Translations under genes and position numbers: made by a program | From: Cyanidioschyzon merolae | Taxonomy: Eukaryota | Assembly: GCA_000091205.1 (NCBI GenBank) | Contig: AP006500.2 | Reading direction: 5' to 3' (one strand) | Length of the DNA: 64,000 nt | Part shown: positions 1-64,000 of the stretch, one piece after another | Numbering within the stretch: position 1 is the first letter of the stretch | How the letters are laid out: each line of letters opens with the position of its first letter | Notes under the pieces: generated by a model | What the model was told of the DNA's origin: nothing | Database searches by the model: none | The model's input: the letters and a program-made list of their open reading frames with translations, nothing else

Positions 1-3000
1 CCCCCCATTTCCCCCCATATCCTTCGACTCCTACAAGTCGCGATGCTGATTCTTGTCGTTGATTCTTTTAATGTCCCGCAGTCTCGTTGGCGTTGCTTTC
101 TCGATGTTTTTCTTTTCTGGGTTTATTTTTTGTTAGTTGTTAGCGCATTCTGGCAATCCAGTTACTTTGGAGCTGTATTCGATAGGCAACAGTGGTCACT
201 TGGAATCAACGCTTACCTTTGTTTGTACGCGACCCTAAATTTCGTAGCGGGCCCGTAAACAAAGCTCTAGCTTACTTGCGCCTTTGCCGTTACTACCCAC
301 AAAGTATTTATTTTGTGCAACTCCAACCTGTCTCAGTTGCCTCACGATAATTATGCTTGATTCTGTTTTCTTACGCCTTTTGTATCTCTTGTTCTCTTTT
401 CTTGGGCGTTTTTGTTTACGATTGGTTATCTAGCCTTTCTTGTACTCCCGTTCGGTGACATGTCCATGTGCTGATTTTCATCGAGGCTCTACGTATCCTT
501 ACCCATGGGCTACGGCTCGTCACTAATTTTTTATCGATTAGGGTGCTGTGGAGCGATTGGTTTCGGTCTGTGTCTTTTTTCTTTTCTTTTAATGTCATTG
601 CCTGGTGTGAGCCCTGTTTTAATTCCGGGGCTGCAATGCCAAAGACAGCATTTGGCTTGTACGTTTTGGATTATCTGTTGGCTTGCACCCAGCACGCTTT
701 GGGGCCCGCCTGGGGAGCCCAGGCTCCTCCGAGCACCCCCATGCTTTACGGTTTTGATGACTTTTTTTCCTATGACAATGCGTTATCTGGAACTGGCGAT
801 CTCTTTGTTCGGTGCTTCAGTACACTTTTGTCTTTGCTCGTTTTTGCGCCCAAAATTTTTTTGCAGCACTAAATATATGCATTTTTCTGTTGCGGATCAT
901 ATCAAGCATGTCGTACGTTCCGCGGCGTATATTCAGTATAGAACGTCTTCTCATATTCATCATGGACTCCAACGCATTGCGCTCTCTTTAATGTTTCTGC
1001 GCAAGAGTGTACGATTGCGGTGCTCTACGGAACGATACTGCAGTCTTGTGCACTACTTTATGTTCCGTAGACTGCTATTGGAAATTCACGTATGTCGCAC
1101 TAGTGCAGGTATTGCATCGACTGCGATCGACTCACCGATAATCCATATTGCTTGTGTTCCGCTTTCCACATAATCTCCATCGTAGGCCTCTGGAATCTGC
1201 AAGGGGGACAAACTGTACCACCAGGTATCTTTTGCCTTTCGGGCTTCAGATGCCAATCTCTGGAATAGATATCGAATGCTTCGTGGGCTCCTACTCTATT
1301 TGAGACTGGATATACTCGTTAACATACTGTGTCACCCTTTTCATGGGCAAGATAACGCACACTACCATACCGCTTAGGAAAATGCGTGGCAGCAAATATG
1401 GGCGCCCAAATTCACAAATGAACATTCAGTACAGGCGTATACTTTCATTCGCTTGTCATGAAAGCCTTCATCACCATCGTTGGATCTGCCTCCCTGGCCG
1501 CCGCTTCTCGAGAATCCGGAATCCTCGCTCCGATTCCGGTATCCTCTTCCTGGGATACCTCGATATCTGCTGTCGAACTGGATCATCACCAGAACCTCCT
1601 TTACATCGCCAGACTGCAAGCTGTTATCCAAGTTTTTGTGTTTGTGCTCGATGGCAGGCTGCTATCGCTGCACAAGATGCCTGGTCATGCATTTTCTAGT
1701 GGCGTACCCCTATCGATCCAAAATCACGATTCCAACCATCATTATGCAGACAGACAAGCTCTTTCGACCACTTTCAATATGCCAAGTCTATTGACTATGA
1801 CAAGCTACTGCGTTAGCGATCCATTCGCCACATCTGCAAGCACCTACTTCGTGGCCGCCACGAATGAAGCGTAAATTTGCTGTTCCGCCCGTCCACGGCT
1901 GGTACTATCTTTCGGCTATCATCATGACACCCGCGGTATCCTTTCTGCCTAGGGTTGCATCTAAGTTCCGTCGCACCGGTGCTCGCAAGCGTGCCAGAGC
2001 CCAACGCACGCCATCCCTTGCGACGCATACTACCCGAAGAAATCAACTCTTGCACCGTCTACAACGAAGAGCCCCGATCACGCCGGCTATTCTTGCCTTC
2101 CGTCTACACTCAAAGCGATCCTGGTCGGCACTGCAGGGTCTCGCTAGTTCAGGTCAGCATCCAGGTTGGCGTCGCTTTATAAGATCATGTCTGCGAAAAG
2201 CACCTCAATCCTTTACACTATTAGTCGATGGCCCCCGCTAAGATATAGCTGCGATGTCCATCACATGACGAAGACTTCGGCAACTATGGAAATCGTGAAG
2301 CTTGAGATCTTTTTTATTCGTTACATCTTATTGTGCATCTCGGTTTTTTTCTTAACCGAAGGACAAGTGTCCATTCATCAGCAGTAGATTCAATCATAGG
2401 GTATCTCGCAACGAACTTGCACATAATCGATAGGTACGGTTACAGAATGAGAGCTCCTAGGTTGCCTTCAATTCTGCTCGCCGTGCTGCGGTAACTCTCA
2501 CTTTGGCTAGATTCGCCCCCTGGATCTCGCTGTGCGCTCTATCTTGCCTGTACGCTTTAGCACGCTTGCGACATGTCCATGGTCTTACAGCGTACTTGCG
2601 CCCTCTGCTTGGAGTCATTTTCTCGACAACAAGCCCAAATCGGGGACTTGATCCCAACAGTGCGCTACAGTCGATTTTGGACACTTTTTGTATAACAGAC
2701 AGCAGGCAAGAGTCTGAGAACTTCTGAGGCGACCCTTCCGCATTTGGAGCAGGCAACATGCGCTTTCGATGCTAGAGCTGTACGTGCGCTGTGAGGCTGG
2801 TAGCTCTGCGACTTTCTTACTCAGCGACGCTGCTGCAGATGAAATGGATTCAGTGATATATACGCTTACCCTAGGAATACCGTATTCTGGTGAAATGTTC
2901 AGTTGCACGGATAGAATTGCACTTGCTCTGGAACTACTATTCGTGGGCAGAATCCATGCTAGTACACCAATCCTACAATGCTTACATCCCTTTGCGTCGT

Positions 3001-3237
3001 CGCAGCAAAACTCACTAGTCGCTACCTGTGCACCGGGTTTCCAGGGCAACGAAGGCAAAGGTTTGCAACCCACCGACGTCGCCGTAAAAGCAATATTCAT
3101 AGGCACGCTCGTGCTCATAGGAAATCATTCCTCTACGTTCCGAGAGAGATTCCCAGTCCAGTCGTTCCATGTGTATCGCCTCTGAATCACGGCCCATGGG
3201 CAGGATTTCAGAGTGCTCTCCGCGCACATCTGTAGCC

Positions 3238-3275
3238 GCATTCATTCATTCGTTCGTTCATTCATTCGTATTCAC
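3238..3275. repeat. Simple repeat (TTCATTCG)n-like; a related copy lies at 57098-57125.
   Basis: Direct reading: ttcattcattcgttcgttcattcattcg. Confidence 0.8.
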
Positions 3276-3368
3276 CGATCTTGTGTACATGTCTGCAACA
3301 TTGTCATAACAGAGGATCAGCATAGACATGATATAGACCTTAAACGACGTAAACGTCAACGCGCATAC

Positions 3369-6125
3369 TCAAGCAGAAACTGAAGCTGAACCCGAAACCG
3401 ATGTTGACGCACTCGCAGACACCGCCGCAGAAGCTGTCGCAGACACCGTCGCAGAGGGTGTCGCTGTCGCAGCCACGGGACTCGGAGTCGGTGTTGAACT
3501 AATCACGACACACTGGTTGTTGATGCACTCCTCGTCAGCGCGGCAGCAACGCATCTTGTTCACAAGGTTATCCGAAGGGATCAGGTACGTCCCGCACTGC
3601 TTCGTAGGGTCCTTGCACACACAGAATGACGGCAGCAGCACCTGTTGTTGTTGCTGCTGCTGTTGCAATTGTTGCTGCAGTTGCTGGTTATTGTTGTTGC
3701 TGAACGGGATGTACGTGCAGTTCTGCGTCTCGGCGTTGCAGCACTCAGGGCCGCAAGCAATATAGCTCGAGTTCGATACGTTGCTAGTGGTGCCGCTCAG
3801 CGAGTTCGACACAAACCCGTAGGTCTGGCACACGTACTCGGTAACCGGCTGGAAGCACTCGTTGCCGAGCCCCAGGCAGCAACCAGCCTCCAGACACTGC
3901 TGCGGCGAGTAGCTCGTGCGCTGCGTCCCGTGCTGCTCTCCGTACAGGAGCGTGTTCAGCAGACGCACAAACTGGCTACTGTTGATGTTATTGTTGGTCA
4001 GCTGCTGGTTCTGATTCACCGCGTTCGTGCACGGCTGGCGCTCAAACTCACCCACCGCGCACGTCTTCTCGGGCTGGAAGCAGTACGGGTTCGACGCAAA
4101 GTCGCTCTGCTGCTTGCCGTTCTGCACCCACAGGTTCTGCGCCTGCGAGTCGTAGCAGCAGCCCTGGGCATAGCACGTAAACTGGTTGATACCCGCGTTA
4201 CCACACGGCTGGCGCTGCGCTCCCGGTGACGGGCAGACGGGCACCGGTGCCTGCACCTCCTGTAGCGCTACAGAAGCCTGGGGTGCATGGTCGATGTTGT
4301 AGTAGCACCAGGGCGCGAGGATGCCGTTCGCTGTTGGCTGCCAGCAGCATCCCGGTATCGCAGTGCACTCGTCGGGATAGATGTAGCTCCAGCCGCAGGG
4401 GACGCGCTGTGTCACTGGAACAGCGCTGCACGCCGCTGAGACGCTTTTCAGGGTGCACGCGTTTGTCTGGGCGTTGAAGCAGCATCCGACTTGCTCGCAA
4501 GCGTCCTGGTTCGTGTATTGTCCCGGGGAACCGCAGATCTCATTGGTGCACACGGGAGTAGATGTAGGCGTTGGCGTCAGTGTGAACGTCGAGGTTACGG
4601 TTGCTGTTATCGTAGGTGTAGCCGTAGATGAAGCGGTTGCCGAGAATGTTGGGGTCGATGTAGGAGTTGGCGTTGATGTTGGCGTAGGCGTAGAGGTAGG
4701 CGTAAAGAACGTTTCACGCAGTGCGAAAACATCATTGAAATAGCCATGTCGGCTAGTGTTTGAGTATCCGAATCCGCCAAATAGGATCGGATCGGTCCCA
4801 CTTGTATTCCAGAAAGCTGGTCCTAAGCGACCGCCAGGTACAACACTCGAGCTGGACTCGTTCAAAACTCCATATACTGAAAGAGCATCCACACTTTGGC
4901 TTCCATTGATCCACGCCCACTGACCAAGTGTGATATCAAATACCCAAAGATCGTTCAAAAAGCCAAAGGATTCGCTCGTATTGGCGAGTCCCTCACCGCC
5001 AAACAGCTGTAGATTACCCAAAGAATCCACAAAACTTACGCCTGAGTCTCTTGCACCTGGGTAACTGGTTGGGGAGAAAGCACCGAGAGTTCCATAAGAC
5101 CCTGGATTATTAATAGTTGTATTTCCTGCAATCAAAATCCATACGGATTGACTTATATTGTAGACCCAGAGATCATTGAAGTCCCCTCCTCCTAGTGCTG
5201 TGCTGTTTTCGAAGCCAAAACCACCGAACAACCAAAGATTTCCTTCAAAATCTGTCCAAGTATACGAGCCGCTGCGCGCACCTGGGGCATTTGAGTTGCT
5301 CGCCACGCCAGGTGCGCTATAGTTACCAGGCTGGTTAACAAGTTGTGATCCGCCTCTGTATGCCCATTCGAATGTAACAGGGTTGAATGACCAGAGATCT
5401 GACAAAATATCCAGCCCATTATTTGTCCCACCACCAAACAACCAAAACAGACCGTCTGCGCCTAGCCAGAATGCCGCGCCATCTCGGCCTCCGGGGTTGT
5501 AAAATGGACCAAAGACGTCCTTCGGTCCATAGACTGGATTGGCGTTAATAGTATCATTCCCACTGAACCACGTCCAGATTCCCGTTTCAGTATCGTACCG
5601 CCACATGTCGTTCAGGTCTCCCGCATTACCGTTCACATCTAAGCCGAAGCCCCCAAACAACCAGAAATGCTGCTCGTCCGTCTGCCAATACGCACTTCCG
5701 TAACGACTGCCAGGTATATTGGCTATGCCGCCTACGCCAAGTGTCCCATATACTCCTGGTTGGTCGACTTCTGAGGAACCACCTATCCACGTCCACTCGA
5801 GCGAGGTCAGGTTGAATTTCCACAGATCATTAAGGAGGCCCCCTGTTGTGTTTCCATTCCCATCCCCGCCAAACAAGTACACTACGCTCGAACTTCCGAC
5901 CCAGGCTGCTGAATAGGCACGGCCTCCTGGAACACTCTCTGGAGACGTCTGGTTCAACGTTCCATACCTGCCAAAGTTACCAGTACCCGTCTCTCCTCCT
6001 ATCCAGGTCCAGCTAACCGTACTCACAGGCGACAACGCAGCTACAACCGACACGGAAAACGTCGCCGCCAACAATAGACAAACAGCAACAACCAGGCCAC
6101 GCGCCAGAGAAAGAGCTCGAAACAT
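3369..6125 (-). CDS. Secreted kelch-type beta-propeller protein with a Thr/Pro-rich linker and four Cys-rich (trefoil/P-like, C..GCC) modules; N-terminal signal peptide.
   Basis: 918-aa ORF. The N-terminus MFRALSLARGLVVAVCLLLAATFSVSVVAA looks like a signal peptide. The motif (W/L)TWIGG recurs at propeller-blade spacing. The linker is TPTSTPTPTSTPTPTSTP. Repeated cysteine modules include CEQVGCCFNA, CTAIPGCCWQP, CYAQGCCYDS and CLEAGCCLGL. A polyQ run comes from (CTG/TTG)n at about 3640-3710. The stop is TGA. Confidence 0.75.
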   Translation of the reverse strand: MFRALSLARGLVVAVCLLLAATFSVSVVAALSPVSTVSWTWIGGETGTGNFGRYGTLNQTSPESVPGGRAYSAAWVGSSSVVYLFGGDGNGNTTGGLLNDLWKFNLTSLEWTWIGGSSEVDQPGVYGTLGVGGIANIPGSRYGSAYWQTDEQHFWLFGGFGLDVNGNAGDLNDMWRYDTETGIWTWFSGNDTINANPVYGPKDVFGPFYNPGGRDGAAFWLGADGLFWLFGGGTNNGLDILSDLWSFNPVTFEWAYRGGSQLVNQPGNYSAPGVASNSNAPGARSGSYTWTDFEGNLWLFGGFGFENSTALGGGDFNDLWVYNISQSVWILIAGNTTINNPGSYGTLGAFSPTSYPGARDSGVSFVDSLGNLQLFGGEGLANTSESFGFLNDLWVFDITLGQWAWINGSQSVDALSVYGVLNESSSSVVPGGRLGPAFWNTSGTDPILFGGFGYSNTSRHGYFNDVFALRETFFTPTSTPTPTSTPTPTSTPTFSATASSTATPTITATVTSTFTLTPTPTSTPVCTNEICGSPGQYTNQDACEQVGCCFNAQTNACTLKSVSAACSAVPVTQRVPCGWSYIYPDECTAIPGCCWQPTANGILAPWCYYNIDHAPQASVALQEVQAPVPVCPSPGAQRQPCGNAGINQFTCYAQGCCYDSQAQNLWVQNGKQQSDFASNPYCFQPEKTCAVGEFERQPCTNAVNQNQQLTNNNINSSQFVRLLNTLLYGEQHGTQRTSYSPQQCLEAGCCLGLGNECFQPVTEYVCQTYGFVSNSLSGTTSNVSNSSYIACGPECCNAETQNCTYIPFSNNNNQQLQQQLQQQQQQQQVLLPSFCVCKDPTKQCGTYLIPSDNLVNKMRCCRADEECINNQCVVISSTPTPSPVAATATPSATVSATASAAVSASASTSVSGSASVSA

Positions 6126-8914
6126 CTCGTTCGACGCTCTCTCAGTCCAATAAATACGGATATTTGTTCTTTCTCGAGTGAATATATCTTCACTATTGTT
6201 TTTTCGTTATGGCCAACACGAACGTAACCGCCGTGTGTTGTGAAAGCCAAAACAACAACGCACAACGTGATAGCGCCAAAAACGCGAAACGCGCGCGCGC
6301 ACTGCAGAGGAATTTGAATTGGGGTCATCATGATGCGATGAAGAATTCACGTTGATGTCGAGACTGGAGCGTAACGGACGTACGGAGATCGGGGTACATA
6401 GTCCGAAATATCCAAGTTGAAAGAGGTACTAAAAACTATATATAGGCTAGTGGGATTTCATTCGAATGAGTAACTCCCGAGTACTGCTCCTTCCAGGTGC
6501 GAGTCAGCAGGGTTCTGCAGGTCACGGCTCTGGGTAAGAAGGATAGCGAATAACAAACTATCGGTTGCTGAGGTTCGTCTTCCACCTGAAAGGCAGATGA
6601 ATCTCTAAGGCGTATTTTCTATTTTATATTTTAGGGAGACGATTGTAGTGGAAGTATTCGGTGTTAGATTTATTGTGTTGCAGTCCTGTTCTCGTGGTGA
6701 CAGCCAAGCTGAGTAGTTGGGAGGTTTATGTAGGTCTGTACCATTGGTATTTGTCTTAGATAAGAAACATTAACTAGTGAGCTCCAATATTTCTATTGCG
6801 AGGAATACTAAACAATATTGCTCGCGAGGAATGTGGTCTCTGATTCGGGACCCTCCCTCGTTGCTCGAAAACACCCGCACATGTCCGTACCCATGCTTCA
6901 GCTATCAACCCACGAAGTGGGAACTCGTAAGTCACTTCTTCATCTAACCGTATTCGGCGTAAGCTTTGAGCATGTATTTCAACTGCCGCTGGCAAGCCTT
7001 GCATCACCATGCATTTGCAGGGCTGGCGCAGACCAATGATCCGCGTAGAATACTTTCACAATCGGAGACTTCCTCACGTTTCATCCAATATACCGAAAAA
7101 TCCTCCGTGGAGTGTATTTTTACATCCCCGCCCCGGAAAGAGAGCTCTGTTGCTGCAGATGACACTATCTACATGAATGTCGGCCTCGATCCGTAACCCG
7201 CCAAGGGCGTCATGACACCAATGAATATCCATGCTCGCATTTCGGAGTGGGAACTTGTTGAACTTTGAAAATGCTCTAGTCTGAATTGGTCTTTTGGCAG
7301 CAGCCAAGATAATGGTCCAACGTCTGGGGGCTCGAGAACTGAAATCAGATCATGTTTGCCTGCTTGATCAGAGTCGCTGAATGTGTAGCTGCTTTTTCAA
7401 GACGGTGCCTAGCATCATGAACAATTGTATTCCCAGAGGCGTCGTTCCGTAACTGTTTAGTTGAGTAGCGGGCAATTTATAAGTACCATATACACCTTTG
7501 GCGATCCGACAGTCTTCCCAGCAGGATCCACGAAAATCTCCGCATAGTTATCGAGCAAACAGCGAGACTTGGCGACCAAGTCTACGGACAAATTCTATCT
7601 CGAACTTCAACCGTGCTCAGGCAATGATGCCAGCACCTGTTTCGCAATGTGCTTTTCATACAGCACATTGCCCAGTACATATCCTTTCTTCTTGAACGCT
7701 CTCCCCAGACATATTGCCCTGGATTCCTTGTTCTCTTTTGTCCAATGATTCGCGGGAGGCACGATCACCGGCTCTGTCAGTGAGCGGAGCCATGATCCAT
7801 TCCTTGGGCCTCTCGCATTGTTCTGTGTTCGATGGCTCGCTGCTACGGCTTCATCGGAGTTTATTTGGATTTTCTCGCATGCGAAGGCGCGTTCTGGAGT
7901 TTAGAGCTTCTTCATGCTACGATCTAGCTTCTGAAATATTTTTCGCAATCTAACCTGCGGGCTGCTTGCGTGGTTCAGCTGCTTACCCTACAGTATCCAA
8001 AGAAAACAGAAAACAGAAGCTAAATACATGCTCGCAACTAGATATTCGCAATTTATCCCCCAGAGTAGAAGTTGAAAGCCGAAATCAACCTTCAATTTGA
8101 CGATTCGCCTTCTTGGCAGAATCTGCCTCGAAAGGGTAAAATCTGTGGAGATGGTACATCCCGTTTCCTCGCCGTAGTGGCGGTGTTCAAACACGACCCA
8201 CGTTGCTCCTCTTCGGCACCGCTTTCCCAGTACACACGGGGAAGGCTGTGTTGGTCAGCACCGTGCCGTAGTAGTCTAGCTTCTTCTAGCCCGCCACTCG
8301 ATGGCTGTCGCTCGGCTGTCGCAGACTAATGACATGTCCTAGCGCACTGCCCGGAAGGTACGACCCACTAATATAACATGAGAGACCGCTCTGCAACTCG
8401 TAGAATCCATTCAAATTCGGAAGAGGGCACTCATAGCATCCCCTGTACCCAGGCAGCTCCTAGGGACCAGGGAAATCCTGATTCCATGCATCTGTCTCAC
8501 GGCCGGAGCAAAAGAATCGGATGCATTTCATATTCAGTACCAGGTCCCACGATGAGATTCAACAATAAATGTCCCTAATTCTGAACGCTTTCGCGTACAC
8601 TCCAGAGCGGATACGCTATATGCAGTGGCCGCACATATGCTCTACACTCACGGACGACCGATTTTAGCATACTCTGGCGCATTCGATGCGAAGTAGGTCA
8701 TAGCTATAGCTATATTAATCACTATTGCAGTACGCTTCATGACTCGCGGAGCGATTTTGGTTCACCACGTCAGGAGGAGTGCCCTCTCACCCGATCACTA
8801 TCCTAGTATGACTGTGGCATGCCGTCTCATCCGTACGCTGTTGCTCCCACATCCGTCCTTGACGCAGCGGTCTGCGCTCCGAAGCCCGCATCTCATTTTC
8901 ATCACTAACAAACC

Positions 8915-10174
8915 TTAGACAGGGGCCAAGATAGTCGACTTGAGGCTTCGCCGCCGCAACGCCTGGTCGATCAGATCAAGACTCAGTTCGTAAAGCTGAT
9001 CTGCCTTGTCGATTTCGTATGTTGGTTCAATAACCTGCGGTTTCGTCTTCTATCCCCCATCCGTTTATTTGCCACGCCACTGATAATACGAGCCCGAGTC
9101 CGAGAACTGTCCCTGGGTCGCCACTTCGGCTACGCGGCGGCCGGCCTCATCATTCGGAACGTATTGCCGAGTGATGTACTTCTGAAGAATCGGGAAGAAT
9201 ACGCAGCGGAACCAGCCACGCTTTTCGCGGAAGAGGTTGCTGTCGGCGACACATCCCGGAAAAATCGCCACAGAGGTCACCCCGCCGCGGCCGTATCGAT
9301 CACTGAGCGCCTTCGTTGTTAACACCTTCGCGGCTTTGGCGTCTTTGTAGGCTTTTGTGGGCTCAAACGGACTATTCTCTTCCATGCCAGTCGTCTACGG
9401 ACCGAGCCCTGCGGCTAGACCAGACAAATCACCAAGACGAGCCTGCGGGGGGATCTTTCCCGGCAACGAATTCGGCGAGTGTGTCTGAGTTGTCAGAAAC
9501 ACAATGCGCCCGCGCGATATTTTCAGCTTCGGCAACAGCTCCCGACATAGAAGCAAATGGCTCAGATGGCATACCTGCATGGTTTCCTCGATGCCGTCCA
9601 CCGTGAAACGCCGTTTCTTGTCCGGCGGATGCCAGAGTGCGGCATTGCAGATCAGGGCATCCATGTGATCAACGCGCGCCACACTCTATTGCTCTCTCAC
9701 AAACTTTAGTACAGAGGCGAAATCAGCCAGATCACAATGCAGCACTGTATAGGCGTCCTTTGGAAGGTTCACGCTGTTTGCTGCGCGTTCCGCCCGGTCG
9801 ACGTCACGACATGCCATGACGATGTTCCAGTTGCCCTTGTTGATCAGAGCGCGAGCTGCATACAGACCGACTCCAGAGCACGCGCCAGTGACCACGGCGA
9901 TCTGCGACTGTTTCGGGCCCATACGAAGATGCAGCGCGTGGTGCCGGCGCGCTACAGGCGATCGCTGCACCACCAAAGGAAGCGGATGCTGGCAGTAATG
10001 ACGATGTCCAGCTGTGAAGCACCTGTCACGTGCGGTACACAGCGGAAACGGTGCTCGAGTTGCAGCGGGTGCGCCAACTATGTGTTTTTCCTGGCACAGC
10101 GAAAAACAAACCAATACGTCTTGCAGTTTTTTGGGATAGATTTTCTCTGGTGGTAAAGCTGCCAACTTCATCAC
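8915..10174 (-). pseudogene. POR: Light-dependent protochlorophyllide oxidoreductase (POR)-like SDR gene. The frame is continuous but interrupted by four in-frame stop codons.
   Basis: The three listed ORF fragments (9686..10174, 9395..9682, 9065..9385) and a further downstream stretch (8918..9049) are all in one frame. Recognisable POR blocks are [26 protein letters not shown] (Rossmann GxxxGxG), DALICNAAL, RIVFLTTQT..LGDLSGLAAGL, KAYKDAKAAKVLT (catalytic YxxxK), IFPGCVADSNLFRE and FFPILQKYIT, plus a C-terminal DKADQLYELSLDLIDQAL resembling the POR C-terminus. The in-frame stops are TAG at 9686-9688, TAG at 9395-9397, TAA at 9065-9067 and TAG at 9050-9052. The final TAA is at 8915-8917. Confidence 0.7.
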
Positions 10175-12514
10175 CGACTAAAGTCGTTCGCGTACGCATG
10201 CATATCCAGTGAGAAATCCTTTTTTCGTTGCTGCACGAGTGATCGCCCGTCAATTGCACAGAGTCCGACTTGTAACTCCCGTAGACTGTCTAGCGTTAAG
10301 CGCATCGAGCACAAGCGCTCAATGTCTTATACAGAGACTAGGCAAAACTCGCAGTTTGCCGAGCAATAATCTCGTCAGTACTGGCCGGTAAGTGTTCCGC
10401 AATGCTGAGTTCAAAGATTACAATGATTGTTGAGGCACGTCGCAGCAGCTCACCGACGAATAACGTAGAGGAGGTACAAGGGACTTACTTCCGGTGGTAC
10501 GTTATTTTGGAAGCGTCTGCACGTCAGTTGGACACGTCACGTCTAGGGCGGGTCTCTCGCCACTACTGTGCACGGCCGGCGACAAAATTTTTCTTTTCAA
10601 GGTCATTTGTTGTTGGTTGTGTCGCTTACGAGCTCGCTGTACTGGTTGGACTCTTGAACTAATCTTATAAAGTAGATCGGAAAACAATATGTGCTTTTGT
10701 CGGATGCCTCGATCGTCCCAGGCGAGATGCAATGCTCAAACGTCGTGGCAGATATAGATGCTATATGTATGCTATGCTTCTGCCGAGATCGCCGGATCCG
10801 AAGGACGTACAGGACACCATAGCTTGTACAACGATGATAGCATGGAAATGACTTGAACTGGCATCAGACCCAGCCCATGACGCCGGATAGATGCAACTTT
10901 CAGGTCAGGTCCTTATTCCAGTGTCCGTGCGGCATGAATAACAAGCATAGGGATTAAAATTATATCCGTGGCCGGGAACACTACCGTACCTAGTTCGGTT
11001 ACGATCCATACAACAGCCGAAAATCCTATTGAGGAGAGTGATGCATACCTAATCCGCATGAGCGTAGGATACTACGATGACTACGCTTTTGATAGAAGCA
11101 TCGCGGAGTTTCGAGCCAGGTCTCAACATCCCGTCGTATGTCAGGGCGGTACTGCAATGGGGAGTAGCGTCGGCACCAGCGACAGAGTCTATAGCATGAT
11201 ATCGTTCTACGTGAGTTTCCGATCTACGATACTTTACTTCCGCTGCAGCGCGATGCGAACACGCATGAGCCACGGCGGCGTCGGACACGTGTCCTTCATC
11301 GATCGGTGAGGCGTCTCGCGCGGTGGACGCATTGTGCGCAGTGAGCGCATCTGGGAGATCGGGAAGTCACGTGACATGATGCGCATGCCGCCGTTGAAGG
11401 AAAACGCGATTGGGCTCAGTCGCGTGTTGTTCTACCGGAGAAAGTTGGATCTCCATCGAGGTCGTAAACAAGTGTAGTTATCAGTTCATTAGGTTCTGGA
11501 AATTCGAGCAAGTCTAGTCAAGTGTTTATCGCAGTACATGACAGAAGGGTTCAAAGAGCGTCCTTTTTCGAAAAAAAAAACTAAAAAAGGAAAGCTATGA
11601 AAAAACAAGTCGACGATCCTGGAGGCCCAGGGTCGCAGGCTGCCAGAAAAAATAATAAACAACAGTGACAAGTCCGGAAGAAAATGAAGAGAAGAAGAAG
11701 GACCGAAGGGGGGCCCTTCGTTGAAAGCTGCAAGAAAGACAACTTTACCACGAGAAGGTGGTGAAAGCCTTCCTTCTTGGACATATCAGACATCCCTGTA
11801 GGGAAAAGTTGCGAGACGCTATCGAAAAACGTGTCGACTCGAACTCCATGACTACCGTAAAGGCGTCGTCAGGACTTATGCATTTGGTGAGGGAGATGTG
11901 TCGCGACGTGATGCGCATGGAAACGGTCGAGATTCCGGACGAGTTTCATTGATACGATCTTTATTCGTCACCTGATTTTTGGTACAGAGGAAGCGCGGAA
12001 GGAAAACGAGCTGGTGCATGCTCTCCACGAAAAACATCCCTTTTACGGGCTCGAGAGTACTCCATACAAGTGAGACTGCAGTAATTACATCTACGGAACG
12101 ATGAAGTACCTCACGAACCTGACGAACCATTGACAATGAACCTCGAACTTTTCATAATACGCGCCGTGTTTGGACGTTACCCGAGCGTCTCTCGCAAAGG
12201 GGATATGGGCGATGATCAATTGCATCACGAAAGATCGAAAGTATGAAGATATGGTCGACTTTGTTGACAAGAAGGCGTCGAAAGAGAGCACGAATGAAGC
12301 TACTGTAATCCGTGCGGTTGTACATGAGCACTGTTTAGTCTTGGGGCTGGCGAATCCAGCGGAAATGGCATCATATATAGAAAAAAGATGAAAAAAGATG
12401 TTATCACCTCATCTTGCTCTATTTCGTATTCCTGAATCGAGTACGCGAACGCAAGGCAGAGATGAAGCCTAGTGAGGAGAACATGAAGCGTGGGGGAGAC
12501 GGAAGGCGTCCCTA

Positions 12515-12823
12515 ATGCGTAAGCGCTTCAATGGCGCTCCGTTGTGCAACATCAAGTCATATTTTGTGAGCATCGACTTTAGAAACCTTCACGGCATCAT
12601 GAAGGAGATCAGTCCCGAGCTCGATGTTAGCAGGGAGGACTTCAGCGGCGAAAACTGGCAGACGTACTGGAAGAGTATCTTCGATTTCAAACGTCTGAAA
12701 GTCAGCAAACAAAAGGTATTCGTGGGGAGATCGAACAGATGGAATAACCTTGTGTATGCACTATCGGCGGTTGAAGAGAGATCATCAAGTTCCTCCCTCG
12801 GCTGCGCCCGTGACGAAGGATGA
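12515..12823 (+). pseudogene. N-terminal module of the TnpB/Fanzor-like protein (copy 1 fragment).
   Basis: [41 protein letters not shown] aligns with copy 2 [41 protein letters not shown] (42918..43127). Confidence 0.5.
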
Positions 12824-13568
12824 AGATGAGATGGAGGCGGATCCTGCAACGCAGAAAGTGCAGGATAACGAGTTCATCGTTGACGGGGCGAAGGATGAAA
12901 ATGAGAAGGGGGCGGATCCTGCTAAGCAGGAGGTGGAGGATAACGACCTTGTTGTTGACACGATGAAGCATGAAGATAACAAAGAGACGGGTCCTGCGAC
13001 GCAGGAGGTGGAGGATAACGACTTTATTGTTGACATAACGAAGGATGAGGATGAGAAGAAGGCGGGTCCTGTGATGCAGGAGGTGCAGGATGACGCCTTT
13101 ATGGTTGGCGCGGTGAAGCATGATGAAAACAACAAGGCGGATCCAGCGACCCAGAAAGTGCATGATAATGACTTTATCGTTGGCGCGGACCCCGGAAACA
13201 CAAATATCATCACCATCGCAGCACCGAAGCGTGCGGGCGATGGTGCTGATGGTAACTTACGTCAGAAAGACATGCACCTTTTGAGGTTCTCGAGAGCGAG
13301 ACACTATCGAGAATCGGGTATAATGAATGCGAGGAAGAAAACTGAAACATGGAAAGCAGGAATAAAGGATCACCCGGAAGCTTTGAGCGAGGCGACGAGC
13401 CGAGGAGCGGACTTTGAAGCTTTTCGGAAATTCGTGGAAGTTCGTGTTGCTCATTGGGATGCGCTGTGGGAGGCGTATACCAAGCCACAATGGGCTCGGT
13501 TGCGAATCAATCTATACGGTGGGAAGCAGCGGGCGTTCGCCAACTTTTTCAATCAGTTGAGCGCCTGA
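12750..13568 (+). pseudogene. TnpB/Fanzor-like RuvC module, copy 1 fragment: RuvC-I region plus a 5x 75-bp in-frame repeat expansion, then truncated by a frameshift.
   Basis: ..[67 protein letters not shown] is collinear with copy 2. A 1-nt loss near 13566 shifts the frame. In-frame TGA and TAA follow in the continuation (13454..13648 and beyond). Confidence 0.55.
12830..13195 (+). repeat. Tandem 75-bp coding repeat (about 5 units), present only in copy 1 of the element.
   Basis: A repeated peptide of about 25 aa, DPATQKVQDNEFIVDGAKDENEKGA, and variants. Copy 2 has a single unit ([21 protein letters not shown]). Confidence 0.8.
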
Positions 13569-13753
13569 AGGAGGATGATAGTCGAAGGCTGGTAGTGGCA
13601 TACGGAGCAGGGCGCTGGGTGCCCAAGAAAGGAACTACTCCAGCTTGAACGACGATGGTGTAAAAGGAGTGCGCAGTACGTTTCGTAACGATACCTGTAG
13701 ATGAGTTTCGAACGTCCTATATACACCATGAACTGGGGTGTACACTTCAGAGC

Positions 13754-14098
13754 GTGGAGATGGAAAAGTGCCAGCGGAGCCTTGAGGATGTAAAAAAGTA
13801 TGGACCGCTGACGGAGGAGCAAATGGAAAGGAGGGTGGAAGTGCGAGGGCTACTCGCATTGATTAGTATGATCAATGGCAAGAAACGTATGGAGTTCGTG
13901 AACCGAGACTTTAATGCCGCTATCAATATCAGGAGATGTGCGGTGCTGGAGAAAAGACCTCCAGAGTCGACAAGAGGGAACTTTGTTGGACAACCTCTCG
14001 AAGTGGAACTATATGAGAAAAAATTGGAAGCAGTCATGGGTGGCCGGTCGAGAAAGACGGGGAGGCGTCCGCACTCCAGTTGGAGACGTTTTGTCTAA
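13754..14098 (+). pseudogene. C-terminal fragment of the TnpB/Fanzor-like protein (copy 1) containing the RuvC-III motif.
   Basis: ..[34 protein letters not shown].. carries the hallmark TnpB/Cas12/Fanzor RuvC-III signature RDxNAAxNI. It aligns to copy 2 ..[34 protein letters not shown].. Confidence 0.6.
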
Positions 14099-14373
14099 GG
14101 CGCGTTCGCCGCCACTAATGTACACCGCTGGCGACGGCGGCGTTAGATGCGTGCCACGTGGCACTCGATACGCGCTCTGCAGGGGGTCTTCGGGATTCGA
14201 GATGCGAGCTCCATGACACGTTGCAGCGGATCATGCGTGACGTGCGCTCGCATCTTTCTGATGCCCGCGACGCCGTATGTGTGTTTTCCCGCCTTTATAA
14301 CACAAAGCACTGCTTATACTCGCGTTACTAAAAGTGAGTTTCCTTCTAGGCACCAGCGAAGACGTGGGAATCA

Positions 14374-14997
14374 ATGAGTCTATCAGCGAAAACTTTGTGC
14401 TTGTTCATCTTAGCTCTTGTCGTCTCGGCTGTTGGAGGCGCCCCGGCGGCCCTTGGTGCTTCCTGCAGCTACACTTGTCAAACGGGTAACAGCTCTCTGA
14501 CCCAGAAGACTGTTAGCAACTGCGACAGAGACTGTGCGCTGGACGTGCTCTGCCCCAGCAGCACTGTATTCTTCTCAGAGTGTATTGACTCGGTGACCTC
14601 TCTGAAGTATTACCAAGTCAAGTATCCGCTGGTTAGCTCCCGGTCGGATGACACAAGCGCGTGCCCCTCATCTATTGAGGCCCGCGTCGATACCAGCGGA
14701 ATAATGCACGTTCCGTCTCTCTGCACGACGGGCTGCTTCCCTTGTGGCATCCCATATACGATTTCGTCCTCAACTTACGACTCGTCCGGAAACAATTTCT
14801 TCACTGCGGAAGCTCATTCGTCGGTTTTCGGCGTGGTTCCCAAGTGTTGCTCTCTGTCTGGACAGATATCCTTGAGCACAGGCCGTGTGACATACGACTT
14901 TGAGGCAGTTCATGACGTGGCAGTCTTGTTGTATATCTCCTCTGTGAGCGCGGTCTGCGCGTACGGAACAAGCTCCTACCATGCAATACCGGCATAG
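14374..14997 (+). CDS. Hypothetical secreted cysteine-rich protein.
   Basis: 207-aa ORF with an N-terminal hydrophobic signal-like segment MSLSAKTLCLFILALVVSAVGGAPAALGA and many Cys residues. No family recognised. Confidence 0.4.
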   Translation: MSLSAKTLCLFILALVVSAVGGAPAALGASCSYTCQTGNSSLTQKTVSNCDRDCALDVLCPSSTVFFSECIDSVTSLKYYQVKYPLVSSRSDDTSACPSSIEARVDTSGIMHVPSLCTTGCFPCGIPYTISSSTYDSSGNNFFTAEAHSSVFGVVPKCCSLSGQISLSTGRVTYDFEAVHDVAVLLYISSVSAVCAYGTSSYHAIPA

Positions 14998-16682
14998 ACA
15001 GGTGGATATAGGGATGGAAAACCTTCATCAGCGGCAGCAAAAGATATGGCCTGTCAACATCGTTCGGTTCAACTGCTAGGCAGCGTGGCAGTGGAAAGAC
15101 TCCGAAAGCGTTCTGGAAGCATAGCCAGCGTTATATTCAAGGAAAGTTCGAGGTAAATAAGATGGCCACCATTTCTAGAAACCTATGGATCAATGCAGAA
15201 CATTTCCAGAGCTTTCCGTCCGAGCAAAGCCTGGCACTCCAGACTTTCGCTGTTGTGAAAAAGGCTGAGCGTCTTGCTAGTCTACGCATTCAACATTCGC
15301 GATCCACGAGTAGCGCCTGGTACCGAACATCTTATGCGGTGCTCTGGACGAGGTTCTCCGATAGCGAACCTATTATGCTGAATAGGGAATCGCACGAAGC
15401 GATTGATCAAGCAACAATTTATCTCCATAGCAGAAAAAGTCCTAGCGTTTCTGATACTGCGACCAGTCTGCGACATAACGTGTGAGCGAACATCGCGGCA
15501 GCACTTTTTTAAACCATTTTAAAGCTGAAACATACCTGACATGGACATGGCCGCCGGATTCAAAGATCTCAGAGCCAGAACATAGCATTCGAGTCATAGA
15601 GGCCTCGCTGTGGTCGCCTGTCTGTTCACAAGAGCATGCGATGATCACCGCCACAGGCCCCTGAGCACTCTGCTGTCGCTTCCTCGGCATGGAGCGTCTG
15701 TGGCGAGTCGTCAGTTTCAAAGCACGGAATTCACTGAAACATGGCTTGAGAAAAATTCGTAGTGGTCGCAGTGAACGACCAGATTCTAAAGAACCCCATC
15801 GCAAGGTACACGTAGAGCTCAAAAGAACGACGTCGCGGCGCCCTTCACAGGGAACTTTCAAGGTTTTCGTGCAACCAGTGCATTTCACGCAGTGATACTT
15901 CAAAGAGCTCGCGCTAGACGCGGCGTTTGGTACATCGATTGCTATTCCATCCAACCATGCTGCACCTTGGGAAACACATCCCGGCCGATGGTCCCGATAT
16001 GCTTTTCTGGCAATGTGCTCAAGCCTTTCCGCTGGAGGGCTTTGCGTCAGACGCGCACTGAGGCCGAGCTCCGCGATGTGAGGCTGCCACCGCCACTGGC
16101 GGTGTCGCTGGTGCTCGAAGCGTAATTAACAGAAGAAAAAAACGAGGATCCCAGGCGCAGTCCAAGGATGACCCCGCCGTGTGGATTATCGAGTCCAGAG
16201 CTCCATCGCTAGTGGGTAACGCTAAGCCCCCGACGCGTTCTTTCCTGCTGCCCAGGTTGACGACAACCCATCCGGACAGATCCACAATAGGCGACCACGA
16301 GTTCCCCTGCTGCAGCGCTGTTCCTTCTTTGGTAAAGCAACGCGCTGCCCAGAAGGAACCAGTTTTATAGCTGCCCGTCTCAGTCTGGACCCGTCTTCGC
16401 GGCTCTGCTTCAGAAGAAGTCACTTGGACTTTGGTAACACACCTTAGGTGCCTCGGTGCCGAGTCCCAGTTCCGAGCACTCCAGGGTCCAGCCCCGCTTC
16501 CGTTTACGCTTGAGACACCACCGACACTAGGCAGAAACGCTGCAAACGACGTCGCTCTGCGCTGTAGGCTGTGATAACAATCGTCGACACCGCCCAGATG
16601 CAAATACAGCACGACAACTAGTAACAGCCACCGCCGCGCGGTATCGCGCAGCGCTCGTTAAAACGCTCTGATTCCAGTTTCT

Positions 16683-17609
16683 TTGGGTACTTTAACGATG
16701 GCGTACGGCAAGACTTGGATCTTTGTCTACAACCTGGTGCAGTTTGGTGGCTGGTCCTGGATATTCCTCGAACTTTGTTTGTGTTCTTTCCAGTTTTTGG
16801 AAGAAAAGTGCTTCGCTGGGGGCTTGGCGGGCAGTACAGAGGCCCTTTTCCAACCCGCAAAACTGCGCTGTGCCGCGTACGTACTCGTCGGTTGGTGGGC
16901 ACCGCCGCCCCTGCGTGCTTTCCTAGGATTCGCTAACTCGAACTGGCAGCGATTCGAGTTCCAGGTTTTGAGGTCCACGCTCAAACCCCTGCTAGTGTTT
17001 CAGACGCTAACGCTGCTCGAGCTCGTGCACACAGTGCTCGGCTGGGTTCGAGCTTCGCTTGCCACGACTGCGTTGCAGATCTGCTCTCGACTCTTTGTCC
17101 TGTGGTTTATCGTCGCAAGCTTTGCCTCGAAGTATGAAGAATGCATCAATACCGGGTATTTAGCGCTGCTCTCAGCTTGGTCTGCTACGGAGGTTGTGCG
17201 CTATGCATATTTCACTGTGCTATCTTACGGAAACATGGCCAGCCGTGGACTGCTCTCTGTTCACGAAGTCGTGCCTCGTTGGCTTACATGGCTTCGGTAT
17301 TCGCTGTTCTTGGTTTTGTATCCAATAGGGGTTAGCGCCGAAATTTGGCTAGTGCTTGGTGCACTACCTTGGATTCGCGAAACGAACTTTTTGCGTGTTA
17401 GGATGCCCAATACCTTTAACTTCGCCTTCGACTTTTCGATCTTTTGTGCGATAGCGTTACTGGGATACATCCCCGGATTGCCGTTTTTGTATGGGCATAT
17501 GCTAAAGCAAAGAAAACGGCATTTGGCTGCAGCAAGGCGACACGCAACCATAACAGACTCGCCGGCACAGACGACAGAAAGGCCGGCTCATAGAGCCAAA
17601 CTAGACTGA
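16683..17609 (+). CDS. Very-long-chain 3-hydroxyacyl-CoA dehydratase (PTPLA/HACD/Phs1 family).
   Basis: PTPLA family blocks: IFVYNLVQFGGWSWIFL, ATEVVRYAYF, RYSLFLVLYPIGVSAEI and the C-terminal GYIPGLPFLYGHMLKQRKR. A multi-pass hydrophobic profile is also present. Confidence 0.8.
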   Translation: MGTLTMAYGKTWIFVYNLVQFGGWSWIFLELCLCSFQFLEEKCFAGGLAGSTEALFQPAKLRCAAYVLVGWWAPPPLRAFLGFANSNWQRFEFQVLRSTLKPLLVFQTLTLLELVHTVLGWVRASLATTALQICSRLFVLWFIVASFASKYEECINTGYLALLSAWSATEVVRYAYFTVLSYGNMASRGLLSVHEVVPRWLTWLRYSLFLVLYPIGVSAEIWLVLGALPWIRETNFLRVRMPNTFNFAFDFSIFCAIALLGYIPGLPFLYGHMLKQRKRHLAAARRHATITDSPAQTTERPAHRAKLD

Positions 17610-19236
17610 TGGAAGGATCATCATGGAAAAATTGTGTCTCGATTGTGACATGTGCTTGACCTGCGCTGCATACTAGACGCTGCAAGCGTGCACGGACGCG
17701 ACATGGTCCGCGCACCAATCCCGACCAGCATCTGGACGAGCACTGTCTCTGGTAGCGCTATCCGGTCTGCCACGAGAGGCGCTCAAAGTGCATTGCAGTT
17801 CGTGTCTACTGCTTTTCCGTCTCGTGCGCGCGATCGGCGATCAATGGTACCGCAGAGAGGAGGTAGTAGGGTGTGAGGTGTGCCGACGATGCATTATGCC
17901 TCATTGAACGCTGCATATTGACCGCCGTGCAGCGCAGATTCGTAGGGAGGATCAGATCCGCCACCAAGTGTCCGAGCAAGACTGTGACATTGCTGAGGAT
18001 GCCCTGCACCATCCGCGATAGCGGCTGCACACGATGAGATGCTTGCTGCTGACACTGGCGATATGCAGATCAAAAGCTTCAATGCTTCTGTGCTCGCTTA
18101 TGCAGTCAAACTAGAGTCAAGAAGCTCAGACACTGGTGGTTTCTCCAATGCGCGAGTGCTCGTACGTCATAGGCCTCGAAAACTCATGCCACTGAGAACG
18201 CGGCGAACAACACCCGGACCAGGACACTATTTGAGCTGACGATGTGATGAGATGCAGTCGCACCCTACGGTTGCAGTATTTAGGAGTAAACATATTCAGA
18301 CGCAGTTTTGCTGACGTATTCCGTTGCACCTATTCTGTTGTCGGCTACTCGTAGGTGCCTCCAATGCCACCATGAACCCAACCTCAGATACCGTCGGTCG
18401 ACGTCACATCTGAGACAGCGCAGGCAAGTAGAAGCCCTCTGAGGCGCTCGAACTGGATAGCTTGCCGACGAGCTTCGCTGTCAAACGAAGCAGTGCCCAG
18501 TCTCTGGCGATCAGATTCGCACTTTATGCAACTGCGTGCCTCTCTTACTTTGTAGGCCGCGGAGCGCTTTGGTGTCGAACGATACATACGTGCGCTGAAG
18601 CTCTAGGATCTCACCAAACGAATCGTTTGCCTGAATGCTTTCCGGTCACCAGCAGTCAACAGCACGGACAGTAGAATACCTCTCCGTTGCCGCAGTTTGC
18701 ACGCAGAAACGTCCCCGCTGCTTTTGAAATGCAGTACGCTTCCCGCAGCACCCGAGAAGCCAGCTTGAGCCAACGTATGTAATACCAACGACCTGGAAAA
18801 CTAGTTCCACAATTTACCAATGCATTTTGCACGTCTGCTTCATCGTACAGACAGGTTACGCGGAGTGGTTTCCGTACCAGGTTCAGAAGAGCGAGCTCGT
18901 GCTGTAGTGCGGCGCCCTGTACAGAGCCGCATCGATATGCGACAATCCAGACGTGAACGCGCGCGTGCACTGCGACTACTTGGCGGCCGTCTTGCGCATG
19001 ACAGCGCACCGCGAGCGACGCTATCTACGCGCTTCTCGACGCGTTTCTCCTAGTGTGTGCTTCATGCTGGGGCAAGCGCATCTGGCGAGTTCTGTTCAAT
19101 CAAACCGGGATTCTTACCTTGTATAAATTTTGAGGTAAGAGCCGTCACAATACTTCACGGAGCTGTTTGGATACAACGCGGGAGCTTTTTACTGTTCTGA
19201 AGCAGGTAGAGCGCTCGCTACGGCAAGACGCGCACA

Positions 19237-19809
19237 ATGTTCAGGTCTCTCTCTGCAACGGTTGGAAGAGCCAGTCTTCTGTTTAGGCGAACATATGCCG
19301 CCCAGGCAGCTGCGGTGCCGTCGCAGGTTCGGCTGCACCTGCTGCGTTTAGGCCTGCAGGGTCACGAAAACTGGGAACAGATTCGACAGCGCTATCGTGA
19401 ACTTGCTCGATCGAACCACCCGGATGTGCCAGGTGGCAGCACCGAGAACTTTCAAGCTATTCAGGATAGCTACAATTATTTATCGGTGTACTACGGTCAC
19501 GCAAAGCCAAGTACTCGTCACGGCTACCGTGCGGCGGCACGGTCGCAGGGCGGCGCACCCTACTACCGCAGCACGTATGCGGAGCATGTGCAGCGCACGA
19601 ACGGGTCGCCTGGCCTTTTCCTAGTGTTTCCAGCGCTGCTGCTGGTTGGCTTGGGCTCATGGGTTATTATTCAGAGCGCGACTGGGCGTTCGCAGCGGGG
19701 AGAACTTCGGGCCGGTGGCACGTCGCAATATGTGCCTGAGAATCGGCAGCTTATTCTGCCACAGAAACCAGACCAGACACTTTTCCGAATACATCGTGAT
19801 GAAAAATAG
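19237..19809 (+). CDS. Small J-domain (DnaJ-like) protein with a C-terminal transmembrane segment; N-terminus resembles a mitochondrial presequence.
   Basis: WEQIRQRYRELARSNHPDVPGGSTENFQAIQDSYNYL contains the HPD motif. The TM stretch is LFLVFPALLLVGLGSWVII. The N-terminus MFRSLSATVGRASLLFRRTYAAQAAA is presequence-like. Confidence 0.55.
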   Translation: MFRSLSATVGRASLLFRRTYAAQAAAVPSQVRLHLLRLGLQGHENWEQIRQRYRELARSNHPDVPGGSTENFQAIQDSYNYLSVYYGHAKPSTRHGYRAAARSQGGAPYYRSTYAEHVQRTNGSPGLFLVFPALLLVGLGSWVIIQSATGRSQRGELRAGGTSQYVPENRQLILPQKPDQTLFRIHRDEK

Positions 19810-22715
19810 AAATGATCTCGAGTGCACTGCACGAGCAACGAGCATGTGACTCAGTGCGACCTGGTTTAGTGTTGATACGACGGCAACTCAGCTCGTTGAG
19901 TTCGTATTTGGGAGCTCGCCCGAAGCCCGCGTTTGCTCATCGGTTTCATGGAGGTACACATCGACGGCGTGCACCGAACAGCCTGCCAATTAGACTGGCT
20001 TGTCTCTTGACTTTGCGAAACGGAACCGTCTTACGTCTGTAGAAGAACTGGCGCCGGAGCTGTATACCACACGCGTCAAGAATCGCGTAAGGAATTCGCG
20101 CTCGATGCAGGAGCAGTGTGTTGGAGGCCTGGTAAACAGTTTTCCCAAGGCACAGCAATGTGTCAGTCTCCGGAAGCGGACTAGATCGTTCTGGCTGATG
20201 TATTCACAAGCCTGAATATGGGTATGAATTCTGTGGCAAAAAGGACGGTAGAGATCAATCGCTGTCGCGGAGTCTCGACACAGAGGGCCCTCGAAAGTGT
20301 GCGTGCACGAGCGCACCCATGTACTTACGAAGGAACGTACGCGCGCACAGAAAAGCTCGAACGAATACACGTACGCGCAAACGTACGAATACACAAGCAC
20401 ACGAACGAATCTGCACATGTGTGTACATCCAAAGAGATACGCGAACGAATGCGTTACTGCGGTATGACGTACGCACCAGCGATATCCGGTTGCTTGAGGC
20501 GGTTCCGAAACGAGCATCTCACAGGCTACATGAAGGCTCCGTGGCGAGCCTGTATGTGCGAGAGCCCTCCCAAAAGTCTCCATGTTTAGAGGCCTGGTGC
20601 CGAAAGCAACGGCCGAACCGCCTAGATCTCAGATGTTTCATGGGAAGAGGAGACGTTCGAGCAGCAGATTACCTCGCGGGATCGCTTTGCTGCTACGACC
20701 TCGATCACAGATCAGGGCATATCCTGCGCCTCTTCGATAGCACGGCGACTAGCCTGACTCACGTCTAATGCGATCACTGAATTCGAGTCAGTGTTCGAAG
20801 GATTGCATCCTAGTACCCAGTGTGGTTGTATGCGGTTAGGTTTGTGTACTGGGTGCACGTCTCGCCGATTGCGAGGAGTCTGCGGTGCAGCCATAATTGC
20901 CACATACATTGCGCTTTCAGGATTGCGAGCAGCGTGAACGCAACGGCATGATGCTCAGCGTGCTTGATCGAGCAAGCACCAGCTGTATCCGATGACATTC
21001 GGTCTCGTTCGTTGGATCACTAGGCTTGGCACGTGCAACGATCAATCTCGGACCGCATTCCGAAGCCTGCACGATCGCTGAGCATTGACAATCATGTTTG
21101 AAAAACATGGAACACTTCCTTTAGCTCGTGCGTGTACTCTGAAGGTTTGGTCTCTTCGACCTTTCCTCGAAATCAGCCTTTGCGCGCTATTTCTGTGAGT
21201 GCTTGCCTATTCTGTGCCGTATCTCACTCTTTGAATACGGCGGTCTCTCCTGCATCTTCAGCTCCATTATCAGTGGTCGACGAATGTTGATGGCAGTGTT
21301 CAAGTCCCTATGTCGCTGCTTGCGGCTGCTGTCAGCAAATATCATGCAAATGCGCAAGTCATGATCTATGCTTCGCTTGCGATTTCCATCTTTCTTGTTT
21401 AGAGCCTCGGTGCGCCTGTAGGAACTGTGACGCTCGGCCGTGGACAGGTATTCCCAGATACGTGCACCGCGCCTGCTCCTCTGAGCTCCCCGTTGTCGCG
21501 CCTGAAGGATTGCTTCACCGCATGGTACATGCCCTTAACGGGCACAGAAGGATGCACTGAATCCACCGGTCTATTTACGCGCCGTACGTCGTTGCCCAGC
21601 ATCACGAGCTTCGTCTGGGCGATCAGCTAGGCAAGCACGCCGTCCGTTACACGTGAACGAGCACGCTGTTCCATTCGATAGAGGATTTGTGGAATGCGAT
21701 GTTGTCCAGGATGAAAAAAGTACCCAAAGCGCTATGCAATCTGGAGAACAAGTCGAAAGATTTTATCCGTCTGGGATTCCTCCATGTGAAGCGGTGACGC
21801 GCGCTGCACTGGAAGCGATTGCTGAGATATCTAAAGTCCGAGTCCAGACCCTTTTCCATGTGAATATTAAAGACGAAAGCCTCGAGTAACATATCCCCTG
21901 AGAAGACTCGTTTAGCTATTACATATCGTTTCTCCAATGGCGTCAGAGGGATCTCAATTTGTGTCTCTAACTGAATCTATTCATTGATGACAAGAGTTGA
22001 ATAATTTTTCTGCCTTCGCTTGCGATCAAGTCTTCAAAGGACGTCGCCGAGTAGCTTTTCGTATCAATGCAGTGGCGCGAATCGTTGCGCCCACGAGTTG
22101 CATTGAGACAGAGCTCTCAAAATCTTGAAGTACGCTTGAGTTCAGCATGCTAAATATAAAGAAAAGGATGAGGTGAATGCTTGAACGGTTTCATTGGATG
22201 ATGATATCAGTTGTTTTACGAACCCTTCCTCGAGGACGTCGCAAATCATCTTGACCTCGGTGATTTGTCTAACGCCAGCGACTAGGATTCGAAGGAGCAA
22301 CTCCCAAAAGACGACTGGGAATCCTCAGTCTGCGAATAGAGACTTTAAGCTCTATATCCTGCACGCAGAATGTAGACGATTCACATCTAAGCGACAATTT
22401 CGGAAAAATGAAAAGTCGGGAAGAGAGCGAGTTGTTCATTTTTCCACTTTAACCTCACATGATCTCCCCCGAGAATCATTGGCCAGTATCGTTGAGCACA
22501 CTTACGGTAACAGGACCGCAATGGGTGGATCTCTCACCCGCGAAAATAAAACGATAGCCGATTGAAGCAGGGGGTGCGTATCCGGCGCCACAAGCTTCAA
22601 GTGCTCGGAGTGTCAACATCGCGGCAATGTTCTTCTTCCCCAGTTCGGAGTCAGAACCTGTTGCTCGTGTGAAGCAGTTACACTTCAAGCCGATGTTGCC
22701 ATACGTGCAGCAGAT

Positions 22716-24860
22716 CTAGTAAAGATCCGTTGAGTACGTCTCTCCGGCGATGCCTTCGCGCTTGCGAAGGCCATCATCCCAGACATCGACGACGACACCT
22801 TCCGATGTGTCCTCAGGGCCAATGGTACCATTCGCGTCGTCGGCATCGCGGTTGACAATCTCGCCATCAAGTACCGCGAGCGCATCCGCTGAAAAGAAGC
22901 GCGGCAACAGAAACGATCGAACAACCATGAGAAGGCCAATCACCGCAGGAAAGAACAAAGTTGTCTGCGGAATCATCTTCAGTGTCCAGAGCGTAGCAAG
23001 ACAGACGAACTGAATGGCTGTAAAGGCGTTCACAATCGCAGGGCGAATCTTCCGCATCGGCGAATCATCGGGGTACAGTGCCGGGTCCACGAACAGCAAC
23101 CGAATTCGTCGGAGGAATTCGTTGCCGCTCATCATCCTTCTGCCCATGTAGAGAAAGAGGCCGCTGATCACGGCAATCGGAATGCGCCGCAACAGCGGGA
23201 GCAGCAACAGCGACATGCCCAGCGCAAAGTGTATCATGAAGCCAGTGAGACGGTTCTCGACAACGGAGACAATGCGCTCGCGCGGTGAACGCTCGCCCGG
23301 TCGCAAATACGTTTCGGTTACCGCCAAGCTGCGAACGTGGTTCAAGCTCTGCACCGTGGCGGCACACATCCATGGAAGGCCCAGAAGCGAAGCGATCAAC
23401 GTAATGAGAGACAGAATCAAGAGATCTAGATGGTACGCTTCACCTTTCCGGAGCCTATGTGCGGGCGAGTTCACCACACGAACAGTTATGTTTTGGTCCA
23501 GGAAGAAAAGAACCGTCAGCAGAATAGCCGGAATGATCGCAAAAAGTCGAACTTGAACAGGAGCTGCAAAGATCGGAATGAGCCACGAGCGATTGCCTGC
23601 CAGCTGGAACTTGACCGGCACCTGCAAACGTCCAAGTGTATAGCCACCCCATTCAGGTAATTGTGAAACCAGCGTCATGGAAAATATCGCGATGGCGGCG
23701 CCAAAGTCAGATAGAAATTCTCGAACAGTGCGCCTCAGGTATCGAGACTGGCGAAACTCGCTCAGCGTTCGGCCAACAATGAAAGTACCCAGCGACAAGC
23801 TGAGACTCATGAACGCCTCAGTCTTGTCCATACCGCATTTTCGAAAGTTCGAGCCAATCGATCGAAACGCCTCGTATAGAAACGTTGCGGCAATCAGAGC
23901 GTTAAAGCAGTCATCCGTGAAACGTGTGCAGTAACGTATCAAAGAGCTCGCGTTGAAAATCGCAAGTAGAAACAGAAAGAACGCCGTCCAGATTCCCACC
24001 CATGCATATGTTGGCAGGAACGGGAGACCTGCAGACGCACACACCTTGTACAATGATGCAGTAAAGGCAAGGGTCAAGCCGGTTGGACCAACAATCGTAA
24101 GAGGCTGCCCCGCCAGCGTATGGTATATCATGCCACAGATCGACCCAGACACGAGGAACTCAACGACGCCAATAGCGCCGTTCGTAATCTGCGCCGTAAT
24201 GCCCCCGAAAGCAACAATCGGGGCAAGGCACGCAAAGTAAAGGAAGAGAATCGCTGCCAATGACTTGAGACACAGTCCATCGCTCCAGTCGCCCCAAAAG
24301 TGTGGCGCTCTTTTAGCGATATCATGCGCGAGGCCGGTGAGTGGAGGCCAGGGCGGAGCGGACAACCCGTCGGAGCCCGCGCTCGCTGCCAACGCACCAA
24401 CAGCTGTAGAGACTTGCAGCCGACGCGTTTGAGACGGCCTGTTCCCATCGAGCTGCATCTTACAGAGACTGTAGTGACCGCCGACAGGAAGCTTCCGCAG
24501 CCGTCGCGGCTTGCGTTGCCTTAGAGCTACCTCATGCCTCTTGGGGCAGACGGTCGTAGTTGGGCGAGAGGAAACCTGCCAGAAGGACAGCGGCGCGTGG
24601 GCGCCTGTCACTGCTGCCCGCTGTTGGCGAGAGCGGCGGCACGTCGGGCCAGTGATGAATGACCAAGCGAGGAAACGCACCCCGCGAGTTTCTTGTTGTA
24701 CTTTTGCCTCAAGCAGCGTAGCGCGAGAGCTGGACGAGCCCATGAGCGAGTCCCGGACACTATGCTGCACCATTTTAGCCAAGTTAGTTGAACCACTTTC
24801 CTTTGAATGGGTGCCGAACGGCGTACAGTTGCGTGGCTGGTGGTAACGTCGCAGCGGCAA
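22716..24860 (-). CDS. SLC4-type anion exchanger / borate (BOR1-like) bicarbonate-transporter family membrane protein. The true start is probably the internal Met at about 24449.
   Basis: HFWGDWSDGLCLKSLAAILFLYFACLAPIVAFGG and many TM helices are typical of the HCO3-/BOR transporter family. The first 134 codons of the listed ORF are low-complexity and probably 5' UTR. Confidence 0.8.
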   Translation of the reverse strand: MPLRRYHQPRNCTPFGTHSKESGSTNLAKMVQHSVRDSLMGSSSSRATLLEAKVQQETRGVRFLAWSFITGPTCRRSRQQRAAVTGAHAPLSFWQVSSRPTTTVCPKRHEVALRQRKPRRLRKLPVGGHYSLCKMQLDGNRPSQTRRLQVSTAVGALAASAGSDGLSAPPWPPLTGLAHDIAKRAPHFWGDWSDGLCLKSLAAILFLYFACLAPIVAFGGITAQITNGAIGVVEFLVSGSICGMIYHTLAGQPLTIVGPTGLTLAFTASLYKVCASAGLPFLPTYAWVGIWTAFFLFLLAIFNASSLIRYCTRFTDDCFNALIAATFLYEAFRSIGSNFRKCGMDKTEAFMSLSLSLGTFIVGRTLSEFRQSRYLRRTVREFLSDFGAAIAIFSMTLVSQLPEWGGYTLGRLQVPVKFQLAGNRSWLIPIFAAPVQVRLFAIIPAILLTVLFFLDQNITVRVVNSPAHRLRKGEAYHLDLLILSLITLIASLLGLPWMCAATVQSLNHVRSLAVTETYLRPGERSPRERIVSVVENRLTGFMIHFALGMSLLLLPLLRRIPIAVISGLFLYMGRRMMSGNEFLRRIRLLFVDPALYPDDSPMRKIRPAIVNAFTAIQFVCLATLWTLKMIPQTTLFFPAVIGLLMVVRSFLLPRFFSADALAVLDGEIVNRDADDANGTIGPEDTSEGVVVDVWDDGLRKREGIAGETYSTDLY

Positions 24861-27800
24861 CGTACGGGCGACTCAAAAAGGTTGTGCAACGTCACAAAAG
24901 GCTCGTAACGCACGGCGGCACCGGCCCGAGTCAGTGAATCCTATGCCTTCGATCAGAAACTAGGACAATGCACGTGCTCTCACAGCAGCTCGACCAGAAA
25001 TACCCACAAGTTCTGTCCCAGCAAGAGCAGTCTCTGCCGACGGCTATAGACGCAGCCGCTGAGCGACTCGCACCGCAGCTGGGGCCGGATTACGCTGCGG
25101 CCGTTCGAGGGCCTCGGCTACGGAACGAGGTCCGTCGGCGAAAACTTTCATCGGTTTGCGAGTATCGTAGAACGCTTCGTATATCAGCGAGAGCGCATGA
25201 TGTGGTAGTGTAAAGCCTGCTGCATACAGTATCTGAGCATTCGTGTTGATGATATGTCCAGTGCACAGTGTCCGCGAGGGTGTGGTCCAACGTTATGCTC
25301 GCTGCACAGGAATGCATACGAGACATACGCAGCAGCAGATTCCAGCCATGAATCGCCATTACTATTGACCGTTGGCCAGGAAAATCGTTCCATTTGTAAA
25401 CGCGGAGGTCGGGATTTGATGAACTGCTGAACGGTGTTGTACCAATGGCTTGTTCCAGGCGAGTATCCAATACCCACTCTCCGGGGCGAAGACTTCCCCA
25501 TCGAAAGCCCTCTGTAATTCAGCGCAATATGCGCATCAAATACTGAACGATTCCCTGAAATATTCGCATAAAGACAGAACGGCCGAACGCCCCAGGTGCA
25601 CGAAGTATTTCCCAGTATTGCTGAGACGGTCAAGTTTCGGTGCAAAAAGTGCTTGCGTGCATATTGTCGCTGCTGGAATGACACTGTGTCACGCCCTGTT
25701 GTGTTCGATTGCCTCGCCTTCTAGAGTTCAGTCACCGCACGGTGCACCATCTCGTGCATTCTGTTCTTCTCCATTCTCTTCTTCTCTACAGGTTTTACCG
25801 TGTGCTCGTGGACGTGCTGCGTGTATGTCGTCCTAGACGCATCGACGGGAATCCTGCACGCTCGATTCTTCCAGGAACTGAACGCGCTCTTTTAAGGAGC
25901 ACGAGTGCAGCCTTTGCGTGCCACAGCAAAACCAGCGCAGTAGGCTAACAGCGAACGACACGACAAATTAGCTATTTCCCTTTCAGAGTTGTTGAAGAAC
26001 TTGGCGAATGTACGCCTCCTGTCCAGACACAGCCAGAATCGATGACGATCCTAGTCCGATCTCGCGCATACCAGTTGAAAATCGTCCACAAGTCATATTT
26101 GGGCGCGCATATGCTATCCAAAAGCGCGGAATCCCTTCCAGCGGTCTCACTCTTCCGGGGCGCTGAGACGGGGCTGCAACGGGTACGTGGTTCGTCTCAT
26201 AAAGCACTCTCCACTGACCCGCATATGGTTTATGAGGTTGGGTTGGGGCGCTTCGGCACCGAAGCTGAAGACTCTTTTCATATCCGTCTCTTCAAGGTAT
26301 CCAGCGAAGCGCGTCTGCATATCTCTGATCCTATGTGCAGGTCGTTTTGTACCTTCTGTCCTGAGCATCAGTTCTCGTTCGAGGTTTAGGCCGGAAAATT
26401 CCAAGGGAAATTCCAGTCGCTGGCAGGGTGCATCAGGAGCTCCGACAATCGCTTTTTTGACGCGACACCGTTGGGCGAGAGAAGCTACGCGATACCAATT
26501 AGAGTCCTGAATCTCATTTTCTGGAAAATTCTCCCCGTAGATAAATTATAAAGTGCCTGGCAATCGTTTCAGACCAAGGTTTCCGCTCCGACATTTTTCC
26601 TTCCTCTCACTACTTCTCGTATTTTCGGAGAGATGTTTCCCTACTTTTTCCCGATATTTCTCCTCGCTCTCTTTTCCCGTGTCCTTTTACTTGGCGGGTT
26701 GCGAGGACGTGTTTGCCGTAGAAATCATGCGTTTCCTCCGTGGCATTCAGGCATACTGTTTCGACGGTGGCATGAAGCTCGGCTTTACGCTTGAGTATTT
26801 CTCTCCTATGCCGCAAATGCCGTATCGTCAACTTTGCTGCCTCGAGCCCGCCCGTGGACCCAATCGCGCCATTTCGCTGGCCCCCACGAACGAAAAGGCG
26901 AGCACCAGAGCGGCTCAGTACTGGTGATTGTTGAGAACGAGTTGTAGCAGAATCATTCATGGAAGATCTTCGGTGCCCTGAACACGAACGATGCGTCCAT
27001 GGATCCGTTTGCGCATAAATGCCGCTTGACATTAGAGAAGACGCGTTCGACTGAATTGATCCCTGAGGAAAACCTGACCCGAAGAGCAGCTGAATGCAAA
27101 TATCAGCAGCGTATACCTCGACCGATTTTGAGTGTTGAAATGCAACGTTGGCTAGGAGCAGGATATGAACATGTGGGAAGCAGAAGCGAAGATGAGCTTT
27201 CAAGAACGACGGGATTTTGAGCGATTCCGGCCGATTAGCTATTTACGGGCGCCCGCAGCACGGAATCGCCGCTACGGCTGACACTGTCGCCATGCTTTCT
27301 CGTCTCTTCTTTACGAACAGCGGTTTACTGGTATTTGAGTTCCCATGTACAGGTCTAGCAACGCTTCCAAATGAAGTTTCATCGAGTCCAGTGGACACCT
27401 GTCCGTACTGCACTGAGCGTTCGCATTCCATTACGGAATCGGCCAGGAGCTGCTCAACGCGCGGCGGTCTCTCATCCGAGCGCACTTCTATGTTTACCAT
27501 CCATGTCTCAGCGTCAGCATATCTGTCAATGGTACGGAAATTGCACATCTTGTAGCTTCTCTGCGAGTGCTTCTTAAAGAACGAATGGCCAGGAGCGGAT
27601 CGAAAAGCAGAGAGTCATTTAGACATTGTTTGATAAAGTCTGTTTCGAATGCACAAAATTCAAGATGAGGGCGAGGAGAAGAGTTAATCATCCACCCGCT
27701 CACCGTAGAAAGACTGTCTCAGACGAGTAAACCCGTTTTTCGCAGCCTAGCAGTGACAGCGTCAACTCTTTTCGAAAACCTTTTGGAATGCGGAGTACAC

Positions 27801-28064
27801 ATCCCCTTTGTTGACTACCCTTGACAAAAACAGCAAAACCAAAAATGGCGTGCAGGTCCAGGTCTTTCACAAAGCACCGCGTTGGGAGCGAACATCTGAG
27901 AGGTCCTGGTGCCGTACGCACCAGAGCCCACGCGGCAATCTTTTCTCGATACTTACCACCAAGCCAGTGGCATCTTCCCCCACTTGAGATAACGGCAGCA
28001 GCTGGAGCAGCGCAGCGCAAAGAAACGGCGCCCGCGGCTGCCGCCAGCGACAACCTTGACGCAC

Positions 28065-28538
28065 TCACTTCGCGTACTCCAGGGTCCACTGTTGCGCAAT
28101 CTCCTTCGCTCGTGCAATGTCTTTCTTCCAGAGCTCTGCGGCTTCATTGTTAAGGGCATCCTCGGGGTTCGGCTCCGACATAAGCGCCTGTATCGACAAG
28201 AGCACGGTGCGAATCTGGAGCGCTGGACTCCAACGATCCTTCAGAATATCCAAACAGACCCTACCTAGCCGGTCGATATTTGGATGATAGATTTTCGTTA
28301 AAAACCGGGCACGCGGTGCTTGCATCGGGTACTCTGCGGGCAAGAAAAGCTCAAGTCGAAAGACACCGCCCTCGTAGGGCGAGCCCTCGGGGCCTGCCAG
28401 GATGACGTTGAAGTACCGCGCGTTCTCGTCGTGAACTGTAACGGAAATTCCCGGTACAGGATCCTTCGCAAGGCGTTCTGTCTCTTTAAGAATGCGCTTC
28501 GATAAATGTCCACTCATTCGTACGGCGAACGATACCAC
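28065..28538 (-). CDS. UBC13: Ubiquitin-conjugating enzyme E2 N (Ubc13).
   Basis: The 157-aa sequence is near-identical in pattern to Ubc13. Matching blocks include [91 protein letters not shown] and an HPN plus catalytic Cys. The stop is TGA. Confidence 0.92.
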
Positions 28539-31174
28539 GAAGACCCTGGGCTATTGAAAAGCTAGAACTAGCGCCTCTCGACCGGAGGTGCGAGCGCAAA
28601 TCGGTACGAGTTTCGAGCGTATGGCGCATCCAGGATGACTACGCGGGTGAAGCCGTTGTTAACGCTACACGCGAGGCAGTGATACGACATTCATGTGTGT
28701 ACGTGTGTTGTGTGACTGTGTCTGTGTAGGGTATACGCTGCAATCGTGTGGGCTGCGGGTATTCTCCGATATACGCTAGCCCGCTCCACTTGCACCGACA
28801 GAAATGCGCTTTAGCTTAGCATCTATTGTGCAGATTCTTGTCGATATGCAGCACCGACGATGCGGGTTCGGCGAGATGTCCAATGGAAAAAGCTCCGGAT
28901 CACGGCCCCTATTCGGATGATTCTCAGCGGTATGTAGCACGTGTGAGATGTCCCATGGGAAATGATACAGTGTGGCAGTTGAGTTTTGCGGGCGCGGTGA
29001 CACTTCACCAGAAAAAGAGCGGGGTCATCGAGGACCCCACGAGATCGAAGCAAAATTTGCCCTGGCTCTCTCGACAAATAGGCGTACAAACTGTTTCTTA
29101 AGTAGCTTGATTAGCGAAAGTGGTACCTGCACTGGATTCATTGGAAAAGATCTCCGCAGACAATTCGAAAAGCTGTCTTGCTCGATGCTCCGATCAGCGT
29201 TGGTACATATCGCCGGCGATTTCAACCTTGTCCATCTGGAATAGAATCACTCCAGATCGCAGGTGCCTCGTCATGTAGACGGGCTGGTAGGGCAATCATG
29301 GTCTTCACCGCGTGGCCGGTGTCTCGATGATAGGTCGTCGCCAACGATGAGAACGCCCAGGCCATTGGCATTTCGGCACTGCAGGCTTGTGTGGTTCGCC
29401 AGTGCCCGCTTGGGAGGCTGCGATGGGTTCAGGCGGGCCCTATCCATGAGATGCACTCCAACGACGTGCATCGCGACGCCGAACGCCAGCTGCGTATCAC
29501 CAAAGCTGTCAGACAAAGATGTAATACTAAAATGCTCGCTCTGTTCCTTGTTTTCGACTTTTTGAAATTTGCTTACATGTACGGCCTCGATATTCGAAAG
29601 CATCAATAAGGACCTAAAGACCGTTACGTAGTTTGAGGATTCTCGCACGTAGTTTCGGAGTTGGCCCATCTAAGCTTCGCCGACGGAATTCGTTACGTCA
29701 CTGGAATCATGCTGAATCGCGGCGCCTCGACCAAGGGTTCATAAACGAAACGAGATTCTCGTCCTGTTCATACGTATATGCCTCCATTCATTTTTGTTCT
29801 ATGCTTGGAGCTTGCTCAAATCAAGCAATCTTCAAGTTCACGATCTGTCCATTGCGAGGCAGCCCGTGGGCCCAGCAACACGCGCCGCTAATTGACGAGG
29901 AAAAAAATCGGTGTCGTCCATTGACGGCTTCTTCTTCAGTGATTCATGCCGAAAGATCACTAAACAATTCAAGTCAAACAATCAACTTCTTTTGAACCAA
30001 AAATTTTCCTCCATTTGTGTACACTGAAGAAGCGGCGTTCCATGGCTGCATGTAATGCCGCTGTGTGATATGCTTCCAGGTGCTCCCGTTTCTCACGTTT
30101 ACATGGAAAAGAGCCCTGGACTCGGCCTTCAATCATCGCAGCAATCACTTCGAGTAGAAAAAGAGTCATCGCTTTGCACAGAGGGCACGTGTACGCATCA
30201 AAATTTCTCGACATTATCTCCGAACTGGATTCCCCATCCAATACTTGTTCCTTTATGACCAACATTGTCTTTCACCAATCCTCCATCGAGTCCAACAGCG
30301 TGCGGTCGACTACACACCGGACAGAGTACCAGCCGAAGAGAGAGCCCATAACAAGTCCGCGATCGACGGATACGGCTATGCACAGAAACCGAGGTGGACA
30401 TCGACGGGAGCCTTCTGTACCCGTCGAGGGCATGTTTCGAGCTATGAATCCAGCGTCCACGTGCCACAGGCCCGAGCCCGGTCGACGGAGTTAGCTGGAC
30501 ATACGCGAGCATCTGACCACAGTCAGGTGTCACCGCTGCGACGCGCGCATTGAGACAGTACACCAGAAAGCCGAGCATGGCAAGCAATGCGTGGATTTCA
30601 ACCTCTGCCGGTGCAGGACATGCGTGAGCAACATCCAGAAGCACCAAAATCGGGACTTGAACGCTGCCATCAACCTCATTCGACTGCTAGCCATGGAGCT
30701 AGAGAGATATATAAGAGACCTGCGAACGGGAAGCCGGAGATAAGACAGAGAAAAAGGAAGCAGTCGCCGAAAAGAAAAGCCCCGGAAGGCGGCTGTTGAT
30801 GACACTGGGAAGAGACCCAAAGTTTAGAGCGCATGCCAGCGTCAAGAAAGAGGTACCCGTTCCGTTTCATTCTGAAATGGGTACATGTCCTGCGAACGAA
30901 GAGGAAATTCCACTGGAGCACCATGTTCCGGCTTCCAGCGATCGCTGATTGATCCATTTGCTAGCCGATTTACGCGTTTGATTCGAGTATGCAAGCACCC
31001 GATGGCTTCAGTGCCGAACGCACTGCTTTTTTGATTGTTCAAGAAGGGCTCTGCCTCCAAACAGTAGCGAATGCGACGTTCGTTCTTCCACAGACGCCCT
31101 GCATGCAGTCACCGCAAGTCCACATAAACGATACGCGGTTTCCCAGGATGCTGCATTTTGTCAGAGCGTTCGAA

Positions 31175-32341
31175 TCAATGCAAAAGATGATCCACGGCGC
31201 CCAGACGTTCAGACCAGTGCATCCGCATCAGGAGGAGGCGCTCCCGGCCAAAATGCACATAGTCAAATGTTTCGCTCGGTGGATCAGCTGCCATGATGAA
31301 AGCCCAAACACTCCAGATCCAGTGACTCAGTAGGCTGAAAGCATTCGCCTCAGCGACAAGACGATCCCGTTCCAAGGTCGATACCGAAGCGCTACGGCAT
31401 CTCGAGCTGGTTGCGGTGTCTATTGCGTCGTCACTCTGTGAAAATGCTGACAACGATGCCAGATATGCTTCCGCGAAACGATGCTGCTCGGCTTCAGTCG
31501 GATATCGTGCAAACGAATCAAGCGGCTTCAAGCCACAGTTCTCCGTGAGACCCATCCATTCGTTGAAGTGGTTCCCAAGGTCATACGCCCGCGGTGCGTA
31601 ACCTGCATACTCGAAATCCACAAAACGAATCATCTGTTCCGTCGGATCGTAGAGTATGTTCGCACCAAGCAGGTCATTGTGGCAGAACACAATGTCATCT
31701 GCAGGCAGACGGTGCCGTAACTCTTTGAACTCGTTCTGTAAACGCGTTGGCTTGCCGTTGCAAAGCTCCTCAACCGGCAGGCAGTGCCGTTCCACAGCTT
31801 TCCTCAGCAGTCTCTCGCAGAACTCCCACTGGAGTGCTATTGCTTGGGCTCGTGGCAGTGTCTGTTCCGAGGGCCTAAAACAATGTAGCCGCGCGAGAGC
31901 GCTGGCGACTTGTGAATAGACTTGCTTGTCGTGCAGCGTGCGATAGTCGAGCGGCTTCCCAGTGAGAACGCCCTCTACCCTTCCGCGAGGAAAGATGCCC
32001 AGCAACGGCGGTCCAAGACCAGCGGCCGCTAGCTCTGCATACAAGCTGTTCTCCCGGCGACGGTTAAAAAAGTCACCGGAGCCAAAGATTCGAACGAGAA
32101 CCGCGGTGCCGGTAACTGTACTTGTACACCGGTACATTCGGTTCGTAACCCCACCCTGAACTCGCTCCACCGTGCAACACGAGGGCGCCCAGGCGTTATC
32201 TGAGAAGAGCTGCCCAAGGACTAGCAGCACCTCACGTTCCTCTGCCTCGGTAGCTCGAGCGGCCTGCGTCGCCAGTTCCACGTCTCGTCGCTTGACTTCA
32301 CCCCCCGCATCTTCAAGGGTTTGCAGCACCATTCTACGCAC
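31175..32341 (-). CDS. Choline/ethanolamine kinase.
   Basis: Brenner motif CHNDLLGANILYD and choline-kinase motif FVDFEYAGYAPRAYDLGNHFNEW. Confidence 0.85.
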   Translation of the reverse strand: MRRMVLQTLEDAGGEVKRRDVELATQAARATEAEEREVLLVLGQLFSDNAWAPSCCTVERVQGGVTNRMYRCTSTVTGTAVLVRIFGSGDFFNRRRENSLYAELAAAGLGPPLLGIFPRGRVEGVLTGKPLDYRTLHDKQVYSQVASALARLHCFRPSEQTLPRAQAIALQWEFCERLLRKAVERHCLPVEELCNGKPTRLQNEFKELRHRLPADDIVFCHNDLLGANILYDPTEQMIRFVDFEYAGYAPRAYDLGNHFNEWMGLTENCGLKPLDSFARYPTEAEQHRFAEAYLASLSAFSQSDDAIDTATSSRCRSASVSTLERDRLVAEANAFSLLSHWIWSVWAFIMAADPPSETFDYVHFGRERLLLMRMHWSERLGAVDHLLH

Positions 32342-33663
32342 GGTGGCTAAGCATTCGCTTCAGAACAGCGATGCTCTGCCTGTTCTTATGCTCCGAGGCA
32401 GTTCAACGTCTACTCGGCTATTGTGCTGGTCAACTCGAGCCGAGCCCTTACCGTTCAGGAAGATCCTGTGAACTGAGAAAACGATCTGAGACGTTGGGAA
32501 ATTCTGCGCGCGGCGCCGACGCTGCGTTTCAGGCGAAGTCGCAGCAGCAGCAGCAGCCGTAGTAGTCGTAGTTTGCGGATCTCGATTGAACCATCGAAGC
32601 TCGCATGGTCGTCAACAATGTCTACATCTGAGCAGCTGCAGTATTCGATAAATATCGAGTCTCAATGACGAATACATCTTACGATACCGCAGTTCCTTTT
32701 CGTGACCGCAAAATCGAGGTTTTCTCTGCGCTGTATCGGCGGAGGCTGGTATTGCATCAGCTCAGAGGCTTCGCGCTCGGTGGCAACGGTTACGACAGAG
32801 GGCAAGGAGAGGATCCGAACAGCCCATGCACGCTCCGGGAATGGTAGTCTTGCTTCATTGCAGCATAAAGCACCATCGTCTCACTGGTTGTTTCGGACTG
32901 GGCAGCGTTGACGACACCTGCAGAAATGGACGGACGATCCAGACCGCCAGCGAAAAGAGCTTCGATCTGCGCACAGAGCCTCGTACTGCAGGGCATGATC
33001 GACCGAAAAGCAACCCACCTGCTCCGAGAATGGACCCGGGTTCGATTCATGTCCATCGCTAGAAAGCTGTTACGGATCGCGGTCCGCTCGTCATGCAATC
33101 GTTTCCGAGCTGATCGGCAGCTGAGCTGCGGGCGTACGCAAGGCCAGACTCCATCGCAACCTGTCGATACCGCCACGGACCGACGAGGCGCTTGCGGCAC
33201 CGTTGCAGGCGCTTTTACCAGCCTCGGCAGCCGCAGCATCGTTTGAACGGAGCACGATCTCCGAAGACAAACCTGGTTTGTGGTTCATTGAACGAAGACG
33301 TCTCGGAAGGCGGCGTGGCGGCCTCGCTGGATACCCATCATATCTCACGCACTCGTCGATGCCCGCGCCAGCGCATCGGTCCACCAGAATCATCAGCATT
33401 TGCAGCGCGTTGCATCTGACACGTATATAGGTATCAAACTGTCCATATCTATACAATACAGTAGCACTTGCATGGCGCCCCGGCACCGCACCACCCGCAT
33501 CGCTGGACGTGCCGCAAACGCCGCGTCGCGATCGCTCCCGCGATGCGCGATCGGGGCTGATGCGTGCACCACTGCTCCGCGCATCCATGCGGTTGCCGCG
33601 TACGCATTGCTTCTCGCACAACGACGAGAGACTTTGCTCCCGAGGGAGCTGCGCACGTAGGCA

Positions 33664-35199
33664 ATGACGTTCGTGACGCTACCACTCTGTGCAAGCAGAA
33701 GCGTTGTACCTAGCTTGAAGTGTGCTGCCTGTCGGCGCGGAAGTCGTTTAGGGCTTGGCGGCCGATTAAGGTCGAAGCTGCGTTCCTCCCCTGGCTCGTC
33801 GTCTCTGAGGTGCCTGCAACCTAACGGGACACCTAGTGCAGGGCACCAGGGAAATAAAGCAGGAAATGTGAACACTTTTGGTAAAACTGTTCTTGTTCTT
33901 GGGGGGGATGGATTTTGTGGCTGGCCGACCGCTCTCCATCTGTCAGATCTGGGGTACAGTGTCGTAATTGTCGACAACTTGTCGCGGCGCAAGATCGATA
34001 TCGAGCTGGAGTGCGAGTCCTTGACGCCTATTGCGGCACCGAGCGAGCGCATCGCTGTTTGGAATGCCTTGTCCGATCGCGAGATTCGCTTTGAGTTTAT
34101 GGACGTTGCTCATGAGTACTGGCATTTGTTGGAGCTCATCAAAAGGGAGCAACCCTGCGCTATCGTGCACTTTGCGGAACAGCGGGCTGCACCGTACAGC
34201 ATGAAAGGGAGCCGCCAGAAACGCTATACAGTTGATAACAATGTGAACGGCACCATGAGCGTGCTGACAGCGGTCGTGGAGTCCAACCTGGATATCCATG
34301 TTGTTCACCTGGGCACCATGGGCGTCTACGGCTACGGCTCCAGTGGCGGCAAGATTCCCGAAGGCTACCTCGATGTCGTGCTGCCCTCCGGAGAGCGCCG
34401 CTCGATCCTGCATCCAGCCTACCCGGGGAGTGTCTATCACGCCTCCAAGTGTCTCGATGCGCTGCTGTTTCAGTTCTTTGCAAGGAATGATGGGCTTCGC
34501 ATAACGGATCTGCATCAAGGCGTCGTTTGGGGCACGTTCACCCAGAATACCATGCGCCATGAGCTCTTAATGAATCGTTACGACTACGACTCCGATTACG
34601 GCACCGTGTTGAACCGCTTTTTAATGCAAGCTGCATGTGGGCTGCCTCTTACGGTTTACGGAAGTGGTGGGCAGACTCGAGCCTTTATTCATATTAGCGA
34701 TACGTGCAAGTGTATCGCACTTGCGCTAGCAAATCCGCCTAATCGCGGCGATCGTGTCAAGATCTACAACCAAGTCGCAGAGACACATCGCGTGCGCGAC
34801 CTCGCGGCTCTTGTCGCCCGGAAAACGGGCGCCAGTGTGCACCAAATTCCCAATCCTCGGAACGAGGCCTCCGAGAACGAACTCGATGTGAGCAACCAGA
34901 ATTTTCGTTCGCTTGGCTGGGACCCTGTCACACTGGAGGAGAGTCTGCTCGAGGAGGTGGTTGGTGTCGCGGAAAGATATCGGCATCGCATTCGCCGTGA
35001 CAAGGTCATGCCCAGCAGCTTCTGGAACCGGGAGCGAGAAGAGGCGTGTCGCGCGAATGCGACAAACTCGAGCGACGCACTAGCCGAGATATCGGCTGCG
35101 GCGAGTTCCGAGTGGCGTGATGAGGTGTTAAAGCAGCTGGCCAATGGTGACGACAAGAAACTCGAGCGTATGCGCTCGGCGCTGCGAGATGAACCCTAG
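33664..35199 (+). CDS. SQD1: UDP-sulfoquinovose synthase (SQD1) with an N-terminal transit-peptide-like extension of about 75 aa.
   Basis: VLVLGGDGFCGWPTALHLS..VVIVDNL.RR..ESLTPIA......W.AL...I..F.D.....L.E.......IVHFAEQRAAPYSM..S.....YT..NNV.GT..VL.A......H.V.LGTMG.YG......EGY......HPA.PGSVYHASK..D.L..F......G.R.TDL.QGVVWG is collinear with plant and cyanobacterial SQD1/SqdB. The N-terminus is MTFVTLPLCASRSVVPSLK..RSKLRSSPGSSS. The stop is TAG. Confidence 0.9.
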   Translation: MTFVTLPLCASRSVVPSLKCAACRRGSRLGLGGRLRSKLRSSPGSSSLRCLQPNGTPSAGHQGNKAGNVNTFGKTVLVLGGDGFCGWPTALHLSDLGYSVVIVDNLSRRKIDIELECESLTPIAAPSERIAVWNALSDREIRFEFMDVAHEYWHLLELIKREQPCAIVHFAEQRAAPYSMKGSRQKRYTVDNNVNGTMSVLTAVVESNLDIHVVHLGTMGVYGYGSSGGKIPEGYLDVVLPSGERRSILHPAYPGSVYHASKCLDALLFQFFARNDGLRITDLHQGVVWGTFTQNTMRHELLMNRYDYDSDYGTVLNRFLMQAACGLPLTVYGSGGQTRAFIHISDTCKCIALALANPPNRGDRVKIYNQVAETHRVRDLAALVARKTGASVHQIPNPRNEASENELDVSNQNFRSLGWDPVTLEESLLEEVVGVAERYRHRIRRDKVMPSSFWNREREEACRANATNSSDALAEISAAASSEWRDEVLKQLANGDDKKLERMRSALRDEP

Positions 35200-36794
35200 A
35201 GCAGTTTACGCAGGTGGCTTGTTACCAAGGTCGCTCCGATCATGCGCTTGCGTGTCGCCAAGCGACGCTAGCAGAAAAGTGCGAATATAGAAACCACATG
35301 ACGTGCGGCCTTCCATTCGGATGAAAACGCTGTCCGAGAGACCGCATCCCAGATATAAGTTGTACCGCAAGGGCTACAAAAAGTAAGTCTAAAGCAACGC
35401 CTGAATCCTGAGACAATAGCATTCGACTCGATCGTTCGCGAAATGGGTATCGCGGACCCATCTGAGCGCATCTACCCAGGACGTGCGGATCCGCACCTGA
35501 GGCCGTCGATGGATAGGATCCACCGTTTAAAGCGCGCTGTTCGCCACGGAAAACCCTACAGCCACCAAGCCAGTTGCCGTGAAGCTCCTCAATGCATCGG
35601 CCAATGCTTCTTCCGACACGGCATTTCCATTGCATGCATATTCAAATCGTACCTGGTACGCGTCTATGTGATCAGCGTATACGTAGCAGCCAGCTGAGAC
35701 GCAGTCGACACCCGCTCCGTTTCCTAAGCTTTCCGAGTAAATATTAAAACTCGTACTGGAAAGAGCCACTGCGCAGACGCAGCCGTCAAGGCGAAGCTCG
35801 CTGATGGAAGCGTCTGTGGAGACATGCGGCATGCCAAGTGCACACGAGTCCCGTTAACCTTTATCAGAAGTGCGTGGGCTTCGTTCCTCAGCGAAGCTGG
35901 TTCAGATACAGGTATTTGAAATAAGATCAGCGCTGAACACTCTGCAGATTGCCAAACCCTAAAAACGCTGTGACACCAAGTACGAAAGAGGCCGCGAACG
36001 TGCCCCACTCGAAAGCACGTCGGGCAAGGCGAAGCTGCGTCTTCCTCGGTTAGAGCAAACGGCGCTTCGGCTCGACACTCGTTCGGCCATAGCGCTGTCC
36101 ACCACGAGCAGCAGAGGCAGCTGCGGTGCAAGGACCGTCGTAGCTGCCACGGAAGTGCTGCAACAGCGCTCACCGAAGCAGCGCACGACTCCGAGTCCGT
36201 CGCGGGGTGGTTCATGAAAACCTGCCCTCGGACTAGGTCTGTCTAGCTACGTACCAACGCCTGTCATGATAGTACGACACCAACTCACATCATCGAAACG
36301 ACAACTCGGGGCAGTATACGCAACACTTGTGGCGCAGTAGAGGCTCGTGTAAAACGGTTTTTAATGCACCTGCTGTTGCCAGCTGTGTCGCCAGCAACTA
36401 AGCTTGCGCTCTGCCGGCTCGCGGGGGTATTTTTGATTACCGGAACATTGACAAGGACACGGAATCCCGCTTTACGTGAGGAAGAGCGGCAATCAAGGAT
36501 CATGCTGCGTATCTTTCTATCAACGGAATGTTTGCAATGACGCGGAATACCTGGTCGCGCGATGGACACCGGTCTCCGGGAAAACCATCCAAAACGCCAC
36601 ACCATACCGGCAAGTTCCAGTGGGCAATACCCTCGCTTCCCGTTAGTCATTCTGGTCACTTGCGACCGATCCACCGCAGGCGCTTTCTCGTCGACGCAAT
36701 GAACAATGCTGCTGCTGCCTTGCACGCGAAGCCGGGCGACTCGAATTGCACACTATCGCTGCAGGCAACGCATCCGTTGGAGCTCCGCATGCAG

Positions 36795-37450
36795 ATACCA
36801 GTATGAAGAGGCGCGAAAAGTCATTCCAGGAACCGGCCTTGAATACCCGAACATCCACCATACCAGAATGAAGAGGCACGAAAAGTCAGAATGGTAGTGT
36901 GCCCTATGTACCCGAACATCCACCACACCAGATTGAAGAGGCACGAAAAGTCAGAATGGTTATGTGCACTACGCACCCGAACATCCACCATACCAGTATG
37001 AAGAGGCACGAAAAGTCATTCCAGGAACCGGCCTTGAATACCCGAACATCCACCATACCAGAATGAAGAGGCACGAAAAGTCAGAATGGTTATGTGCACT
37101 ACGCACCCGAACATCCACCATACCAGTATGAAGAGGCACGAAAAGTCATTCCAGGAACCGGCCTTGAATACCCGAACATCCACCGATACCAGAGTGAAGA
37201 GGCACGAAAAGTCAGAATGGTTATGTGCACTACGCACCCGAACATCCACCATACCAGTATGAAGAGGCACGAAAAGTCATTCCAGGAACCGGCCTTGAAT
37301 ACCCGAACATCCACCGATACCAGAGTGAAGAGGCACGAAAAGTCAGAATGGTTATGTGCACTACGCACCCGAACATCCACCATACCAGTATGAAGAGGCA
37401 CGAAAAGTCATTCCAGGAACCGGCCTTGAATACCCGAACATCCACCGATA
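36795..37450. repeat. Tandem array of about 5 copies of a 131-bp unit made of two related subunits of about 65 bp.
   Basis: ORF-track peptides starting MHYAPEHPPYQYEEARKVIPGTGLEYPNIH recur at 37094, 37225 and 37356, giving a 131-nt period. Both subunits share cccgaacatccacc(g)ataccag.(a/g)tgaagaggcacgaaaagtca. Confidence 0.85.
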
Positions 37451-37542
37451 CCGAAATGCAGCGCGACGCGTCCAGGAAAAAATCGCGGCGATATCGAGGC
37501 ATCCGTTGCGTACAAGCAGGTGGAGGTCGCTCTCCAGGAACG

Positions 37543-39369
37543 ATGTTCGTAGCTTTACCAAGTGTGCTGTTCACCAGCAAACCCTCAAGGATACGTACTG
37601 TTAAGATTGAAAAGCGTAGAACGTTATTTGCCTGCGACAGGGCGAAAGCAGGCACCGATGGGAACGCTAGCAACGCTGCGGCGTCAGCACCGAAACCCTC
37701 TGCTGCGAGCAGCGGGCGATCTGCTGGTACTGCAGCTCGAGACCAGGTAACGATCAGTGCCCAGACGAGTTCGTCAAACTCGCGGACGATAGATCGAAGC
37801 ACCGATTCATCGCAAACAGTACAGGTTGCGTCCATGTTTGACTCGATGACGAAGCGCCGTGAGGCTGCTCGCCGCGAGGCGCTGAGCATCGTCGTGCTGG
37901 GCGCGTCCGGGGATCTGGCCCGCAAGAAGACGCTCCCGGCGCTTTTCTCACTCTACTACCACGATCTGCTGCCGAGCGACTTTTATGTGGTCGGCTACGC
38001 ACGATCAAACATGACGAGCGAGGCGTTCCGGAACACGATCAAGTCAAGTTTGACCTGCCGCGTTATCGAAGGCCCCGAGTGCGCACGCAAAATGGAGCAT
38101 TTCCTCTCGCGTTGTTTCTACGTTTCCGGAACTTATCATGAAACTACTGCATTCCGAACGCTGGACGAGTTTCTCGTGAACGAGTTTGAGAAAGAGCGCT
38201 GGAATCGCGGGGTTCCGACCAATCGCCTCTACTACTTGGCGATTCCTTCCAACGTCTTCGCTGAGGCCTGTCGCGGCATCGCCCATGCCCACACCAAGCC
38301 TCCGGAGTCGACCAAGGGCTGGATGCGGGTCGTCTTGGAGAAACCGTTCGGGAGAGATCTGGATACCTTCCAGACCCTGCACCAGGAACTGCAATTGTAC
38401 ATTAGCGAGGAACAAACCTTCCGCATTGACCATTACTTGGGCAAGGAGCTCGTTCAGAACGTGCTGGCGCTGCGCTTTGCGAATTATTTTTTGGAGCCTC
38501 TCTGGAACAACCAACACATCCAATCTATCCAGGTGACGTTCAAGGAGAACTTTGGTGTCGAGGGACGCGCTGGCTACTTTGACCAGTACGGAATCATCCG
38601 CGACATCATGCAGAATCACCTGCTGCAAATGGTGGCGCTCTTTACGATGGAACAGCCGGCTTCTTTGAACGCCGAAGATATTCGTGACGAGAAAGTGAAA
38701 GTCTTGCGCAGTTTGGAAACGCTACGTGCTACAGATTTCGTCATCGGGCAGTATATGGGGTATCGGGAGGAAGACGGCGTTCGTCCGGGCTCCAAGACGC
38801 CTACGTTTGCAGCGTGTCGGATGAACATTCGAAACCGACGCTGGGACGGTGTACCGATCCTGGTCAAAGCGGGGAAGCATTTGGATGAACGCCTCGCGGA
38901 AGTGCGTGTCACGTTCCGCAGTGTGCCTGGTAGTATTTTCTCGCTTGCGAATACCCTGCCGAACAATGAGCTTGTTGTTCGCGTTCAGCCCGACGAAGCC
39001 ATTTATCTTCGCATCGTCAGCAAATCCCCGGGGTTGACCTCTCGCCTAGAAGAGGCGCGTCTGACGCTATTCTACCGGACGGCCTGGGAAGAAGCGCACG
39101 ACATTCCCGATGCCTACGAGCGCCTCATCTTGGACGTCATCTATGGTGACAAATCGCTCTTCATACGAAGCGATGAATTAAAAGTCGCCTGGGAGAAGTT
39201 TACGCCGGCGCTTCACGAACTCGAGCAGAGCGACCGCTATCGACCGGTACCGTACGTAGCGGGCAGTCGCGGCCCTGCCGAAGCCGACTACCTTGCCGCG
39301 CGCTACGGATGCGTTTGGGCCAGCGACCTTGACATTGGCGGCAAGCGACTGCAAAGCAAGGTGCCGTAA
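37543..39369 (+). CDS. G6PD: Glucose-6-phosphate 1-dehydrogenase, probably the plastid-targeted isoform. The listed ORF 37225..39369 extends 5' into the repeat array; the start is more likely ATG 37543 or 37456.
   Basis: LSIVVLGASGDLARKKTLPALF..GYARS (NADP-binding), the exact active-site motif RIDHYLGKE, then ..QNHLLQMVALF..MEQP.. The N-terminus is MFVALPSVLFTSKPS.. followed by a Ser/Ala/Thr-rich presequence. The stop is TAA. Confidence 0.85.
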   Translation: MFVALPSVLFTSKPSRIRTVKIEKRRTLFACDRAKAGTDGNASNAAASAPKPSAASSGRSAGTAARDQVTISAQTSSSNSRTIDRSTDSSQTVQVASMFDSMTKRREAARREALSIVVLGASGDLARKKTLPALFSLYYHDLLPSDFYVVGYARSNMTSEAFRNTIKSSLTCRVIEGPECARKMEHFLSRCFYVSGTYHETTAFRTLDEFLVNEFEKERWNRGVPTNRLYYLAIPSNVFAEACRGIAHAHTKPPESTKGWMRVVLEKPFGRDLDTFQTLHQELQLYISEEQTFRIDHYLGKELVQNVLALRFANYFLEPLWNNQHIQSIQVTFKENFGVEGRAGYFDQYGIIRDIMQNHLLQMVALFTMEQPASLNAEDIRDEKVKVLRSLETLRATDFVIGQYMGYREEDGVRPGSKTPTFAACRMNIRNRRWDGVPILVKAGKHLDERLAEVRVTFRSVPGSIFSLANTLPNNELVVRVQPDEAIYLRIVSKSPGLTSRLEEARLTLFYRTAWEEAHDIPDAYERLILDVIYGDKSLFIRSDELKVAWEKFTPALHELEQSDRYRPVPYVAGSRGPAEADYLAARYGCVWASDLDIGGKRLQSKVP

Positions 39370-39973
39370 AAACCAGACAGTCCGACTTCCGCCTAGTCTG
39401 GATCGGAGGAGTTTCCAGATGCCCTGGCGATTCCCGAATCCCGGTCGGCGCCTACGAAGCCTACCATCAAGCCGGGCATGCACCGCGAGTAGTCGACGCG
39501 CACAACGCGCTCTACGAAAATCCAAAAGCTCGCGGCACCAGCACTTTACAGCCACAAAACTTGTCTCATGAAAGCGGCGAATAAAACCTCTGTCATCGTC
39601 ATCTGTGAATGTACGGGTGAGGCATCGCGGATCGCGCAGCACAGAACACCTCCACGAGATACACCAGTGAATCGTCGCGATAGCACGTCCGGCTGTGATC
39701 TTTTCGGATACACACACAAGACATGCACTGATGGATTCGCTCAGCGGATACCGCTCGACATGCAATGCCCAGTGCCTGCATCCATTCGTGAACGACGCTC
39801 ACACCTGCACTACGCAACAAGCATCAGCGAGACTTGCGATTCGCCACGCAAAGGATGTACCCGCATTGCCGAAATCGTAGCCGCTATCAAAGTGCAGCGT
39901 TCAACGCATGAAAAACGACTCCGCAATTCCAGTCTATCCTTTTGCTGCATCAACAGTCTCGTTTCGGAAGCGA

Positions 39974-41527
39974 TCAAGCAGGTTTGAAGAATGCCCGAGC
40001 GAGCTGGCGGCGCAGCCAGCGCAGCCACGAGAGCGATCGCGGCAAGCCGAGGCCTCCAAGTGCTCGGAAACGAAAATTGTTCATCGCTCGATTGTACTGC
40101 ACATTGCGGATCCAGGCGGTTGCAGCACACCAACTCCAGCGCTCCGCCTCGCGACGAGCAGCGTCGCCCATCCGTTTGCGCATGACGGCATCGCCGAGTA
40201 GGGCACATACATAGGTTGCAGCCTCGCTGGTGTTGCCCTTGGTGTACAGAAATCCTGTCTCGCCGTGAACAATCAGATCGGGGATACCGCCAGCTGCTGT
40301 GGCAACTACAGGCACACCCGATGCCATGGCCTCCAGTACCACAAACCCAAGGGTTTCGCTCTCTGAGGGCATCACAAATACGTCGGCACAGGCGAATGCT
40401 CGCGATAAATCATCGCCGTGTAGTTGTCCGGTCATGACCACGGGCAGACCTGCGAAATGTCGCCGTACCGTCTCGGCGTACGGTCCGTCACCGACGAAAG
40501 CGAGTCGCGTTCCGGGTGGACAACAGGTGAGGATCCGCTTCAAACTCAGCAGATTCTTCTCGGCACCGAGTCGCCCGATGTAAACCAGCAGCGGCGCGGT
40601 AGGATGGCCATCTGTGAGCCGCGCCCGCATCGCACCACCATCATCGTTGCGGAAACGCGGATGGAAGCGCTCCGTGTTGATGCCTTTTCGCCAGAGGTCC
40701 ACGCGCTCGATGCCGTGTTGTCGAAGTTCTGCGCATATCTGTGGAGACGTCGCCAGCGTCAGGTCTGCGCGATTCAAACAGAAACGCATGAGTGTCCACG
40801 CCAGTCCTATGAGAATCCCTAACCCATAAGTTTTCGCATACATTGGTAGATGTGTGTGATACGATGCAACAAGTGGCTTGCGCAGAACACGCGCCATGAG
40901 AAGGATGGCAAATACCAGGAATCCGGGTGTTGCCAAGTGGATGAGGTCAGGATCGAACTCGCGAACGCGCTGCAGCAAACTGCGCCTTCCGAAAACCATG
41001 CCACTACCAAAGCCGATTGAGAGCGTAATGCGTGGATAGAGTGCAAACTTGAAACCCCGGATGGTTATAACCGGATAACCGAACACTTCTTGCGGTGCGT
41101 CCGGCGAGTTATCGGGGGTTATGATCAATACCTCGTCGCCGGCCTCTTTCAAATACCGTAATAGCTCATTAAAACGATTCGAATACCCGGACACGTGCGT
41201 GAACGGCGTCGGTTCAACCACGAGACACACTCGACGCCGAGGCGCGCGCCGCAGGTCAACGAGGTTCGGGTCATCGCCCGACGTCGGCTGCGGGTACACG
41301 GGACCAGTGGCGACACTCGCCAGTGCGAACGCGCAGCTCGTCCGCGGTACACCCGGTGCCCGCAGCCGGACTGGCGCATAGCGTCGCCTCAAGAGAGCAA
41401 CCTCTAAGGGACACAGCTGCGAGCCGTTTGATGGCGCGCTCTGCCGCCTCAACGTCCGCGCGCACGCGAAAGCGCCAGTGTCCCCGTTGTTAACGCCCAG
41501 GAATGCCGCTGTTCGACCAGTGAACAT
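39974..41527 (-). CDS. SQD2: Sulfoquinovosyl-diacylglycerol synthase (SQD2-type GT4 glycosyltransferase) with an N-terminal presequence.
   Basis: RVCLVVEPTPFTHVSGYSNRFNELLRYLKEAGDEVLIITPD..FGYPVI. The match continues through ..YHTHLPMYA..ADLTLATSP.., ..RLAFVGDGPY.E.. and ..GDDLSRAFACADVFVMPSESETLGFVVLEAMASGVPVVATAAGGIPDLI, collinear with plant SQD2. The N-terminus is MFTGRTAAFLG.. The stop is TGA. Confidence 0.85.
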   Translation of the reverse strand: MFTGRTAAFLGVNNGDTGAFACARTLRRQSAPSNGSQLCPLEVALLRRRYAPVRLRAPGVPRTSCAFALASVATGPVYPQPTSGDDPNLVDLRRAPRRRVCLVVEPTPFTHVSGYSNRFNELLRYLKEAGDEVLIITPDNSPDAPQEVFGYPVITIRGFKFALYPRITLSIGFGSGMVFGRRSLLQRVREFDPDLIHLATPGFLVFAILLMARVLRKPLVASYHTHLPMYAKTYGLGILIGLAWTLMRFCLNRADLTLATSPQICAELRQHGIERVDLWRKGINTERFHPRFRNDDGGAMRARLTDGHPTAPLLVYIGRLGAEKNLLSLKRILTCCPPGTRLAFVGDGPYAETVRRHFAGLPVVMTGQLHGDDLSRAFACADVFVMPSESETLGFVVLEAMASGVPVVATAAGGIPDLIVHGETGFLYTKGNTSEAATYVCALLGDAVMRKRMGDAARREAERWSWCAATAWIRNVQYNRAMNNFRFRALGGLGLPRSLSWLRWLRRQLARAFFKPA

Positions 41528-42917
41528 TCACCGCCACCAACACCAACACCAGCTGAAGCAACGATACCAACAACAGTTCTATAGTCTGCACGAGAGCGAC
41601 TCTACCTGTCTGTAGCCTCCTTGTGTTGAAGGGTACGCGTTAGCGCCCGTTGGGCCGCCACCGCATCGGCAACGCGCCCCAAGCGTGAGGGCTTGTCCAG
41701 CGAATTACATGCCCACAACACCGCGGCTGCAGGCGATGCGCATCGAATCTTGCTGCCGATGCGCTGTCATATTTTGTTCGATAACGAAATTCGTTTATAT
41801 CGACGCTGGATCCTAGATTGCGGGATGGGTATTCGTAATCGCAAAAGCATCCATTATGATGCAGTTACCCCCAAGTTCCATTATTCGTACTTCATTTCGG
41901 ATATGCTGGTCGGTTTGCACGTTCAGTCGTGCACCTAACCTGCCCTGATCGTCCGCGATAGCGCCTATACCGCTGGAGCAGATCTTTCATAGAGGCAGAG
42001 CGGCGTTGCGATTCCACTGAGGGTAATGGCTCGAGGCGCGGCTCACCGTACACGGAATCGGAGTAGCGAATCATTCTGGGCGCCTGCGAGCCGCGCAGAG
42101 AGACGTACTTTCTGCGACAGCGCGAAGCGATATACTAAGAGTCCACCGCTACCGAGGCGACACCAAGACGCAGCCTAACTGCCCCTAATCCCAGAACAAA
42201 CTGCGTTACGGACGAGTTGCTCAGATTTGGCCACAACATAGGGAAACGGAGCGATAGCCTGGCATGCTCGTCCGACTCGTGGGGCCTTCCGTCTAAAAGG
42301 TAAACTTTCGACAATACCGAAATCTTTTCCCCTTTTTGACGTTTATCGTAGATGGTAAAAGGAATTTTTTATCGTTGCAAGTGAGTGGTTAGTCTCTGTC
42401 CTTTGTTCTACATAGTGCGGTCGATACGCGTACCTCCATATCTAGCAGGCATGAGATACGACGTGCATCTTGTCGCTACAGGGAATAGCGACCCTCACCG
42501 TTATCGTATTGATGGAATATACAAGTTGCATTTGCGTAACAGCCGTACCAAAATGCAAGGTTTCCATTCAGTTGTGTTTCAACCCTCAAGTCAGTGTACT
42601 CATGTGATTTTTTTCCGGTTTATATCAGAAGCGTTCAAAGTGCGTTCTTTTTCAGAAAGAAATAAGAAAGGAAAGTTGTCGAAATGGAAGTGGAGGATCC
42701 CGAAGGCCCTGGGTCACCACCTGGCAGAAAAAACGAAAAAAAGTGCCGCGCGAAGAGGAACAGGAGAATACCAAGGAGCGAACATGGACGCCCCACGTCA
42801 CAAGCTGTCTGAATCGAGAACTCGAACGCAAGGCGGAGATGGAGCTGGGTGTCGAAAAAATGAAGAGTCCGTGGAACGGAAGACTGCGCTTCTCGGGAAG
42901 CGATTCGACGCCGTTCC

Positions 42918-43127
42918 GTGATATGCAACATCAAGTGGCACTCTGCGACCATCGACTCCAGTGTCCGTCATGGCATTATGAGGGAGACCAGCTCCGAGTT
43001 CGATGTAAGCAACAAGGAATTCACAGGTGAAAACCGGGAGACGTACTGGAAGTATATCGTAGACTTGAAACGTCTCGAAACGGGCAAGAAAAGGCATCCA
43101 CGGAGACGATCGAAACCGATGGTGTAG
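42918..43127 (+). CDS. N-terminal module of the TnpB/Fanzor-like protein (copy 2). It is in a different frame from the RuvC ORF and may be joined to it by splicing or frameshifting.
   Basis: Homologous to copy 1 12515..12823. It ends with TAG at 43125-43127, immediately 5' of the RuvC-frame ATG at 43130. Confidence 0.45.
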
Positions 43128-43129
43128 CC

Positions 43130-44119
43130 ATGTGTGTACGCTATCGGCGGTCGAAGGCAGATCGTCCTGGTCCGCCTTCGATATCGCCCTCGGGGAAGCA
43201 TGAAGAAAAGGAAATGGCAGATCCTAGGATGCAGGAGGTGCAGGAGAGCGACTTTGTTGTTGGCGCGGACCCTGGGGCTACGAACATCGTAACCATCGCA
43301 GTACCCAAGCGTGCGGAAAATGGCATTCGCGGCAACTTGCATCAGAAAGATATGCGTATTTTGAGGTTCTCGAGAGCGAGATACTATCGAGAATCGGGAA
43401 TCATGAATACGAGGAAGAAAATCGAGACATGGAATGCAGGAATGAATGAGCACCAGGAAGCTATGAGCCAGGTGACGAGCCGAGGAGCGGACTGTCGAGC
43501 TTTTCGGGAGTTCATGGAAGTTCGTGTTGCCCATTGGGATGCGCTGTGGGAGGAGTATACCAAGCCCCGGTGGGCTCGTTTGCGTATGAATCTATACGGT
43601 GGGAAGCAGCGGGCCTTTACGAATTCTTTCAATCAGTTGAGTGCCCTGAAGGAGGATGAGAGTCAGGGGCTCGTAGTAGCGTACGGGGCAGGGCGATGGA
43701 AGACCCAAAAAGGGACTACGCCAGCTCCAACGACGAGAACGTGTAAGGAGTGCGCACGGCGTTTTGTTACAATACCGATAGATGAGTTCCGAACGTCCTA
43801 TACACACCATGAGCTGGGGTGTACGCTTCAGAGAGTGGAGATGGAAAAGCGCCAAAGGAGTCCTGAGGAAATCGCAAAGTACGGACCGCTGACGGAGGAG
43901 CAAATGGAAAGGAGAGCGAAAGTTCGAGGATTGCTTGCATTAGTAAGTACAACCAACGATGGCAAGAAACGTATGGAGTTTGTGAACCGAGAATTCAATG
44001 CCGCTATGAATATCAGGAGATGTGCGCTGTTGGAGAATAGACCTCCGGAGTCGACAAGAGGGAACTTGTTGGACAACCTCTCAAAGTGGAACTATATGAG
44101 AAAAAATTGGAAGAAGTAG
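43130..44119 (+). CDS. TnpB/Fanzor-like RuvC nuclease module (329 aa).
   Basis: RuvC-I-like [15 protein letters not shown]; the zinc-finger remnant [11 protein letters not shown] followed by [13 protein letters not shown]; the RuvC-III signature [15 protein letters not shown]. The canonical RuvC-II (vvEdLn) position reads [10 protein letters not shown]. Confidence 0.65.
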
Positions 44120-44326
44120 TTGGTGGCCCGTCGAGAAAGACGGGGAGGCGTCCGCACACCAGTTGGCGACGCTATATCTAACACGCGTTCGCCGCCACTA
44201 CTGTACACCGCTGGCGACTGCTTGCGACCTTTGAAAAGCTTTCGGTCGACACGAAACACCCCTAAAAGGCGATACCGTACATCCCTAAGCAACTCGATAA
44301 AAGATTTGCAACCTCCCAGCGCACGC

Positions 44327-45493
44327 ATGCTTCGGTACAGCTTCATTAACGCCGTCTGGCCGTCCAAGTCATGCGGCAGGGTCCACGTTGAGCGCCATCG
44401 AAAGCAGAAGACACAGTCTGTACAAACTGCACAGCGCTGGAAACTGCGGGCGAACTTGAACCGGCGAGGTCCAGACTCAGCGACCTGGGATCGGCAGGGC
44501 GGTGGCCAGGCGGAGCGCCTGCTTATGGAGCAGGTACTGCAACTGAGGCGAGAGTTAGATGCCTTGCGAGCGGAGAATGAGAGTTTGCGTAAATATCGTG
44601 TCAACGAGCACCTGCTCGTGGATGCCGACGACTCTGTCACAACCGAGGACGGACGGACGCGTTGCGGCAAGCACGGGGAGCGCTCGCGCTATTTACCGGT
44701 CTATTCAGTCGCCCCTGAAGAGGTTCTAAGCCGCGTCATCCCCGTCATTGGACCTAACCCAACGATCGAGCAACTCGACGCAGCAATCACGCTGTCGTTC
44801 CAAGTACGCGATGAGCTGGTGAACCGACGTGGGCTCGAGCGTTACGAGGATGTCATGGCTGGTCGATTCCTCGTGTTCCAGACCAGTGAACTACCTGTCA
44901 AGGGGGTCCAGAGAGTCGCCCTTCCTGGTACGGTAGGATCGATGCGCTGGGCGTCGGCACCAGTTGGTATCCTGATGCCTGCCTCCGAGCTGGGACTGGA
45001 GTCCTTCTACCCGAACGCTCCGACGGATGTCAACTGTCTTGTCATTATCGAGGCTGATTTCGATTCAGAGATCCCCGCGGATACCCTGGCATCACCTGAC
45101 ATCATTCGCGACATCCGAGACGGTACCAAAGACGTGCTCGACCGTATCGAAAACGTTTGGTTCGACGAGCAAGGCCGCGCGTCTCGCGATGCCGGCTTTC
45201 CGAGCTCGCTCACTGAAGAGACAGAAACCGACGAGGACGAGCAACCAGACGAAAACGGTGACGGACCGGAATTCAGTCCGGGGAAATTTTACCTCTGGCT
45301 GGAGGAGAGGCCTCCGCAGGGCGTCGAGTCCGGCGAGGAGCCAGCCCACAGGTGGCACGTTCGCTGGTATGAGCGTCGTCCAGACCCCGCGGTTGACGGT
45401 GTGGAATGCGTTGGCCGCGTGATTACCGTGATAGCACCGAGCGCTTCAAGGCGTCGCACCAAGACGTTTGCCGAAGAGGACGATGTGTTCTAA
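44327..45493 (+). CDS. Hypothetical protein with a coiled-coil segment and an acidic C-terminal region. The listed ORF 44120..45493 reads through from inside the element's right end; the start is probably ATG 44327.
   Basis: A long ORF with LQLRRELDALRAENESLRKY (coiled coil) and an acidic tract TEETETDEDEQPDENGDGPE. No family recognised. Confidence 0.45.
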   Translation: MLRYSFINAVWPSKSCGRVHVERHRKQKTQSVQTAQRWKLRANLNRRGPDSATWDRQGGGQAERLLMEQVLQLRRELDALRAENESLRKYRVNEHLLVDADDSVTTEDGRTRCGKHGERSRYLPVYSVAPEEVLSRVIPVIGPNPTIEQLDAAITLSFQVRDELVNRRGLERYEDVMAGRFLVFQTSELPVKGVQRVALPGTVGSMRWASAPVGILMPASELGLESFYPNAPTDVNCLVIIEADFDSEIPADTLASPDIIRDIRDGTKDVLDRIENVWFDEQGRASRDAGFPSSLTEETETDEDEQPDENGDGPEFSPGKFYLWLEERPPQGVESGEEPAHRWHVRWYERRPDPAVDGVECVGRVITVIAPSASRRRTKTFAEEDDVF

Positions 45494-48400
45494 GATGACG
45501 CCGTCAACGCAACAGGGATGCATCGTACTTGAGGGTCCCCGTATACAGCACTGAGCGAGGGCGAGCTACAGATCCGAACAATGCATTCACGCGAAGTCCA
45601 GTTTGGACCGCACAGCATGCAATATATCATCGTTCATGTACGCGTTATGCCGCTGCATCCGATTCTTTTGGTGACGGGCAGATCGAGCGCGTGAACGTCT
45701 GCATCTGCCCGATAAAATGGACGCTGTTGCGCGCAAAACGCATGCTGTTTCGGGATCATATGTCAAGGAGGCATAAGACCGGCTGAACGCGAGGGCACCT
45801 CTGACAGCGAGCGCAAAGCGCAGAGCACCGCCCGGTACTCGACATCAGTGGAGAGCAGGGCTTGTTTTGGGCGGCAACGAGTCCTCGTTGCCGATAGGCT
45901 GCTGCATTTCAGCAGCGCACTGTCATGCAAAGATAACGAGATAGAGAGTGCGTGCATCACGACACGAGCACGTGTTGAAGTTTGCCTCTAGAGCGATCGA
46001 GGAAATAGCAGGAGTGTCGTACATCGCTCGAGTAATGGCGAAAAATGAATGGTTTGTACTCGGAGCAGTGAGGTTTGAAACAGTCGCGTCAGCGAACGCT
46101 TTTTGTTTTGTTTTCTTTTTGTTTTTCTCACGAGTATAAAACAAATAAAAAATATGTTTTAGATTGGAGCAAGGCTGCGAAAAGGCGTGAGTCTAGTCTC
46201 AGTAGAGTACGGAATAGCGTTATCCTCGCCCAAGTAACGTATTCTTGGGTCAGCAGGTGGATGAATCACCCTTCTCGCGACACTTGTCCTGAACGTCATG
46301 TACCCAAAAGCAGAACTTGTGCAACACTGTCCACGCGACTGTGCGTGTTCGTAAATCCATTCCAGTCCATACGCTGTTCAGGAAATACGATCAAAAAAGC
46401 AGCAGAATGCAAAACTTTCGTACCACGGGTACGAACGTTGATGAAGCGACACAGATGGACACAGGGAAAAGAGCACCCCGCTACGGTAGCCCGTCGAAAG
46501 CGGAACAACACACGATCCATGTCGTCCTCGAACGCGAACACAGCGTCCAGGAGCGATGCGTATTTGTCTCTTTGGAAGCGACTTGAATGAAATGGAGGAC
46601 CTGTATGTAGGTATGCGAAACTTGACAACTCACTGATCGTATCCAAGGGAATCGTGAGCAATTCGACGACATTCACTGTAGCTGCGATGCAAACACGTGG
46701 TAGTCTACAAATCGCCACACGAGCAACTTCGATCAACGCCTCATTCTTTTTCAAGGCAAGCTTCATGGCTTCTCTTCGCCGGATTCTCAAGCCCTGCTCT
46801 TAGACAACGCCGCTTTGCATCGCTCACAAGCTGACAAAAAATACGCTCTTCTTCATGCCAGCCTGTGTTTCGTGAATAAATTCAGACGAAGACTTTTTTT
46901 CAGTGTTGTGCAACGCCATCTCTACGCAAACGGAGCAGCAGATGATTGATTCACATCCGCGACACCGTTCTTTGAAGAATCCTTCGACCATACATGGTTG
47001 TCTGCAATATATACCAGTTCCGTTTTGTTCTGCTGGTCATCTTGACGCGCACCGGAGCGAGAGAAAAGTCCGACTTCGGTCAATGGGCGTGCTGGAGAAA
47101 GAGACGATGACGAAAAGGTGCCTGAGCAATGGTATATGTACATTTAGAAAAGGTGCGATTCGGTGCCACCGTCCACCCGGTCCGTCTGAGACCGCCAAAA
47201 GTAATAATATGGAGTAGAGTGTCCCCAGCGATGCCATCCCGCCAAGCGGGGGCGTTGGCGAAAATGGATCCCGTCTGTGCGAGTACCCATCAAGTATTCG
47301 ATCTACATTGCCATGCGCATTGACGAGGCTCGTTCAAGGTTTCTCGTTCACAGGAAGGAAATGAATACAAGTTGATAAGGACTTGTGCGCGATGCTCATC
47401 GATGCGTTCAGGACCACGTGCTCAACTCATGGGCATGGACGAACGCTGAAACTGGTAGAGAAGAAGCGAACAAAAGAGACCCGAATGCACGACGCGGGGG
47501 TTTGTACGGTACGATGACGGAACGTCAGATGGCAAGGCAATCCATCGCAAGCGGCTCGCGATACGGTCTGATCCCAACAGCCGCCCTGCGTCCGCGTACT
47601 TTCTATACTGAAACTTGAACGCTTCGATTCATACTCGGGAAAGTGTCGTGAATCTGGAGCAGTCAGCGAGTTTTGCGTCATGCGACCTTTGGGGTGAATC
47701 ACGTCGTGGTCATTGTCGAGAACGTACTGAAATACTGAACACTTGCATAGAAAGAAATGTCCGTCTCCAGGAGCGCGCAAGCCGCGGGTCGTCCCCGACA
47801 TCAACGCACTGGAATGGTGCGGTCCGCGATCCAGCACTCTTGATGCACCGTGTATACAAACCAGAAACAATTTTCTTGATGTTTATCAACACACGCAACA
47901 CACGCACCAGCAACCTTGCGGCTCTGTGCACCAGACAATAGACTTGCAGCTTAACAGACCTGCTTCCATGAGTTTATCGAATACGTGCGTCGCCAGCAAC
48001 CCTGCGGCTGCGTGCACCAGACAAGAAACTCCCGACCAAACAGCCCGTCTTCCATAAGCATATAGAATACACGCTTCACGAGCCTCGAAAAGCGTACCGT
48101 TGCGACTCCTTCGCGTGGAAACGCTCGAGCACACACCCGCCGCCTCTGTGGCTTCAGGATACGCGCCGCGCGCTGCCGTTGCCCAGCGCAGCAGCTGCTG
48201 CAACGGAAACGTCAGCGTCTCTCCTCGCCGTTGCCCAGCGCTGCAGCTGCAACGGGTACCGGTTCCACGAGTTTCGTGAATTGACGCTCCAGCCGTCGGG
48301 GTGTAAGGGACACCTATCGACGGCACGCATCGTAAGGCGTTGTGTGCTTCTCCTCAGGTGCTCCGAGAACGCACTCACAAAAGGCGAGCGTCACACTGAG

Positions 48401-48579
48401 CTGCACACGCGCTACGGTGCCGTACACGGCCACTGAGCAGCTCTCGCCCAACAAGACTTGCTGAGGCCCTGAACGACGCATCGTTGTGTACGCGAACAGC
48501 TGTTACCGGCGAGTACAGTCTCTGCGGGGAGGCGCTTCCGAAGAGCCCAAGTTGATGCGCACACGCTCCGTCAAGCAAC

Positions 48580-51500
48580 ATGTCGACGACCTCGTCTTCG
48601 TCAACGGGAGCTGTTTCGGCATCACGTGCTGTAGCGTCGCCGCTCATGAACGGCAAGTCTGGACTTGCTGATGCAGCTCCGGTGCTAACAGCGTCTCGCT
48701 CTACACCACCACCACCACCACCAGCAGCAGCAGCACCAGGCACGAGCACGCGAGCACGAGCAGCGTCGCAGGGTGCGCACGCATCAGAGCGCTGGGGTGC
48801 TGCGAATATGACCAGCTTGCCCGCTCTGGCGTCAGGCTCGTCACAACTTCTCGCTGGCTCGACACACGCGCTCGTAGCGCTTCACGATGCCTCCATTGAA
48901 CGCGCGCTTCGGCGCCTGGAACGCGCGACGGGCTCAGAGAGGCGCTACGAGGCAGCACAACGGCTCCGCATGCTCTATGAACGCAAGTTTCAGACCATGA
49001 AACAGCCTGAGGCCATAAGTGTGCTCAGTGACGCCTTGGCATATCGTTTGCAGGCTATGATCAGCTCGGGGAGTCAGCGGGATCGACTAGCAGGCCTGAC
49101 TGGCCTCAGCGCGCTCATCGAGACGCGCGGCGAGGCGTACCGCACCAAAGTCCAACGAACCTACAACGGCTTGCGTCCTATCCTGAGACGTCCTCCAGAC
49201 TGGGAGGCTGCTCGCGCTGCCGCTGATATGCTGGGCCGGCTCAGTCGACTCGGCGGGGTTCTCGTGAATCGTTTTGTCGAAGCGGAGGCCGTTCGTGCAC
49301 TCGAGTACCTGAATACCAATAGCGTGCTTCTGAAGGGAATGGCAATCATGGTGCTCAATGCTTTATGTGAGCACGTTCCCGCATCCATGTATACCTCGAG
49401 AGTTCAGCTGGCGCAGGTGGTGTGGCGAGGCCTCACCGACAGTCGACCGATTCTTCGCCTGGAGAGTGCCAGCTTGCTGCGCTCCTTCCTCGCCCTACTG
49501 GAACAGCGCGCATCCGATGATAGCGCCCGCACCTGTCAGATGATCATTCAGCGTTGCCTTGAGATGTTGATCTCCGATGAACGAGAAACAACCCCACCAG
49601 AAACGCACGGCAGTTTGTTGGCGCTCCACGAACTCGTGCGGAACCGCTTCTCGGCAACGTTCCTAGACGAGCATATCAGTCGAATACGGAAGCGTCTCGA
49701 GAGCTTACGTCTGACTCGCGATAACCTCATCCGAGCGGCGATTCTCCAGCTGCTTCCAGACTTGGTGCGCCTGGATCGAACACTCATCGAACTCGGCATG
49801 AGCATGGCGCTCGAGAACGAGGACCTGGTTGCCCTGGGGAAACTGGCGGTAGCAGTGGGTCCTACCGCTGCGCTCCCTTGGATGGAGCACATCTTTGTGG
49901 TACTGCGTAATAGCGAGGTCGCAGCGGCAGCGAAACACGAATGCATCGCGCTGTTGGCCCCGATCATCGTGGAAAGCGAACAGAGCGAGCGTCTCGCTGA
50001 GCTCCTGGAAGACTCCATCCTAACGCAGGGTCTGAGTCCCTCGCTAGTCGAAGCCCTGGAACGCGTTTGTGAGCATGTTCCGAGTCTGCGAGACCTGGTT
50101 CACGGGCATGTGCTGCGCCTGTGTGCGGAAACGACGGATATCGCGTGCGCGCTGCAGGCATTGCAACGTTTCACCTTCGGGCGTCGACCCTGTTTGGACG
50201 ACTACGTCCGCCAGCATGTCCTGCCCTACATCTACGGCAAACGCAGCCTCAGATCAGCAGCCTTCGCTGCCTCGCTGCACGTCTTGACTGCAGCCGTCCA
50301 GTCAGCGACTCCAGGGCGGCCGCTTCAACCGAAAATCTTCGAGACGCTACAACAACTGATTGTGGTGGTTGTTGCTGACCCCGACAGCCGCATACGCGCA
50401 GAGGTACTGCTGCACTTGGCCAAGCCGGCGTACTTTCCAGTCTTTGAACGCTACCTTGCGCAACCGGAACTCTTGCGAGCGCTCTGCTTGGCACTTCACG
50501 ATGAGGATGCCACAGTACGCGAGCGAGCACTGAGCCTCGTCGGCCGACTCTCCACGGTGAATCCAGCGCATACGTTGCCCTCTCTCCGTCGCCTCTTCAT
50601 GAATCTACGCATCATTCTCGAATGTGAAAGCGAACCGCTGCAGGGATCCCAGGAGGATGCACTCCGCCTTTTGCTCCGCCTCGTCCAGGATGCACCGCAG
50701 CTGATCGAACCCTACACACCCACAACAGCCAAACTACTGGTGCAACGGCTCCAGCAAAACTCGACTAGTGCAGTTGCCGTCGACACTTCAGTGATACACA
50801 CACTCCACAGCATCGCATGCTTGGCAGAGCGTGGCGTTGCAGCAGAACTCCAAACGCTCCTGCATGATGCCATGCCGCACCTGCTGCGCATCCTGCAACA
50901 CACCTCGGTAGAGGCGGACCTTCGGGAGGCAGTTTGTCGGGCGCTTTCGAGTCTAGCGCGAGCTGCAGGTGCAACCACGGAGCTCTACACCCAATACCCC
51001 AGTTTGCTGTCGACGCTGCTGCGCATGCTGCGAACCGAAACCAACTTGTTCGTGCGTCTGGAGATAGAGCGAACGCTGGGGACGCTCGGAGCGGTGGACC
51101 CCGACCGTACCGCACCGCTACTGCTCGACCGGACGCGGTATCCGTATACACGACTCGAGTCGCTCACGGAGGTGTATCACCAGCAGACCGCTCCAATGCA
51201 TTACGCGCCACGCCCAACCGCTACCGGAACTGGAGCTACGAATGCGTTTACAACGGATACGCGCTGCGGACTCGTGGCCGAGGAGCCGGCCTTGCCAGGC
51301 ACTGCTGCTGCTGCTGCTGCTGCAACGACGACGACGACAACGACGACACTTACTGGACAAGCACTGCGTGCCCAGTTGCGCTTTGAAGCGCCGAACGAGC
51401 TCGAGACGCTGGTAGGTCGACTCCCGCACCCGTTCACGGCAAACGAAGAGTACTTTCCCTCGGCAGCACTGGATGCCTTGCATCGCATCCTCGCGAATGC

Positions 51501-54500
51501 CAAACTGACGACACTTCACTACGACACTGTCGGTGCGATTGTGAACATCATGAGCAGTCTCGGGATGAAGTGTGCACCTTTTCTATCCGTGGTGGTGCCG
51601 CGCCTGCTCTGGATGCTACGGCCGCGAACCGAGGATACGCATGACTTGGCGTTCCGCGAGTACGTCATCCGAGGCCTGGCTAGTGTCGTGCTCTCTGCCC
51701 GCCAATACATACGCCCGTACGCAGCTTCGCTGGTGGCGCTCATTCTCGAGTACTGGCCGCTGCAAGTCCTGCATCGCTCGATGTTCGCCCTAATGGAATG
51801 CCTCCGCGTAGCGCTCCATGATGAATTCCGACCCTTTGTGCCGGTTTTGCTGCCGCTCATCCTGCCCTGGATGTCGTTGCGGGTGCTCAAGGTGCTCTTG
51901 GTGTTCGGCACCCACACCAGTGAGTACGTGGTGCTTGTTTTACCGCCCGTGATGCGTTTCCTGGAGGATGCCACCCGTCCGCTTGCGGCTCGCATTGAGG
52001 TTCTCAAGCGCTTGCCGCGACTCTTCGCCATGCTCGATCTATCGGATATGGCGAGCCAGCTGATGCACCCGCTGTGTCGGATGCTGCGCACCAGTGAATT
52101 CCAGTGGCACGCTCGGCAACTGCTCGAGTCGCTGCTCCCTCGTCTGGGATTAGACGCGGCCTACTACACGTTGCTGGTCCGTGAAATGCTCCTTGGAGAT
52201 GCAGCATCGGCATCAGCAGCAGCAACCGGCAATGACGACGAAGACGATGACGGCAACGACGACGAAGACGATGACCAGCACCCAACGGATGAAGCCAGTG
52301 CTCGTGGTGCAGCGGCATCGACCGAGTCTGCCTCGACACAGGCCGGTGCTGCCCTGCAGTCGAGCAGTGCGAGTGCACTTCACCGCCTCGCACGCTATCG
52401 CCATGAACGCACGGCGCTGAGTCGCTCCGAGTCGCTTGACTCGTTGAATGGTGTACCGCGTACCACGTCACTGGGTTCACTCGCTGACCTAGCCTCTGGG
52501 GATGCGTTGCTGGCTCACAGTCCCGACTCGTTGCTCGACAGCACACACGTATCGCTGGTTGCGTCAGCGTCGATGTTGGATTTGCAGCAGCAGCTACAGC
52601 AACAGCAACAGCAACAGGCGCTCCTGGGAAGCGGTGCCAGCAACACCACCACCACCAACACCAACAACAACAACAACAGCGGCCACAATAGCGCCCGTCG
52701 TCACCACGTCAATGAGAAGATGCTCCAAAAGGCGTGGCAAGTCGGTCGACGCACCACCCGCGACGACTGGAACGACTGGATGATGGCGCTTGCGTCGGCG
52801 CTTTTCCGGGAGAGCGGCTCACCGTCGCTGCGCTCATGTGCGCGACTCGCTGAGGTGCACCCGCCACTCGCTCGTGAACTCTTCAACGCTGCCTTTCTGA
52901 GCTGCTGGACGGAACTCTCGGATCCGTGTCGTGCGTCACTGGTGCGCAACCTGGTACTTGCGCTCTCCAGCGAGTCCATACCACTGGACGTGCTGCAGGT
53001 GCTCCTGAGCCTCGTCGAGTTCATGGAACATGACGAGAAGCCCTTACCCATTGACCTTCGACAACTAGCTGCCATGGCGTTCCGCTGCGGTGCCTACGCC
53101 AAAGCGCTCCGCTACAAAGAGGCCGAGTATATGCAGAACCCGGCATCAGCCATGGAAGGTGACGATAGTCTCATTGCGATCTACGAAGCGCTGGGTCAAC
53201 GGGAAGCAGCAATGGGCGCCCTGCTCGATGCCGAACGTCACCAGGTCACGATACGCCACGAGGCGTGTTACGAGCGGCTCCAGCAATGGGACCTCGCGCT
53301 CAGCGCCTACGAACGTCAGGGACCAGCGCACTCGTTTGCAAACCGGCGCGGTCGGATGCGCTGTATGGCACAACTCGGCGAACTGCACCGCATGGAGGCG
53401 CTCTGTAACGACCTCTGGTCCGAGGCAGCCGAGCAGCCGTCGCTTCGCCAGGAACTCGCTGAGGAAGCGGCTCAAGTGGCGTATCAGCTCCAGCTCTGGG
53501 ACAAGTTTACGGAACGCGTTGCGTATACGAGTCGCGACAGCATCCGCGGGAATGTGTTTCGGGCGATGCTGGCTATTCATCAGGGCGACGATGAGGCTGC
53601 TCGCGGCTATATTCGAGCGGGGCGTCGACTGCTGGATACCGGGGTCACAGCACGCGTCGGTGAAGGCTATCCCCGCGCCTATGGCGATATCCTCCTGACC
53701 CAGCAACTGGTGGAACTCGAGGAATGCCTCATGGTAAGGCAGCGTATTCTACCGCAGCGCCACGTGGTGGAACAGCTCTGGAATACGCGCTTGTACGGAT
53801 GCCGTTTCGATTATACCACGTGGCAACAGACGCTGCTCGTTCGACGGCTCCTCTTGGAACCTCGACACGACAAGGACGTGTGGTTGCGCTTTGTGAGCCT
53901 CTGTAGGCGGGCGAATCGACTCCCGATGGCCAACGAGGCACTCGCCATGCTCCAGGATGAGCAGCATCCCGATCCCGAGGTAACGTATGCTTCGCTCAAG
54001 TTGTGCTGGTCGCAGGGTCGGCATCACGAGGCCTACGAATGCCTCCGGCGTTGTGCGGAGCAGCCGGTACCCTCCGCTCGGCTCGCTGCACGTCGTTTTC
54101 TCAAGCTATGCGTCTGGGGTCGGGCGTTACGCGCAGAAGGCACCAGCACGTTCGTCTCTTCGCCTTCGTCATCGCTACGGTGGCATACGTTGATGGAGCA
54201 CGCGCGACGAGCGGTGGTATCGGATCCGTCGTGGTCATCCGGCTGGCATACCTGGGCAGCGTTGAACGCTGATGCCGCCGCAGCACACAGTACCGGGCAT
54301 CGCTTCGGGGGTGCCTGGCCTGCTCGACCGACAGCGGTAGCGGCGGCTGAGTCTAACGTGCTGGTTCGAGCGTATGTGCTCAACGCGGTGAACGGCTTCT
54401 TCCGAGCGATCGCACTAGGTGAAAGCTACGCGGAACAAGCGCAAGATGTGCTCAAGCTGTTAACGCTCTGGTTCCGCTACGGTGCGGTCCCTGAGATCGA

Positions 54501-56130
54501 ACAAGCGCTCCTGAACGGTTTTGCGGAGACCAATGTCGACATCTGGGTCGACGTGATTCCCCAGATTGTCGCTCGTCTGCACTCGCCGGTACCACCGGTG
54601 CAGGCCGGTGTTCGAGCGCTCCTAATTCGCATCGGGCGAGCACATCCACAAGCGCTGGTGTTTCCGCTCGCAGTGGCCGCCAAGTCCAGTAATGCGCGTC
54701 GACGTGAGGCCGCTATCGACGTGCTCCAGGCGCTGCGTCTCGAGTCACCGGCGCTGGTTGCCCAGGCTGAACTCGTATCCCGCGAACTGGTGCGTATCGC
54801 GGTGCTCTGGCCCGAAATGTGGCATGAGGCACTCGAGGAGGCCTCGCGCGTCTACTTTGGCGAACACAACGTGCCGGGCATGTTGGCGATTCTGTCGCCG
54901 CTGCACGACCTGGTCGAGGCAGGCCCTAGCACCGCACGTGAGGCTAGCTTCATTCGCGAGTTTGGCCGTGAACTCGCCGAGGCTCGCGAATGGTGTCGGC
55001 GCTATCTGGCGAGTGGACGCGACTCCGACCTGAATCAGGCCTGGGAGCTCTACTACTCCATCTTTCGCCGGATCAACAAGTCGCTCTCCAGCATGACACA
55101 GCTGCAACTCGCGGAGGTGTCGCCAGCGCTGCTGGAGGCTCGGAACTTGGCGCTGGCGGTGCCCGGCACCCGCGAACAGGTCACCATCGTCTCGTTTGCA
55201 CCGGTGTTGAACGTGATCAGTTCGAAACAACGGCCGCGAACGCTGACCATCTACGGTTCCGATGGCCACGAGTACCCGTTCCTGCTCAAAGGACACGAGG
55301 ACCTGCGTCAGGATGAACGCGTGCAACAGTTTTTTGGCCTCGTGAATACGCTCCTGCCGCCCGAGATGTCCATCGTGACGTACGCGGTGCTGCCGTTGAG
55401 TCAGCAGGTCGGCCTCATTGGTTGGGTCAAGAACTGCGATACGCTGCACGCGTTGATCCGCGAGTATCGCGAACAACGCAAGATCATCCTGAACGTGGAA
55501 CATCGGATCATGTTGTCTGCAGCACCGGACTACGATAACCTGACGCTGCTCCAGAAAGTAGAAATATTCGAGTATGTGCTCGCGAATACCTCGGGCAATG
55601 ACTTGGCCAATATCATGTGGCTGCGTAGTCGCAGCGCGGAGATGTGGCTGGAGCGACGCACCAACTACGCACGTTCGCTGGCGGTCATGTCCATGGTAGG
55701 GTATATTATCGGCCTCGGGGATCGACACCCGTCGAATATGCTCATCACACGCGACACCGGCAAAGTCATTCATATCGATCACGGTGATTGTTTCGAGACC
55801 GCGATGCATCGCGAGAAGTATCCCGAGAAAGTGCCGTTCCGGTTGACGCGGATGTTGGTACGGGCACTGGGTGTCTCGGGTGTCGAGGGCATCTTTCGGG
55901 TGACATGTGAGTCGACCATGGAGATTCTGCGTGCGAACAAACCCGTGCTCATGGCTATGTTGGAAATCTTTGTGCACGATCCGTTGCTGGTACGAACGCT
56001 GCAGCCGGCGGCGGCACCGGGGGCAACAACCACGGGCCTCGAGGCGACTGGGTTGGCGGCTGTTGCAGCCGGCTCGCCGCTGCATACACCGGCAGTGTGG
56101 CCTCGGCAGGCTACTGGAGCAACAGCAGCA

Positions 56131-56169
<39 letters not shown>

Positions 56170-56793
56170 GCAGCAGCAACAGGGCAATGGGGCACGGTAT
56201 CGACGTTTCCTGTGCAAGAGGCACGCCTTGGCGAGCGTGCTGGCGAAGAGCAGCCGCAGCCAGCGTCGACGCTGGTGCAAGTACCTCGAGCGCCAACCAG
56301 GATGCGACGTGTCGACATGTCGGGTGCAGAGGCGACGGCTGCGGCTGCAGCTGCGGGCGAGGCGTCCTTGTCGTTGCGGCTGCTGCAGGGCACCATGTCG
56401 TTACGTGCAGCGCTTCGTCTGGAGCAGTCCAATGCCGGCACAGTCGAGGAGGTCGCTGAAGAGGGTATCGCGGAGACGCCGTCGCCGCTGACAACGCGTC
56501 GACCAGGTGCGGGTAGTCTAACGCCGCGCACGCTGGGCAACGGTACCTTGACGACAGGTGCCGGTGCTGGTGCCGGTGCTCCCACGATACTTCCCGAGGA
56601 TCTACTCGGCGATGAAAACCGCGGTGAACGCGCTGTTGCGATCGTGCAACGCATGTCACAGAAACTGAGTGGGCGCGACTTTGATCCACGACGTGTGCTC
56701 ACTGTCGCTGAGCAGGTCGAACGCCTGATTCAGCAGGCAACGAACTCAGAGAACCTGGCACCTGCTTATGTGGGCTGGTGCAACTGTTGGTAG
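48580..56793 (+). CDS. TOR: Serine/threonine-protein kinase TOR (target of rapamycin), 2737 aa, intronless, with several low-complexity insertions. The true start may be an internal Met.
   Basis: N-terminal HEAT repeats and a FAT region. FRB domain: WHEALEEASRVYFGE.NVPGMLAILSPLHDL.E.GP.T..E.SF...FGREL.EA.EWCR.Y..SG...DLNQAWELYYSIFRRI. PI3K-like kinase domain: LLKGHEDLRQDERVQQFFGLVN.LL and GYIIGLGDRHPSNMLI.R.TGKVIHIDHGDCFE.AMHREKYPEKVPFRLTRMLV.ALGVSGVEG.FR.TCE. FATC ending ..AYVGWCNCW, then TAG. Confidence 0.95.
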
Positions 56794-56835
56794 CCAGAGC
56801 GGGCCTCTGGTCGAGTCCATGGAACCAGAGTGCAC

Positions 56836-56866
56836 AGCAGGCAGGCAGGCAGGCAGGCAGGCAACC
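56836..56866. repeat. (GCAG)7 microsatellite in the TOR 3' flank.
   Basis: Direct reading: cagcaggcaggcaggcaggcaggcaggcaa. Confidence 0.9.
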
Positions 56867-58156
56867 GACTCGAGGATCATGATAGGCAGCGCGCTGGTCG
56901 AGTCTAGTCATGCTCCAGGGCACAACGCCGGGCTATGCGTCGTTCAACAGAGACGCACTGGTCTGTTTTTTGATTCGATGGGTAGAGGCGGCAGCATCGG
57001 GATTCCAACGGGGAATCTTCGCGAACCACATATCGTATCGCACGTTTCACTGGGATTGATTTACGACGCTTTCTTGATACGCAACCTCTAAATACCGATG
57101 CATCATTCATTCGTTCATTCATTGGTTGATTCTAGCGTTGCGCTGTGGATCTGTTGCGGTGGTGCTGGCACGATCACCAACAGGCAACTGCGTACCAGCG
57201 GGCGTACCGTGCGCACCAGCTGCTACATACAACCCGAGTCGGTGTCGCAGCATCCGTTGCTTGGAGTGAGCGCCTACAACCGGATTCTCAACGTTCATGG
57301 CGGTAAGCAACAAAGTGCACCAGCTCGAGTCTGAACGATATGTTTACGGATCGGGACGTGTGCGAGACAAAAGCGTAAATGTCAGCGCAGCTGCTACCAA
57401 GCACGCGAGTTGCTTCGAAGAAAGATGCACCGCTCTGCGAACATATCAGGCACCGAGGACGAATGCTCTCCACGAATGGGCGATGGATCGTGTACTTGGT
57501 CTGGAGTGTTGGCGAATCGTCGTGGAGTGCGCCTCTGCCGGACGCCAGCGTCTGTAGTGACGATACAGAGGCACGGACGTCGTACGGACACCAGGTCTCG
57601 CGAATCCAGCGCATGTGCATCACTCTGGATCGTAGGTACCGCAGCAGGTGACCCGGGAAAGGCGCGCGAGTGAGTTTCCCATCCATCACGTGGAGACGCG
57701 GAAAACGGCAATCGAAACGTATGGGAGCGGTCAAGTGAAGCGTCCCGGTACCTGGTTTGCGCGCTTCTCTAGGAGAGCACAGGTGCGCGGTGCTCGCGCA
57801 CCACCACGCGCGACGGTCGCTGCTGCTGGTGCTAAACTCGGGCATCGGCCAGCGGTATTTTCGTCATTCGCGTCCGAGACGGAGTTAGCGAGTCAGCGGC
57901 AGCTGGGCGGCTCGATATGGGAGAAAGCGCGTACCCGGTGGTTTCCCTGGTCAGCTGTCCATCCGACCGTTATGTGCCGCCTTCGAACCGAGCGCCAATA
58001 CGGGATCAATGAATAGGCTGTGTATCGCATTGCGAGGCTGCAGGCGAACCGAAAAGCGCGCACAAGTCTGCGGCTCCAACAGACGTATTCACCAACATGT
58101 ATCGATATGTGCTGAAAACCCGCAATCGGGAAGTATCCCGGAATACGCACCATGCC

Positions 58157-60469
58157 TCAGCAGACATGGCCTGGACTCGTGCGTCTGGAGCACGATTCCC
58201 TAGTTGTCGATGACATTGCATTCGGGGCGCTGTGCGAATGCTGCTTTTGAGCACGGGCTGCTGCAAGTATCCGCAGCTTTCGCTCATCCTCAATCGCAAA
58301 TTGTACGATCAGGCGTCGCCCCTGGTGCGGAGCAGGCAACACGTTGGGATTATTGTTGACGAGTCGCAAAGCTCGAAGCGCTGCATCGTGCGTTGCAAAC
58401 TCTACAAATGCATACGCACATACCCGTTGCTTGCGACTTCGTTCCCGAGCAATGCGCACCTGTTTGATGACGGCTGGTTTGGCGTCGGTTTCAGTCGATG
58501 CTCCAGCTTGGGCAAAAATCGCCTTGATCTGAGCGATACGCAGGCTGCGCGGAATATTATGAACGCTGAGTAGTGTCCGGGATACAAAGGTATGGGGATT
58601 GCGGCGTAGTTTTCGCTGTTTCGCCTGCTCTAGGCGCTCTCGTAACGCCAACTCGGACTCGCTGAGACCCGCTGCTGCCGGTTGGTGGCGTTCGATGACA
58701 CCCTCTAGGGCGAGATAAAGATTACGACGATCCGAGTGATGCGCTCGTGTCAGCATGGACTGTTGTCTCTGGGTGACGACCTGGGCGACGTCCGTGCGCG
58801 ATAAAGCCCAACTGAACTGTAAACGCTGGCCATGGAGTTGGAAAGCAGATTCATGGAGAGAGGCGGGTGCGTCAGAGGAGGCCTCGTTCAAGACGCGTTC
58901 AGCGGATGCGCGTTCCGCGAAACAGACAAAAGCTCGACCGCGTGGGAGTCCCGTAATCGAATCGCGGACCAGAGCACAGTACCGAATAGGTCCGTAGGGC
59001 TCCAGAAGCGCCTTGACTTGAGCGGCTGTTGCATCCAACGGTACATGACGCACAAAGAGTGTGCACGCGAGCATGGCTCTTGCTCGATCTTCAGAGGTGC
59101 CAGCGCCGACTCGAGACGCTTCACCGTCGCGTCCAGAGGACGTATGAAGTGGCTTTGCCTGATCCGCCTCGGGTTGCATCGAGTCGCTGGAACTCGCCTC
59201 CAAACGCTCTATTCTTGTTGTTGTTGTTGTTGTTGTTGCTGCCGGTCGTTGACGTTTTCGCGATCGATCGCTGGGGGCATGGGCACCGTCTGCAACCGGC
59301 GTCTGCGCGGCTGTCTCTGCAGGCAACGCACTCGCAGGGGTGTCGGCTTCGTGGGAGGCGTGCACCACCTTTGTTGTGCATGCCTCTGACGAAGATGCGC
59401 GACCGTCTCCTTCAGTGTTAGCGTTTGAGTCCCGGCTTGCATCGGATGCGTTGTCTGCGGTCGACGCTTGCCGCTCGCGGTAGTCATCGCGCGAAAGCGC
59501 CCGATCCAACGCAAGCACGCGCCCACAGAACGACTGTCCATTGAGGCGCTGGACTGCAGCGTTTGCGTCCGCCCGGGTAAAGTACTCGGCAAAAGCGTAG
59601 CCAGCCCAGCAGGTATCCGAGGACGCCCCTCCGGTGGACGCTGCTTTGCGAGGCACGTTTACTGCAACCAGAGGTCCAACCTGGCGTAAACGCTCCAGCA
59701 ACGCATCCAATGAAAATCTAAAGGGAAGATTGCGAAGAATGACCCGGCACTGCTTTCTCGTGCTGATACCAACAATCTGGGCACTGAGTCCTTCGCGCTG
59801 ATCCGTACTAGGTTCGTGTTCCAGCACCAGGTCGTGCAACATGCCACAGACGTTCCGTGCATCCACCCAGGTTGGTAAAATGAGCTCCCGCTCTCGCTCT
59901 TGGGTATAGGTCGGTGCGAGCGCACCCGTTGCCGTACTCAAGCCGTTTGTCGATGCCCCGGTCCATACCTGGGTGCCGAATCGCTCTAGGACGCTGCGAA
60001 AGCGCGTCTCTTGGGCAACGCTCCAGGCGGCCGCATCCCGTCGTCGAACACGTACCGTGCGTAGGGGCAGTGCTCCTTCAACGGGTCGTCTGACTGGTTC
60101 AGACCGCTCAGTGGTACGCTGTAGCGGGTTTTTCCCGCGTTGCGCTGGAACCAGTGCAGCTTGCAAAGTGGCACGCACTAGCTCAGAGACGCTGTCGCTG
60201 AGGTTGCTCGCAGGCTCCGAAGCTGCTGCTACTGCTACTGCTGCTAACTGTCTCTGGTGCACAAGTTTCAAGGCCTGTTCGGCGTCTCTAGTGAGAATGT
60301 ACTCAATATAGGCCTCACCTGTTTTCGGTTGCACCAGACAGCGACGTATCGGTCCGATGCGTCCGAAGAGCTCCGTTACCGCAGCTCGACGACAGCTCGA
60401 TCGAGGCACTCCGCTGAGCTTTAGCGCTAAGCGGGGCTCAGCTGCACCAGCTTTCATCACGTCCGTCAA
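58157..60469 (-). CDS. Multi-RRM nucleolar RNA-binding protein (RBM28/Nop4-like).
   Basis: At least four RRM-like modules with RNP1-like cores (AGYAFAEYF, RGRAFVCFAERASAERVL, VCAYAFVEFATHDAALRAL) and RNP2-like leads (LFVRHVPLDAT, CRVILRNLPF, LLSVHNIPRS), plus acidic and Ser-rich linkers. The size of about 770 aa fits Nop4/RBM28. Confidence 0.7.
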   Translation of the reverse strand: MTDVMKAGAAEPRLALKLSGVPRSSCRRAAVTELFGRIGPIRRCLVQPKTGEAYIEYILTRDAEQALKLVHQRQLAAVAVAAASEPASNLSDSVSELVRATLQAALVPAQRGKNPLQRTTERSEPVRRPVEGALPLRTVRVRRRDAAAWSVAQETRFRSVLERFGTQVWTGASTNGLSTATGALAPTYTQERERELILPTWVDARNVCGMLHDLVLEHEPSTDQREGLSAQIVGISTRKQCRVILRNLPFRFSLDALLERLRQVGPLVAVNVPRKAASTGGASSDTCWAGYAFAEYFTRADANAAVQRLNGQSFCGRVLALDRALSRDDYRERQASTADNASDASRDSNANTEGDGRASSSEACTTKVVHASHEADTPASALPAETAAQTPVADGAHAPSDRSRKRQRPAATTTTTTTRIERLEASSSDSMQPEADQAKPLHTSSGRDGEASRVGAGTSEDRARAMLACTLFVRHVPLDATAAQVKALLEPYGPIRYCALVRDSITGLPRGRAFVCFAERASAERVLNEASSDAPASLHESAFQLHGQRLQFSWALSRTDVAQVVTQRQQSMLTRAHHSDRRNLYLALEGVIERHQPAAAGLSESELALRERLEQAKQRKLRRNPHTFVSRTLLSVHNIPRSLRIAQIKAIFAQAGASTETDAKPAVIKQVRIARERSRKQRVCAYAFVEFATHDAALRALRLVNNNPNVLPAPHQGRRLIVQFAIEDERKLRILAAARAQKQHSHSAPNAMSSTTRESCSRRTSPGHVC

Positions 60470-60619
60470 TGAACAAGCACGTGTTCGTTAGAGCAACGAA
60501 GCAGTATGGACACGTGCGTGGTGTGTGCCCCGTGATCGCTACGCTTTTTCGACGCAAAGCCGCAACGACCTGCTCCAGGCGAGCGGCGAACGCCCCAGAC
60601 GTACAGTGCTGGTGCGAGA

Positions 60620-61800
60620 CGCCCGGAGCGTTCCATGCGGTGGGAAACGTCCCCGCCGCCTCCTCCTCCTCCTCGTGCACACAACCGACACCGCCAAAGC
60701 ACAAAGCGTGAAACGTGATCACTGGTACGGAATAGCGTCAACACTGGGTGCTTGTTCATGGATGGGCTATGGACGGTGGTCCCGGGCAGTGCCGTGCGGT
60801 GGGAAACGTCCCCGCCGCCTCCTCCTCCTCCTCGTGCACACAACCGACACCGCCAAAGCACAAAGCGTGAAACGTGATCACTGGTACGGAATAGCGTCAA
60901 CACTGGGTGCTTGTTCATGGATGGGTTATGGACGGTGGTCCCGGGCAGTGCCGTGCGGTGGGAAACGTCCCCGCCGCCTCCTCCTCATCCTCCTCCTCCT
61001 CCTCGTGCACACAACCGACACCGCCAAAGCACAAAGCGTGAAACGTGATCACTGGTACGGAATAGCGTCAACACTGGGTGCTTGTTCATGGATGGGCTAT
61101 GGACGGTGGTCCCGGGCAGTGCCGTGCGGTGGGAAACGTCCCCGCCGCCTCCTCCTCATCCTCCTCCTCCTCCTCCTCGTGCACACAACCGACACCGCCA
61201 AAGCACAAAGCGTGAAACGTGATCACTGCTACGGAACAGCGTCAACACTGGGTGCTTGTTCATGGATGGGTTATGGACGGTGGTCCCGGGCAGTGCCGTG
61301 CGGTGGGAAACGTCCCCGCCGCCTCCTCCTCATCCTCCTCCTCCTCCTCGTGCACACAACCGACACCGCCAAAGCACAAAGCGTGAAACGTGATCACTGG
61401 TACGGAACAGCGTCAACACTGGGTGCTTGTTCATGGATGGGTTATGGACGGTGGTCCCGGGCAGTGCCGTGCGGTGGGAAACGTCCCCGCCGCCTCCTCC
61501 TCATCCTTCTCCTCCGCCTCGTGCACGCAACCGACACCGCCAAAGCACAAAGCGTGAAACATGATCACTGGTACGGAACAGCGTCAACACTGGGTGCTTG
61601 TTCATGGATGGGTTATGGACGGTGGTCCCGGGCAGTGCCGTGCGGTGGGAAACGTCCCCGCCGCCTCCTCCTCATCCTCCTCCTCCGCCTCGTGCACACA
61701 ACCGACACCGCCAAAGCACAAAGCGTGAAACGTGATCACTGGTACGGAATAGCGTCAACACTGGGTGCTTGTTCATGGATGGGTTATGGACGGTGGTCCG
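60620..61800. repeat. Satellite-like tandem array, about 7 units of about 158-174 bp, each containing a variable (CCT)n tract.
   Basis: The unit ..gtgccgtgcggtgggaaacgtccccgccgcc(tcc)n tcgtgcacacaaccgacaccgccaaagcacaaagcgtgaaacgtgatcactggtacggaatagcgtcaacactgggtgcttgttcatggatgggttatggacggtggtcccgggca.. recurs at about 60634, 60792, 60951, 61119, 61293, 61465 and 61637. Confidence 0.9.
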
Positions 61801-64000
61801 GGTGCAAACCTGCTTGGCGGGTACCAACTTGGTCGTGGTTTACGCGTGTGACAAGCGTACCCGAAGCGCGTATCGTCATGAATGGATTTCGTGCTTGGTA
61901 GGCTGCGGACTGGATGCAAAGCTGCTCGATGCAGTGTAGCAGCGGAGTCGATGTTGGATAGCAGCAGTGTTTGGTTGACGTGCATCACTGGGGTTGCGTG
62001 AGTGAGGCATCAGGAATCACGTTATAGAAAAAGATGTATGTCAACGATGAGCACTCAGGGCATGATCGCGGGGGAGTCGAGGTCGCATCATCCGGCATCC
62101 GCAACGATCGAAAATGATGTTGCTTCCCTGCTGTTGGCGGCTATGTGTTCGGTACCAGGTATTGTGTTCGGGTGCAATACGCAACGTCCATCGCTCAACA
62201 AACATGAAGGATAAGTAGCATGGCGGAGGAGTTTCAGAGGAGCGCGGATCCCTGGACCGGTTGCGCTGCTCGCGCTCGGTAAATGTTTCCGATCCTGTTC
62301 TCGGCGAATAGGATCGATATTCAGAGAGCAGTAGTACAGGATTCGGGACACTAGGTCGACTTTTTGAAACGGCTGGTTCGGCGAGTTGCCGCTGCAATTC
62401 ATCAAGTCACTGAAATCAAGATGAATTGTGATGTCGGCGAACACCGGTGCCGCAAAGTAATCCATTTCGCGATCCAATGCATACGTACATGCCTCCACTA
62501 GTCCCATTTGCTTACACGCAGCACGCTGGAATCATGCGCTCTTCAACTTGTCGATCTTTCTGTTCTAAAAAAACTCCCGGGTGTAGTGATTCGCGTGGCT
62601 GGGTCCCCGGGCTCAGAAACTCAACGTCGTGCCTTGACGACTTTATATACAACTCCGGCCGAAATATCACTGAAACGCTCAAGGCAAATACGGATCGAGT
62701 TCATTCGAAAGAGGAATTCCTCTATCTTTGAGTCCATCGCCAAAACCGCATTCGATAGCAGGATGAAACCTCGTACGAGATACGCTCCAAACACGCCCGT
62801 CTCTTTTTTTCGGAATGAAGAAAAAGGGCCCTGGACTCGAACTCGACTCGTCGCAGCGATCACTTGTAACGGAGATTGCGTCACAGTATTGCACGACGGG
62901 ATCGTAGACGGGGTGGAATTTCTCGACTTGCTCTCTAGCCGAGATTTTCCTTCGGGTTCAAGTTCCATTATGGACGACAATGCGTTCCATGAATCCGGTA
63001 TTAACTGGAACAAAGTGAGTTTTCGTTGGTGCAGAAGAAAGCGATTGCGGTGAGGGCATTGCTCAGAAAAAGCGTGAGATCGTCGAGTACGGCACTGGGC
63101 GGATACCCGGCACAGAGGGTTACCGAGGCGAGCCTTCTCTACCCGTCCAGGGCAGGTACTGGGCTATGAAACAGGCGCATGTCGCACTGCAGGGCGGCCC
63201 ACGGAGCATGCATAATGGTGAATGCACGGGAGTACCTGACGAGTATCCTTTGGAAGCGCTGGGCGGGCCAAACCGGTGCTATATACAAAGAAAATGAAAA
63301 ACGCTCGAAGCGAAGATCATAACCTGCGACTGGGCCTGCATTGCGTCGGTAAAGAAAATGGAAAACGCTCGAAGCGAAGATCATAACCTGCGACTGGGCC
63401 TGCATTGCGTCGATAACAGCGTAGAGCACCGAAATCGGGATTTGAACGCTGTCCCCAACATCCTTCGAATACTGACAACAGAGCTGCAAGAACAGAAGAC
63501 ATCGCCGAATGTACATCCAGAGATAAGAAAGAGTGCGGATAAACAAAACAGTCACCGACAAATCCAGTCATGGCCGGTGTTGATAACATCAGAAACAACC
63601 CACAGCTCTCATGTGAGCGCCCCAGTACGAGCACCCGTTCCAGTTTGATTTGATATGCATATAGACGAACGTGGGAAAACGAACCCCAAACTCTGGATGA
63701 TTTCAAGACATACCCCAGAATATGAGTCCGAGACCAGGATGCATCCGGCAGGGCAGCGGCTGGTTTCGCGTCGCTGGTCGGGTACAGGACGAACACCACG
63801 AGGCCCCAATTAGTTTGCAATCCGAGCGAATCCACTCCGTCGGCACCGCTATCCGAATATCCCCGTCTTTCATCAACAACAGAGCAAGTGGCATGTTGGT
63901 GCTCAAACTCTAGGCTAGCGCTACATTACCGGTGAGATGGTGTTGGAGCATCTCGACCAGGCGCGAGATGACCAGTTTTGGTGCCTGCGAGCGCACCACT

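What the first reader, a model, noticed from the sequence alone, without database searches (positions are those of the whole stretch)
8915..10174. POR homolog with four in-frame nonsense codons but zero frameshifts across about 1.26 kb
The three fragments of the POR-like gene plus a further C-terminal stretch are all in one continuous frame, and conserved blocks align on both sides of every stop. The sequence reads ..FVREQ then TAG then SVARVDHMDALICNAAL.., next ..AAGLGP then TAG then TTGMEE..KAYKDAK.., and finally ..YYQWRGK, TAA, TDGG, TAG, KTKPQV..DKADQLYELSLDLIDQAL. Neutral decay would normally add indels well before four nonsense substitutions accumulate. Other genes in the window terminate normally with all three stops: TOR and SQD1 with TAG, G6PD with TAA, Ubc13 and SQD2 with TGA. 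Global stop reassignment is therefore unlikely. The remaining options are a very young pseudogene (for example POR made redundant by plastid DPOR), context-dependent readthrough, RNA-level correction, or strain or assembly artefacts.
Basis: partly seen in the sequence, partly recalled or inferred. Interest (0 to 1): 0.65.

Follow-up and report, generated by a model that had tools for sequence, protein, structure and literature searches.

The report
Subtelomeric dead copy of POR gene
This is an ordinary dead duplicate of the chlorophyll-synthesis gene POR, about 9-10 kb from a chromosome end of the red alga Cyanidioschyzon merolae, where POR copies are already known to be duplicated and shuffled; its four stop codons with no frameshift are normal for this gene family and need no special decoding.

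Summary
Window 10126..8915 (minus strand) is a 1212-nt, gap-free counterpart of the functional light-dependent protochlorophyllide reductase (LPOR) gene. It has in-frame TAG, TAG, TAA and TAG at the stated coordinates.

The window is the left end of the 1.25-Mb chromosome of Cyanidioschyzon merolae 10D and starts with telomere repeats, so the copy is subtelomeric. POR is a published component of this genome's subtelomeric repeat elements (Nozaki 2007). The genome also has at least two intact 403-aa POR genes.

Forty-three related loci from JGI/IMG metagenomes show a large family of decaying POR copies.
- The family has 14-15 distinct nonsense sites against 8 frameshifting indels.
- About half of the distinct full-length copies have no indel.
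- Two of the window's stops (codons 354 and 359) are shared with other copies.
- Only 8 of 81 differences from the functional gene are private, and all 8 are non-synonymous.
- The canonical ATG is CTG.
- The syntenic copy in a 0.3%-divergent environmental strain lacks all four stops and carries two frameshifts instead. That indicates ectopic exchange among chromosome ends.

Verdict: a young, mosaic, non-processed pseudogene. Readthrough and code reassignment are contradicted. RNA editing has nothing in its favour but could not be tested directly. An assembly error remains formally open only for the two private stops. DPOR redundancy is wrong, because C. merolae lacks DPOR. Interest is low.

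The parts
8915..10126 (-). POR (LPOR) pseudogene. It is the 1212-nt CDS-equivalent of the 403-codon functional gene, including the original TAA terminator at 8915-8917.
   Evidence: Ungapped alignment to L001:189-1400 with 81 substitutions. TIGR01289 E=5.3e-86. Collinear with PDB PORB.
10124..10126 (-). Position of the canonical start codon, now CTG instead of ATG.
   Evidence: In alignment A1 the functional gene reads AAAATGCAAGCC and the window reads AAACTGCAAGAC. The window translation starts LQDVLV where the functional protein starts MQALFV. L002 carries the same CTG in alignment A1.
10127..10174 (-). Equivalent of the 5' leader of the functional gene. It happens to be open in frame and holds an upstream ATG at 10169-10171.
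   Evidence: The same N-terminal extension, [10 protein letters not shown]..., is called as a 418-aa protein in metagenome copies P0002 and P0137.
9686..9688 (-). In-frame TAG at codon 147. Other copies read TCA or TCG (Ser). The disabling C>A change is private to the window, and so is the adjacent L146Q change.
9395..9397 (-). In-frame TAG at codon 244, from CAG (Gln). The C>T change is private to the window.
9065..9067 (-). In-frame TAA at codon 354, from TAT (Tyr). It is shared with environmental copies L003, L016 and L030.
   Evidence: Segment 1001-1100 of the CDS is identical to those three loci.
9050..9052 (-). In-frame TAG at codon 359, from GAG (Glu). It is shared with L003, L009, L013, L016 and L030 and belongs to the same 5-substitution block as codon 354.
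1..20 (+). Telomere repeat, C-rich strand (CCCCCCATT). It marks the chromosome end.
   Evidence: The repeat unit AATGGGGGG is given in PMC1955436.
3300..14200 (.). Repeated subtelomeric block shared with many environmental Cyanidioschyzon-like contigs. Sequence proximal to about 14.2 kb is unique.
   Evidence: blastn of window 1-25000 against the loci: 6-12 loci match at 3.3-8.2 kb, up to 38 across the POR copy, 21-29 at 10.5-14.2 kb, and only the 2 syntenic loci beyond that.
3369..6125 (-). Intact 918-aa Kelch + Trefoil gene, a neighbour of the POR copy in the subtelomeric block.
   Evidence: Pfam Kelch families and Trefoil PF00088, E=4.9e-13.
11300..14200 (+). Decayed Fanzor1/TnpB-like transposable element (apparently CMe-1A) just upstream of the POR copy. 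It was co-duplicated with POR in most loci.
   Evidence: ORFs carry GADPGNTN... and NRDFNAAINIRR motifs. Longer versions are present in L029 and L016. Pfam gives only a faint Cas12f1-like_TNB hit. CMe-1A is described in PMC3627910.

Best explanation
The feature is a non-processed (duplicated) pseudogene of the nuclear light-dependent protochlorophyllide oxidoreductase gene. It lies 9-10 kb from the left telomere of the 1.25-Mb chromosome of Cyanidioschyzon merolae 10D, inside a subtelomeric repeat block. POR was copied to several chromosome ends. At least two copies remain intact and supply the enzyme, so the others are free to decay. The copies exchange sequence by ectopic recombination or gene conversion between chromosome ends, so each copy is a mosaic. 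Mosaicism has two effects. It keeps the copies much closer to the working gene than their flanks are, and it spreads disabling lesions between copies. In this copy two stops (codons 354 and 359) arrived as one shared block. Two stops (codons 147 and 244) plus six missense changes are recent and private. The canonical ATG is lost. No frameshift is present because small indels are intrinsically rare in this DNA, and because only about 2% of the copy's divergence appears to have accumulated without constraint. What is shown: the identity of the gene, the location, the lesions, the sharing of lesions and the mosaic pattern. What is inferred: the exchange mechanism, the absence of expression or function, and the split of the divergence into a selected phase and a neutral phase.
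For: Organism and position: SQD1 and SQD2 in the window are exact matches to C. merolae 10D BAM82303 and BAM82305, on a 1,253,087-bp record. The window starts with the telomere repeat.

Intact paralogs: BAM81403 and BAM79708, both 403 aa, lie on other chromosomes.

Published context: POR ('P') is listed among the genes of the homologous DNA elements next to C. merolae telomeres, with PH elements at eight chromosome ends (PMC1955436).

Family of decaying copies: 43 metagenome loci were recovered. Stops occur at 15 codons (12, 51, 147, 165, 244, 258, 277, 278, 305, 321, 322, 353, 354, 359, 379). There are 8 frameshifting indel events. About half of the distinct full-length copies have no indel.

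Shared lesions and mosaicism: stops 354 and 359 are shared. CDS nt 1001-1100 are identical to L003, L016 and L030. Nt 201-300 are identical to L002. Nt 1-100 are closest to L015 and L044. Only 8 of 81 differences are private.

No constraint on recent changes: the 8 private changes are 6 missense and 2 nonsense, with none synonymous. Functional POR shows pN 0.07 against pS 0.79.

Syntenic comparison: L023 and L042 are 98-99% identical to window 8664/9713-20127. The unique part differs by 18 sites in about 5900 bp, while the POR part differs by 69 in 1210 (Fisher P=1e-37). L023's copy has -1 at nt 164 and +1 at nt 844 and no stops.

Indel rarity: 0.024-0.039 gap openings per mismatch in the flanks and 0.009 in the POR copies. 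Family-wide there are at least 581 substitution events. Fifteen of them (2.6%) are nonsense, against 3.2% expected for unconstrained change.
Against: Pairwise dN/dS between the window copy and the functional gene is 0.25-0.35, not about 1. Taken alone, that could suggest residual constraint. I attribute it to divergence that accumulated while the copies were functional, and to conversion from functional copies. That attribution is inference. If only about 25-30 substitutions are neutral, four stops is a mild excess (P about 0.01-0.02 for four or more, 0.05-0.075 for three independent events). The catalytic YKDAK and the nucleotide-binding GxxxGxG motifs are still present. The two private stops could not be confirmed in independent reads or assemblies. 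Metagenome contigs of multi-copy repeats can be chimeric, which could exaggerate apparent mosaicism. However, the L023-type copy recurs in three samples (L023, L024, L042), and the 354/359 block also recurs in three (L003, L016, L030). I could not read the other 10D chromosome ends.
Confidence: 0.93

Rival explanations
1. The gene is functional, and its four stops are bypassed by context-dependent translational readthrough to give a full-length POR-like protein.
For: There is no frameshift over 1212 nt. The key LPOR motifs are retained. Pairwise dN/dS against the functional gene is 0.25-0.35.
Against: Stops 147 and 244 are private. The syntenic copy L023 has none of the four stops and carries two frameshifts. 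All 8 private changes are non-synonymous. The canonical ATG is lost, and the transit-peptide region differs at 22 of its first 100 nt. The bases following the stops are UAG-AGU-GUG, UAG-ACG-ACU, UAA-ACG-GAU and UAG-AAG-ACG. From my own knowledge, none of these matches the known readthrough contexts CARYYA or CUAG. Four successive readthrough events would leave a negligible yield. Two intact paralogs exist.
Confidence: 0.02
2. The stops are sequencing, assembly or strain artefacts, and the real locus is an intact gene.
For: Subtelomeric repeats are hard to assemble. Stops 147 and 244 were seen only in this sequence. No independent ORF call from this locus was on record.
Against: Stops 354 and 359 recur, within an identical 100-nt segment, in three independently assembled metagenomes (L003, L016, L030). 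The C. merolae 10D sequence was finished to completion, chromosome ends included (PMC1955436). The lost ATG is shared with L002. Even without the two private stops the copy would still be disabled.
Confidence: 0.03
3. The transcript is corrected at the RNA level, with editing of UAG and UAA to sense codons.
For: No positive evidence. This was simply not excluded by DNA alone.
Against: Restoring Ser, Gln, Tyr and Glu would require four different base changes: A>C, U>C, A>U/C and U>G. To my knowledge no single editing system performs all of these. The syntenic copy in a sister strain carries different lesions, namely frameshifts. The pattern of private changes is unconstrained.
Confidence: 0.01
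4. The stops lie in short introns whose lengths are multiples of three, so the spliced gene is intact.
For: The organism is a eukaryote.
Against: The alignment to intact POR genes and proteins is gap-free, and each stop replaces a single homologous codon, so there is no extra sequence to remove. C. merolae has only about 27 introns (PMC9812998 table).
Confidence: 0.005

Closest known systems
Subtelomeric homologous DNA elements of C. merolae 10D that carry POR ('P', for example the PH elements at 6L, 7R, 8L, 8R, 11L, 14R, 18R and 19R), described by Nozaki et al. 2007, BMC Biol 5:28 (PMC1955436)
   Same: Same genome and same gene. The copy lies within 10 kb of the telomere repeat, inside a block repeated elsewhere, next to a Kelch/Trefoil ('T') gene.
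   Different: The paper's text lists 18R, not 18L, among the PH ends, and it does not mention pseudogenes. I could not see Figure 3 or the other 10D chromosome ends. I therefore could not confirm which element type 18L was assigned to, or whether this copy was drawn as 'P'.
Functional C. merolae LPOR paralogs BAM79708.1 / XP_005535994 and BAM81403.1 / XP_005537439 (403 aa)
   Same: The best hit, P0001 (the representative of the 90% cluster that holds both proteins), is 93% identical in amino acids to the window copy. That gene (L001) is 93.3% identical in nucleotides and collinear codon for codon, with the same 3' terminator and homologous 5' and 3' flanks.
   Different: The window copy has four in-frame stops, CTG in place of ATG, a heavily altered transit-peptide region and six private missense changes.
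Subtelomeric multigene families with pseudogene members and ectopic gene conversion, such as yeast subtelomeric families, human subtelomeric olfactory-receptor copies and trypanosome VSG pseudogene arrays. This comparison is from general knowledge and is echoed in the discussion of PMC5405695.
   Same: The copies are mosaic and share lesions. Divergence is far higher in the repeat than in the adjacent unique DNA of a close strain (5.7% against 0.3%). Homology ends at a breakpoint just distal to the gene.
   Different: There is no evidence that the pseudogenes serve as functional donors. The gene is a housekeeping chlorophyll-synthesis enzyme, not a contingency or surface gene.

Membership tests
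Light-dependent protochlorophyllide reductase (LPOR, TIGR01289; SDR superfamily) | Full-length collinear similarity to the LPOR profile and to solved LPOR structures | tested here: met
   TIGR01289 E=5.3e-86 over profile positions 2-312 of 315. The score of 289 bits is below the curated cut-off of 331. PORB structures 9tl6 and 7jk9 match at E about 1e-70 over residues 9-318.
Light-dependent protochlorophyllide reductase (LPOR, TIGR01289; SDR superfamily) | Nucleotide-binding GxxxGxG motif and catalytic YxxxK motif | tested here: met
   The translation contains [10 protein letters not shown] and KAYKDAK. Functional copies read GASSGVG, so there is one Ser>Cys change.
Light-dependent protochlorophyllide reductase (LPOR, TIGR01289; SDR superfamily) | Uninterrupted reading frame with a start codon and plastid transit peptide, that is, able to make the enzyme | tested here: not met
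   There are four in-frame stops. The ATG is replaced by CTG, and 22 of the first 100 nt differ from the functional gene. The feature is derived from LPOR but is not a working member.
Non-processed (duplicated) pseudogene | Intact paralog in the same genome, with homology extending into the flanks and no poly-A or intron-loss signature | tested here: met
   The intact paralogs are BAM79708 and BAM81403. Homology to the functional-type locus L001 continues 5' and 3' of the CDS.
Non-processed (duplicated) pseudogene | Disabling mutations | tested here: met
   Four nonsense codons and loss of the canonical start codon.
Non-processed (duplicated) pseudogene | Relaxed selective constraint | tested here: inconclusive
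   The private changes are 8 of 8 non-synonymous, which fits neutrality and is very unlikely under the constraint seen on functional POR. The family's substitutions are spread 174/160/247 over the three codon positions. However, overall pairwise dN/dS against the functional gene is 0.25-0.35, which I explain by youth and conversion.
Non-processed (duplicated) pseudogene | No functional product (no transcript or protein) | not testable with these tools
   No RNA-seq, Ribo-seq or proteome data were accessible. Subtelomeres of C. merolae are reported to be enriched in H3K27me3 (PMC5405695), which is only indirect.
C. merolae subtelomeric homologous elements (Nozaki 2007) | Adjacent to the AATGGGGGG telomere repeat | tested here: met
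   Window bases 1-20 are CCCCCCATTTCCCCCCATAT, and the POR copy lies at 8.9-10.1 kb.
C. merolae subtelomeric homologous elements (Nozaki 2007) | Homologous to the terminal regions of other chromosomes of the same genome | not testable with these tools
   The other 10D chromosomes were not available. As a surrogate, 43 metagenome loci share the block, many of them at contig ends.
Programmed stop-codon readthrough or recoding | The stop and the downstream ORF are conserved in orthologs under purifying selection | tested here: not met
   The syntenic copy L023 has none of the four stops and has two frameshifts. Two of the stops are private.
Programmed stop-codon readthrough or recoding | A known readthrough-promoting context 3' of the stop | tested here: not met
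   The contexts are UAG-AGU-GUG, UAG-ACG-ACU, UAA-ACG-GAU and UAG-AAG-ACG, read. None matches CARYYA or CUAG. The comparison motifs are from my own knowledge.
Stop-codon reassignment (variant genetic code) | In-frame stops widespread in conserved genes, with the reassigned codon not used as a terminator | tested here: not met
   The 2737-aa TOR-like ORF, the 918-aa ORF and two 714-aa ORFs are uninterrupted. Ten neighbouring ORFs end in TAG, TAA or TGA. SQD1 and SQD2 translate exactly to the annotated proteins.

The most novel reading that the evidence does not exclude
The nonsense-before-frameshift pattern may be a genome-wide mutational signature of C. merolae. [quoted passage not shown] In this region it shows only about 1 indel per 26-70 substitutions. 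Its pseudogenes would then typically decay by substitution, while subtelomeric gene conversion keeps dead POR copies close to the working genes and possibly usable as donors. Such a signature would make this compact genome a natural test of how loss of a repair pathway shapes pseudogene decay.
Probability: 0.2. Interest if true: 0.35.

Novelty: new member of a known kind. Interest (0 to 1): 0.1.

Why it matters
It matters little for biology at large. The finding documents that one subtelomeric POR copy of a model red alga is a young, mosaic pseudogene, and it removes any need to invoke recoding, editing or a variant genetic code. There are two modest by-products. First, environmental contigs show directly that C. 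merolae chromosome ends exchange sequence much faster than unique DNA diverges, 5.7% against 0.3% between two close strains. Second, small indels are unusually rare relative to substitutions in this DNA. That is worth remembering when frameshifts are used as the hallmark of pseudogenes in this lineage.

Tried and rejected
- **Independent confirmation of the locus.** I made exact-protein look-ups of four ORF fragments of the window copy: a 161-aa, a 106-aa, a 78-aa and an 89-aa fragment. None was on record. The two private stops therefore remain unverified by independent data.
- **DNA of the two intact 10D paralogs.** P0132 and P0133 were not on record in the contig index. I used the Logan contig L001, which encodes P0001 of the same 90% cluster, as the functional reference instead.
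- **RIP-like or deaminase-type mutagenesis as the source of the stops.** Rejected. The four stops arise by C>A, C>T, T>A and G>T changes, and the 81 differences split into 45 transitions and 36 transversions.
- **A telomere-like motif created by the codon 354-359 block (GATGGGGGA).** Rejected as chance, since 27 of 100 shuffles give at least one match.
- **Short in-frame introns.** Rejected because the codon-for-codon alignment is ungapped.
- **dS between C. merolae-type and Cyanidiococcus-type POR.** It is saturated (pS 0.76-0.79). Only pN and pS could be reported as a baseline for functional constraint.
- **Identifying the 11.3-14.2 kb element with Pfam or PDB sequence searches.** This gave only a faint Cas12f1-like_TNB hit. 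The identification rests on the catalytic-motif pattern and on the literature description of CMe-1A.

Full report
**Observation.** Translating window 8915-10174 on the minus strand gives one continuous frame. It is interrupted by TAG (9686-9688), TAG (9395-9397), TAA (9065-9067) and TAG (9050-9052), and it ends at TAA 8915-8917. The conceptual protein is a full-length LPOR. It scores E=5.3e-86 against TIGR01289 over profile positions 2-312 of 315. That score, 289 bits, is below the curated cut-off of 331. It is collinear with Arabidopsis PORB structures over residues 9-318.

**Organism and position.** Two ORFs in the window translate exactly to C. merolae 10D proteins: SQD1 (BAM82303) and SQD2 (BAM82305). 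Both lie on a 1,253,087-bp record. The window begins CCCCCCATTTCCCCCCATAT, the C-strand of the C. merolae telomere repeat AATGGGGGG (PMC1955436). The POR copy therefore sits 9-10 kb from a chromosome end. Long uninterrupted ORFs, such as the 2737-aa TOR-like ORF, show the standard genetic code. So do terminators of all three kinds in ten neighbouring ORFs.

**Relation to the working gene.** The same genome encodes at least two intact 403-aa PORs, BAM81403 and BAM79708, on other chromosomes.
- The window copy aligns to a functional-type gene (L001:189-1400, encoding P0001 of the same 90% cluster) without any gap over 1212 nt. There are 81 substitutions, or 6.7%.
- The CDS-equivalent is window 10126..8915. 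The part from 10174 to 10127 corresponds to the 5' leader and only happens to be open.
- The canonical ATG is CTG, and 22 of the first 100 nt (the transit-peptide region) differ.
- The stops replace Ser147, Gln244, Tyr354 and Glu359. Each stop replaces one homologous codon, so introns are excluded.

**Published context.** Nozaki et al. 2007 sequenced all 40 chromosome ends and found eight types of homologous elements, up to 20 kb long, next to the telomeres. POR ('P') is named among their genes, and PH elements occur at eight ends. The 918-aa ORF at 3369-6125 is a Kelch + Trefoil protein, matching their 'T' gene class. C. merolae lacks plastid DPOR (PMC8003979, Table 3).

**The family in nature.** A scan of JGI/IMG metagenomes returned 43 loci with close POR relatives, many of them at contig ends. 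Projected on the functional CDS, they form a family of decaying copies.
- In-frame stops occur at 15 different codons. There are 8 different frameshifting indels and 2 net-zero complex events.
- About half of the distinct full-length copies carry no indel at all. Several carry only stops, for example L003/L016 with three and L006, L007/L008 and L011/L012 with one each.
- The family shows at least 581 substitution events, spread 174/160/247 over codon positions. Fifteen of them (2.6%) are nonsense. I computed an expectation of 3.2% for unconstrained substitutions in this CDS.
- Non-coding flanks of the same element show only 0.024-0.039 gap openings per mismatch, and the POR copies show 0.009.

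In this DNA a nonsense substitution is therefore at least as likely as a frameshift. Four of four disabling events being nonsense has P about 0.17. For three independent events P is about 0.26.

**The four stops are not four independent events.**
- Of the 81 differences from the functional gene, only 8 are private to the window copy.
- Stops 354 and 359 lie in a block of five substitutions that is identical in L003, L016 and L030. CDS nt 1001-1100 show zero differences from these three loci, which come from three different metagenomes. Stop 359 also occurs in L009 and L013.
- Other segments are closest to other copies. Nt 201-300 are identical to L002, and nt 1-100 are closest to L015 and L044. 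Nt 501-700 and 901-1000 are closest, or tied for closest, to the functional type. The copy is a mosaic.
- The 8 private changes are H44Y, L146Q, S147*, L155M, I164L, Q244*, D281G and G394S. All are non-synonymous.
- That pattern fits neutrality, with P about 0.1. It is very unlikely under the constraint seen on functional POR, where pN is 0.07 and pS 0.79 against the Cyanidiococcus-type gene. My estimate for that case is about 5e-6.

**The syntenic locus in a close strain.** L023 (a 65.7-kb contig) and L042 match window 8664/9713-20127 at 98.3-98.9% and run into the unique chromosome sequence.
- In the unique part (14.2-20.1 kb) the two strains differ at 18 of about 5900 sites. In the POR copy they differ at 69 of 1210 (Fisher P=1e-37).
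- Homology ends altogether at window 8664.
- L023's POR copy has none of the window's stops. It carries -1 at nt 164 and +1 at nt 844 instead. L042 and L024, from other samples, carry the same lesions.

The chromosome end distal to the POR region has therefore been exchanged or converted since the strains split. This is ordinary subtelomere behaviour, and it argues directly against any conserved function for the stops.

**Points that cut the other way.** Pairwise dN/dS between the window copy and the functional gene is 0.25 for the mature part and 0.35 for the whole. The POR segment is also much less diverged among copies (about 8.5%) than its flanks are (about 17-19%; my arithmetic from the mismatch and aligned-length totals).
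- I interpret this as divergence that mostly accumulated while the copies were functional, plus conversion from functional copies.
- A rough partition, assuming dN/dS of 0.08 for the functional phase, leaves about 2% neutral divergence, or about 25 substitutions.
- On that estimate four stops is a mild excess (P 0.01-0.05) and zero indels is unremarkable (P 0.4-0.55).
- The mild excess is expected for two reasons. Stops are imported in blocks, and this copy was selected for attention because of its stops.
- Metagenome contigs of repeats can be chimeric. The key haplotypes recur in three samples each, which limits this concern.
- The two private stops could not be checked in independent data.

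**Verdict.** This is a young, mosaic, non-processed POR pseudogene in a known subtelomeric repeat of C. merolae 10D. Readthrough, introns and code reassignment are contradicted by the evidence. RNA editing has nothing in its favour but could not be tested directly. An assembly artefact remains formally open only for two of the four stops, and it would not rescue the gene. Interest is low.

**Side observations.**
- The 11.3-14.2 kb segment just upstream of the POR copy is a decayed Fanzor1/TnpB-like element. It carries GADPGNTN... and NRDFNAAINIRR motifs, and more intact versions are present in L029 and L016. It fits the CMe-1A element of Bao and Jurka 2013.
- C. merolae is reported to lack classical NHEJ (PMC6635534). 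A link to the low indel rate is possible but untested.

Noticed in passing
window 1-20: The window starts with the C-rich strand of the C. merolae telomere repeat (CCCCCCATT, about two units). The window is therefore a true chromosome end.
   Followed up: yes
window 3369-6125 (-): An intact 918-aa ORF with Kelch repeats and two Trefoil domains. This is the 'trefoil factor' / K+T class of subtelomeric duplicated genes described for Cyanidiales. The exact sequence was not found in the protein collection, possibly because the annotated start differs.
   Followed up: partly
window about 11300-14200 (+); L029 2152-4446 (-); L016 2823-4037, 6340-7095 and 7288-8475 (-): A decayed Fanzor1/TnpB-like transposable element lies next to the POR copy. 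Its motifs are [22 protein letters not shown] (seen in the loci) and NRDFNAAINIRR. It appears to be the CMe-1A element of Bao and Jurka 2013, reported as about 150 copies at about 80% identity. Pfam gives only a faint Cas12f1-like_TNB hit. The element is co-duplicated with POR in most metagenome loci.
   Followed up: partly
window 12812-13182: A 75-bp (25-codon) tandem repeat of about 4.9 copies lies inside the Fanzor-like ORF. It encodes an acidic repeat (roughly ...DEDEKEADPATQEVEDNDFIVD...) and explains the strong purine skew of the 12-14 kb interval.
   Followed up: no
L014, L018, L043 (proteins P0005, P0141, P0142): Some environmental POR copies carry +1 at CDS nt 844 and -1 at nt 945. 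About 34 codons are therefore read out of frame before the frame is restored. Gene callers report these copies as full-length 403-aa 'protochlorophyllide reductase'.
   Followed up: partly
L002/L004 and L005 (proteins P0002, P0137): Copies that share the window's altered 5' end have an uninterrupted 418-aa ORF starting from a new upstream ATG. They also carry changes at residues that are identical in all intact red-algal copies I compared (MACRD>MACSD, ICNAA>TCNAA, LFREK>LFLEK). They are probably dead copies without a stop yet, but function was not excluded.
   Followed up: partly
window 6200-8850 and 10200-14150 against loci L002-L045: The indel-to-substitution ratio in this subtelomeric non-coding DNA is low, at 0.024-0.039 gap openings per mismatch. 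C. merolae is reported to lack classical NHEJ (PMC6635534). A causal link is possible but untested.
   Followed up: partly
window 8664 / L023 11462: Homology between 10D and the syntenic environmental contig ends abruptly about 250 bp distal to the POR terminator. This marks a breakpoint of a terminal exchange between chromosome ends.
   Followed up: partly

Follow-up and report, generated by a model that had tools for sequence, protein, structure and literature searches.

A decayed, nearly full-length copy of the Fanzor1 repeat family CMe-1 in Cyanidioschyzon merolae

The DNA stretch analyzed here (the window) comprises 64,000 nucleotides of contig AP006500.2 from assembly GCA_000091205.1 of the red alga Cyanidioschyzon merolae. 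Three of its ORFs are exact matches to the C. merolae 10D proteins BAM82303, BAM82305, and BAM82307, and two related repeats, copy 1 and copy 2, sit between exact C. merolae nuclear genes. Copy 1 consists of a common leader, a Fanzor1 pseudogene, and a non-coding right end; an alternative 5′ module and a solo right-end fragment of another element lie upstream of it. Copy 2 (41779..44239) carries an internal deletion. All features described are on the plus strand. Two more decayed Fanzor1-like families are also present within the window.

Judged by nucleotide sequence, both copies are members of the published Fanzor1 repeat family CMe-1A. This Fanzor1-carrying C. merolae repeat has a 3169-bp consensus, a protein of 734 aa, and ~150 genomic copies at ~80% identity to the consensus, with no TIRs and with undetermined TSDs (Bao & Jurka 2013, Mobile DNA 4:12, PMC3627910). 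We took the CMe-1 protein sequence from Additional file 3 of that paper. Both copies resemble the consensus over most of its length. Using blastn, consensus positions 660–2196 aligned to 11345–12888 of copy 1 at 79% and positions 2117–3151 aligned at 87%, for a total of consensus 660–3151 at window positions 11345–14139. Copy 2 aligned in two blocks, consensus 1–1037 at 41779–42807 (78%) and consensus 1736–3168 at 42808–44239 (86%). When the copies were compared directly within the window, blastn aligned 13111–14135 with 43191–44218 (83.5% over 1033 nt, E 0) and 12432–12783 with 42809–43163 (74%, E 4e-32), and a more sensitive run added 11442–11763 with 42523–42841 (64%, E 3e-26). Their divergence fits the identity published for CMe-1A copies, and the paralogy is real and far above chance. 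An earlier note on this DNA had proposed that the copies share N-terminal and RuvC modules, which the alignments bear out. It had also proposed shared left ends, which holds from consensus position 660 on and breaks down further upstream, where the 5′ modules differ. Beyond the window, we found 230 homologous metagenome proteins for the C-terminal half and 142 for the N-terminal half, with P0089 uniting both halves. A representative library held 1616 relatives, many of them intact at 600–700 aa.

The core of copy 1 runs from 11345 to ~14139–14150, wider than the earlier note had drawn it. It opens with a leader common to CMe-1 cores (11345..11596, consensus 660–905), and ~12 independent loci begin to match copy 1 at 11329–11351. 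The leader is followed by a CMe-1 Fanzor1 pseudogene (11597..14098) in which the whole protein is collinear, from a start ATG at 11597 to a stop TAA at 14096–14098. A frameshift-aware alignment, with which tblastn agrees, matched it to family consensus residues 1–834 with 629/827 residues identical (76%). The reading frame is interrupted by eight frameshifts, near 11660, 11944, 12131, 12205, 12380, 12483, 12731, and 13563, and by four in-frame stops, at 11722, 12071, 13646, and 13661. The earlier note had counted three breaks. The 1-nt loss it placed near 13566 lies at ~13563–13564 (GAGCG-CCTG) and its in-frame TGA and TAA are the stops at 13646 and 13661, but the true count is higher, and the right-end hairpin is also deleted internally. 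The protein cannot be made from copy 1, given 12 disabling lesions and a damaged terminal hairpin.

Could copy 1 nevertheless be a working gene whose lesions are removed by introns or programmed frameshifting? Its three RuvC motifs are intact, and in its RuvC half the differences from the consensus fall at 7.6/7.6/20.5% of first, second, and third codon positions, so that a third-position bias is kept. This excess indicates that purifying selection was still acting on the ORF when most of the divergence accumulated, and selection before insertion accounts for it. Against a working gene stand the lesions themselves, spread across 2.5 kb as single-nucleotide events where relatives are intact, and the fact that relatives encode the same protein uninterrupted, in ORFs of up to 722 aa. 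Furthermore, the C. merolae genes in the window are intron-less; TOR, for example, is one 2737-aa ORF. We therefore regard a functional copy 1 as extremely unlikely.

The third break proposed in the earlier note was expansion of a 75-bp repeat. The array is real: TRF reports a period of 75, 4.9 units, 76% matches, and a score of 371 at 12812..13182, in the linker between WED and RuvC-I. However, each unit is 25 codons long and in frame, and the array is present in relatives with long open frames. It is therefore an in-frame linker polymorphism rather than a lesion. Unit number among relatives ranges from 1 to ~6, as in P0001 and in the 722-aa ORF of locus L011; copy 2 has no tandem array. In the structural model discussed below, the homologous position is a disordered loop (P0275 residues 394–405, pLDDT below 50).

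Pairwise alignment of the copies, as the earlier note had suggested, left ~670 bp of copy 1 (11764..12431) without a counterpart in copy 2, which lacks consensus 1038–1735. Two ORF pieces at 11758..11952 and 12170..12391 had been noted in this region as possibly coding. They are indeed coding remnants, and align to P0089 and other family proteins as well as to the published CMe-1 protein. The span encodes CMe-1 residues ~45–277, covering WED strand 1 and the majority of the REC helices; on the P0275 model, it maps to residues ~44–285, from strand E49–57 and helix H66 through helix H275–296. The REC/WED content anticipated by the earlier note was thus found by mapping onto this model. The reverse reading, in which the extra 670–700 bp is an unrelated repeat insertion and copy 2 keeps the original architecture, could point to Pfam and NCBIfam searches that found nothing in either ORF piece and to the sole long open frame belonging to copy 2. 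It fails on collinearity: the span follows the published 734-aa protein and >140 family proteins, as well as the intact 600–700-aa distant relatives, and it maps to REC helices of a confident Fanzor1-like model. In addition, the copy 2 deletion junction is clean relative to the consensus, and no second, separate copy of the span occurs within the window. The probability of such an insertion is close to nil, and the span is genuine N-terminal coding sequence. The Fanzor1-sized ancestor that the earlier note envisaged is likewise upheld, at 734 aa with the single repeat unit of the consensus or ~834 aa with the five units of copy 1. That ancestor is the CMe-1A consensus of Bao & Jurka 2013.

Copy 2 is a CMe-1A element in which both published ends are present and 698 bp have been deleted internally. 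The bounds given for it earlier (42600–44250) are corrected to 41779–44239, and its description as an internally deleted derivative proved right, with consensus 1–1037 joined straight to 1736–3168. The junction lies at 42807/42808 and shows CTG microhomology, and a metagenome contig with a 99%-identical ortholog of copy 2 (L016) has the same structure. By the model mapping above, the deletion took out the REC domain. Copy 2 had also been said to retain an open RuvC module. A 329-aa ORF (43130–44119) is open, but the WED part is frameshifted and the RuvC-III motif reads REFNAAMNI (43988..44014), with the catalytic Asp replaced by Glu through a GAC to GAA change at 43991–43993 (copy 2 GTGAACCGAGAATTC, copy 1 GTGAACCGAGACTTT). 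On account of both changes, activity of this ORF is unlikely. One might still suppose that the ORF encodes a RuvC protein, domesticated or truncated, that has acquired its own function, copy 1 being its decayed relative. The frame is open, with differences from the consensus of 7.3/7.0/19.2% by codon position in the RuvC half, and an ortholog at 99% identity is found in environmental contigs L012 and L016. However, the dead copy 1 shows a matching codon bias, which hence reflects family history, and the ortholog is too close for a test of constraint. The ORF also lacks REC and WED, carries the Glu substitution, and runs out of the family frame for its last ~40 codons (frameshift near 44057). 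We consider domestication highly improbable, and prefer to see in copy 2 a deleted member of the same family.

All three RuvC motifs can be read in copy 1. RuvC-I is GADPGNTN (13182..13205), which in the profile match aligns with DPG in PpFz1 and with DPN in SpuFz1 (D383); RuvC-II is DEFRTS (13700..13717), aligned to DEFRTS of PpFz1 and DEYKTS of SpuFz1 (E541); and RuvC-III is RDFNAAINI (13904..13930), intact as the earlier note had read it and aligned to the NRD of PpFz1 and SpuFz1 (D606). The SpuFz1 residue numbers are from PMC10432273. The Asp-Glu-Asp triad is therefore present in copy 1 (GADPG, DEFRTS, NRDFNAAINI), with Glu for the third Asp in copy 2. Paired zinc-ribbon cysteines are absent from the TNB: CMe-1 reads THHELGC...EKC...LLALVS where PpFz1 and SpuFz1 have CxxC...C...C, and the wider family conserves one TNB Cys only (LLWC). 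Such TNB degeneracy within the clade does not exclude homology.

Homology to the experimentally defined Fanzor1 proteins was detected through profile A4, built from the diverse wider family and including the CMe-1 members P0194 and P0180. Searched against the PDB, it matched PpFz1 (9cf0, E 1.3e-19), SpuFz1 (8gkh, E 1.8e-11), and GtFz1 (9cer, E 2.4e-5), and no other PDB entry. All three RuvC motifs line up in these matches. The close-family profile A1 and a phmmer search with the 329-aa ORF of copy 2 against PDB sequences both returned noise only. Pfam gave nothing for long family members, and a precomputed PF26935/DUF8286 label was weak and uninformative. The fold was examined on P0275, a relative that shares 42% identity with CMe-1 along the full length. 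An AF2 model from the shallow close-family alignment A1 reached a pLDDT of 40.7 and was discarded. The AF2 model of P0275 (pLDDT 87.9, pTM 0.86) has the WED-REC-WED-RuvC/TNB fold, which thus applies to this relative rather than to a model of CMe-1 itself. Foldseek against the PDB ranked SpuFz1 first (9ceu, E 4.7e-18, TM 0.61/0.69, 691 columns), in a match that spans nearly the entire model, then PpFz1 and GtFz1, with Cas12f and Fanzor2 far behind (Fanzor2 9b0l, E 7.9e-4, TM 0.20). Structural-alignment identity to the characterized Fanzor1 proteins was 12–15%.

These searches also bear on whether the elements might be of the TnpB/IS605 or Fanzor2/IS607 type, present through contamination or recent transfer. 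The one hint in that direction is a set of sub-threshold Pfam matches of distant family members to Cas12f1-like_TNB (PF07282, E 0.0023–0.09). Window ORFs gave no meaningful match in Pfam or NCBIfam and none to TnpB, the three Fanzor1 structures come out best by both sequence and fold, and Fanzor2 (9b0l) and Cas12f trail them by 13 orders of magnitude, at TM ~0.2. The protein is also Fanzor1-like in its size and its large REC. The marks of Fanzor2 or TnpB elements, namely a protein of 400–500 aa, a TnpA serine or Y1 recombinase, and best homology to TnpB, were not found, and no recombinase ORF lies in or beside copies 1 and 2. With both copies lodged between exact C. merolae nuclear genes, we give this origin virtually no credence and retain Fanzor1.

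The right end of copy 1 (14099..14150) was delineated from an alignment of 76 right ends and from folds. It contains a short GC hairpin (GGCGCGTTCGCCGCC), a conserved ACTAATGTACAC, and the remnant of a terminal hairpin, from which ~19 nt of stem-loop are deleted. Across 54 distinct copies, the right-end hairpin has a median of 13 pairs, and most positions of the stem show more than one or two pair types, as counted after folding each sequence singly and without phylogeny control. RNAalifold on a plain MAFFT alignment returned 3 invariant pairs only, because two hairpin variants are out of register. The right end carries structurally conserved hairpins. Neither Rfam nor a tRNA scan gave any match in the window. 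The published CMe-1A consensus breaks off within the terminal hairpin, in its 3′ arm, and appears ~10 nt short at this end.

A solo right-end fragment of another CMe-1 element (10509..10616) precedes the copy 1 core by ~730 bp and comprises consensus 3073–3164 (81.5% over 92 nt, E 4e-18, blastn) and the rest of the hairpin. It folds as a long hairpin, and many metagenome copies have 3′ ends that match it. The region from 10651 to 11344 is an alternative 5′ module, unrelated to the 659-bp 5′ part of CMe-1A, 635–659 bp of which are shared with TE-N2_CMe; blastn found no match of copy 1 to consensus 1–659. Lacking this TE-N2_CMe-like part, which copy 2 carries, copy 1 belongs to CMe-1 and does not have the “A” architecture. 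Other non-syntenic copies have the module in common to variable extents, with sharing that starts at 10651 (L080), 10693 (L054), 10767 (L008), 10798 (L003, at a contig end), 10888 (L083), and 10916 (L081). Related loci were searched with a single C-terminal consensus sequence. At two of them (L036 and L052), candidate orthologs of the copy 1 locus, the upstream flank matches that of copy 1 at 85–86%, whereas no match is seen downstream. Where complete CMe-1A copies begin, a search for a TSD or target motif at the 5′ boundary showed only a pyrimidine-rich tract just upstream of consensus nucleotide 1 and no duplication.

Taken together, copy 1 is best explained as a dead, nearly full-length CMe-1 Fanzor1 copy from a subfamily with a 5′ module unlike that of CMe-1A, a reading to which we assign a probability of about 0.93. 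When intact, the element codes for a single intron-less protein of ~734 aa, running from a basic N-terminal tail through WED strand 1, a helical REC, and the WED sheet to a disordered linker with variable 25-aa repeats and then a split RuvC (D, E, D) whose TNB insert is degenerate. Homology with SpuFz1, GtFz1, and PpFz1, together with the Fanzor1 mechanism (PMC10432273, PMC11423790), predicts that this protein acts as an RNA-guided DNA endonuclease. Transcription of its omega RNA would start from the right end of the element and read out into the flank, and cutting of element-free target sites would favor retention or copying of the element. The omega RNA, TAM, and cleavage proposed for CMe-1 are extrapolated from Fanzor1 proteins with 12–15% identity in structural alignment, and nuclease activity and mobility mechanism are inferred. 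The REC region of copy 2 was lost by the microhomology-flanked internal deletion. The conserved long terminal hairpin, the constant 3′ end with interchangeable or truncated 5′ modules, and the solo right ends hint that the transposase-less CMe-1 may spread via its right end alone, by one-ended copying in the form of either omega-RNA-guided homing or a rolling-circle-like route, a mode undescribed for Fanzor1. We offer this as a speculative idea that is probably wrong. If true, and with the two further decayed families, Fanzor1 elements would dominate among the repeats of this very compact eukaryotic genome.

The CMe-1 element was already known, and the earlier note had correctly arrived, from raw sequence, at the element that Bao & Jurka 2013 describe. 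What is gained is that the window repeats are tied to a named family, that boundaries and lesion count are corrected, and that the REC loss of copy 2 is demonstrated. The right-end hairpin conservation, the alternative 5′ module, the linker repeat polymorphism, and the extra old Fanzor1-like families possibly go beyond the literature. These side observations could help in tracing the omega RNA of transposase-less Fanzor1 elements in a thermo-acidophilic alga, or in learning how such elements move.

Among known systems, CMe-1A itself is the closest. Both copies share its organism and sequence family, and copy 2 matches both published ends; copy 1 differs from the consensus in having five 25-aa linker repeats rather than one and a 5′ module in place of the TE-N2_CMe-like 659 bp. 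CMe-1 resembles Helitron-type or one-ended elements, in resemblance only, through the lack of TIRs and of detectable TSDs, a 3′-terminal palindrome, and 5′ ends that vary or are truncated next to a constant 3′ end. Chlamydomonas Helitrons contain Fanzor1 (Bao & Jurka 2013, PMC3627910); unlike Helitrons, CMe-1 has no Rep/helicase gene, and its consensus lacks terminal TC...CTRR. The RuvC core is homologous to that of TnpB/OMEGA systems (IS200/IS605, IS607), and a similar right-end guide RNA logic would be expected, but CMe-1 has no TnpA-type transposase, is ~2x the size of TnpB with a large REC, and resides in a eukaryotic nuclear host. Unlike SpuFz1 (8GKH, 9CEU-9CEZ), PpFz1 (9CF0-3), and GtFz1 (9CER-T), CMe-1 has no paired TNB zinc-ribbon cysteines and bears repeats in its linker. 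It nevertheless has in common with these three the fold, the domain order, and the RuvC D/E/D, and all four are encoded by transposon-like repeats of eukaryotes whose right end is non-coding.

Copy 1 and copy 2 were compared by pairwise blastn, and three blocks were recovered: 13111-14135 of copy 1 against 43191-44218 of copy 2 at 83.5% identity (E = 0), 12432-12783 against 42809-43163 at 74%, and, with a more sensitive setting, 11442-11763 against 42523-42841 at 64%. These blocks bear out the paralogy proposed in an earlier note on this DNA. Between the aligned blocks, ~670 bp of copy 1 (11764-12431) has no counterpart in copy 2, which is the longer 5' region that had been described.

The published C. 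merolae Fanzor1 repeat family, CMe-1A, has ~150 copies, each ~80% identical to a 3169-bp consensus; it lacks TIRs, its TSDs were left undetermined, its 5' 635 bp are common to another repeat, TE-N2_CMe, and it encodes, in a single exon, a 734-aa Fanzor1 protein (Bao & Jurka 2013, PMC3627910). We took the consensus from Additional file 2 of that paper and aligned it to the window. Copy 1 matches consensus 660-2196 at 11345-12888 and consensus 2117-3151 at 13109-14139, while in copy 2 consensus 1-1037 (41779-42807) is joined straight to consensus 1736-3168 (42808-44239). A solo 3' end at 10509-10600 matches consensus 3073-3164. The earlier reading, that the ancestor was Fanzor1-sized and that copy 2 is an internally deleted derivative, is therefore supported by the 734-aa consensus product and the copy 2 junction, respectively. 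Since the family and its 734-aa protein have been known since 2013, the copy 1 finding itself is of low interest.

Next, a frameshift-aware alignment was performed between a family consensus protein and 11400-14300. The alignment covers residues 1-834 of that protein, starting with the ATG at 11597 and ending at 14095; 629 of the 827 aligned residues are identical. Eight frameshifts (near 11660, 11944, 12131, 12205, 12380, 12483, 12731, and 13563) and four in-frame stops (11722, 12071, 13646, and 13661) interrupt the frame. The extra span is thus collinear with family coding sequence rather than an unrelated insertion, and copy 1, with these lesions, is a thoroughly dead gene. The ORF pieces 11758..11952 and 12170..12391, conjectured to be coding, are two open segments between these lesions, and the N-terminal region of a homologous protein, P0089, matches them. 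The earlier note had described copy 1 as broken in three ways. The 1-nt loss is real (GAGCG-CCTG at ~13563, where three other copies have GCGCCCTG or similar), as are the TGA at 13646 and the TAA at 13661, where relatives have CCA and TAC. However, the expanded 75-bp repeat (4.9 units at 12812-13182; a single unit in copy 2) is a length polymorphism rather than damage, as it is in frame and is carried by relatives with long open frames, which have 2 to ~6 linker units (e.g., protein P0001 and the 722-aa ORF of metagenome locus L011). The 834 residues of the copy 1 reconstruction correspond to five 25-aa linker repeats, compared to one unit in the published 734-aa consensus. The RDFNAAINI motif is present at 13904-13930, as reported. 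Overall, the observation on copy 1 is confirmed, with its boundaries corrected and more lesions counted.

The segment missing from copy 2, consensus 1038-1735, is 698 bp long, a length not divisible by three. At the junction, ...CACAAGCTG is followed directly by TCTGAATCGAG..., and CTG occurs on both sides in the consensus, consistent with an internal deletion mediated by microhomology. Other loci carry different internal deletions, with consensus 1-688 joined to 1334 or 1-423 joined to 1399. The 329-aa ORF of copy 2 (43130-44119) begins within the WED/linker region, and its RuvC-III motif has GAA instead of GAC, so that the catalytic Asp is replaced by Glu. Window 39448-47979 has 99%-identical counterparts in two metagenome contigs, L012 and L016, which show the same structure and so are orthologs rather than independent insertions.

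Standard domain libraries (Pfam, NCBIfam) returned nothing informative on the window ORFs. The 329-aa ORF of copy 2 retrieved 230 relatives from a large protein collection, all from environmental assemblies, and a second search with the P0089 N-terminal region retrieved 142 proteins. When 1.84 billion representative proteins were searched exhaustively with a profile, 1616 relatives were retrieved (312 with E < 1e-30), many intact at 600-700 aa; a few of them show weak, sub-threshold Pfam matches to Cas12f1-like_TNB. A profile of close family members had no match in the PDB, and a structure model built from the shallow close-family alignment was unusable (pLDDT 40.7). We then searched PDB sequences with A4, a profile of 64 diverse relatives plus two CMe-1 members. 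Exactly three matches were obtained, all Fanzor1: PpFz1 of Parasitella parasitica (9cf0; E = 1.3e-19), SpuFz1 of Spizellomyces punctatus (8gkh; E = 1.8e-11), and GtFz1 of Guillardia theta (9cer; E = 2.4e-5). The DPG, DEFRT, and NRD.NAA.NI motifs of A4 align to the corresponding RuvC motifs of these structures; in SpuFz1, D383, E541, and D606 are catalytic (PMC10432273). P0275, a full-length relative collinear with CMe-1 at 42% identity, gave a confident model (pLDDT 87.9, pTM 0.86), for which the best structural match is SpuFz1 (E = 4.7e-18, TM 0.61/0.69 over 691 columns), followed by PpFz1 and GtFz1. In contrast, Cas12f and Fanzor2 matched at only E ~1e-4 and TM ~0.2.

The model also suggests what copy 2 has lost. 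CMe-1 residues ~45-277 correspond to P0275 residues ~44-285, where the model has one beta strand (49-57) and then helices (66-102, 115-128, 138-146, 161-194, 200-210, 245-255, 267-271, and the start of 275-296). In SpuFz1, K25 is assigned to WED, residues 96-269 to REC, and R291 to WED (PMC10432273). Because the P0275 model and SpuFz1 align nearly end to end, we infer that the lost span comprises WED strand 1 and the REC domain. In the P0275 model, the position of the 25-aa repeats is a disordered loop (394-405) that separates the WED sheet from RuvC strand 1, a location that accounts for the tolerance of variable linker length.

Differences from the consensus in the RuvC half are concentrated at third codon positions, at 7.6/7.6/20.5% for positions 1/2/3 in copy 1 and 7.3/7.0/19.2% in copy 2. 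The N-terminal half of copy 1 shows this bias less strongly (17/17/22%). The third-position excess indicates that most divergence arose in lineages with the ORF under purifying selection, and decay after insertion accounts for only a minor share. This signature agrees with the long-lasting coding capacity of the CMe-1 family remarked on by Bao & Jurka (2013, PMC3627910).

To describe the element ends, we gathered 80 related hot-spring metagenome loci. Their 3' end is constant: the stop codon is followed by a short GC hairpin, then by the motif ACTACTGTACAC and a long terminal hairpin (e.g., window 14099-14150 and 44180-44250; L037:1650-1720). Across 54 distinct copies, the median number of pairs in the terminal hairpin is 13, and pairing is preserved in both of its main sequence variants, ...CGTCGTTCGA-CTT-TCGAACGGCG... 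and ...AACGTTTTTC-TTTT-GAAAGACGTT.... When the 54 copies were folded separately, most stem positions showed several base-pair types; RNAalifold on the plain right-end alignment did not recover the terminal structure. The published CMe-1A consensus stops within the 3' arm of this hairpin, ~19 nt of it are deleted in copy 1, and it is degenerate in copy 2. The right-end structure is probably an omega-RNA scaffold or a cis-acting transposition signal.

The 5' ends are of at least three kinds (window 11345 and 41779; loci L002-L084). Some copies carry the TE-N2_CMe-like 659 bp of CMe-1A, about a dozen start at consensus 648-664, and others have a copy-1-type module with a variable start (10651, 10693, 10767, 10888, or 10916 in window coordinates). 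Truncated pieces of 96, 504, and 930 bp, lacking the 5' part, also occur. Complete CMe-1A copies have a pyrimidine-rich tract just before consensus nt 1, and no TSD was found at the 5' boundaries of CMe-1 copies. Directly upstream of the alternative 5' module of copy 1 lies the solo right end with its terminal hairpin (10509-10616; consensus 3073-3164 plus the hairpin). The same arrangement is seen at L036 and L052, where the upstream flank is 85-86% identical to the window and the downstream flank does not match; the two loci may be orthologs, or they may be further copies of a larger composite unit.

The Fanzor1 proteins that have been characterized are DNA endonucleases that depend on a TAM and are guided by an omega RNA; this RNA derives from the right end of the transposon, its 3' flank serving as guide (PMC10432273, PMC11423790). 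By analogy, an intact CMe-1 protein would most likely perform the same omega-RNA-guided cleavage. Neither window copy could work: copy 1 is only a pseudogene, and in copy 2 REC is missing and a catalytic residue is mutated. In the environmental locus L011 (2463-4631), a 722-aa open frame spans CMe-1 residues 53-699 and includes all three RuvC motifs as well as four linker repeats. The locus has a single frameshift, located in the basic N-terminal tail, and its frame stops 34 codons short of the usual end; near-intact copies therefore exist in natural Cyanidioschyzon populations.

The window is red-algal nuclear DNA, as three long ORFs exactly match C. merolae 10D proteins (BAM82305, sulfoquinovosyltransferase; BAM82303, UDP-sulfoquinovose synthase; BAM82307, TOR kinase) and its host genes lack introns and are typical of eukaryotes (TOR, G6PD, choline kinase, and bicarbonate transporter). 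Two long tandem arrays of ~91-97% identity lie inside or beside host ORFs, one at 36795-37455 (5' part of the G6PD ORF, 37225-39369) and one at 60622-61806 (within ORF 60525-61901), with no relation to the Fanzor elements.

A wider-family HMM search of the window revealed two further repeat families, both Fanzor1-like and decayed, with three and two copies. The three-copy family (21104-22450, minus strand; 29515-30861 and 62355-63657, plus strand) has 58-62% nucleotide identity among copies, each ending in a Fanzor1-like RuvC-II/III piece matched by the A4 HMM (21190-21534, E = 6e-4, RDLNTAINIRR; 30495-30740, E = 1.4e-6; 63298-63645, E = 3e-3). Upstream in each is an "LDNxxFHxSxIxxN" piece, one with a weak, sub-threshold Pfam DDE_3 match (E = 0.035). 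The family may therefore represent an old element of Tc1/mariner type that carried a Fanzor1 gene. The two-copy family is very decayed (25549-27600, minus strand; 46355-47700, plus strand; 57-65% nucleotide identity). By tblastn, P0275 residues 62-208 and 523-663 match at 26542-26135 and 26047-25619 (26-33% identity), and the A4 HMM matches 25724-26545 and 47365-47514 (E = 1.6e-3). The window thus holds two Fanzor1-like families in addition to CMe-1, unlike the 2013 survey, which listed a single Fanzor family for C. merolae (Bao & Jurka, PMC3627910).

Follow-up and report, generated by a model that had tools for sequence, protein, structure and literature searches.

Sulfolipid genes in bacteria, plants and red algae

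UDP-sulfoquinovose synthase (SQD1) converts UDP-glucose and sulfite into UDP-sulfoquinovose, and SQD2 moves the sulfoquinovose onto diacylglycerol, which gives the thylakoid sulfolipid SQDG. In prokaryotes, the two genes form a same-strand tandem, sqdB before sqdX, at 24 of 80 genome loci and in 42 pairs in all, found in marine Synechococcus, Prochlorococcus, actinobacteria and Deinococcus-like bacteria; the gaps, listed locus by locus for the 24 genome loci, are 33–230 nt. The original prediction that the plant genes are unlinked agrees with the Arabidopsis locus codes At4g33030 and At5g01220, which we take to be those of SQD1 and SQD2 and hence to lie on chromosomes 4 and 5. The SQD1 and SQD2 of the red alga Cyanidioschyzon merolae were reportedly also studied by Sato N. 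et al. in 2016 (BBRC 470:1, PMID 26768360). The products of CMR012C (SQD1) and CMR015C (SQD2) were localised to the plastid by GFP, while the ethanolamine kinase EK, encoded by CMR011C, is ER-localised (Mori et al. 2016, PMC4928187). Moreover, red-algal SQD1 and SQD2 fall into different tree types: SQD2/SqdX is sister to cyanobacteria (type 2), and red SQD1 groups with alpha-cyanobacteria and alpha-proteobacteria (type 3) (Sato 2019, PMC6946739).

Genetic organization of the locus

The window, which is the whole stretch of 64,000 nucleotides analysed, belongs to chromosome 18 of C. merolae 10D, and the region of interest is the CMR011C–CMR015C stretch. The features in and around it are as follows:

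28065..28517, minus strand: UBC13/UBE2N-type ubiquitin-conjugating enzyme (PDB search); synteny anchor outside the pathway
31175..32332, minus strand: ethanolamine kinase EK (CMR011C), Pfam Choline_kinase, 197 bits, first ATG at 32332
33664..35199, plus strand: SQD1, UDP-sulfoquinovose synthase (CMR012C, BAM82303.1), 511 aa with a 71-aa presequence
36795..37452, no strand: minisatellite of 65/131-bp units (Tandem Repeats Finder and self-blastn)
37543..39369, plus strand: G6PD (CMR014C, BAM82304.1), 608 aa with a 113-aa N-terminal extension
39974..41527, minus strand: SQD2, sulfoquinovosyl-diacylglycerol synthase (CMR015C, BAM82305.1), 517 aa with GT4 domains
43130..44119, plus strand: degenerate TnpB/Fanzor-like transposable-element ORF in the SQD2 upstream region; neighbour outside the pathway

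The ORFs for SQD1, G6PD and SQD2 are all present at these coordinates and strands in the ORF check of the window, and their products match exactly the consecutive GenBank proteins BAM82303, BAM82304 and BAM82305 of C. merolae 10D. These are already annotated and published genes of a model red alga, which the original prediction had missed. As it had proposed, SQD1 and SQD2 are 4.8 kb apart from stop to stop with a single gene between them, and the three genes span 7,864 bp. The SQD1–G6PD spacer is 2.3 kb, and G6PD and SQD2 are convergent, with 604 bp separating their stop codons. No tRNA or Rfam RNA was found in the region by the tRNA and Rfam searches.

The three predicted identities are borne out by profile and PDB matches as well as by the exact protein matches. 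Residues 72–456 of SQD1 match the Arabidopsis SQD1 crystal-structure chains (PDB 1i24/1qrr, E about 5e-96 to 1e-96), its best NCBIfam match is UDP-sulfoquinovose synthase, and the motifs GGDGFCGW, GTMGVYG and YHASK are seen. SQD2, 100% identical to BAM82305.1, is a two-domain GT4 protein in the profile search with an EX7E motif at residue 391; the proteins closest to it come from red algae and diatoms and bear the name SQD2 or sulfoquinovosyltransferase. It falls in the red-algal SQD2 clade and shares 35–41% identity with the products of prokaryotic sqdX directly downstream of sqdB, and the NCBIfam profile search found no profile that assigns it to another GT4 subfamily. The G6PD scores 546 bits against the TIGR00871 cutoff of 400.6 bits, contains both Pfam G6PD_N and G6PD_C domains, and shows a CX7C pair at residue 172 besides the motifs GASGDLARKK and RIDHYLGKE; the published qPCR primers for CMR014C lie inside the ORF, at 38598-38659. 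The oxidative pentose-phosphate pathway of plastids starts with G6PD, and CMR014C is predicted to encode such a plastid enzyme; its N-terminal extension is plastid-type. The N-termini of all three proteins are plastid-type and contain Phe, as expected, at position 3 in SQD1 and position 2 in G6PD and SQD2, with extensions of 71, 113 and 97 aa, respectively. All three extensions are basic, as had been proposed, and have few acidic residues. Hydroxylated residues, also proposed, are frequent in SQD1 and G6PD (21% and 26.5% Ser+Thr) but make up only 13% in SQD2.

EK and SQD1 form a divergent gene pair with about 1.3 kb between them. Cyanidiococcus has EK at the collinear position, and in Cyanidium and Galdieria EK is not beside SQD1. 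The UBC13-type gene sits 5 kb from SQD1, and in the PDB search its product reaches 222 bits with UBE2N/UBC13, the next E2 class following at about 137. The minisatellite (about 10 or 4.7 copies) lies within the SQD1–G6PD spacer, with its end about 90 bp before the ATG of G6PD, and tblastx of the window against Cyanidiococcus found no coding conservation in this spacer. The ORF at 43130..44119 belongs to a multi-copy family with 65–88% identity in metagenomes, has a second copy in the window at about 12432..14138 (83% nucleotide identity, self-blastn), and is absent at the Cyanidiococcus and Cyanidium loci in the locus comparison. It most likely belongs to the Fanzor1 CMe-1A family, of which about 150 copies are known in C. 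merolae (Bao & Jurka 2013).

Synteny across red algae

The original prediction would have been refuted by an absence of linkage in related genomes. Linkage was found in three other species and is no accident of a single genome; several further genomes do not share it. The Cyanidiococcus locus (L005) and the window are collinear between EK and TOR, and the order SQD1-G6PD-SQD2 is the same. In Galdieria sulphuraria (L092) and G. partita (L174), the order is RRM-RPL13e-UBC13-AAperm-GT4(-)-SQD1(+), where the GT4 gene is a co-ortholog of SQD2 and lies directly adjacent and head-to-head to SQD1, with 150 bp and 128 bp between the start codons, respectively. Four genes of this locus (RRM, UBC13, SQD2 and SQD1) have homologs in the 64-kb window, and a duplicate Galdieria SQD2 locus (L008) has only SQD2 in common with it. 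Within the eukaryotic SQD2 clade, the two GT4 classes of Galdieria group as sisters with 100% bootstrap, and the red-lineage SQD1s form a single clade with 77% bootstrap, both in neighbour-joining trees of modest taxon sets. In the linked Galdieria paralog the N-terminus, about 40 aa long, is acidic and not transit-peptide-like, and the unlinked long paralog has a presequence-like extension of about 145 aa. In Cyanidium caldarium the linkage is broken: the tags CDCA08G2297 and CDCA10G3090 place SQD1 and SQD2 on different chromosomes, SQD1 lies on another contig among unrelated neighbours, and the SQD2 locus (L007) reads TOR-X-SQD2-[Ank]-G6PD-[CXXC]-HCO3 transporter-UBC13. Nor was linkage found in Porphyridium, Chondrus and Rhodosorus within 10-kb flanks, which a looser linkage in large genomes could escape. 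The window UBC13 is 86% identical to this Cyanidium copy and 62–82% identical, in segments, to the Galdieria copy two genes from SQD2/SQD1, and the UBC13 genes are taken as orthologs from subfamily and identity.

Origin and maintenance of the linkage

Two genes specified beforehand come to lie within 3 locus tags of each other by chance with a probability of only about 0.1%, but among 1,000 pairs of consecutive-step enzymes about one such neighbouring pair is to be expected, so that one genome alone proves little. It is the cross-species conservation that lifts the SQD1/SQD2 arrangement above chance. The most probable reading, to which we give a probability of about 60%, is that SQD1 and SQD2 owe their proximity to a partly retained ancestral gene order of the Cyanidiophyceae, with three independently transcribed nuclear genes and no operon. 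Judging from four genera with UBC13 and RRM as anchors, we assume that SQD1 and SQD2 stood near a UBC13-type gene in the ancestral block. SQD1 and the SQD2 co-ortholog are directly adjacent and head-to-head in Galdieria, in Cyanidioschyzon and Cyanidiococcus the two genes are convergent with G6PD as the single gene between them, and in Cyanidium caldarium the linkage would have been lost. G6PD probably joined later, as a neighbour of SQD2 in the common ancestor of Cyanidium and Cyanidioschyzon. We favour inertia, presumably neutral and perhaps helped by weak selection, as what kept the linkage. There are indications that it is dispensable, namely its loss in Cyanidium and the acidic, short N-terminus of the linked Galdieria paralog.

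Independent origin of the C. merolae/Cyanidiococcus and Galdieria neighbourhoods by random rearrangement in compact genomes would fit the chance expectation, the different orientation and intervening genes in Galdieria and C. merolae, and the position of the unlinked Cyanidium on a branch between them. Such a coincidence is very improbable, and it is already disfavoured because of the shared anchors UBC13 and RRM: four window genes recur at the Galdieria SQD1 locus as against one at the duplicate SQD2 locus, and in Cyanidium, too, UBC13 lies next to the SQD2-G6PD block. Alternatively, the closeness might have been selected because it coordinates sulfolipid expression, for example under phosphate or sulfur limitation. 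In Galdieria this would work through a bidirectional promoter, and in Cyanidioschyzon through a chromatin neighbourhood whose domain may include G6PD and EK. The linkage does persist in three of four cyanidiophycean genera despite the poor conservation of gene order between Galdieriales and Cyanidiales (PMC9812998), and a two-step pair kept across this split could, as a counterpoint to inertia, reflect selection. The short head-to-head gap in Galdieria would also suit co-regulation, as would the mild clustering of C. merolae lipid genes genome-wide (5 pairs within 3 locus tags against 1.9–2.6 expected, P about 0.04–0.12) and the presence of EK, SQD1, SQD2 and HCD inside ten locus tags. However, a shared promoter is impossible for the convergent genes of the window, no conserved upstream word shared by SQD1 and SQD2 was found in C. 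merolae and Cyanidiococcus, and no P1BS site was found upstream of SQD1. Furthermore, Cyanidium does without the linkage, the linked Galdieria paralog may not be the plastid SQDG synthase in view of its N-terminus, the functionally unrelated UBC13 is kept in the block too, and a nickel-stress transcriptome paper lists CMR015C as down-regulated without CMR012C. We regard selected co-regulation as unlikely.

That a single sqdB-sqdX fragment of bacterial or cyanobacterial origin brought both red SQD1 and red SQD2 into the nucleus is quite improbable, and there is as small a chance that the Cyanidiophyceae, as the earliest-branching red algae, retain remains of that adjacency. The frequency of the prokaryotic tandems and the direct adjacency in Galdieria would agree with such a transfer, as would the 60–65% identity of red SQD1 to the SqdB of operons as compared with only 44.7% to Arabidopsis SQD1. 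Against it, the red genes are head-to-head or convergent and never in tandem, the linkage is absent in Cyanidium, Porphyridium, Chondrus and Rhodosorus, and SQD1 and SQD2 belong to types 3 and 2 of Sato (2019), respectively. Red SQD2 is 37.5–40.5% identical to operon SqdX where the SqdB/SqdX relation predicts 43–45%, that is, 4–6 points more diverged, which is a weak test.

Comparison with known systems

The window sequences are identical to the published CMR012C and CMR015C (Mori et al. 2016, PMC4928187), without any difference in the genes. The genes are known, and the conserved linkage is a modest observation of which no mention was found in the searchable literature. The Galdieria pair has an orthologous SQD1, a co-orthologous short SQD2 and a common UBC13 neighbour, but differs by its head-to-head orientation, the gap of 128–150 bp and the lack of G6PD, and Galdieria has one more SQD2 paralog, unlinked, whose presequence is long. 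The prokaryotic sqdB-sqdX operons of marine Synechococcus, Prochlorococcus, Corynebacterium, Trueperaceae and others share with the window the same two enzymatic steps in close genes. However, their genes follow each other on a single strand at short distances and never include G6PD, whereas the window genes are convergent, 4.8 kb apart with G6PD in between, monocistronic and equipped with presequences. With orientations and gaps that differ from those of the 42 tandem pairs, the arrangement in the window is not operon-like. The promoters are separate, and the proposed likeness to the cyanobacterial arrangement is superficial at most. Arabidopsis has the pathway, the plastid location and the conserved SQD1 fold and catalytic motifs in common with C. 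merolae, but its genes are unlinked, and the lower identity of its SQD1 is consistent with a different bacterial ancestry (Sato 2019). Like neighbouring-gene pairs and metabolic gene clusters of other eukaryotes, the locus has consecutive pathway steps a few genes apart that are kept over several genera; unlike those clusters, it holds only two pathway genes, belongs to primary metabolism, and its linkage is dispensable in Cyanidium.

Identity of SQD1, G6PD and SQD2

The original prediction of clustered SQD1, G6PD and SQD2 genes is confirmed as an observation, and the three ORFs are found in the ORF listing at exactly the positions it had claimed. Together with the other features of the window discussed here, they are as follows.

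Features of the window (coordinates, strand, description)
About 12432..14138, +, second copy of the TnpB/Fanzor-like ORF, 83% nucleotide identity
16683..17609, HCD (CMR006C), a lipid-metabolism gene
31175..32332, -, ethanolamine kinase EK (CMR011C), divergent from SQD1
33664..35199, +, SQD1 (CMR012C), 511 aa, from the ORF listing
37543..39369, +, G6PD (CMR014C), 608 aa, from the ORF listing
39974..41527, -, SQD2 (CMR015C), 517 aa, from the ORF listing
43130..44119, +, TnpB/Fanzor-like ORF, recognised by motifs, copy number and literature
48580..56793, +, TOR kinase, 2,737 aa, with mTOR_dom, FAT, FRB, PI3_PI4_kinase and FATC domains

The identities proposed for the three genes are upheld by profile, PDB and homolog matches and by motifs. 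In the PDB search, residues 72–456 of SQD1 align to residues 10–394 of the Arabidopsis SQD1 chains (1i24, 1qrr and 1i2b; E=5e-96 to 2e-95). The motifs GGDGFCGW at 80, GTMGVYG at 217 and YHASK at 258 correspond to GGDGYCGW, GTMGEYG and YHLSK in the alignment with 1i24, and presumably have the same roles as in the Arabidopsis structure, namely the Gly-rich NAD site and the catalytic Thr and Tyr-x-x-x-Lys. The top NCBIfam match of SQD1 is UDP-sulfoquinovose synthase NF041015, with model positions 2–383 of 384 covered; the score is below the curated cutoff (330 vs 575 bits), and NCBIfam models are made for bacterial and archaeal proteins. On sequence grounds, we judge that the PDB and ortholog evidence for the identity of SQD1 outweighs this sub-cutoff score. 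G6PD passes the NCBIfam TIGR00871 cutoff (546 vs 400.6 bits), contains the active-site motifs GASGDLARKK and RIDHYLGKE, and has a candidate redox-regulatory CX7C pair at residue 172; a similar cysteine pair is present in the plastidic G6PD isoforms of plants. The full oxidative pentose-phosphate pathway of C. merolae is plastidic according to the literature; for this particular isoform, a plastid location is putative. SQD2 is a two-domain GT4 (GT-B) protein with Glyco_transf_4 at 114–287 and Glycos_transf_1 at 310–459 (Pfam) and the EX7E motif ETLGFVVLE at 391. Its 120 top homologs come from red algae, diatoms and other algae, many of them under the name SQD2 or sulfoquinovosyltransferase, and it is 35–41% identical (about 200–270 bits) to the prokaryotic GT4 genes immediately 3' of sqdB. 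Its assignment to SQD2 and not to another GT4 subfamily, on which the original prediction depended, holds in the profile search, as no curated NCBIfam model places it elsewhere above cutoff (best alternative 124 bits, cutoff 480). In the SQD2 tree, the sampled eukaryotes group together before the sampled SqdX, at a node that carries no bootstrap value.

The N-terminal extensions ahead of the conserved domains are 71 aa in SQD1, 113 aa in G6PD and 97 aa in SQD2, with Phe at position 3, 2 and 2, respectively, and they are basic with few acidic residues. The earlier description of Phe-containing, basic presequences thus stands; Ser+Thr account for 21% of the extension in SQD1, 26.5% in G6PD and only 13% in SQD2. 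Transit peptides of red algae and glaucophytes typically carry a Phe close to their first residue. In contrast, the N-terminus of the ER-localised ethanolamine kinase is acidic.

A dedicated paper on the identification of the sulfolipid genes in C. merolae exists (PMID 26768360). The three genes are exact-sequence matches to the consecutive entries BAM82303.1, BAM82304.1 and BAM82305.1 of C. merolae 10D, SQD1, SQD2 and ethanolamine kinase were assigned to CMR012C, CMR015C and CMR011C by Mori et al. 2016 (PMC4928187), and published CMR014C qPCR primers fall within the G6PD ORF; therefore, the components were already known. Moreover, SQD1 and SQD2 were localised to the plastid by GFP fusions in the same study (PMC4928187). 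The genes themselves add nothing new, since this model alga already has them annotated, localised and placed on its lipid maps.

Local gene order and neighbouring elements

The genes are arranged in the order EK (-), about 1.3 kb, SQD1 (+), 2,343 bp, G6PD (+), 604 bp, SQD2 (-). SQD1 and SQD2 are therefore convergent, so that no shared promoter is possible; 4,775 bp separate the two genes, with G6PD in the interval. A minisatellite at 36795..37452 in the SQD1–G6PD spacer consists of 65/131-bp units in about 10 or 4.7 copies (96% matches in the 131-bp register); it ends about 90 bp 5' of the ATG of G6PD (CMR014C) and therefore occupies the likely promoter region. No tRNA, Rfam RNA or conserved ORF was found in this spacer, and tblastx of the window against Cyanidiococcus revealed no coding conservation in it. 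The missing tag CMR013C is probably a withdrawn ORF call.

The TnpB/Fanzor-like ORF beside SQD2 has no match in Pfam, NCBIfam or PDB, its exact sequence is absent from the protein collection searched, and it is multi-copy in hot-spring metagenomes. Most likely it belongs to the Fanzor1 family CMe-1A, for which about 150 copies were described (Bao & Jurka 2013). This copy is absent from Cyanidiococcus and Cyanidium. Its stop codon (44117–44119) is all that parts it from the ORF 44120..45493 in the same frame, which holds a conserved gene, homologous from about 44444, adjoining TOR in all three Cyanidiales genera; the shared frame is probably coincidental. The TOR gene is conserved beside the SQD2 block in both Cyanidiococcus and Cyanidium.

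Conservation of the linkage in red algae

The SQD1–SQD2 cluster is real as a conserved linkage within the Cyanidiophyceae. In Cyanidiococcus yangmingshanensis, collinearity with the window extends over the genes from EK to TOR, and SQD2 is 86% identical. In Cyanidium caldarium, the order is TOR-X-SQD2-(Ank/RING)-G6PD-(CXXC)-HCO3 transporter-UBC13, with an SQD2 76% identical to that of the window (best local alignment), and SQD1 is located on a separate contig among unrelated neighbours, the tags CDCA08G2297 and CDCA10G3090 denoting different chromosomes. At the Cyanidium SQD2/G6PD locus, SQD2 is separated from G6PD by a 1,025-aa ankyrin/RING gene (11946..15023), and G6PD is followed by a CXXC zinc-binding gene, neither with a counterpart at that place in the window, and the HCO3-transporter/UBC13 segment is inverted compared with C. 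merolae.

In Galdieria sulphuraria and G. partita, SQD1 stands head-to-head with a GT4 gene of 434 and 445 aa, with the start codons 150 and 128 bp apart, respectively. The SQD2 genes of Galdieria fall into two classes.

SQD2 genes of Galdieria
Short SQD2, 8492..9850 of the G. sulphuraria SQD1 locus (L092) and 8470..9872 of the G. partita SQD1 locus (L174), adjoins SQD1
Long SQD2, 10001..11787 of the second Galdieria SQD2 locus (L008), unlinked to SQD1

The two classes are sister clades (100% bootstrap) inside the eukaryotic SQD2 clade. They go back to a duplication specific to Galdieria, and each copy is a co-ortholog of CMR015C. The duplicated unit apparently comprised an amino-acid permease and SQD2. 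In the SQD1-adjacent copy, the N-terminus is acidic and about 40 aa long, unlike a transit peptide, and the relocated, unlinked long copy has a presequence-like extension of about 145 aa; judging from the sequences, the paralogs may have undergone sub- or neofunctionalisation. Four genes are common to the Galdieria SQD1 locus and the 64-kb window, encoding an RRM protein, a UBC13-type E2, SQD2 and SQD1, and the duplicate locus has only SQD2 in common with the window. The window E2 is of the UBC13/UBE2N type; its identity is 86% with the copy that adjoins the SQD2–G6PD block in Cyanidium and 62–82%, by segment, with that of Galdieria. In addition, the red-lineage SQD1s including those of Galdieria form one clade (77% bootstrap) in a tree built by a distance method, and thus the Galdieria pair is not a separate bacterial acquisition.

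In Porphyridium, SQD1 and SQD2 are on different contigs, and no GT4 gene was found within 10 kb of SQD1 in Chondrus and Rhodosorus. Collinearity among three Cyanidiales genera was reported to be 86%, and gene order to be poorly conserved between Cyanidiales and Galdieriales (Cho et al. 2023, PMC9812998). Judged against this published background, the linkage is retained in Cyanidiococcus and the two Galdieria species and is missing from Cyanidium, Porphyridium, Chondrus and Rhodosorus; the original prediction, which had left its case against a chance arrangement to related genomes, is borne out by the former and not by the latter. An origin only in Cyanidioschyzon/Cyanidiococcus was at first drawn from the unlinked Cyanidium, top-scoring Galdieria SQD2 and Porphyridium loci, and was overturned from the Galdieria SQD1 side, where the second SQD2 paralog lies directly beside SQD1. 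In the most economical reading, SQD1 and SQD2 (and UBC13) would already have been linked in the cyanidiophycean ancestor, the SQD1–SQD2 linkage would have been lost once, in Cyanidium, and G6PD would have become the neighbour of SQD2 in the ancestor shared by Cyanidium and Cyanidioschyzon.

Chance was also considered within C. merolae using the 66 nuclear lipid genes of Mori et al. in locus-tag order. Five lipid-gene pairs are at most three tags apart, compared with 1.9–2.6 expected (P about 0.04–0.12), and genome-wide clustering is mild (P about 0.007–0.12, varying with window size and assumed gene density). For one pre-specified pair, the chance of such proximity is about 0.1%, and among 1,000 pairs of consecutive-step enzymes about one would be expected to be neighbours. 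The single-genome argument against chance is therefore weak, and the comparative data are decisive. Four lipid-metabolism genes, HCD, EK, SQD1 and SQD2, occur within ten locus tags here, and further close pairs are CMF185C/187C, CMM125C/126C and CMT072C/074C. No report of the SQD1–SQD2 linkage was found in the papers that could be searched. Its novelty is modest: the dedicated sulfolipid genes are linked across the deepest split of the Cyanidiophyceae despite an otherwise largely scrambled order.

Origin and role of the linkage

The linkage is relevant to the debate over the source of the red-lineage SQD1, which is possibly not cyanobacterial. Red SQD1 and its Arabidopsis counterpart share only 44.7% identity, and red-algal SQD1 is 60–65% identical to the SqdB of alpha-proteobacteria, actinobacteria, Deinococcus-like bacteria and alpha-cyanobacteria (loci L012–L091); the window SQD1 is 60–70% identical to other red-algal SQD1s, which are almost as distant as the bacteria. 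[quoted passage not shown] The identity pattern of SQD1 is consistent with the non-green origin proposed there, and the different types of SQD1 and SQD2 argue against joint transfer. Prokaryotic partners at 60–70% SqdB identity show 43–45% SqdX identity, and the red-algal pair, with 63–67% for SqdB and 37.5–40.5% for SqdX, falls slightly under this relation, a comparison that does not discriminate. We consider it very unlikely, at less than one chance in ten, that the linkage is the surviving trace of one bacterial-type sqdB-sqdX operon in the nucleus of the red-algal ancestor, and that selection for co-regulation maintained the adjacency of the genes over more than 1 billion years solely in the earliest-branching red algae with compact genomes. 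If this were true, nuclear integration of the operon would explain why red SQD1 is far closer to bacterial/alpha-cyanobacterial SqdB than to plant SQD1.

Co-regulation and co-transfer, both raised in the original prediction, are neither of them demonstrated. A P1BS scan with the pattern GNATATNC gave 17 sites in the window against 9 expected, none of them upstream of SQD1, and is not informative. The upstream regions of SQD1 and SQD2 show a slight excess of shared 8-mers under a lenient shuffle, and no word of k>=8 recurs in conserved form throughout the four upstream regions from C. merolae and Cyanidiococcus. Cyanidium without the linkage and the short acidic N-terminus of the SQD1-adjacent Galdieria SQD2 argue that the linkage is dispensable. 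C. merolae is tractable by homologous recombination, and its genetics together with the broken linkage of Cyanidium provide a clean contrast, both natural and experimental, with which to address whether the proximity of primary-metabolism genes affects their regulation in a compact eukaryotic genome.

Comparison with prokaryotic sqdB-sqdX

Among 80 prokaryotic genome loci with close SqdB relatives (60–65% identical), 24 have an SqdX-like gene on the same strand 3' of sqdB, starting 33–230 nt downstream; marine Synechococcus and Prochlorococcus are among the carriers, and G6PD was found in none of these 24 tandem loci. With the metagenome additions, the tandem pairs total 42. The metagenome scan with SQD1 returned chiefly prokaryotic operons and short eukaryotic transcripts, and no eukaryotic linkage was gained. 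The likeness to cyanobacterial sqdB-sqdX that had been suggested for the window fails on the same-strand, short-spacer adjacency, SQD1 and SQD2 being convergent across 4,775 bp with G6PD in the middle, and the arrangement is not operon-like. Thus, whereas prokaryotic sqdB-sqdX is tandem, with gaps of 33–230 nt at the 24 individually listed genome loci, the pair in the window is convergent, 4.8 kb apart and interrupted, and the Galdieria pair differs from the prokaryotic tandem in being divergent.

Follow-up and report, generated by a model that had tools for sequence, protein, structure and literature searches.

The stretch from 41779 to 44239 of the window (the whole 64,000-nucleotide stretch of DNA analyzed here) is almost certainly, with a probability of ∼0.95, a dead and internally deleted copy of CMe-1A, a family of transposable elements (TEs) of the red alga Cyanidioschyzon merolae that carries a gene for Fanzor1, a eukaryotic RNA-guided nuclease. 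The host is C. merolae 10D and the DNA nuclear: three proteins of the window, SQD2, SQD1, and TOR, match strain 10D entries exactly (BAM82305.1, BAM82303.1, and BAM82307.1). The CMe-1A/CMe-1 Fanzor1 family was reported in C. merolae by Bao & Jurka (Mob DNA 2013;4:12; PMC3627910), with ∼150 genome copies, a 3169-bp consensus, and a 734-aa protein for CMe-1A. Because of this 2013 publication, the window element is not new, and its initial annotation as a noteworthy find is not supported. It is a degenerate member of an already known family and no variant type. Fanzors in rhodophytes were reportedly catalogued again in 2023. In the window, the element sits unannotated between SQD2 and the next gene.

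When the published 3169-bp CMe-1A consensus was used as the blastn query, its positions 1-1037 matched 41779-42807 (78.5% identity) and its positions 1736-3168 matched 42808-44239 (86.3% identity). Global alignment of element and consensus gave 84% identity over 2450 aligned bases; identity of ∼80% to the consensus is typical for CMe-1A copies (Bao & Jurka; PMC3627910). The window copy thus shares with CMe-1A the host species, 78-86% nucleotide identity including both ends, and an ORF colinear with the 734-aa protein, which contains the motif NRDFNAAINI. It differs from CMe-1A by the loss of consensus positions 1038-1735, by six frameshifting indels, and by a Glu in place of the RuvC-III Asp. 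The 5′ part of the consensus (positions 1-635) is 95% identical to a separate repeat, TE-N2_CMe (Bao & Jurka; PMC3627910), and in other copies a different 5′ module takes its place, with the join at the same point, around consensus position 640. A search for inverted repeats and target-site duplications at the ends of the window copy found neither, and the family as a whole likewise has no terminal inverted repeats or recognizable target-site duplication. A terminal hairpin, which the initial annotation had proposed looking for, is present in other copies and degenerate here. The match to CMe-1A bears out the view that the locus is a discrete, multi-copy mobile or formerly mobile unit of an algal nuclear genome rather than a host gene; the limits first drawn for this unit (42625..44215) were too narrow. 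The coordinates of all features are collected in Table 1.

Table 1. Features of the CMe-1A copy and of related sequences in the window.
Feature	Position	Strand	Basis or remark
Whole element, internally deleted CMe-1A copy	41779..44239	+	Both consensus ends present (blastn)
5′ module (consensus 1-635)	41779..42403	+	blastn and global alignment
Leader, 5′ module to ancestral start codon (consensus 636-905)	42404..42683	+	Global alignment
Ancestral ATG	42684	+	Three-frame translation
Remnant of ancestral codons 1-44 (basic N-terminus)	42684..42807	+	Two 1-nt deletions, consensus 956 and 1015; three-frame translation
Junction of 698-bp internal deletion	42807..42808	+	Consensus 1038-1735, ∼residues 45-277 of 734
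Remnant of ancestral codons ∼278-384, out of frame	42808..43129	+	Contains ORF 42918..43127
329-aa ORF, longest part of the dead Fanzor1 gene that is still in frame	43130..44119	+	ORF list, translation
Single unit of 75-nt (25-aa) repeat	43189..43263	+	Present as tandem arrays in other copies
RuvC-I catalytic Asp codon (GADPG)	43268..43270	+	Invariant in 88 family members; opposite SpuFz1 D383
Gly of AYG motif, probable position of the canonical TnpB RuvC-II Glu	43685..43687	+	Invariant in 88 sequences (G623, P0161 numbering)
Alternative catalytic Glu codon (IDEFRTS)	43784..43786	+	Invariant; aligned to SpuFz1 E541
GAA (Glu) in place of RuvC-III catalytic Asp	43991..43993	+	NREF versus family NRDF (NRDFNAAINI)
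Ancestral C-terminus (38 codons) and stop, in a frame other than that of the ORF	44066..44181	+	1-nt deletion near 44066
3′ tail, candidate omega RNA scaffold (potential stems and terminal hairpin)	44109..44239	+	Analogy with Fanzor1
CMe-1A tail sequence			...CUGUACAC then terminal hairpin
Paralogous copy 1	10673..14139	+	Different 5′ module (∼10673-11356) and core 11357-14139 (consensus 671-3151)
Solitary 3′ tail of CMe-1A family	10509..10600	+	Consensus 3073-3164, 81.5% identity

The ancestral element encoded a single 734-aa Fanzor1 with a basic N-terminus, REC and WED domains, a split RuvC, and no zinc ribbon. This protein is not encoded by the window copy, where residues 1-44 and 278-734 remain as remnants; the coding sequence has lost 698 bp in one internal deletion and is frameshifted by six small indels. 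The segment directly downstream of the deletion is out of frame because of three of these indels, at consensus positions 1783 (−1), 1849 (+2), and 2016 (−1) in the indel list of the alignment. The ORF within it had been regarded as a separate upstream module, but it belongs to the one ancestral coding sequence, shifted by small indels and, according to the ORF list, in a different frame from the 329-aa ORF. The latter is real and contains its motifs in the order first given. Its first codon corresponds to a Met inside the ancestral protein; from there it runs through RuvC-I to RuvC-III and finishes in a tail read out of frame. Its identity to 230 database proteins is 54-94%, and no annotated product in the protein collection corresponds to it. 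Residues 278-728 of the CMe-1 consensus protein were matched at the locus by tblastn, and residues 697-734 matched 44065-44178 in another frame, past the deletion at consensus position 2994. What distinguishes the 329-aa ORF is only its length, as the longest segment that has so far acquired no stop codon. By its sequence, the window copy is a CMe-1A member by descent, but a pseudogene: with 698 bp lost, six indels, a Glu at the RuvC-III position, and a degenerate terminal hairpin, it cannot make the ancestral 734-aa Fanzor1.

The changes extend to the active site. In the ancestral protein, the RuvC site had the rearranged arrangement typical of Fanzors, with Asp431, a Gly in place of the RuvC-II Glu, Glu603, and Asp672 (consensus numbering). 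The 88-sequence family profile aligned the invariant D/E/D of the family onto D383/E541/D606 of SpuFz1, the active site which coordinates two Mg2+ ions in that enzyme (PMC10432273). The Gly of the AYG motif is, judging from the order of the motifs, probably equivalent in position to the canonical RuvC-II Glu, which is replaced by Gly or Pro in Fanzors (PMC10530073), and the invariant Glu of DEFRTS follows this invariant Gly after 33 residues, as in a rearranged RuvC-II. In the window copy, the RuvC-I Asp and the alternative Glu are kept and the RuvC-III Asp is gone, which leaves the catalytic triad incomplete. At this position, 63 of 76 copies have Asp and 2 of 76 have Glu; the paralog in the window has the codon GAC, and Asp is invariant in 88 relatives. 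Thus, the RuvC module, which had been called intact, is not, given the Glu, the 698-bp deletion, and the six indels.

RTCKECA had been taken for the remnant of a CxxC zinc finger. It is not a CxxC knuckle because its first Cys is Tyr, Phe, or Ser in the consensus and in relatives. The cysteines of a zinc ribbon are absent from the CMe-1 consensus and from relatives that are 31-43% identical, whereas SpuFz1 has cysteines (TSSVCPRC...GCTNPNC) at the positions aligned to the cysteine-less CMe-1 clade. The whole clade is devoid of the zinc ribbon (CxxC...CxxC) of the TNB/NUC domain, which binds the target nucleic acid. PF07282 is matched by distant members of the wider family, and some relatives carry PF26935.1 as a precomputed annotation.

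Assignment to Fanzor1 depends on the 88-sequence profile and on the fold, because less sensitive searches gave nothing: a Pfam scan of the 329-aa ORF (E up to 1) returned no match, and PDB sequence searches with the consensus protein alone and with a 10-sequence profile matched no solved Fanzor. The profile built from 88 relatives matched only Fanzor1 structures (PpFz1, 9cf0 from Parasitella, E 1.5e-24; SpuFz1, 8gkh from Spizellomyces punctatus, E 1.2e-18; GtFz1, 9cer from Guillardia, E 1.1e-13). A profile search of the ORF itself, as initially proposed, came back empty from Pfam; the search with the family profile succeeded. The structure prediction proposed alongside it was carried out on a full-length relative, P0161 (752 aa), instead of the truncated window ORF, which is 76% identical to P0161 over the aligned part. 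Its AF2 model (pLDDT 83.5, pTM 0.82; an earlier model from a shallow alignment was poor, with pLDDT 62, and was set aside) is disordered in the repeat region (residues 388-469, pLDDT < 50). Its best seven PDB matches were all Fanzor1 (E 2e-16 to 6.5e-14, TM up to 0.71), whereas Cas12 and TnpB structures matched at E 0.008 or weaker.

The SpuFz1 structures (8GKH, 9CEU-9CEZ) resemble the family model in overall fold (Foldseek E 2e-16, TM 0.57-0.71), and both systems have the rearranged RuvC site with aligned D/E/D and are eukaryotic, transposon-borne, and multi-copy; the Fanzor1 proteins of Parasitella (9CF0) and Guillardia (9CER) are matches similar to SpuFz1. The CMe-1 clade differs from SpuFz1 in sequence (only 12-16% identity), in having no zinc ribbon, and in a variable 25-aa tandem repeat inserted before RuvC-I. 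With the IS200/IS605 TnpB and Cas12f proteins, CMe-1 shares the RuvC lineage and a similar RuvC-III motif, through which relatives match PF07282 at levels from faint to significant, and the fold of ISDra2 TnpB (8H1J) matched weakly over 274 columns of the RuvC core (E 0.02). However, TnpB has ∼400 aa rather than 734 aa and the canonical rather than the rearranged RuvC-II Glu, is partnered by a Y1 TnpA, and occurs in bacteria. CMe-1 is neither compact in the manner of TnpB/Fanzor2 (∼400-500 aa) nor accompanied by an adjacent TnpA (Y1 or serine recombinase), as TnpB is in autonomous copies of IS200/IS605 or IS607; as the initial annotation had stated for TnpA, neither the element nor the adjoining sequence showed a transposase domain when the ORF and its neighbors were scanned with Pfam.

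These results weigh on two other explanations of the ORF. That its motifs resemble those of RuvC nucleases by coincidence, and that it has no RuvC fold (the case that the initial annotation itself had named as refuting), would fit with the empty Pfam and PDB searches described above. This has a practically negligible probability, because both the 88-sequence profile and the fold search specifically match Fanzor1, with the catalytic residues aligned, and because the Cas12f1-like_TNB model of Pfam is matched within its threshold by P0369, a remote member of the family (E 9.8e-9). That the gene is of the TnpB lineage, specifically a Fanzor, is supported alike by profile, fold search, and consensus match. 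Whether the locus could be an intact compact nuclease of ∼330-400 aa, TnpB/Fanzor2-like and possibly still active, was also considered, given that the 329-aa ORF runs uninterrupted from RuvC-I to RuvC-III and keeps two of the three catalytic residues, the third having undergone a conservative change from Asp to Glu. The alignment to the consensus contradicts this and makes it extremely unlikely: the ORF begins at a Met codon inside the ancestral coding sequence and is without the WED and REC parts, which fell to the deletion or to frameshifts; the RuvC-III Asp that was replaced is invariant in 88 relatives; the last 38 codons are out of frame; and in both fold and profile the family matches Fanzor1 instead of TnpB, Cas12f, or Fanzor2. 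The length of ∼400 aa, initially likened to that of compact TnpB/Fanzor2, came from a deleted pseudogene; the ancestor was a 734-aa Fanzor1, and TnpB/Cas12f matches are far weaker (E 0.01-0.02 versus 2e-16).

Together with the degenerate copy described here, the window holds two CMe-1A copies in all, a solitary tail, and a relic of a second family. The paralogous copy contains five 75-nt repeat units (12809-13183), frameshifts, and two in-frame stops, and it has kept the RuvC-III Asp; the homology to a second locus recognized at the outset is confirmed (∼11357..14139), and reaches ∼102 bp past the ORF stop at 72-93% nucleotide identity. CMe-1A is a multi-copy eukaryotic TE, and 395 relatives were found in metagenome contigs from close Cyanidioschyzon relatives. 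Intact copies are indicated by Bao & Jurka and by proteins from metagenomes, P0161 among them.

Across 44 copies, third codon positions are less conserved than first and second ones, and relative to the consensus, pN/pS is 0.25 for the window ORF and 0.28 for the paralog. For the CMe-1 family, a pN/pS of about 0.25 points to past protein function and selection at the protein level. The same value, the 990 nt without a stop although the surroundings are frameshifted, and the promoter-proximal intergenic position ∼250 bp from the SQD2 start might suggest that the ORF is an exapted host fragment with a non-nuclease role, for example, nucleic acid binding or regulation between SQD2 and the downstream gene. 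This is very unlikely. The paralog, despite its stops and frameshifts, has the same pN/pS, and therefore the signal of selection predates the insertion and stems from active lineages; moreover, the ORF is no annotated product in the protein collection, and a search for orthologous loci of the window copy among 80 fetched related loci revealed no such locus and no conserved ORF. A domesticated gene was rejected on the grounds of the paralog.

The 3′ tail of the element was examined as the possible source of a guide RNA. The potential stems S1-S3, defined by hand, were 83% paired across 44 copies, and the terminal hairpin of other copies had a mean z of −1.9, compared with −0.26 for the flanks; in the window copy, the hairpin is degenerate (z −0.3). 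Covariation in the tail did not exceed that of shuffles, with 8 double-change pairs observed against 4.8 ± 1.6 and the observed value reached by 28 of 500 shuffles, and RNAalifold found almost no consensus structure on MAFFT alignments of the tail. No extra constraint on the tail or on the synonymous sites at the 3′ end of the ORF was seen in 44 copies, the tail being not more conserved than synonymous sites. A search of the tail against Rfam returned no match, and the tails of a 42%-identical second family (L081 and L082) contained no alignable RNA. A 3′ guide RNA (candidate omega RNA) at the CMe-1A tail is only suggested, with its function proposed by analogy with Fanzor1.

By the same analogy, drawn from biochemically characterized Fanzor1 enzymes, an undamaged CMe-1 protein would bind an omega RNA that its element produces from the 3′ end and would cut guide-matched DNA next to a short adjacent motif, and such cutting would help the element to persist or spread. 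It has been considered that the CMe-1 clade could represent a zinc finger-less Fanzor1 that is still active in Cyanidioschyzon populations, with hairpin-dependent single-strand mobility (IS200/IS605- or Helitron-like) provided in trans. This is unlikely, and it concerns the clade, the window copy itself being dead. Bearing on it are the lack of inverted repeats and target duplications, a 3′ hairpin of which the structure, not the sequence, is kept between copies, the interchangeable 5′ modules, and the occurrence of solitary tails, which might be stand-alone guide-RNA loci.

As a discovery, the locus matters little. The useful outcome is an annotation for the stretch between SQD2 and the next gene, a degenerate CMe-1A copy that is neither a host gene nor a compact nuclease. 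The CMe-1 family, rather than the window copy, may merit a look for heat- and acid-tolerant genome editors, considering the long, apparently intact ORFs in environmental relatives (e.g., the 752-aa P0161), a clade without the zinc ribbon, and a pN/pS of about 0.25.

The full-text literature search (Fanzor plus Cyanidioschyzon) led to a survey reporting a single Fanzor1 family, CMe-1A, for C. merolae (Bao & Jurka 2013, PMC3627910), with ∼150 copies, each ∼80% identical to a consensus of ∼3 kb, some of which keep coding capacity. There, terminal inverted repeats were absent, target duplications undetermined, the class unknown, and the 5′ 635 bp 95% identical to a separate repeat, TE-N2_CMe; the 3169-bp consensus and the 734-aa CMe-1 protein are in the supplementary files. 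This protein, including the segment MEFVNRDFNAAINIRRC, is colinear with the 329-aa ORF at 43130..44119, which exists as initially described, its motifs being those quoted and in the same order. An account of this family in this species, with its assignment to Fanzor1, has been in print since 2013, and rhodophyte Fanzors were catalogued anew in 2023 (PMC10530073). The initial annotation is a correct rediscovery of the CMe-1A family, but it read a decayed copy over-optimistically.

When the window was compared with the CMe-1A consensus (blastn), consensus positions 1-1037 matched 41779-42807 (78.5% identity) and 1736-3168 matched 42808-44239 (86.3%). This copy (copy 2) keeps both element ends and has lost 698 bp of coding sequence from its middle. 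Global alignment to the consensus (ancestral coding sequence, 906-3110) revealed 1-nt deletions at consensus 956, 1015, 1783, 2016, and 2994 and a 2-nt insertion at 1849. Because these indels break the frame, the region 42918..43127, regarded at first as a separate upstream module, belongs to the same gene but is read in a different frame, the ATG at 43130 corresponds to an internal methionine of the ancestral protein (..VAMCVHY..), and beyond ∼44066 the ORF is out of register with the final 38 ancestral codons. Neither inverted repeats nor a target-site duplication were seen at the ends of copy 2, in agreement with the 2013 paper. The RuvC module had been called intact; the RuvC-III aspartate is, however, invariant in 88/88 relatives and encoded by GAC in the paralog (copy 1), whereas the codon in copy 2 (43991-43993) is GAA (Glu). 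Of 76 copies, 63 have Asp at this position, 7 have Asn, 3 Ala, 2 Glu, and one Gly. Nor is RTCKECA a CxxC remnant, its first cysteine being Tyr in the consensus and Tyr, Phe or Ser in relatives, and its position being upstream of DEFRTS, outside the zinc-ribbon region. A further 10-residue stretch aligns opposite TSSVCPRC of the Spizellomyces punctatus Fanzor1 (SpuFz1; profile alignment), but no member of the CMe-1 clade, nor any of its relatives at 31-43% identity, has the cysteines of the latter; the clade as a whole is without a zinc ribbon. The alignment to the 734-aa ancestor contradicts the idea that the motif-bearing ORF encodes a compact nuclease that is active. Given the deletions, the frameshifts, the Asp-to-Glu change and a degenerate terminal hairpin (z −0.3), the best interpretation of copy 2 is that of a dead relic.

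Pfam gave no match for the ORF even with E values as high as 1 allowed, PDB searches with the single sequence and with a shallow profile gave none, and the close database relatives (54-94% identical) lack informative names. The consensus protein retrieved full-length relatives (31-71% identity), and HMMER, run exhaustively against 1.84 billion representatives, yielded 3752 relatives, of which 480 had an E value of 1e-30 or lower. A profile built on 88 of these relatives reached only three distinct PDB sequences, each of them a Fanzor1: those of Parasitella (E 1.5e-24), Spizellomyces (E 1.2e-18) and Guillardia (E 1.1e-13). The 752-aa relative P0161 was modelled with AlphaFold2 on an alignment of the same 88 sequences (pLDDT 83.5, pTM 0.82). 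The seven best PDB matches of this model (Foldseek) were Fanzor1 structures, with E from 2e-16 to 6.5e-14 and TM reaching 0.71; ISDra2 TnpB and Cas12 variants matched only at E 0.008 or weaker. One distant family member exceeded the Pfam threshold for Cas12f1-like_TNB. Because profile and fold searches agree, membership in Fanzor1 is supported, which upholds the TnpB/Fanzor-lineage call; a chance resemblance to RuvC/Fanzor proteins is excluded by the same searches. Relatives with an N-terminal MGKRFN..CNIKSHFVTID region (P0006, P0008, P0015 and others) carry a precomputed PF26935.1 assignment.

The Asp of DPG, the Glu of DEFRTS and the Asp of NRDxNAA are invariant in the family and align (profile alignment) to positions 777, 935, and 1000 of the SpuFz1 MBP fusion chain, which, with an offset of 394, are D383, E541, and D606, the residues coordinating two Mg2+ ions (PMC10432273). 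The Gly of AYG is likewise invariant; from motif order rather than superposition, we infer that it occupies the position of the canonical TnpB RuvC-II Glu, which fits the "rearranged catalytic site" described for Fanzors (PMC10530073). Conservation across 44 non-redundant copies was 0.91-0.95 at codon positions 1+2 versus 0.80-0.84 at position 3. The family protein shares the fold and the active-site residues of Fanzor1, and it evolved under purifying selection, with pN/pS values against the consensus of 0.25 (copy 2) and 0.28 (copy 1). With a pN/pS of 0.25 against the consensus, the surviving ORF of copy 2 could be a domesticated fragment; this is unlikely, however, since the obviously broken paralog has the same pN/pS (0.28), so that the selection signal predates insertion.

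By analogy with characterised Fanzor1 enzymes, the intact protein would bind an omega RNA made from the element 3′ end and would cut guide-matching DNA adjoining a short motif. The 3′ ends of 44 non-redundant copies were compared (window 14100-14190 and 44200-44250, and L001-L080, 80 related loci). Three stems are possible in the 3′ tail (83% of cells paired), with double changes no commoner than in shuffles (8 versus 4.8 ± 1.6; observed value reached by 28/500 shuffles); conservation of the tail did not exceed that of synonymous sites, and Rfam gave no match to it. In most copies the terminal ∼50 nt fold into a hairpin, which varies in sequence from copy to copy (at least three types). Its mean MFE (n = 44) was −18.8 kcal/mol (z −1.9), against −11.5 (z −0.26) in controls taken from the flanks. 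The element 3′ end is a plausible candidate source of an omega RNA. Pairing in the terminal hairpin is conserved although its stems comprise three or more sequences that are unrelated to each other, several of them containing G-U pairs, and the 3′ limit of homology differs among copies (consensus ∼3137-3152 or 3169).

The host genes around copy 2 are annotated (see the table); as all three of their proteins belong to one C. merolae 10D record of 1,253,087 bp, the window is nuclear DNA of this red alga. The ORF itself seems to be without annotation, because the protein collection holds no exact-sequence entry for it. A Pfam scan found no transposase near it. A fragment with a DDE_3 (PF13358, Tc1/mariner-type) transposase domain lies directly upstream of the Fanzor gene of the 42%-identical relative P0174 (L082:871-1284).

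Features in the window (coordinates in nt)
Feature	Coordinates	Strand	Remark
Solitary 3′ tail, 92 nt	10509-10600		75-100 bp upstream of copy 1 5′ module
5′ module, copy 1	∼10673-11356		different module
75-nt repeat, copy 1	12809-13183		
Second Fanzor1 lineage	25619-26542	−	decayed, internally deleted relic (tblastn)
UDP-sulfoquinovose synthase BAM82303.1	33664..35199	+	ORF identical to annotated C. merolae 10D protein
Tandem repeat, ∼65 nt unit	36730-37475		unrelated to Fanzor copies; within long ORF
Sulfoquinovosyltransferase BAM82305.1	39974..41527	−	ORF identical to annotated C. merolae 10D protein
5′ module, copy 2	41779-42403		TE-N2_CMe-like
75-nt repeat, copy 2	43189-43263		
Tandem repeat, ∼86 nt unit	47907-48078		unrelated to Fanzor copies
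TOR kinase BAM82307.1	48580..56793	+	ORF identical to annotated C. merolae 10D protein
Tandem repeat, ∼171 nt unit	60659-61804		unrelated to Fanzor copies; within long ORF
Tandem repeat, ∼64 nt unit	63287-63414		unrelated to Fanzor copies

The paralog was also found (core 11357..14139; 72-93% nucleotide identity, homology to ∼102 bp beyond the ORF stop). Its 5′ module is unlike that of copy 2, its 75-nt repeat comprises five units, and its coding sequence is interrupted by frameshifts and by two in-frame stops. This repeat (25 aa, acidic/basic) lies directly before RuvC-I; the number of units ranges from 1 to 6 across copies (window, L001-L080), and the structure model shows the repeat as disordered (residues 388-469). 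The same copies show the Fanzor core (from consensus ∼640) joined at one fixed point to at least four different repeated 5′ modules, with a short GC-rich palindrome, GCGCTCAGTGAGCGC or GCGCGGTCGATACGCGC, at the junction. The solitary tail could be what is left of an older copy, or it could be an independent guide-RNA locus; a tail-then-copy arrangement also occurs in L045, L049, L050, and L057. The region upstream of copy 1 (host gene; 9000-11400) is 83-85% identical to that upstream of the L045 and L057 copies, with no match between the downstream flanks; the upstream likeness suggests an old shared insertion in a diverged relative. The minus-strand relic matched residues 524-623 of the database relative P0173 (42% identity, E 3e-17) and residues 68-222 and 522-662 of P0174 (tblastn), and belongs to a second lineage, whereas the list of Bao & Jurka holds only one C. 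merolae family.

A more novel reading, which would concern the CMe-1 family and not the copy 2 locus, is that of a Fanzor1 clade without a zinc ribbon, with hairpin ends, interchangeable 5′ modules and solo tails.

Follow-up and report, generated by a model that had tools for sequence, protein, structure and literature searches.

The region at 44100-44230 of the window (the whole stretch of 64,000 nt of Cyanidioschyzon merolae DNA that was analysed) lies within the 3'-terminal module of a defunct copy of CMe-1A, a Fanzor1 repeat of this red alga. On balance, the evidence leans towards this module being a candidate template for the ωRNA scaffold of the CMe-1A family, and probably also the right end of the element at the DNA level; on this analysis, the 3' end of the copy in question (copy 2) probably once templated the guide-RNA scaffold of its nuclease. 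A scaffold and right end had been proposed here in an earlier, sequence-only reading. A 3'-terminal module with a fixed end, conserved hairpins and a constrained block stands from that proposal, and its boundary, its tail length and its self-complementarity do not. Both the CMe-1A family (in 2013) and the location of Fanzor1 scaffolds at the right end (in 2023-24) were already in the literature, so the present analysis mainly corrects and tidies the annotation.

The window belongs to C. merolae 10D: the glycosyltransferase that neighbors copy 2 (minus strand, 39974-41527) has the same sequence as BAM82305.1 of that strain. The element is assigned to the CMe-1A family by its match to the published description. 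CMe-1A was described as an unclassified C. merolae Fanzor1 repeat of ~3 kb, with ~150 copies that are ~80% identical to the consensus, no TIRs and no determinable TSDs, and with a 5' 635 bp equal to a separate repeat, TE-N2_CMe (Bao & Jurka 2013, PMC3627910). The element in the window is likewise a C. merolae repeat of ~3 kb that encodes a Fanzor1 protein and lacks TIRs; its copies are 71-83% identical, and ~630 nt on its 5' side (10705-11330) form a separable part, in keeping with the published share with TE-N2_CMe. The 3' module, its hairpins and the fixed right end are absent from the 2013 description, which predates the discovery of ωRNAs (PMC3627910).

Profile comparisons identify the ORF as a TnpB-like nuclease of the Fanzor1 type. 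A word-indexed search detected 219 close relatives, which without exception come from a small number of JGI and ENA metagenomes, and a profile search over 1.84 billion representative proteins returned 1443 relatives; 76 diverse full-length relatives were used to construct a family profile, A7. The 329-aa ORF of copy 2 matches A7 in hhalign with a probability of 100% (E=3e-61), and A7 in turn matches the Fanzor1 structures 9CF0 (PpFz1 from Parasitella parasitica, E=6.8e-21) and 8GKH (SpuFz1 from Spizellomyces punctatus, E=9e-14), in an alignment that spans the WED motifs FxTIDT and FxGxIxTDG as well as the RuvC I, II and III motifs. The Fanzor structures were reached by this broader profile only, and neither the ORFs of the window nor a narrow family profile gave a match against Pfam, NCBIfam or PDB sequences. 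The RuvC triad D...E...D (GxDPG, DEFRT[ST] and NRDxNAAxNI; D421, E592 and D658) is invariant or nearly so in the family. The interval between RuvC-II and RuvC-III contains an HH...C...C arrangement that is not a clear C4 zinc finger, and weak, sub-threshold matches to PF07282 (Cas12f1-like_TNB) were found in 4 of 10 distant full-length relatives (E=0.002-0.18). An AlphaFold2 prediction on a 50-sequence alignment reached a pLDDT of 42, and a scan of IMG/VR detected no viral relatives. Pairwise identities at codon positions 1, 2 and 3 are 0.84, 0.87 and 0.73 across 54 copies, and the family ORF has therefore evolved under protein selection.

For comparison of the element ends, 80 related loci and a few more were fetched, and 58 non-redundant right ends with unrelated flanks, on related metagenome contigs, were taken. 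These 58 independent copies share one common 3' boundary, to within about 8 nt, and their 5' boundaries vary. Family-wide, the last ~110 nt consist of three hairpins and a strongly constrained block, CGCCACTACTGTACAC. The hairpin SL-a (consensus GGCGTCT-GCACGTCAGTTGG-AGACGTC, with a 7-bp stem) lies inside the last codons of the ORF, SL-b lies just past the stop codon, and SL-c is a terminal hairpin of 12-15 bp. The terminal hairpin occurs in two types, GGCGTCGTTCGA-CTT-TCGAACGGCGTT (type A) and CGACAACGTTTTTC-TTTY-GAAAGRCGTTGTTG (type B), and is followed by a short G/T-rich stretch, after which column identity falls to 0.30, the background level.

This arrangement moves the end of the element. 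The sequence-only reading had taken the point at which the two copies in the window diverge abruptly as the element end, and it is correct that the pair cannot be aligned past 14138 and 44221. However, most right ends continue for ~30-40 nt past that point, through the terminal hairpin and up to about ...GGCGTT(G/T)nTGGTG, so that the apparent breakpoint falls inside the 5' arm of the terminal hairpin. The window copies diverge there because copy 1 has lost the inner hairpin and copy 2 has a divergent variant close to that of another locus, L051. Additional copies thus do not break off at variable positions, the finding that would have counted against a fixed right end; their end is consistent and merely lies further to the right. 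A guide had been placed from 44219 onwards, and would now be expected to start near 44246-44258. When the 40-50 nt past each right end were compared with the window and 88 loci as a search for a homing target, the only matches were near-identical or collinear copies of the same locus (L083, and L058, L077 and L079 for the solo module described below), so that no such target was seen.

Copy 2 is a decayed element on the plus strand at 42417-44250, delimited by alignment with the left-end consensus of the family from 42417, by homology to copy 1 and by a covariance-model match at 44138-44245 on the right. Compared with copy 1, it lacks roughly 700-800 nt internally. Its longest surviving ORF (43130-44119, plus strand; 329 aa), identified by translation and by the A7 match, retains the RuvC motifs GADPGAT and IDEFRTS and a third 10-residue motif, in which Glu replaces the RuvC-III Asp. 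The tail had been described as extending ~95 nt past the nuclease stop, but the TAG at 44117-44119 ends this ORF only because a 1-nt deletion at 44066-44067 shifts the frame: one T is missing, with gggaacTTgttgg in copy 2 vs gggaacTTTgttgg in copy 1. Past the deletion, the ancestral C-terminal coding frame continues on the plus strand at 44068-44181 (37 residues, ending in TAA at 44179-44181), and the restored C-terminus is that of copy 1 and of the homologues P0006, P0007, P0010 and P0019. About 61 nt of the claimed tail are thus frameshifted coding sequence, and therefore only 37 nt up to the apparent breakpoint are non-coding.

Within this corrected frame, the remnant of SL-a occupies 44144-44172 (plus strand), in the final ORF codons, as supported by a base-pair probability vote over the copies, single-sequence folds and pair counts. 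The true non-coding tail up to the apparent breakpoint, at 44182-44218 on the same strand, comprises a degraded SL-b together with the constrained block (44193-44208), recognized from sequence and pairwise identity. The divergent terminal hairpin region, at 44219-44250 on the plus strand, still belongs to the element according to alignments, its fold and the covariance-model match to 44245; its hairpin arms, CGACC...GGTCG, lie at 44225-44248, and the nearest variant is the L051 type. The hairpins of copy 2 are degraded. The two self-complementary pieces that had been pointed out in the tail, gccagcggtgtaca and tgtacaccgctggc, are one site written on both strands, and a search on both strands finds a single such site per copy.

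The core of copy 1 lies at 11327-14159 on the plus strand, as assigned by alignments and a covariance-model match at 14055-14159 (78 bits). Its ORF at 13754-14098 ends in TAA at 14096-14098 and is followed by a tail at 14099-14135 that contains the constrained block at 14110-14125. Copy 1 keeps all three RuvC catalytic residues; in copy 2 the first two are D and E, and the third is Glu. Copy 1 also carries several frameshifts and stops, a 75-nt tandem repeat at 12812-13182 within the ORF, and a deletion of the inner terminal hairpin (GGCGAC|GGCGGCGTTAGATG...). With both ORFs broken, the Asp to Glu change and degraded hairpins in copy 2, and the inner part of SL-c gone from copy 1, both copies in the window are pseudogenes and the module is non-functional in them. 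A self-BLAST of the window pairs 13111-14138 with 43191-44221 (83% identity) and 12432-12888 with 42809-43268 (71% identity), and a more sensitive alignment adds 11442-11763 with 42523-42841. The similarity that had been noted between the two 3' ends was confirmed: the last 156 nt (13983-14138 and 44066-44221) are 90% identical and end at 14138 and 44221, and an exact 17-mer, TGTACACCGCTGGCGAC, is present at 14119-14135 and 44202-44218.

A third, solo copy of the module was detected by BLAST, nhmmer and the covariance model at 10503-10622 on the plus strand, 3.55 kb upstream of the module of copy 1. It has no adjacent ORF, and it contains SL-a, SL-b, the constrained block and a type-B terminal hairpin (z = -2.8 against shuffles). 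The same arrangement recurs in L058, L075, L077 and L079, and no further solo modules were found beyond this one group of collinear loci. A comparison of five related loci shows the solo module to be no better conserved than its flanks (0.81 vs 0.76-0.83).

Conservation within the module is uneven. The mean pairwise identity of the tail is 0.738, vs 0.731 at third codon positions and 0.698 at 4-fold degenerate sites. The non-coding 16-nt block reaches 0.87, well above the 4-fold level (bootstrap P<5e-5), whereas change in the SL-b loop (0.49) and in the terminal hairpin (0.61) outpaces that at 4-fold sites, and the hairpins are nonetheless kept. The 4-fold sites of the last 25 codons do not differ significantly from those elsewhere in the ORF (0.757 vs 0.691, P=0.10).

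The terminal region has a mean fold energy of -16.4 kcal/mol on the sense strand, vs -10.9 on the antisense strand and -10.2 in flanking DNA, with the sense energy below the antisense energy in 53 of 58 copies (P=1.3e-9); against shuffles, the terminal hairpin region has a mean z of -1.8 and the flank one of -0.07. Well-kept copies fold into three hairpins around the constrained block (z = -1.65 to -3.55), and the modules of the two element copies in the window are predicted to be no more stable than shuffles (z = -0.41 and +0.03). At 6 of 29 positions, G·U or U·G is the most frequent pair, which makes the structure specific to the sense strand. This asymmetry cannot separate an RNA from a ssDNA role, however, because ssDNA hairpins also tolerate G·T wobbles.

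The check on covariation and structure that had been suggested gave a divided result, favorable in the fold energies and on a model-fitted alignment, and unfavorable with RNAalifold and on an unbiased alignment. When 84 distinct copies are aligned under guidance of the structure, 82% of cells pair, vs 39-57% in slid-partner controls, and both-side changes occur at 20 of 29 pairs, vs 11.6±2.1 in shuffles (0/500), in an alignment that leans towards structure; the covariation is rated as modest for that reason. RNAalifold on the unbiased MAFFT alignment gave no consensus structure, and pairing on that alignment is near null (80.7% vs 79.7% in shuffles). Thermodynamic prediction also gives a long-range helix that joins CAGTAGTGGGTGGC in the ORF to GCCACTACTGT in the tail; it is neither supported nor excluded, because both sides are nearly invariant. 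No Rfam family matched at its gathering threshold, and nearby matches were at chance level only.

In published Fanzor1 systems, the ωRNA scaffold occupies the 3' end up to the right end of the element and the guide comprises the 14-15 nt beyond; SL1 has a conserved stem of 7 bp, with little constraint on the distal stems; the GtFz1 scaffold overlaps the end of the ORF, and ORF-less Spu 'ghost' loci keep the module (PMC10432273, PMC11423790). The CMe-1A module is read as an ωRNA scaffold because its features fit these RNAs. In active members, the last ~110 nt would be transcribed on the sense strand as a scaffold comprising, in order, SL-a, which overlaps the last ~12 codons, SL-b behind the stop, the block under constraint (CGCCACUACUGUACAC) and an SL-c of 12-15 bp, and the guide would be the 14-20 nt of host DNA directly after SL-c, as in SpuFz1, GtFz1 and TnpB. 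The expected product would be a sense RNA of ~120-140 nt, running from near GGAGGCGUCUGCAC through the terminal hairpin and 14-20 nt beyond it. In the DNA itself, this sequence probably also serves to mark the right end.

The main rival, to which we give an appreciable but clearly smaller likelihood, is that the module is a DNA-level transposon end only, read on one strand by an unlinked mobilizing enzyme (of the HUH/Rep type or another transposase), or a replication start or stop signal, with no guide RNA. Such a role would suit an element that has neither TIRs nor a transposase (PMC3627910), and whose single ORF encodes no TnpA or other transposase. No terminal inverted repeats were found in the present analysis; the complementarity of 11368-11394 to 14134-14160 (27 nt, 70%) did not extend on re-alignment and was dismissed as chance. 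The palindrome GCGCTCAGTGAGCGC at the left end of the core and the hairpin at the right end reproduce the layout of IS200/IS605 and of Helitron2 Fanzor carriers, the terminal hairpin turns over in sequence with its shape kept, and the combination of fixed 3' ends with 5' ends that vary and can include carried-over upstream DNA points to one-ended copying. However, the copies examined, and the DNA next to them, yielded no Rep, helicase or other transposase, neither a CTRR-like conserved terminus nor a TSD is detectable at the right ends, and SL-a, SL-b and the block reach ~75 nt inward into the ORF, beyond what end recognition usually needs. A DNA-end role is, moreover, compatible with the ωRNA reading, since the same right end in IS200/IS605 elements serves both as DNA end and as ωRNA.

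Two further accounts are less likely. That the module simply serves the Fanzor mRNA as a 3' UTR, active in 3'-end formation or stability and followed by a GU-rich downstream element, is improbable: its position directly past the stop codon on the sense strand and the G/T-rich sequence after the hairpin (such as GTTGATGGTG or GTTTGTTG) would fit, and sense-strand G·U pairing suits any RNA role, but the structured region starts within the ORF and the ORF-less solo copy retains the entire module. About 93% of C. merolae genes use the poly(A) signal UAAA (PMC8831791), but just 2 of 58 tails contain it, vs 13 of 58 adjacent flanks, and its scarcity in the tails led to rejection of a poly(A)-signal explanation. 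It is still less probable that the similarity of the tails reflects shared ancestry alone, with no function of their own. The closeness of mean tail identity to that of third codon positions and 4-fold sites would be expected in that case, as would the decay of both window copies and the unexceptional conservation of the solo copy; the unevenness within the tail, with a block so far above the neutral level and loops below it, and the survival through sequence turnover of hairpins that fold better than shuffles or flanks, argue against it.

How the element spreads is a separate matter. Left boundaries are found at 10705, 10767, 10899 and 11277, and most often at ~11327, and because of this variability a TAM cannot be derived from the left flanks. 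A block of at least 7.4 kb (6703-14136), which includes an SDR-like pseudogene and the solo module, recurs with different right flanks. Given the invariant 3' end, the variable 5' ends and this block, CMe-1A might conceivably spread without any transposase, by Fanzor/ωRNA-guided cleavage of sites resembling the right flank and then one-sided, repair-driven copying leftwards from the right end over a variable distance, a scheme that we regard as a long shot. The fixed 3' and variable 5' ends do hint at an unconventional copying mechanism. With the ωRNA reading as the preferred one, the analysis adds an ωRNA candidate that can be tested in a red-algal Fanzor1 family, with a corrected guide start and a candidate architecture of a 7-bp first stem in the ORF end, a constrained 16-nt linker and a fast-evolving terminal hairpin. 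C. merolae, with its finished 16.5-Mb genome, efficient homologous recombination and ~150 copies, would be well suited as a native host for studying the use of Fanzor to the element.

Among the Fanzor1 carriers described previously, the copies of the unclassified MCi-2 of Mucor circinelloides share a Fanzor-bearing 3' region and have differing 5' regions with fuzzy 5' ends, and the CRe-1/2/3 elements of Chlamydomonas are borne on Helitron2 and have hairpins near their 3' ends (PMC3627910). The CMe-1A copies resemble the former in their common 3' region and differing 5' ends, and the latter in the hairpin near the 3' end; a RepHel partner, ATIRs, a T-rich target and a TSD were not detected. Of the marks of Helitron and Helitron2 elements (a RepHel transposase, 5' T(C) and 3' CTRR termini, and a hairpin 10-30 nt from the 3' end), CMe-1A has a hairpin near the 3' end, and a CTRR-like conserved terminus was not seen. 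The likeness to the TnpB ωRNA (reRNA) of IS200/IS605 elements such as ISDra2 extends to a putative scaffold that reaches back into the 3' part of the nuclease gene and finishes where the element does, to subterminal hairpins and to the absence of TIRs; in contrast to these, CMe-1A is eukaryotic and nuclear, lacks a Y1 HUH TnpA, and has variable 5' ends and ~150 old, diverged copies.

The module can also be set beside the Fanzor1 systems themselves. SpuFz1 has 30-nt inverted repeats and CMe-1A has none, and the module has three stems where the Fanzor1 ωRNAs have two, along with a constrained linker that has no described counterpart. The proteins are homologous to SpuFz1, PpFz1 and GtFz1, however, and as in those systems a conserved 3' module reaches the right end. 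The first stem is 7 bp long and well conserved and the distal stems are loosely constrained, as in Fanzor1 ωRNAs, with SL-a resembling SL1 in stem length and position only. Finally, the module overlaps the last ORF codons, as in GtFz1, and it is retained in an ORF-less copy, as in the Spu 'ghost' loci.

The sequence around copy 1, one of two decayed copies of the CMe-1A Fanzor1 element in the window (11327..14159, plus strand), belongs to a block (window 6703-14136) at least 7.4 kb long, which recurs at ~80% identity in four other loci on metagenome contigs (L077, L058, L075 and L079). This block comprises a left flank, an SDR-like gene, a solo module (an ORF-less copy of the 3' module of the element, 10503-10622, plus strand), a ~700-nt 5' extension and copy 1 itself. 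The right flanks of the four loci are each unlike that of the window and unlike one another. The block may represent a much longer repeated unit, a 5' transduction or a right-end rearrangement.

Within the block, a short-chain dehydrogenase gene (9065-10174, minus strand) is broken up over three neighbouring ORFs that lie in different frames; adh_short is matched by the two 5'-most, and a likeness to protochlorophyllide reductase was noted by visual inspection alone. In the C. merolae genome, which is finished and has very few introns, the split gene looks like a pseudogene riding inside the repeated block. Elsewhere in the window, a 918-aa ORF (3369-6125, minus strand) combines Kelch repeats and trefoil domains with Thr/Pro-rich linkers and a stretch of poly-Gln; its product has the look of an atypical secreted or mucin-like protein.

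The terminal hairpin of the solo module (10584-10615) is of type B, one of the two main sequence types at the element right end, in the window, L058 and L075, and of type A in L079 (308-343) and L077 (3878-3913); the surrounding sequence is collinear throughout these loci. Despite this difference, both flanks of the hairpin are still ~80% alike. From the collinear loci compared, it is concluded that the hairpin has been replaced, possibly through gene conversion between copies. A switch is also seen at the tail of copy 2 (42417..44250, plus strand). The ENA metagenome contig L084 is 98% identical to window 38000-44208, and beyond the equivalent of 44208 it carries another tail and a type-A hairpin, together with a flank of unrelated sequence containing an SPX-domain gene (L084 1-420 compared with window 44100-44530). 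Either element copies have recombined here, or the contig is a chimera produced by misassembly at a repeat.

Several related loci contain more than one copy. Same-orientation sets of two to three elements or modules, spaced 3-5 kb apart, occur in L079 (right-end anchors at 307, 3549 and 7412), L039, L073 and L028/L022. L064 contains two oppositely oriented copies, and a head-to-head pair is found in L054. These multi-copy loci may point to clustering, or to a preference for inserting close to copies already in place. Directly past the hairpin, four right ends (L047, L017, L031 and L079, ~330-345) share TTYCAGGGGTR. This motif either extends the element in one subfamily or belongs to a target that the sites have in common.

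Within the copy 1 ORF, a 75-nt unit is repeated 4.9 times in tandem (12812-13182), encoding an acidic repeat (…ATQEVEDNDLVVD.KHED.KEA…). The number of units varies from a single one in copy 2 and in the database homologue P0007 up to at least five in other homologues. Three further tandem arrays, at 36795-37452 (period 65/131 nt), 60659-61799 (171/345 nt) and 63287-63416 (64 nt), have unit identities of up to 96-97% and no relation to the Fanzor element.

The palindrome GCGCTCAGTGAGCGC opens the core of the element at its left end (~11327). The ~630-nt 5' extension before the core (10705-11330) adjoins only some copies (L026, L007/L051 and L009/L039), among which its truncation points vary. 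This extension is probably the counterpart of the TE-N2_CMe portion in the CMe-1A consensus as published; TE-N2_CMe is a separate repeat equal to the 5' 635 bp of CMe-1A (PMC3627910).
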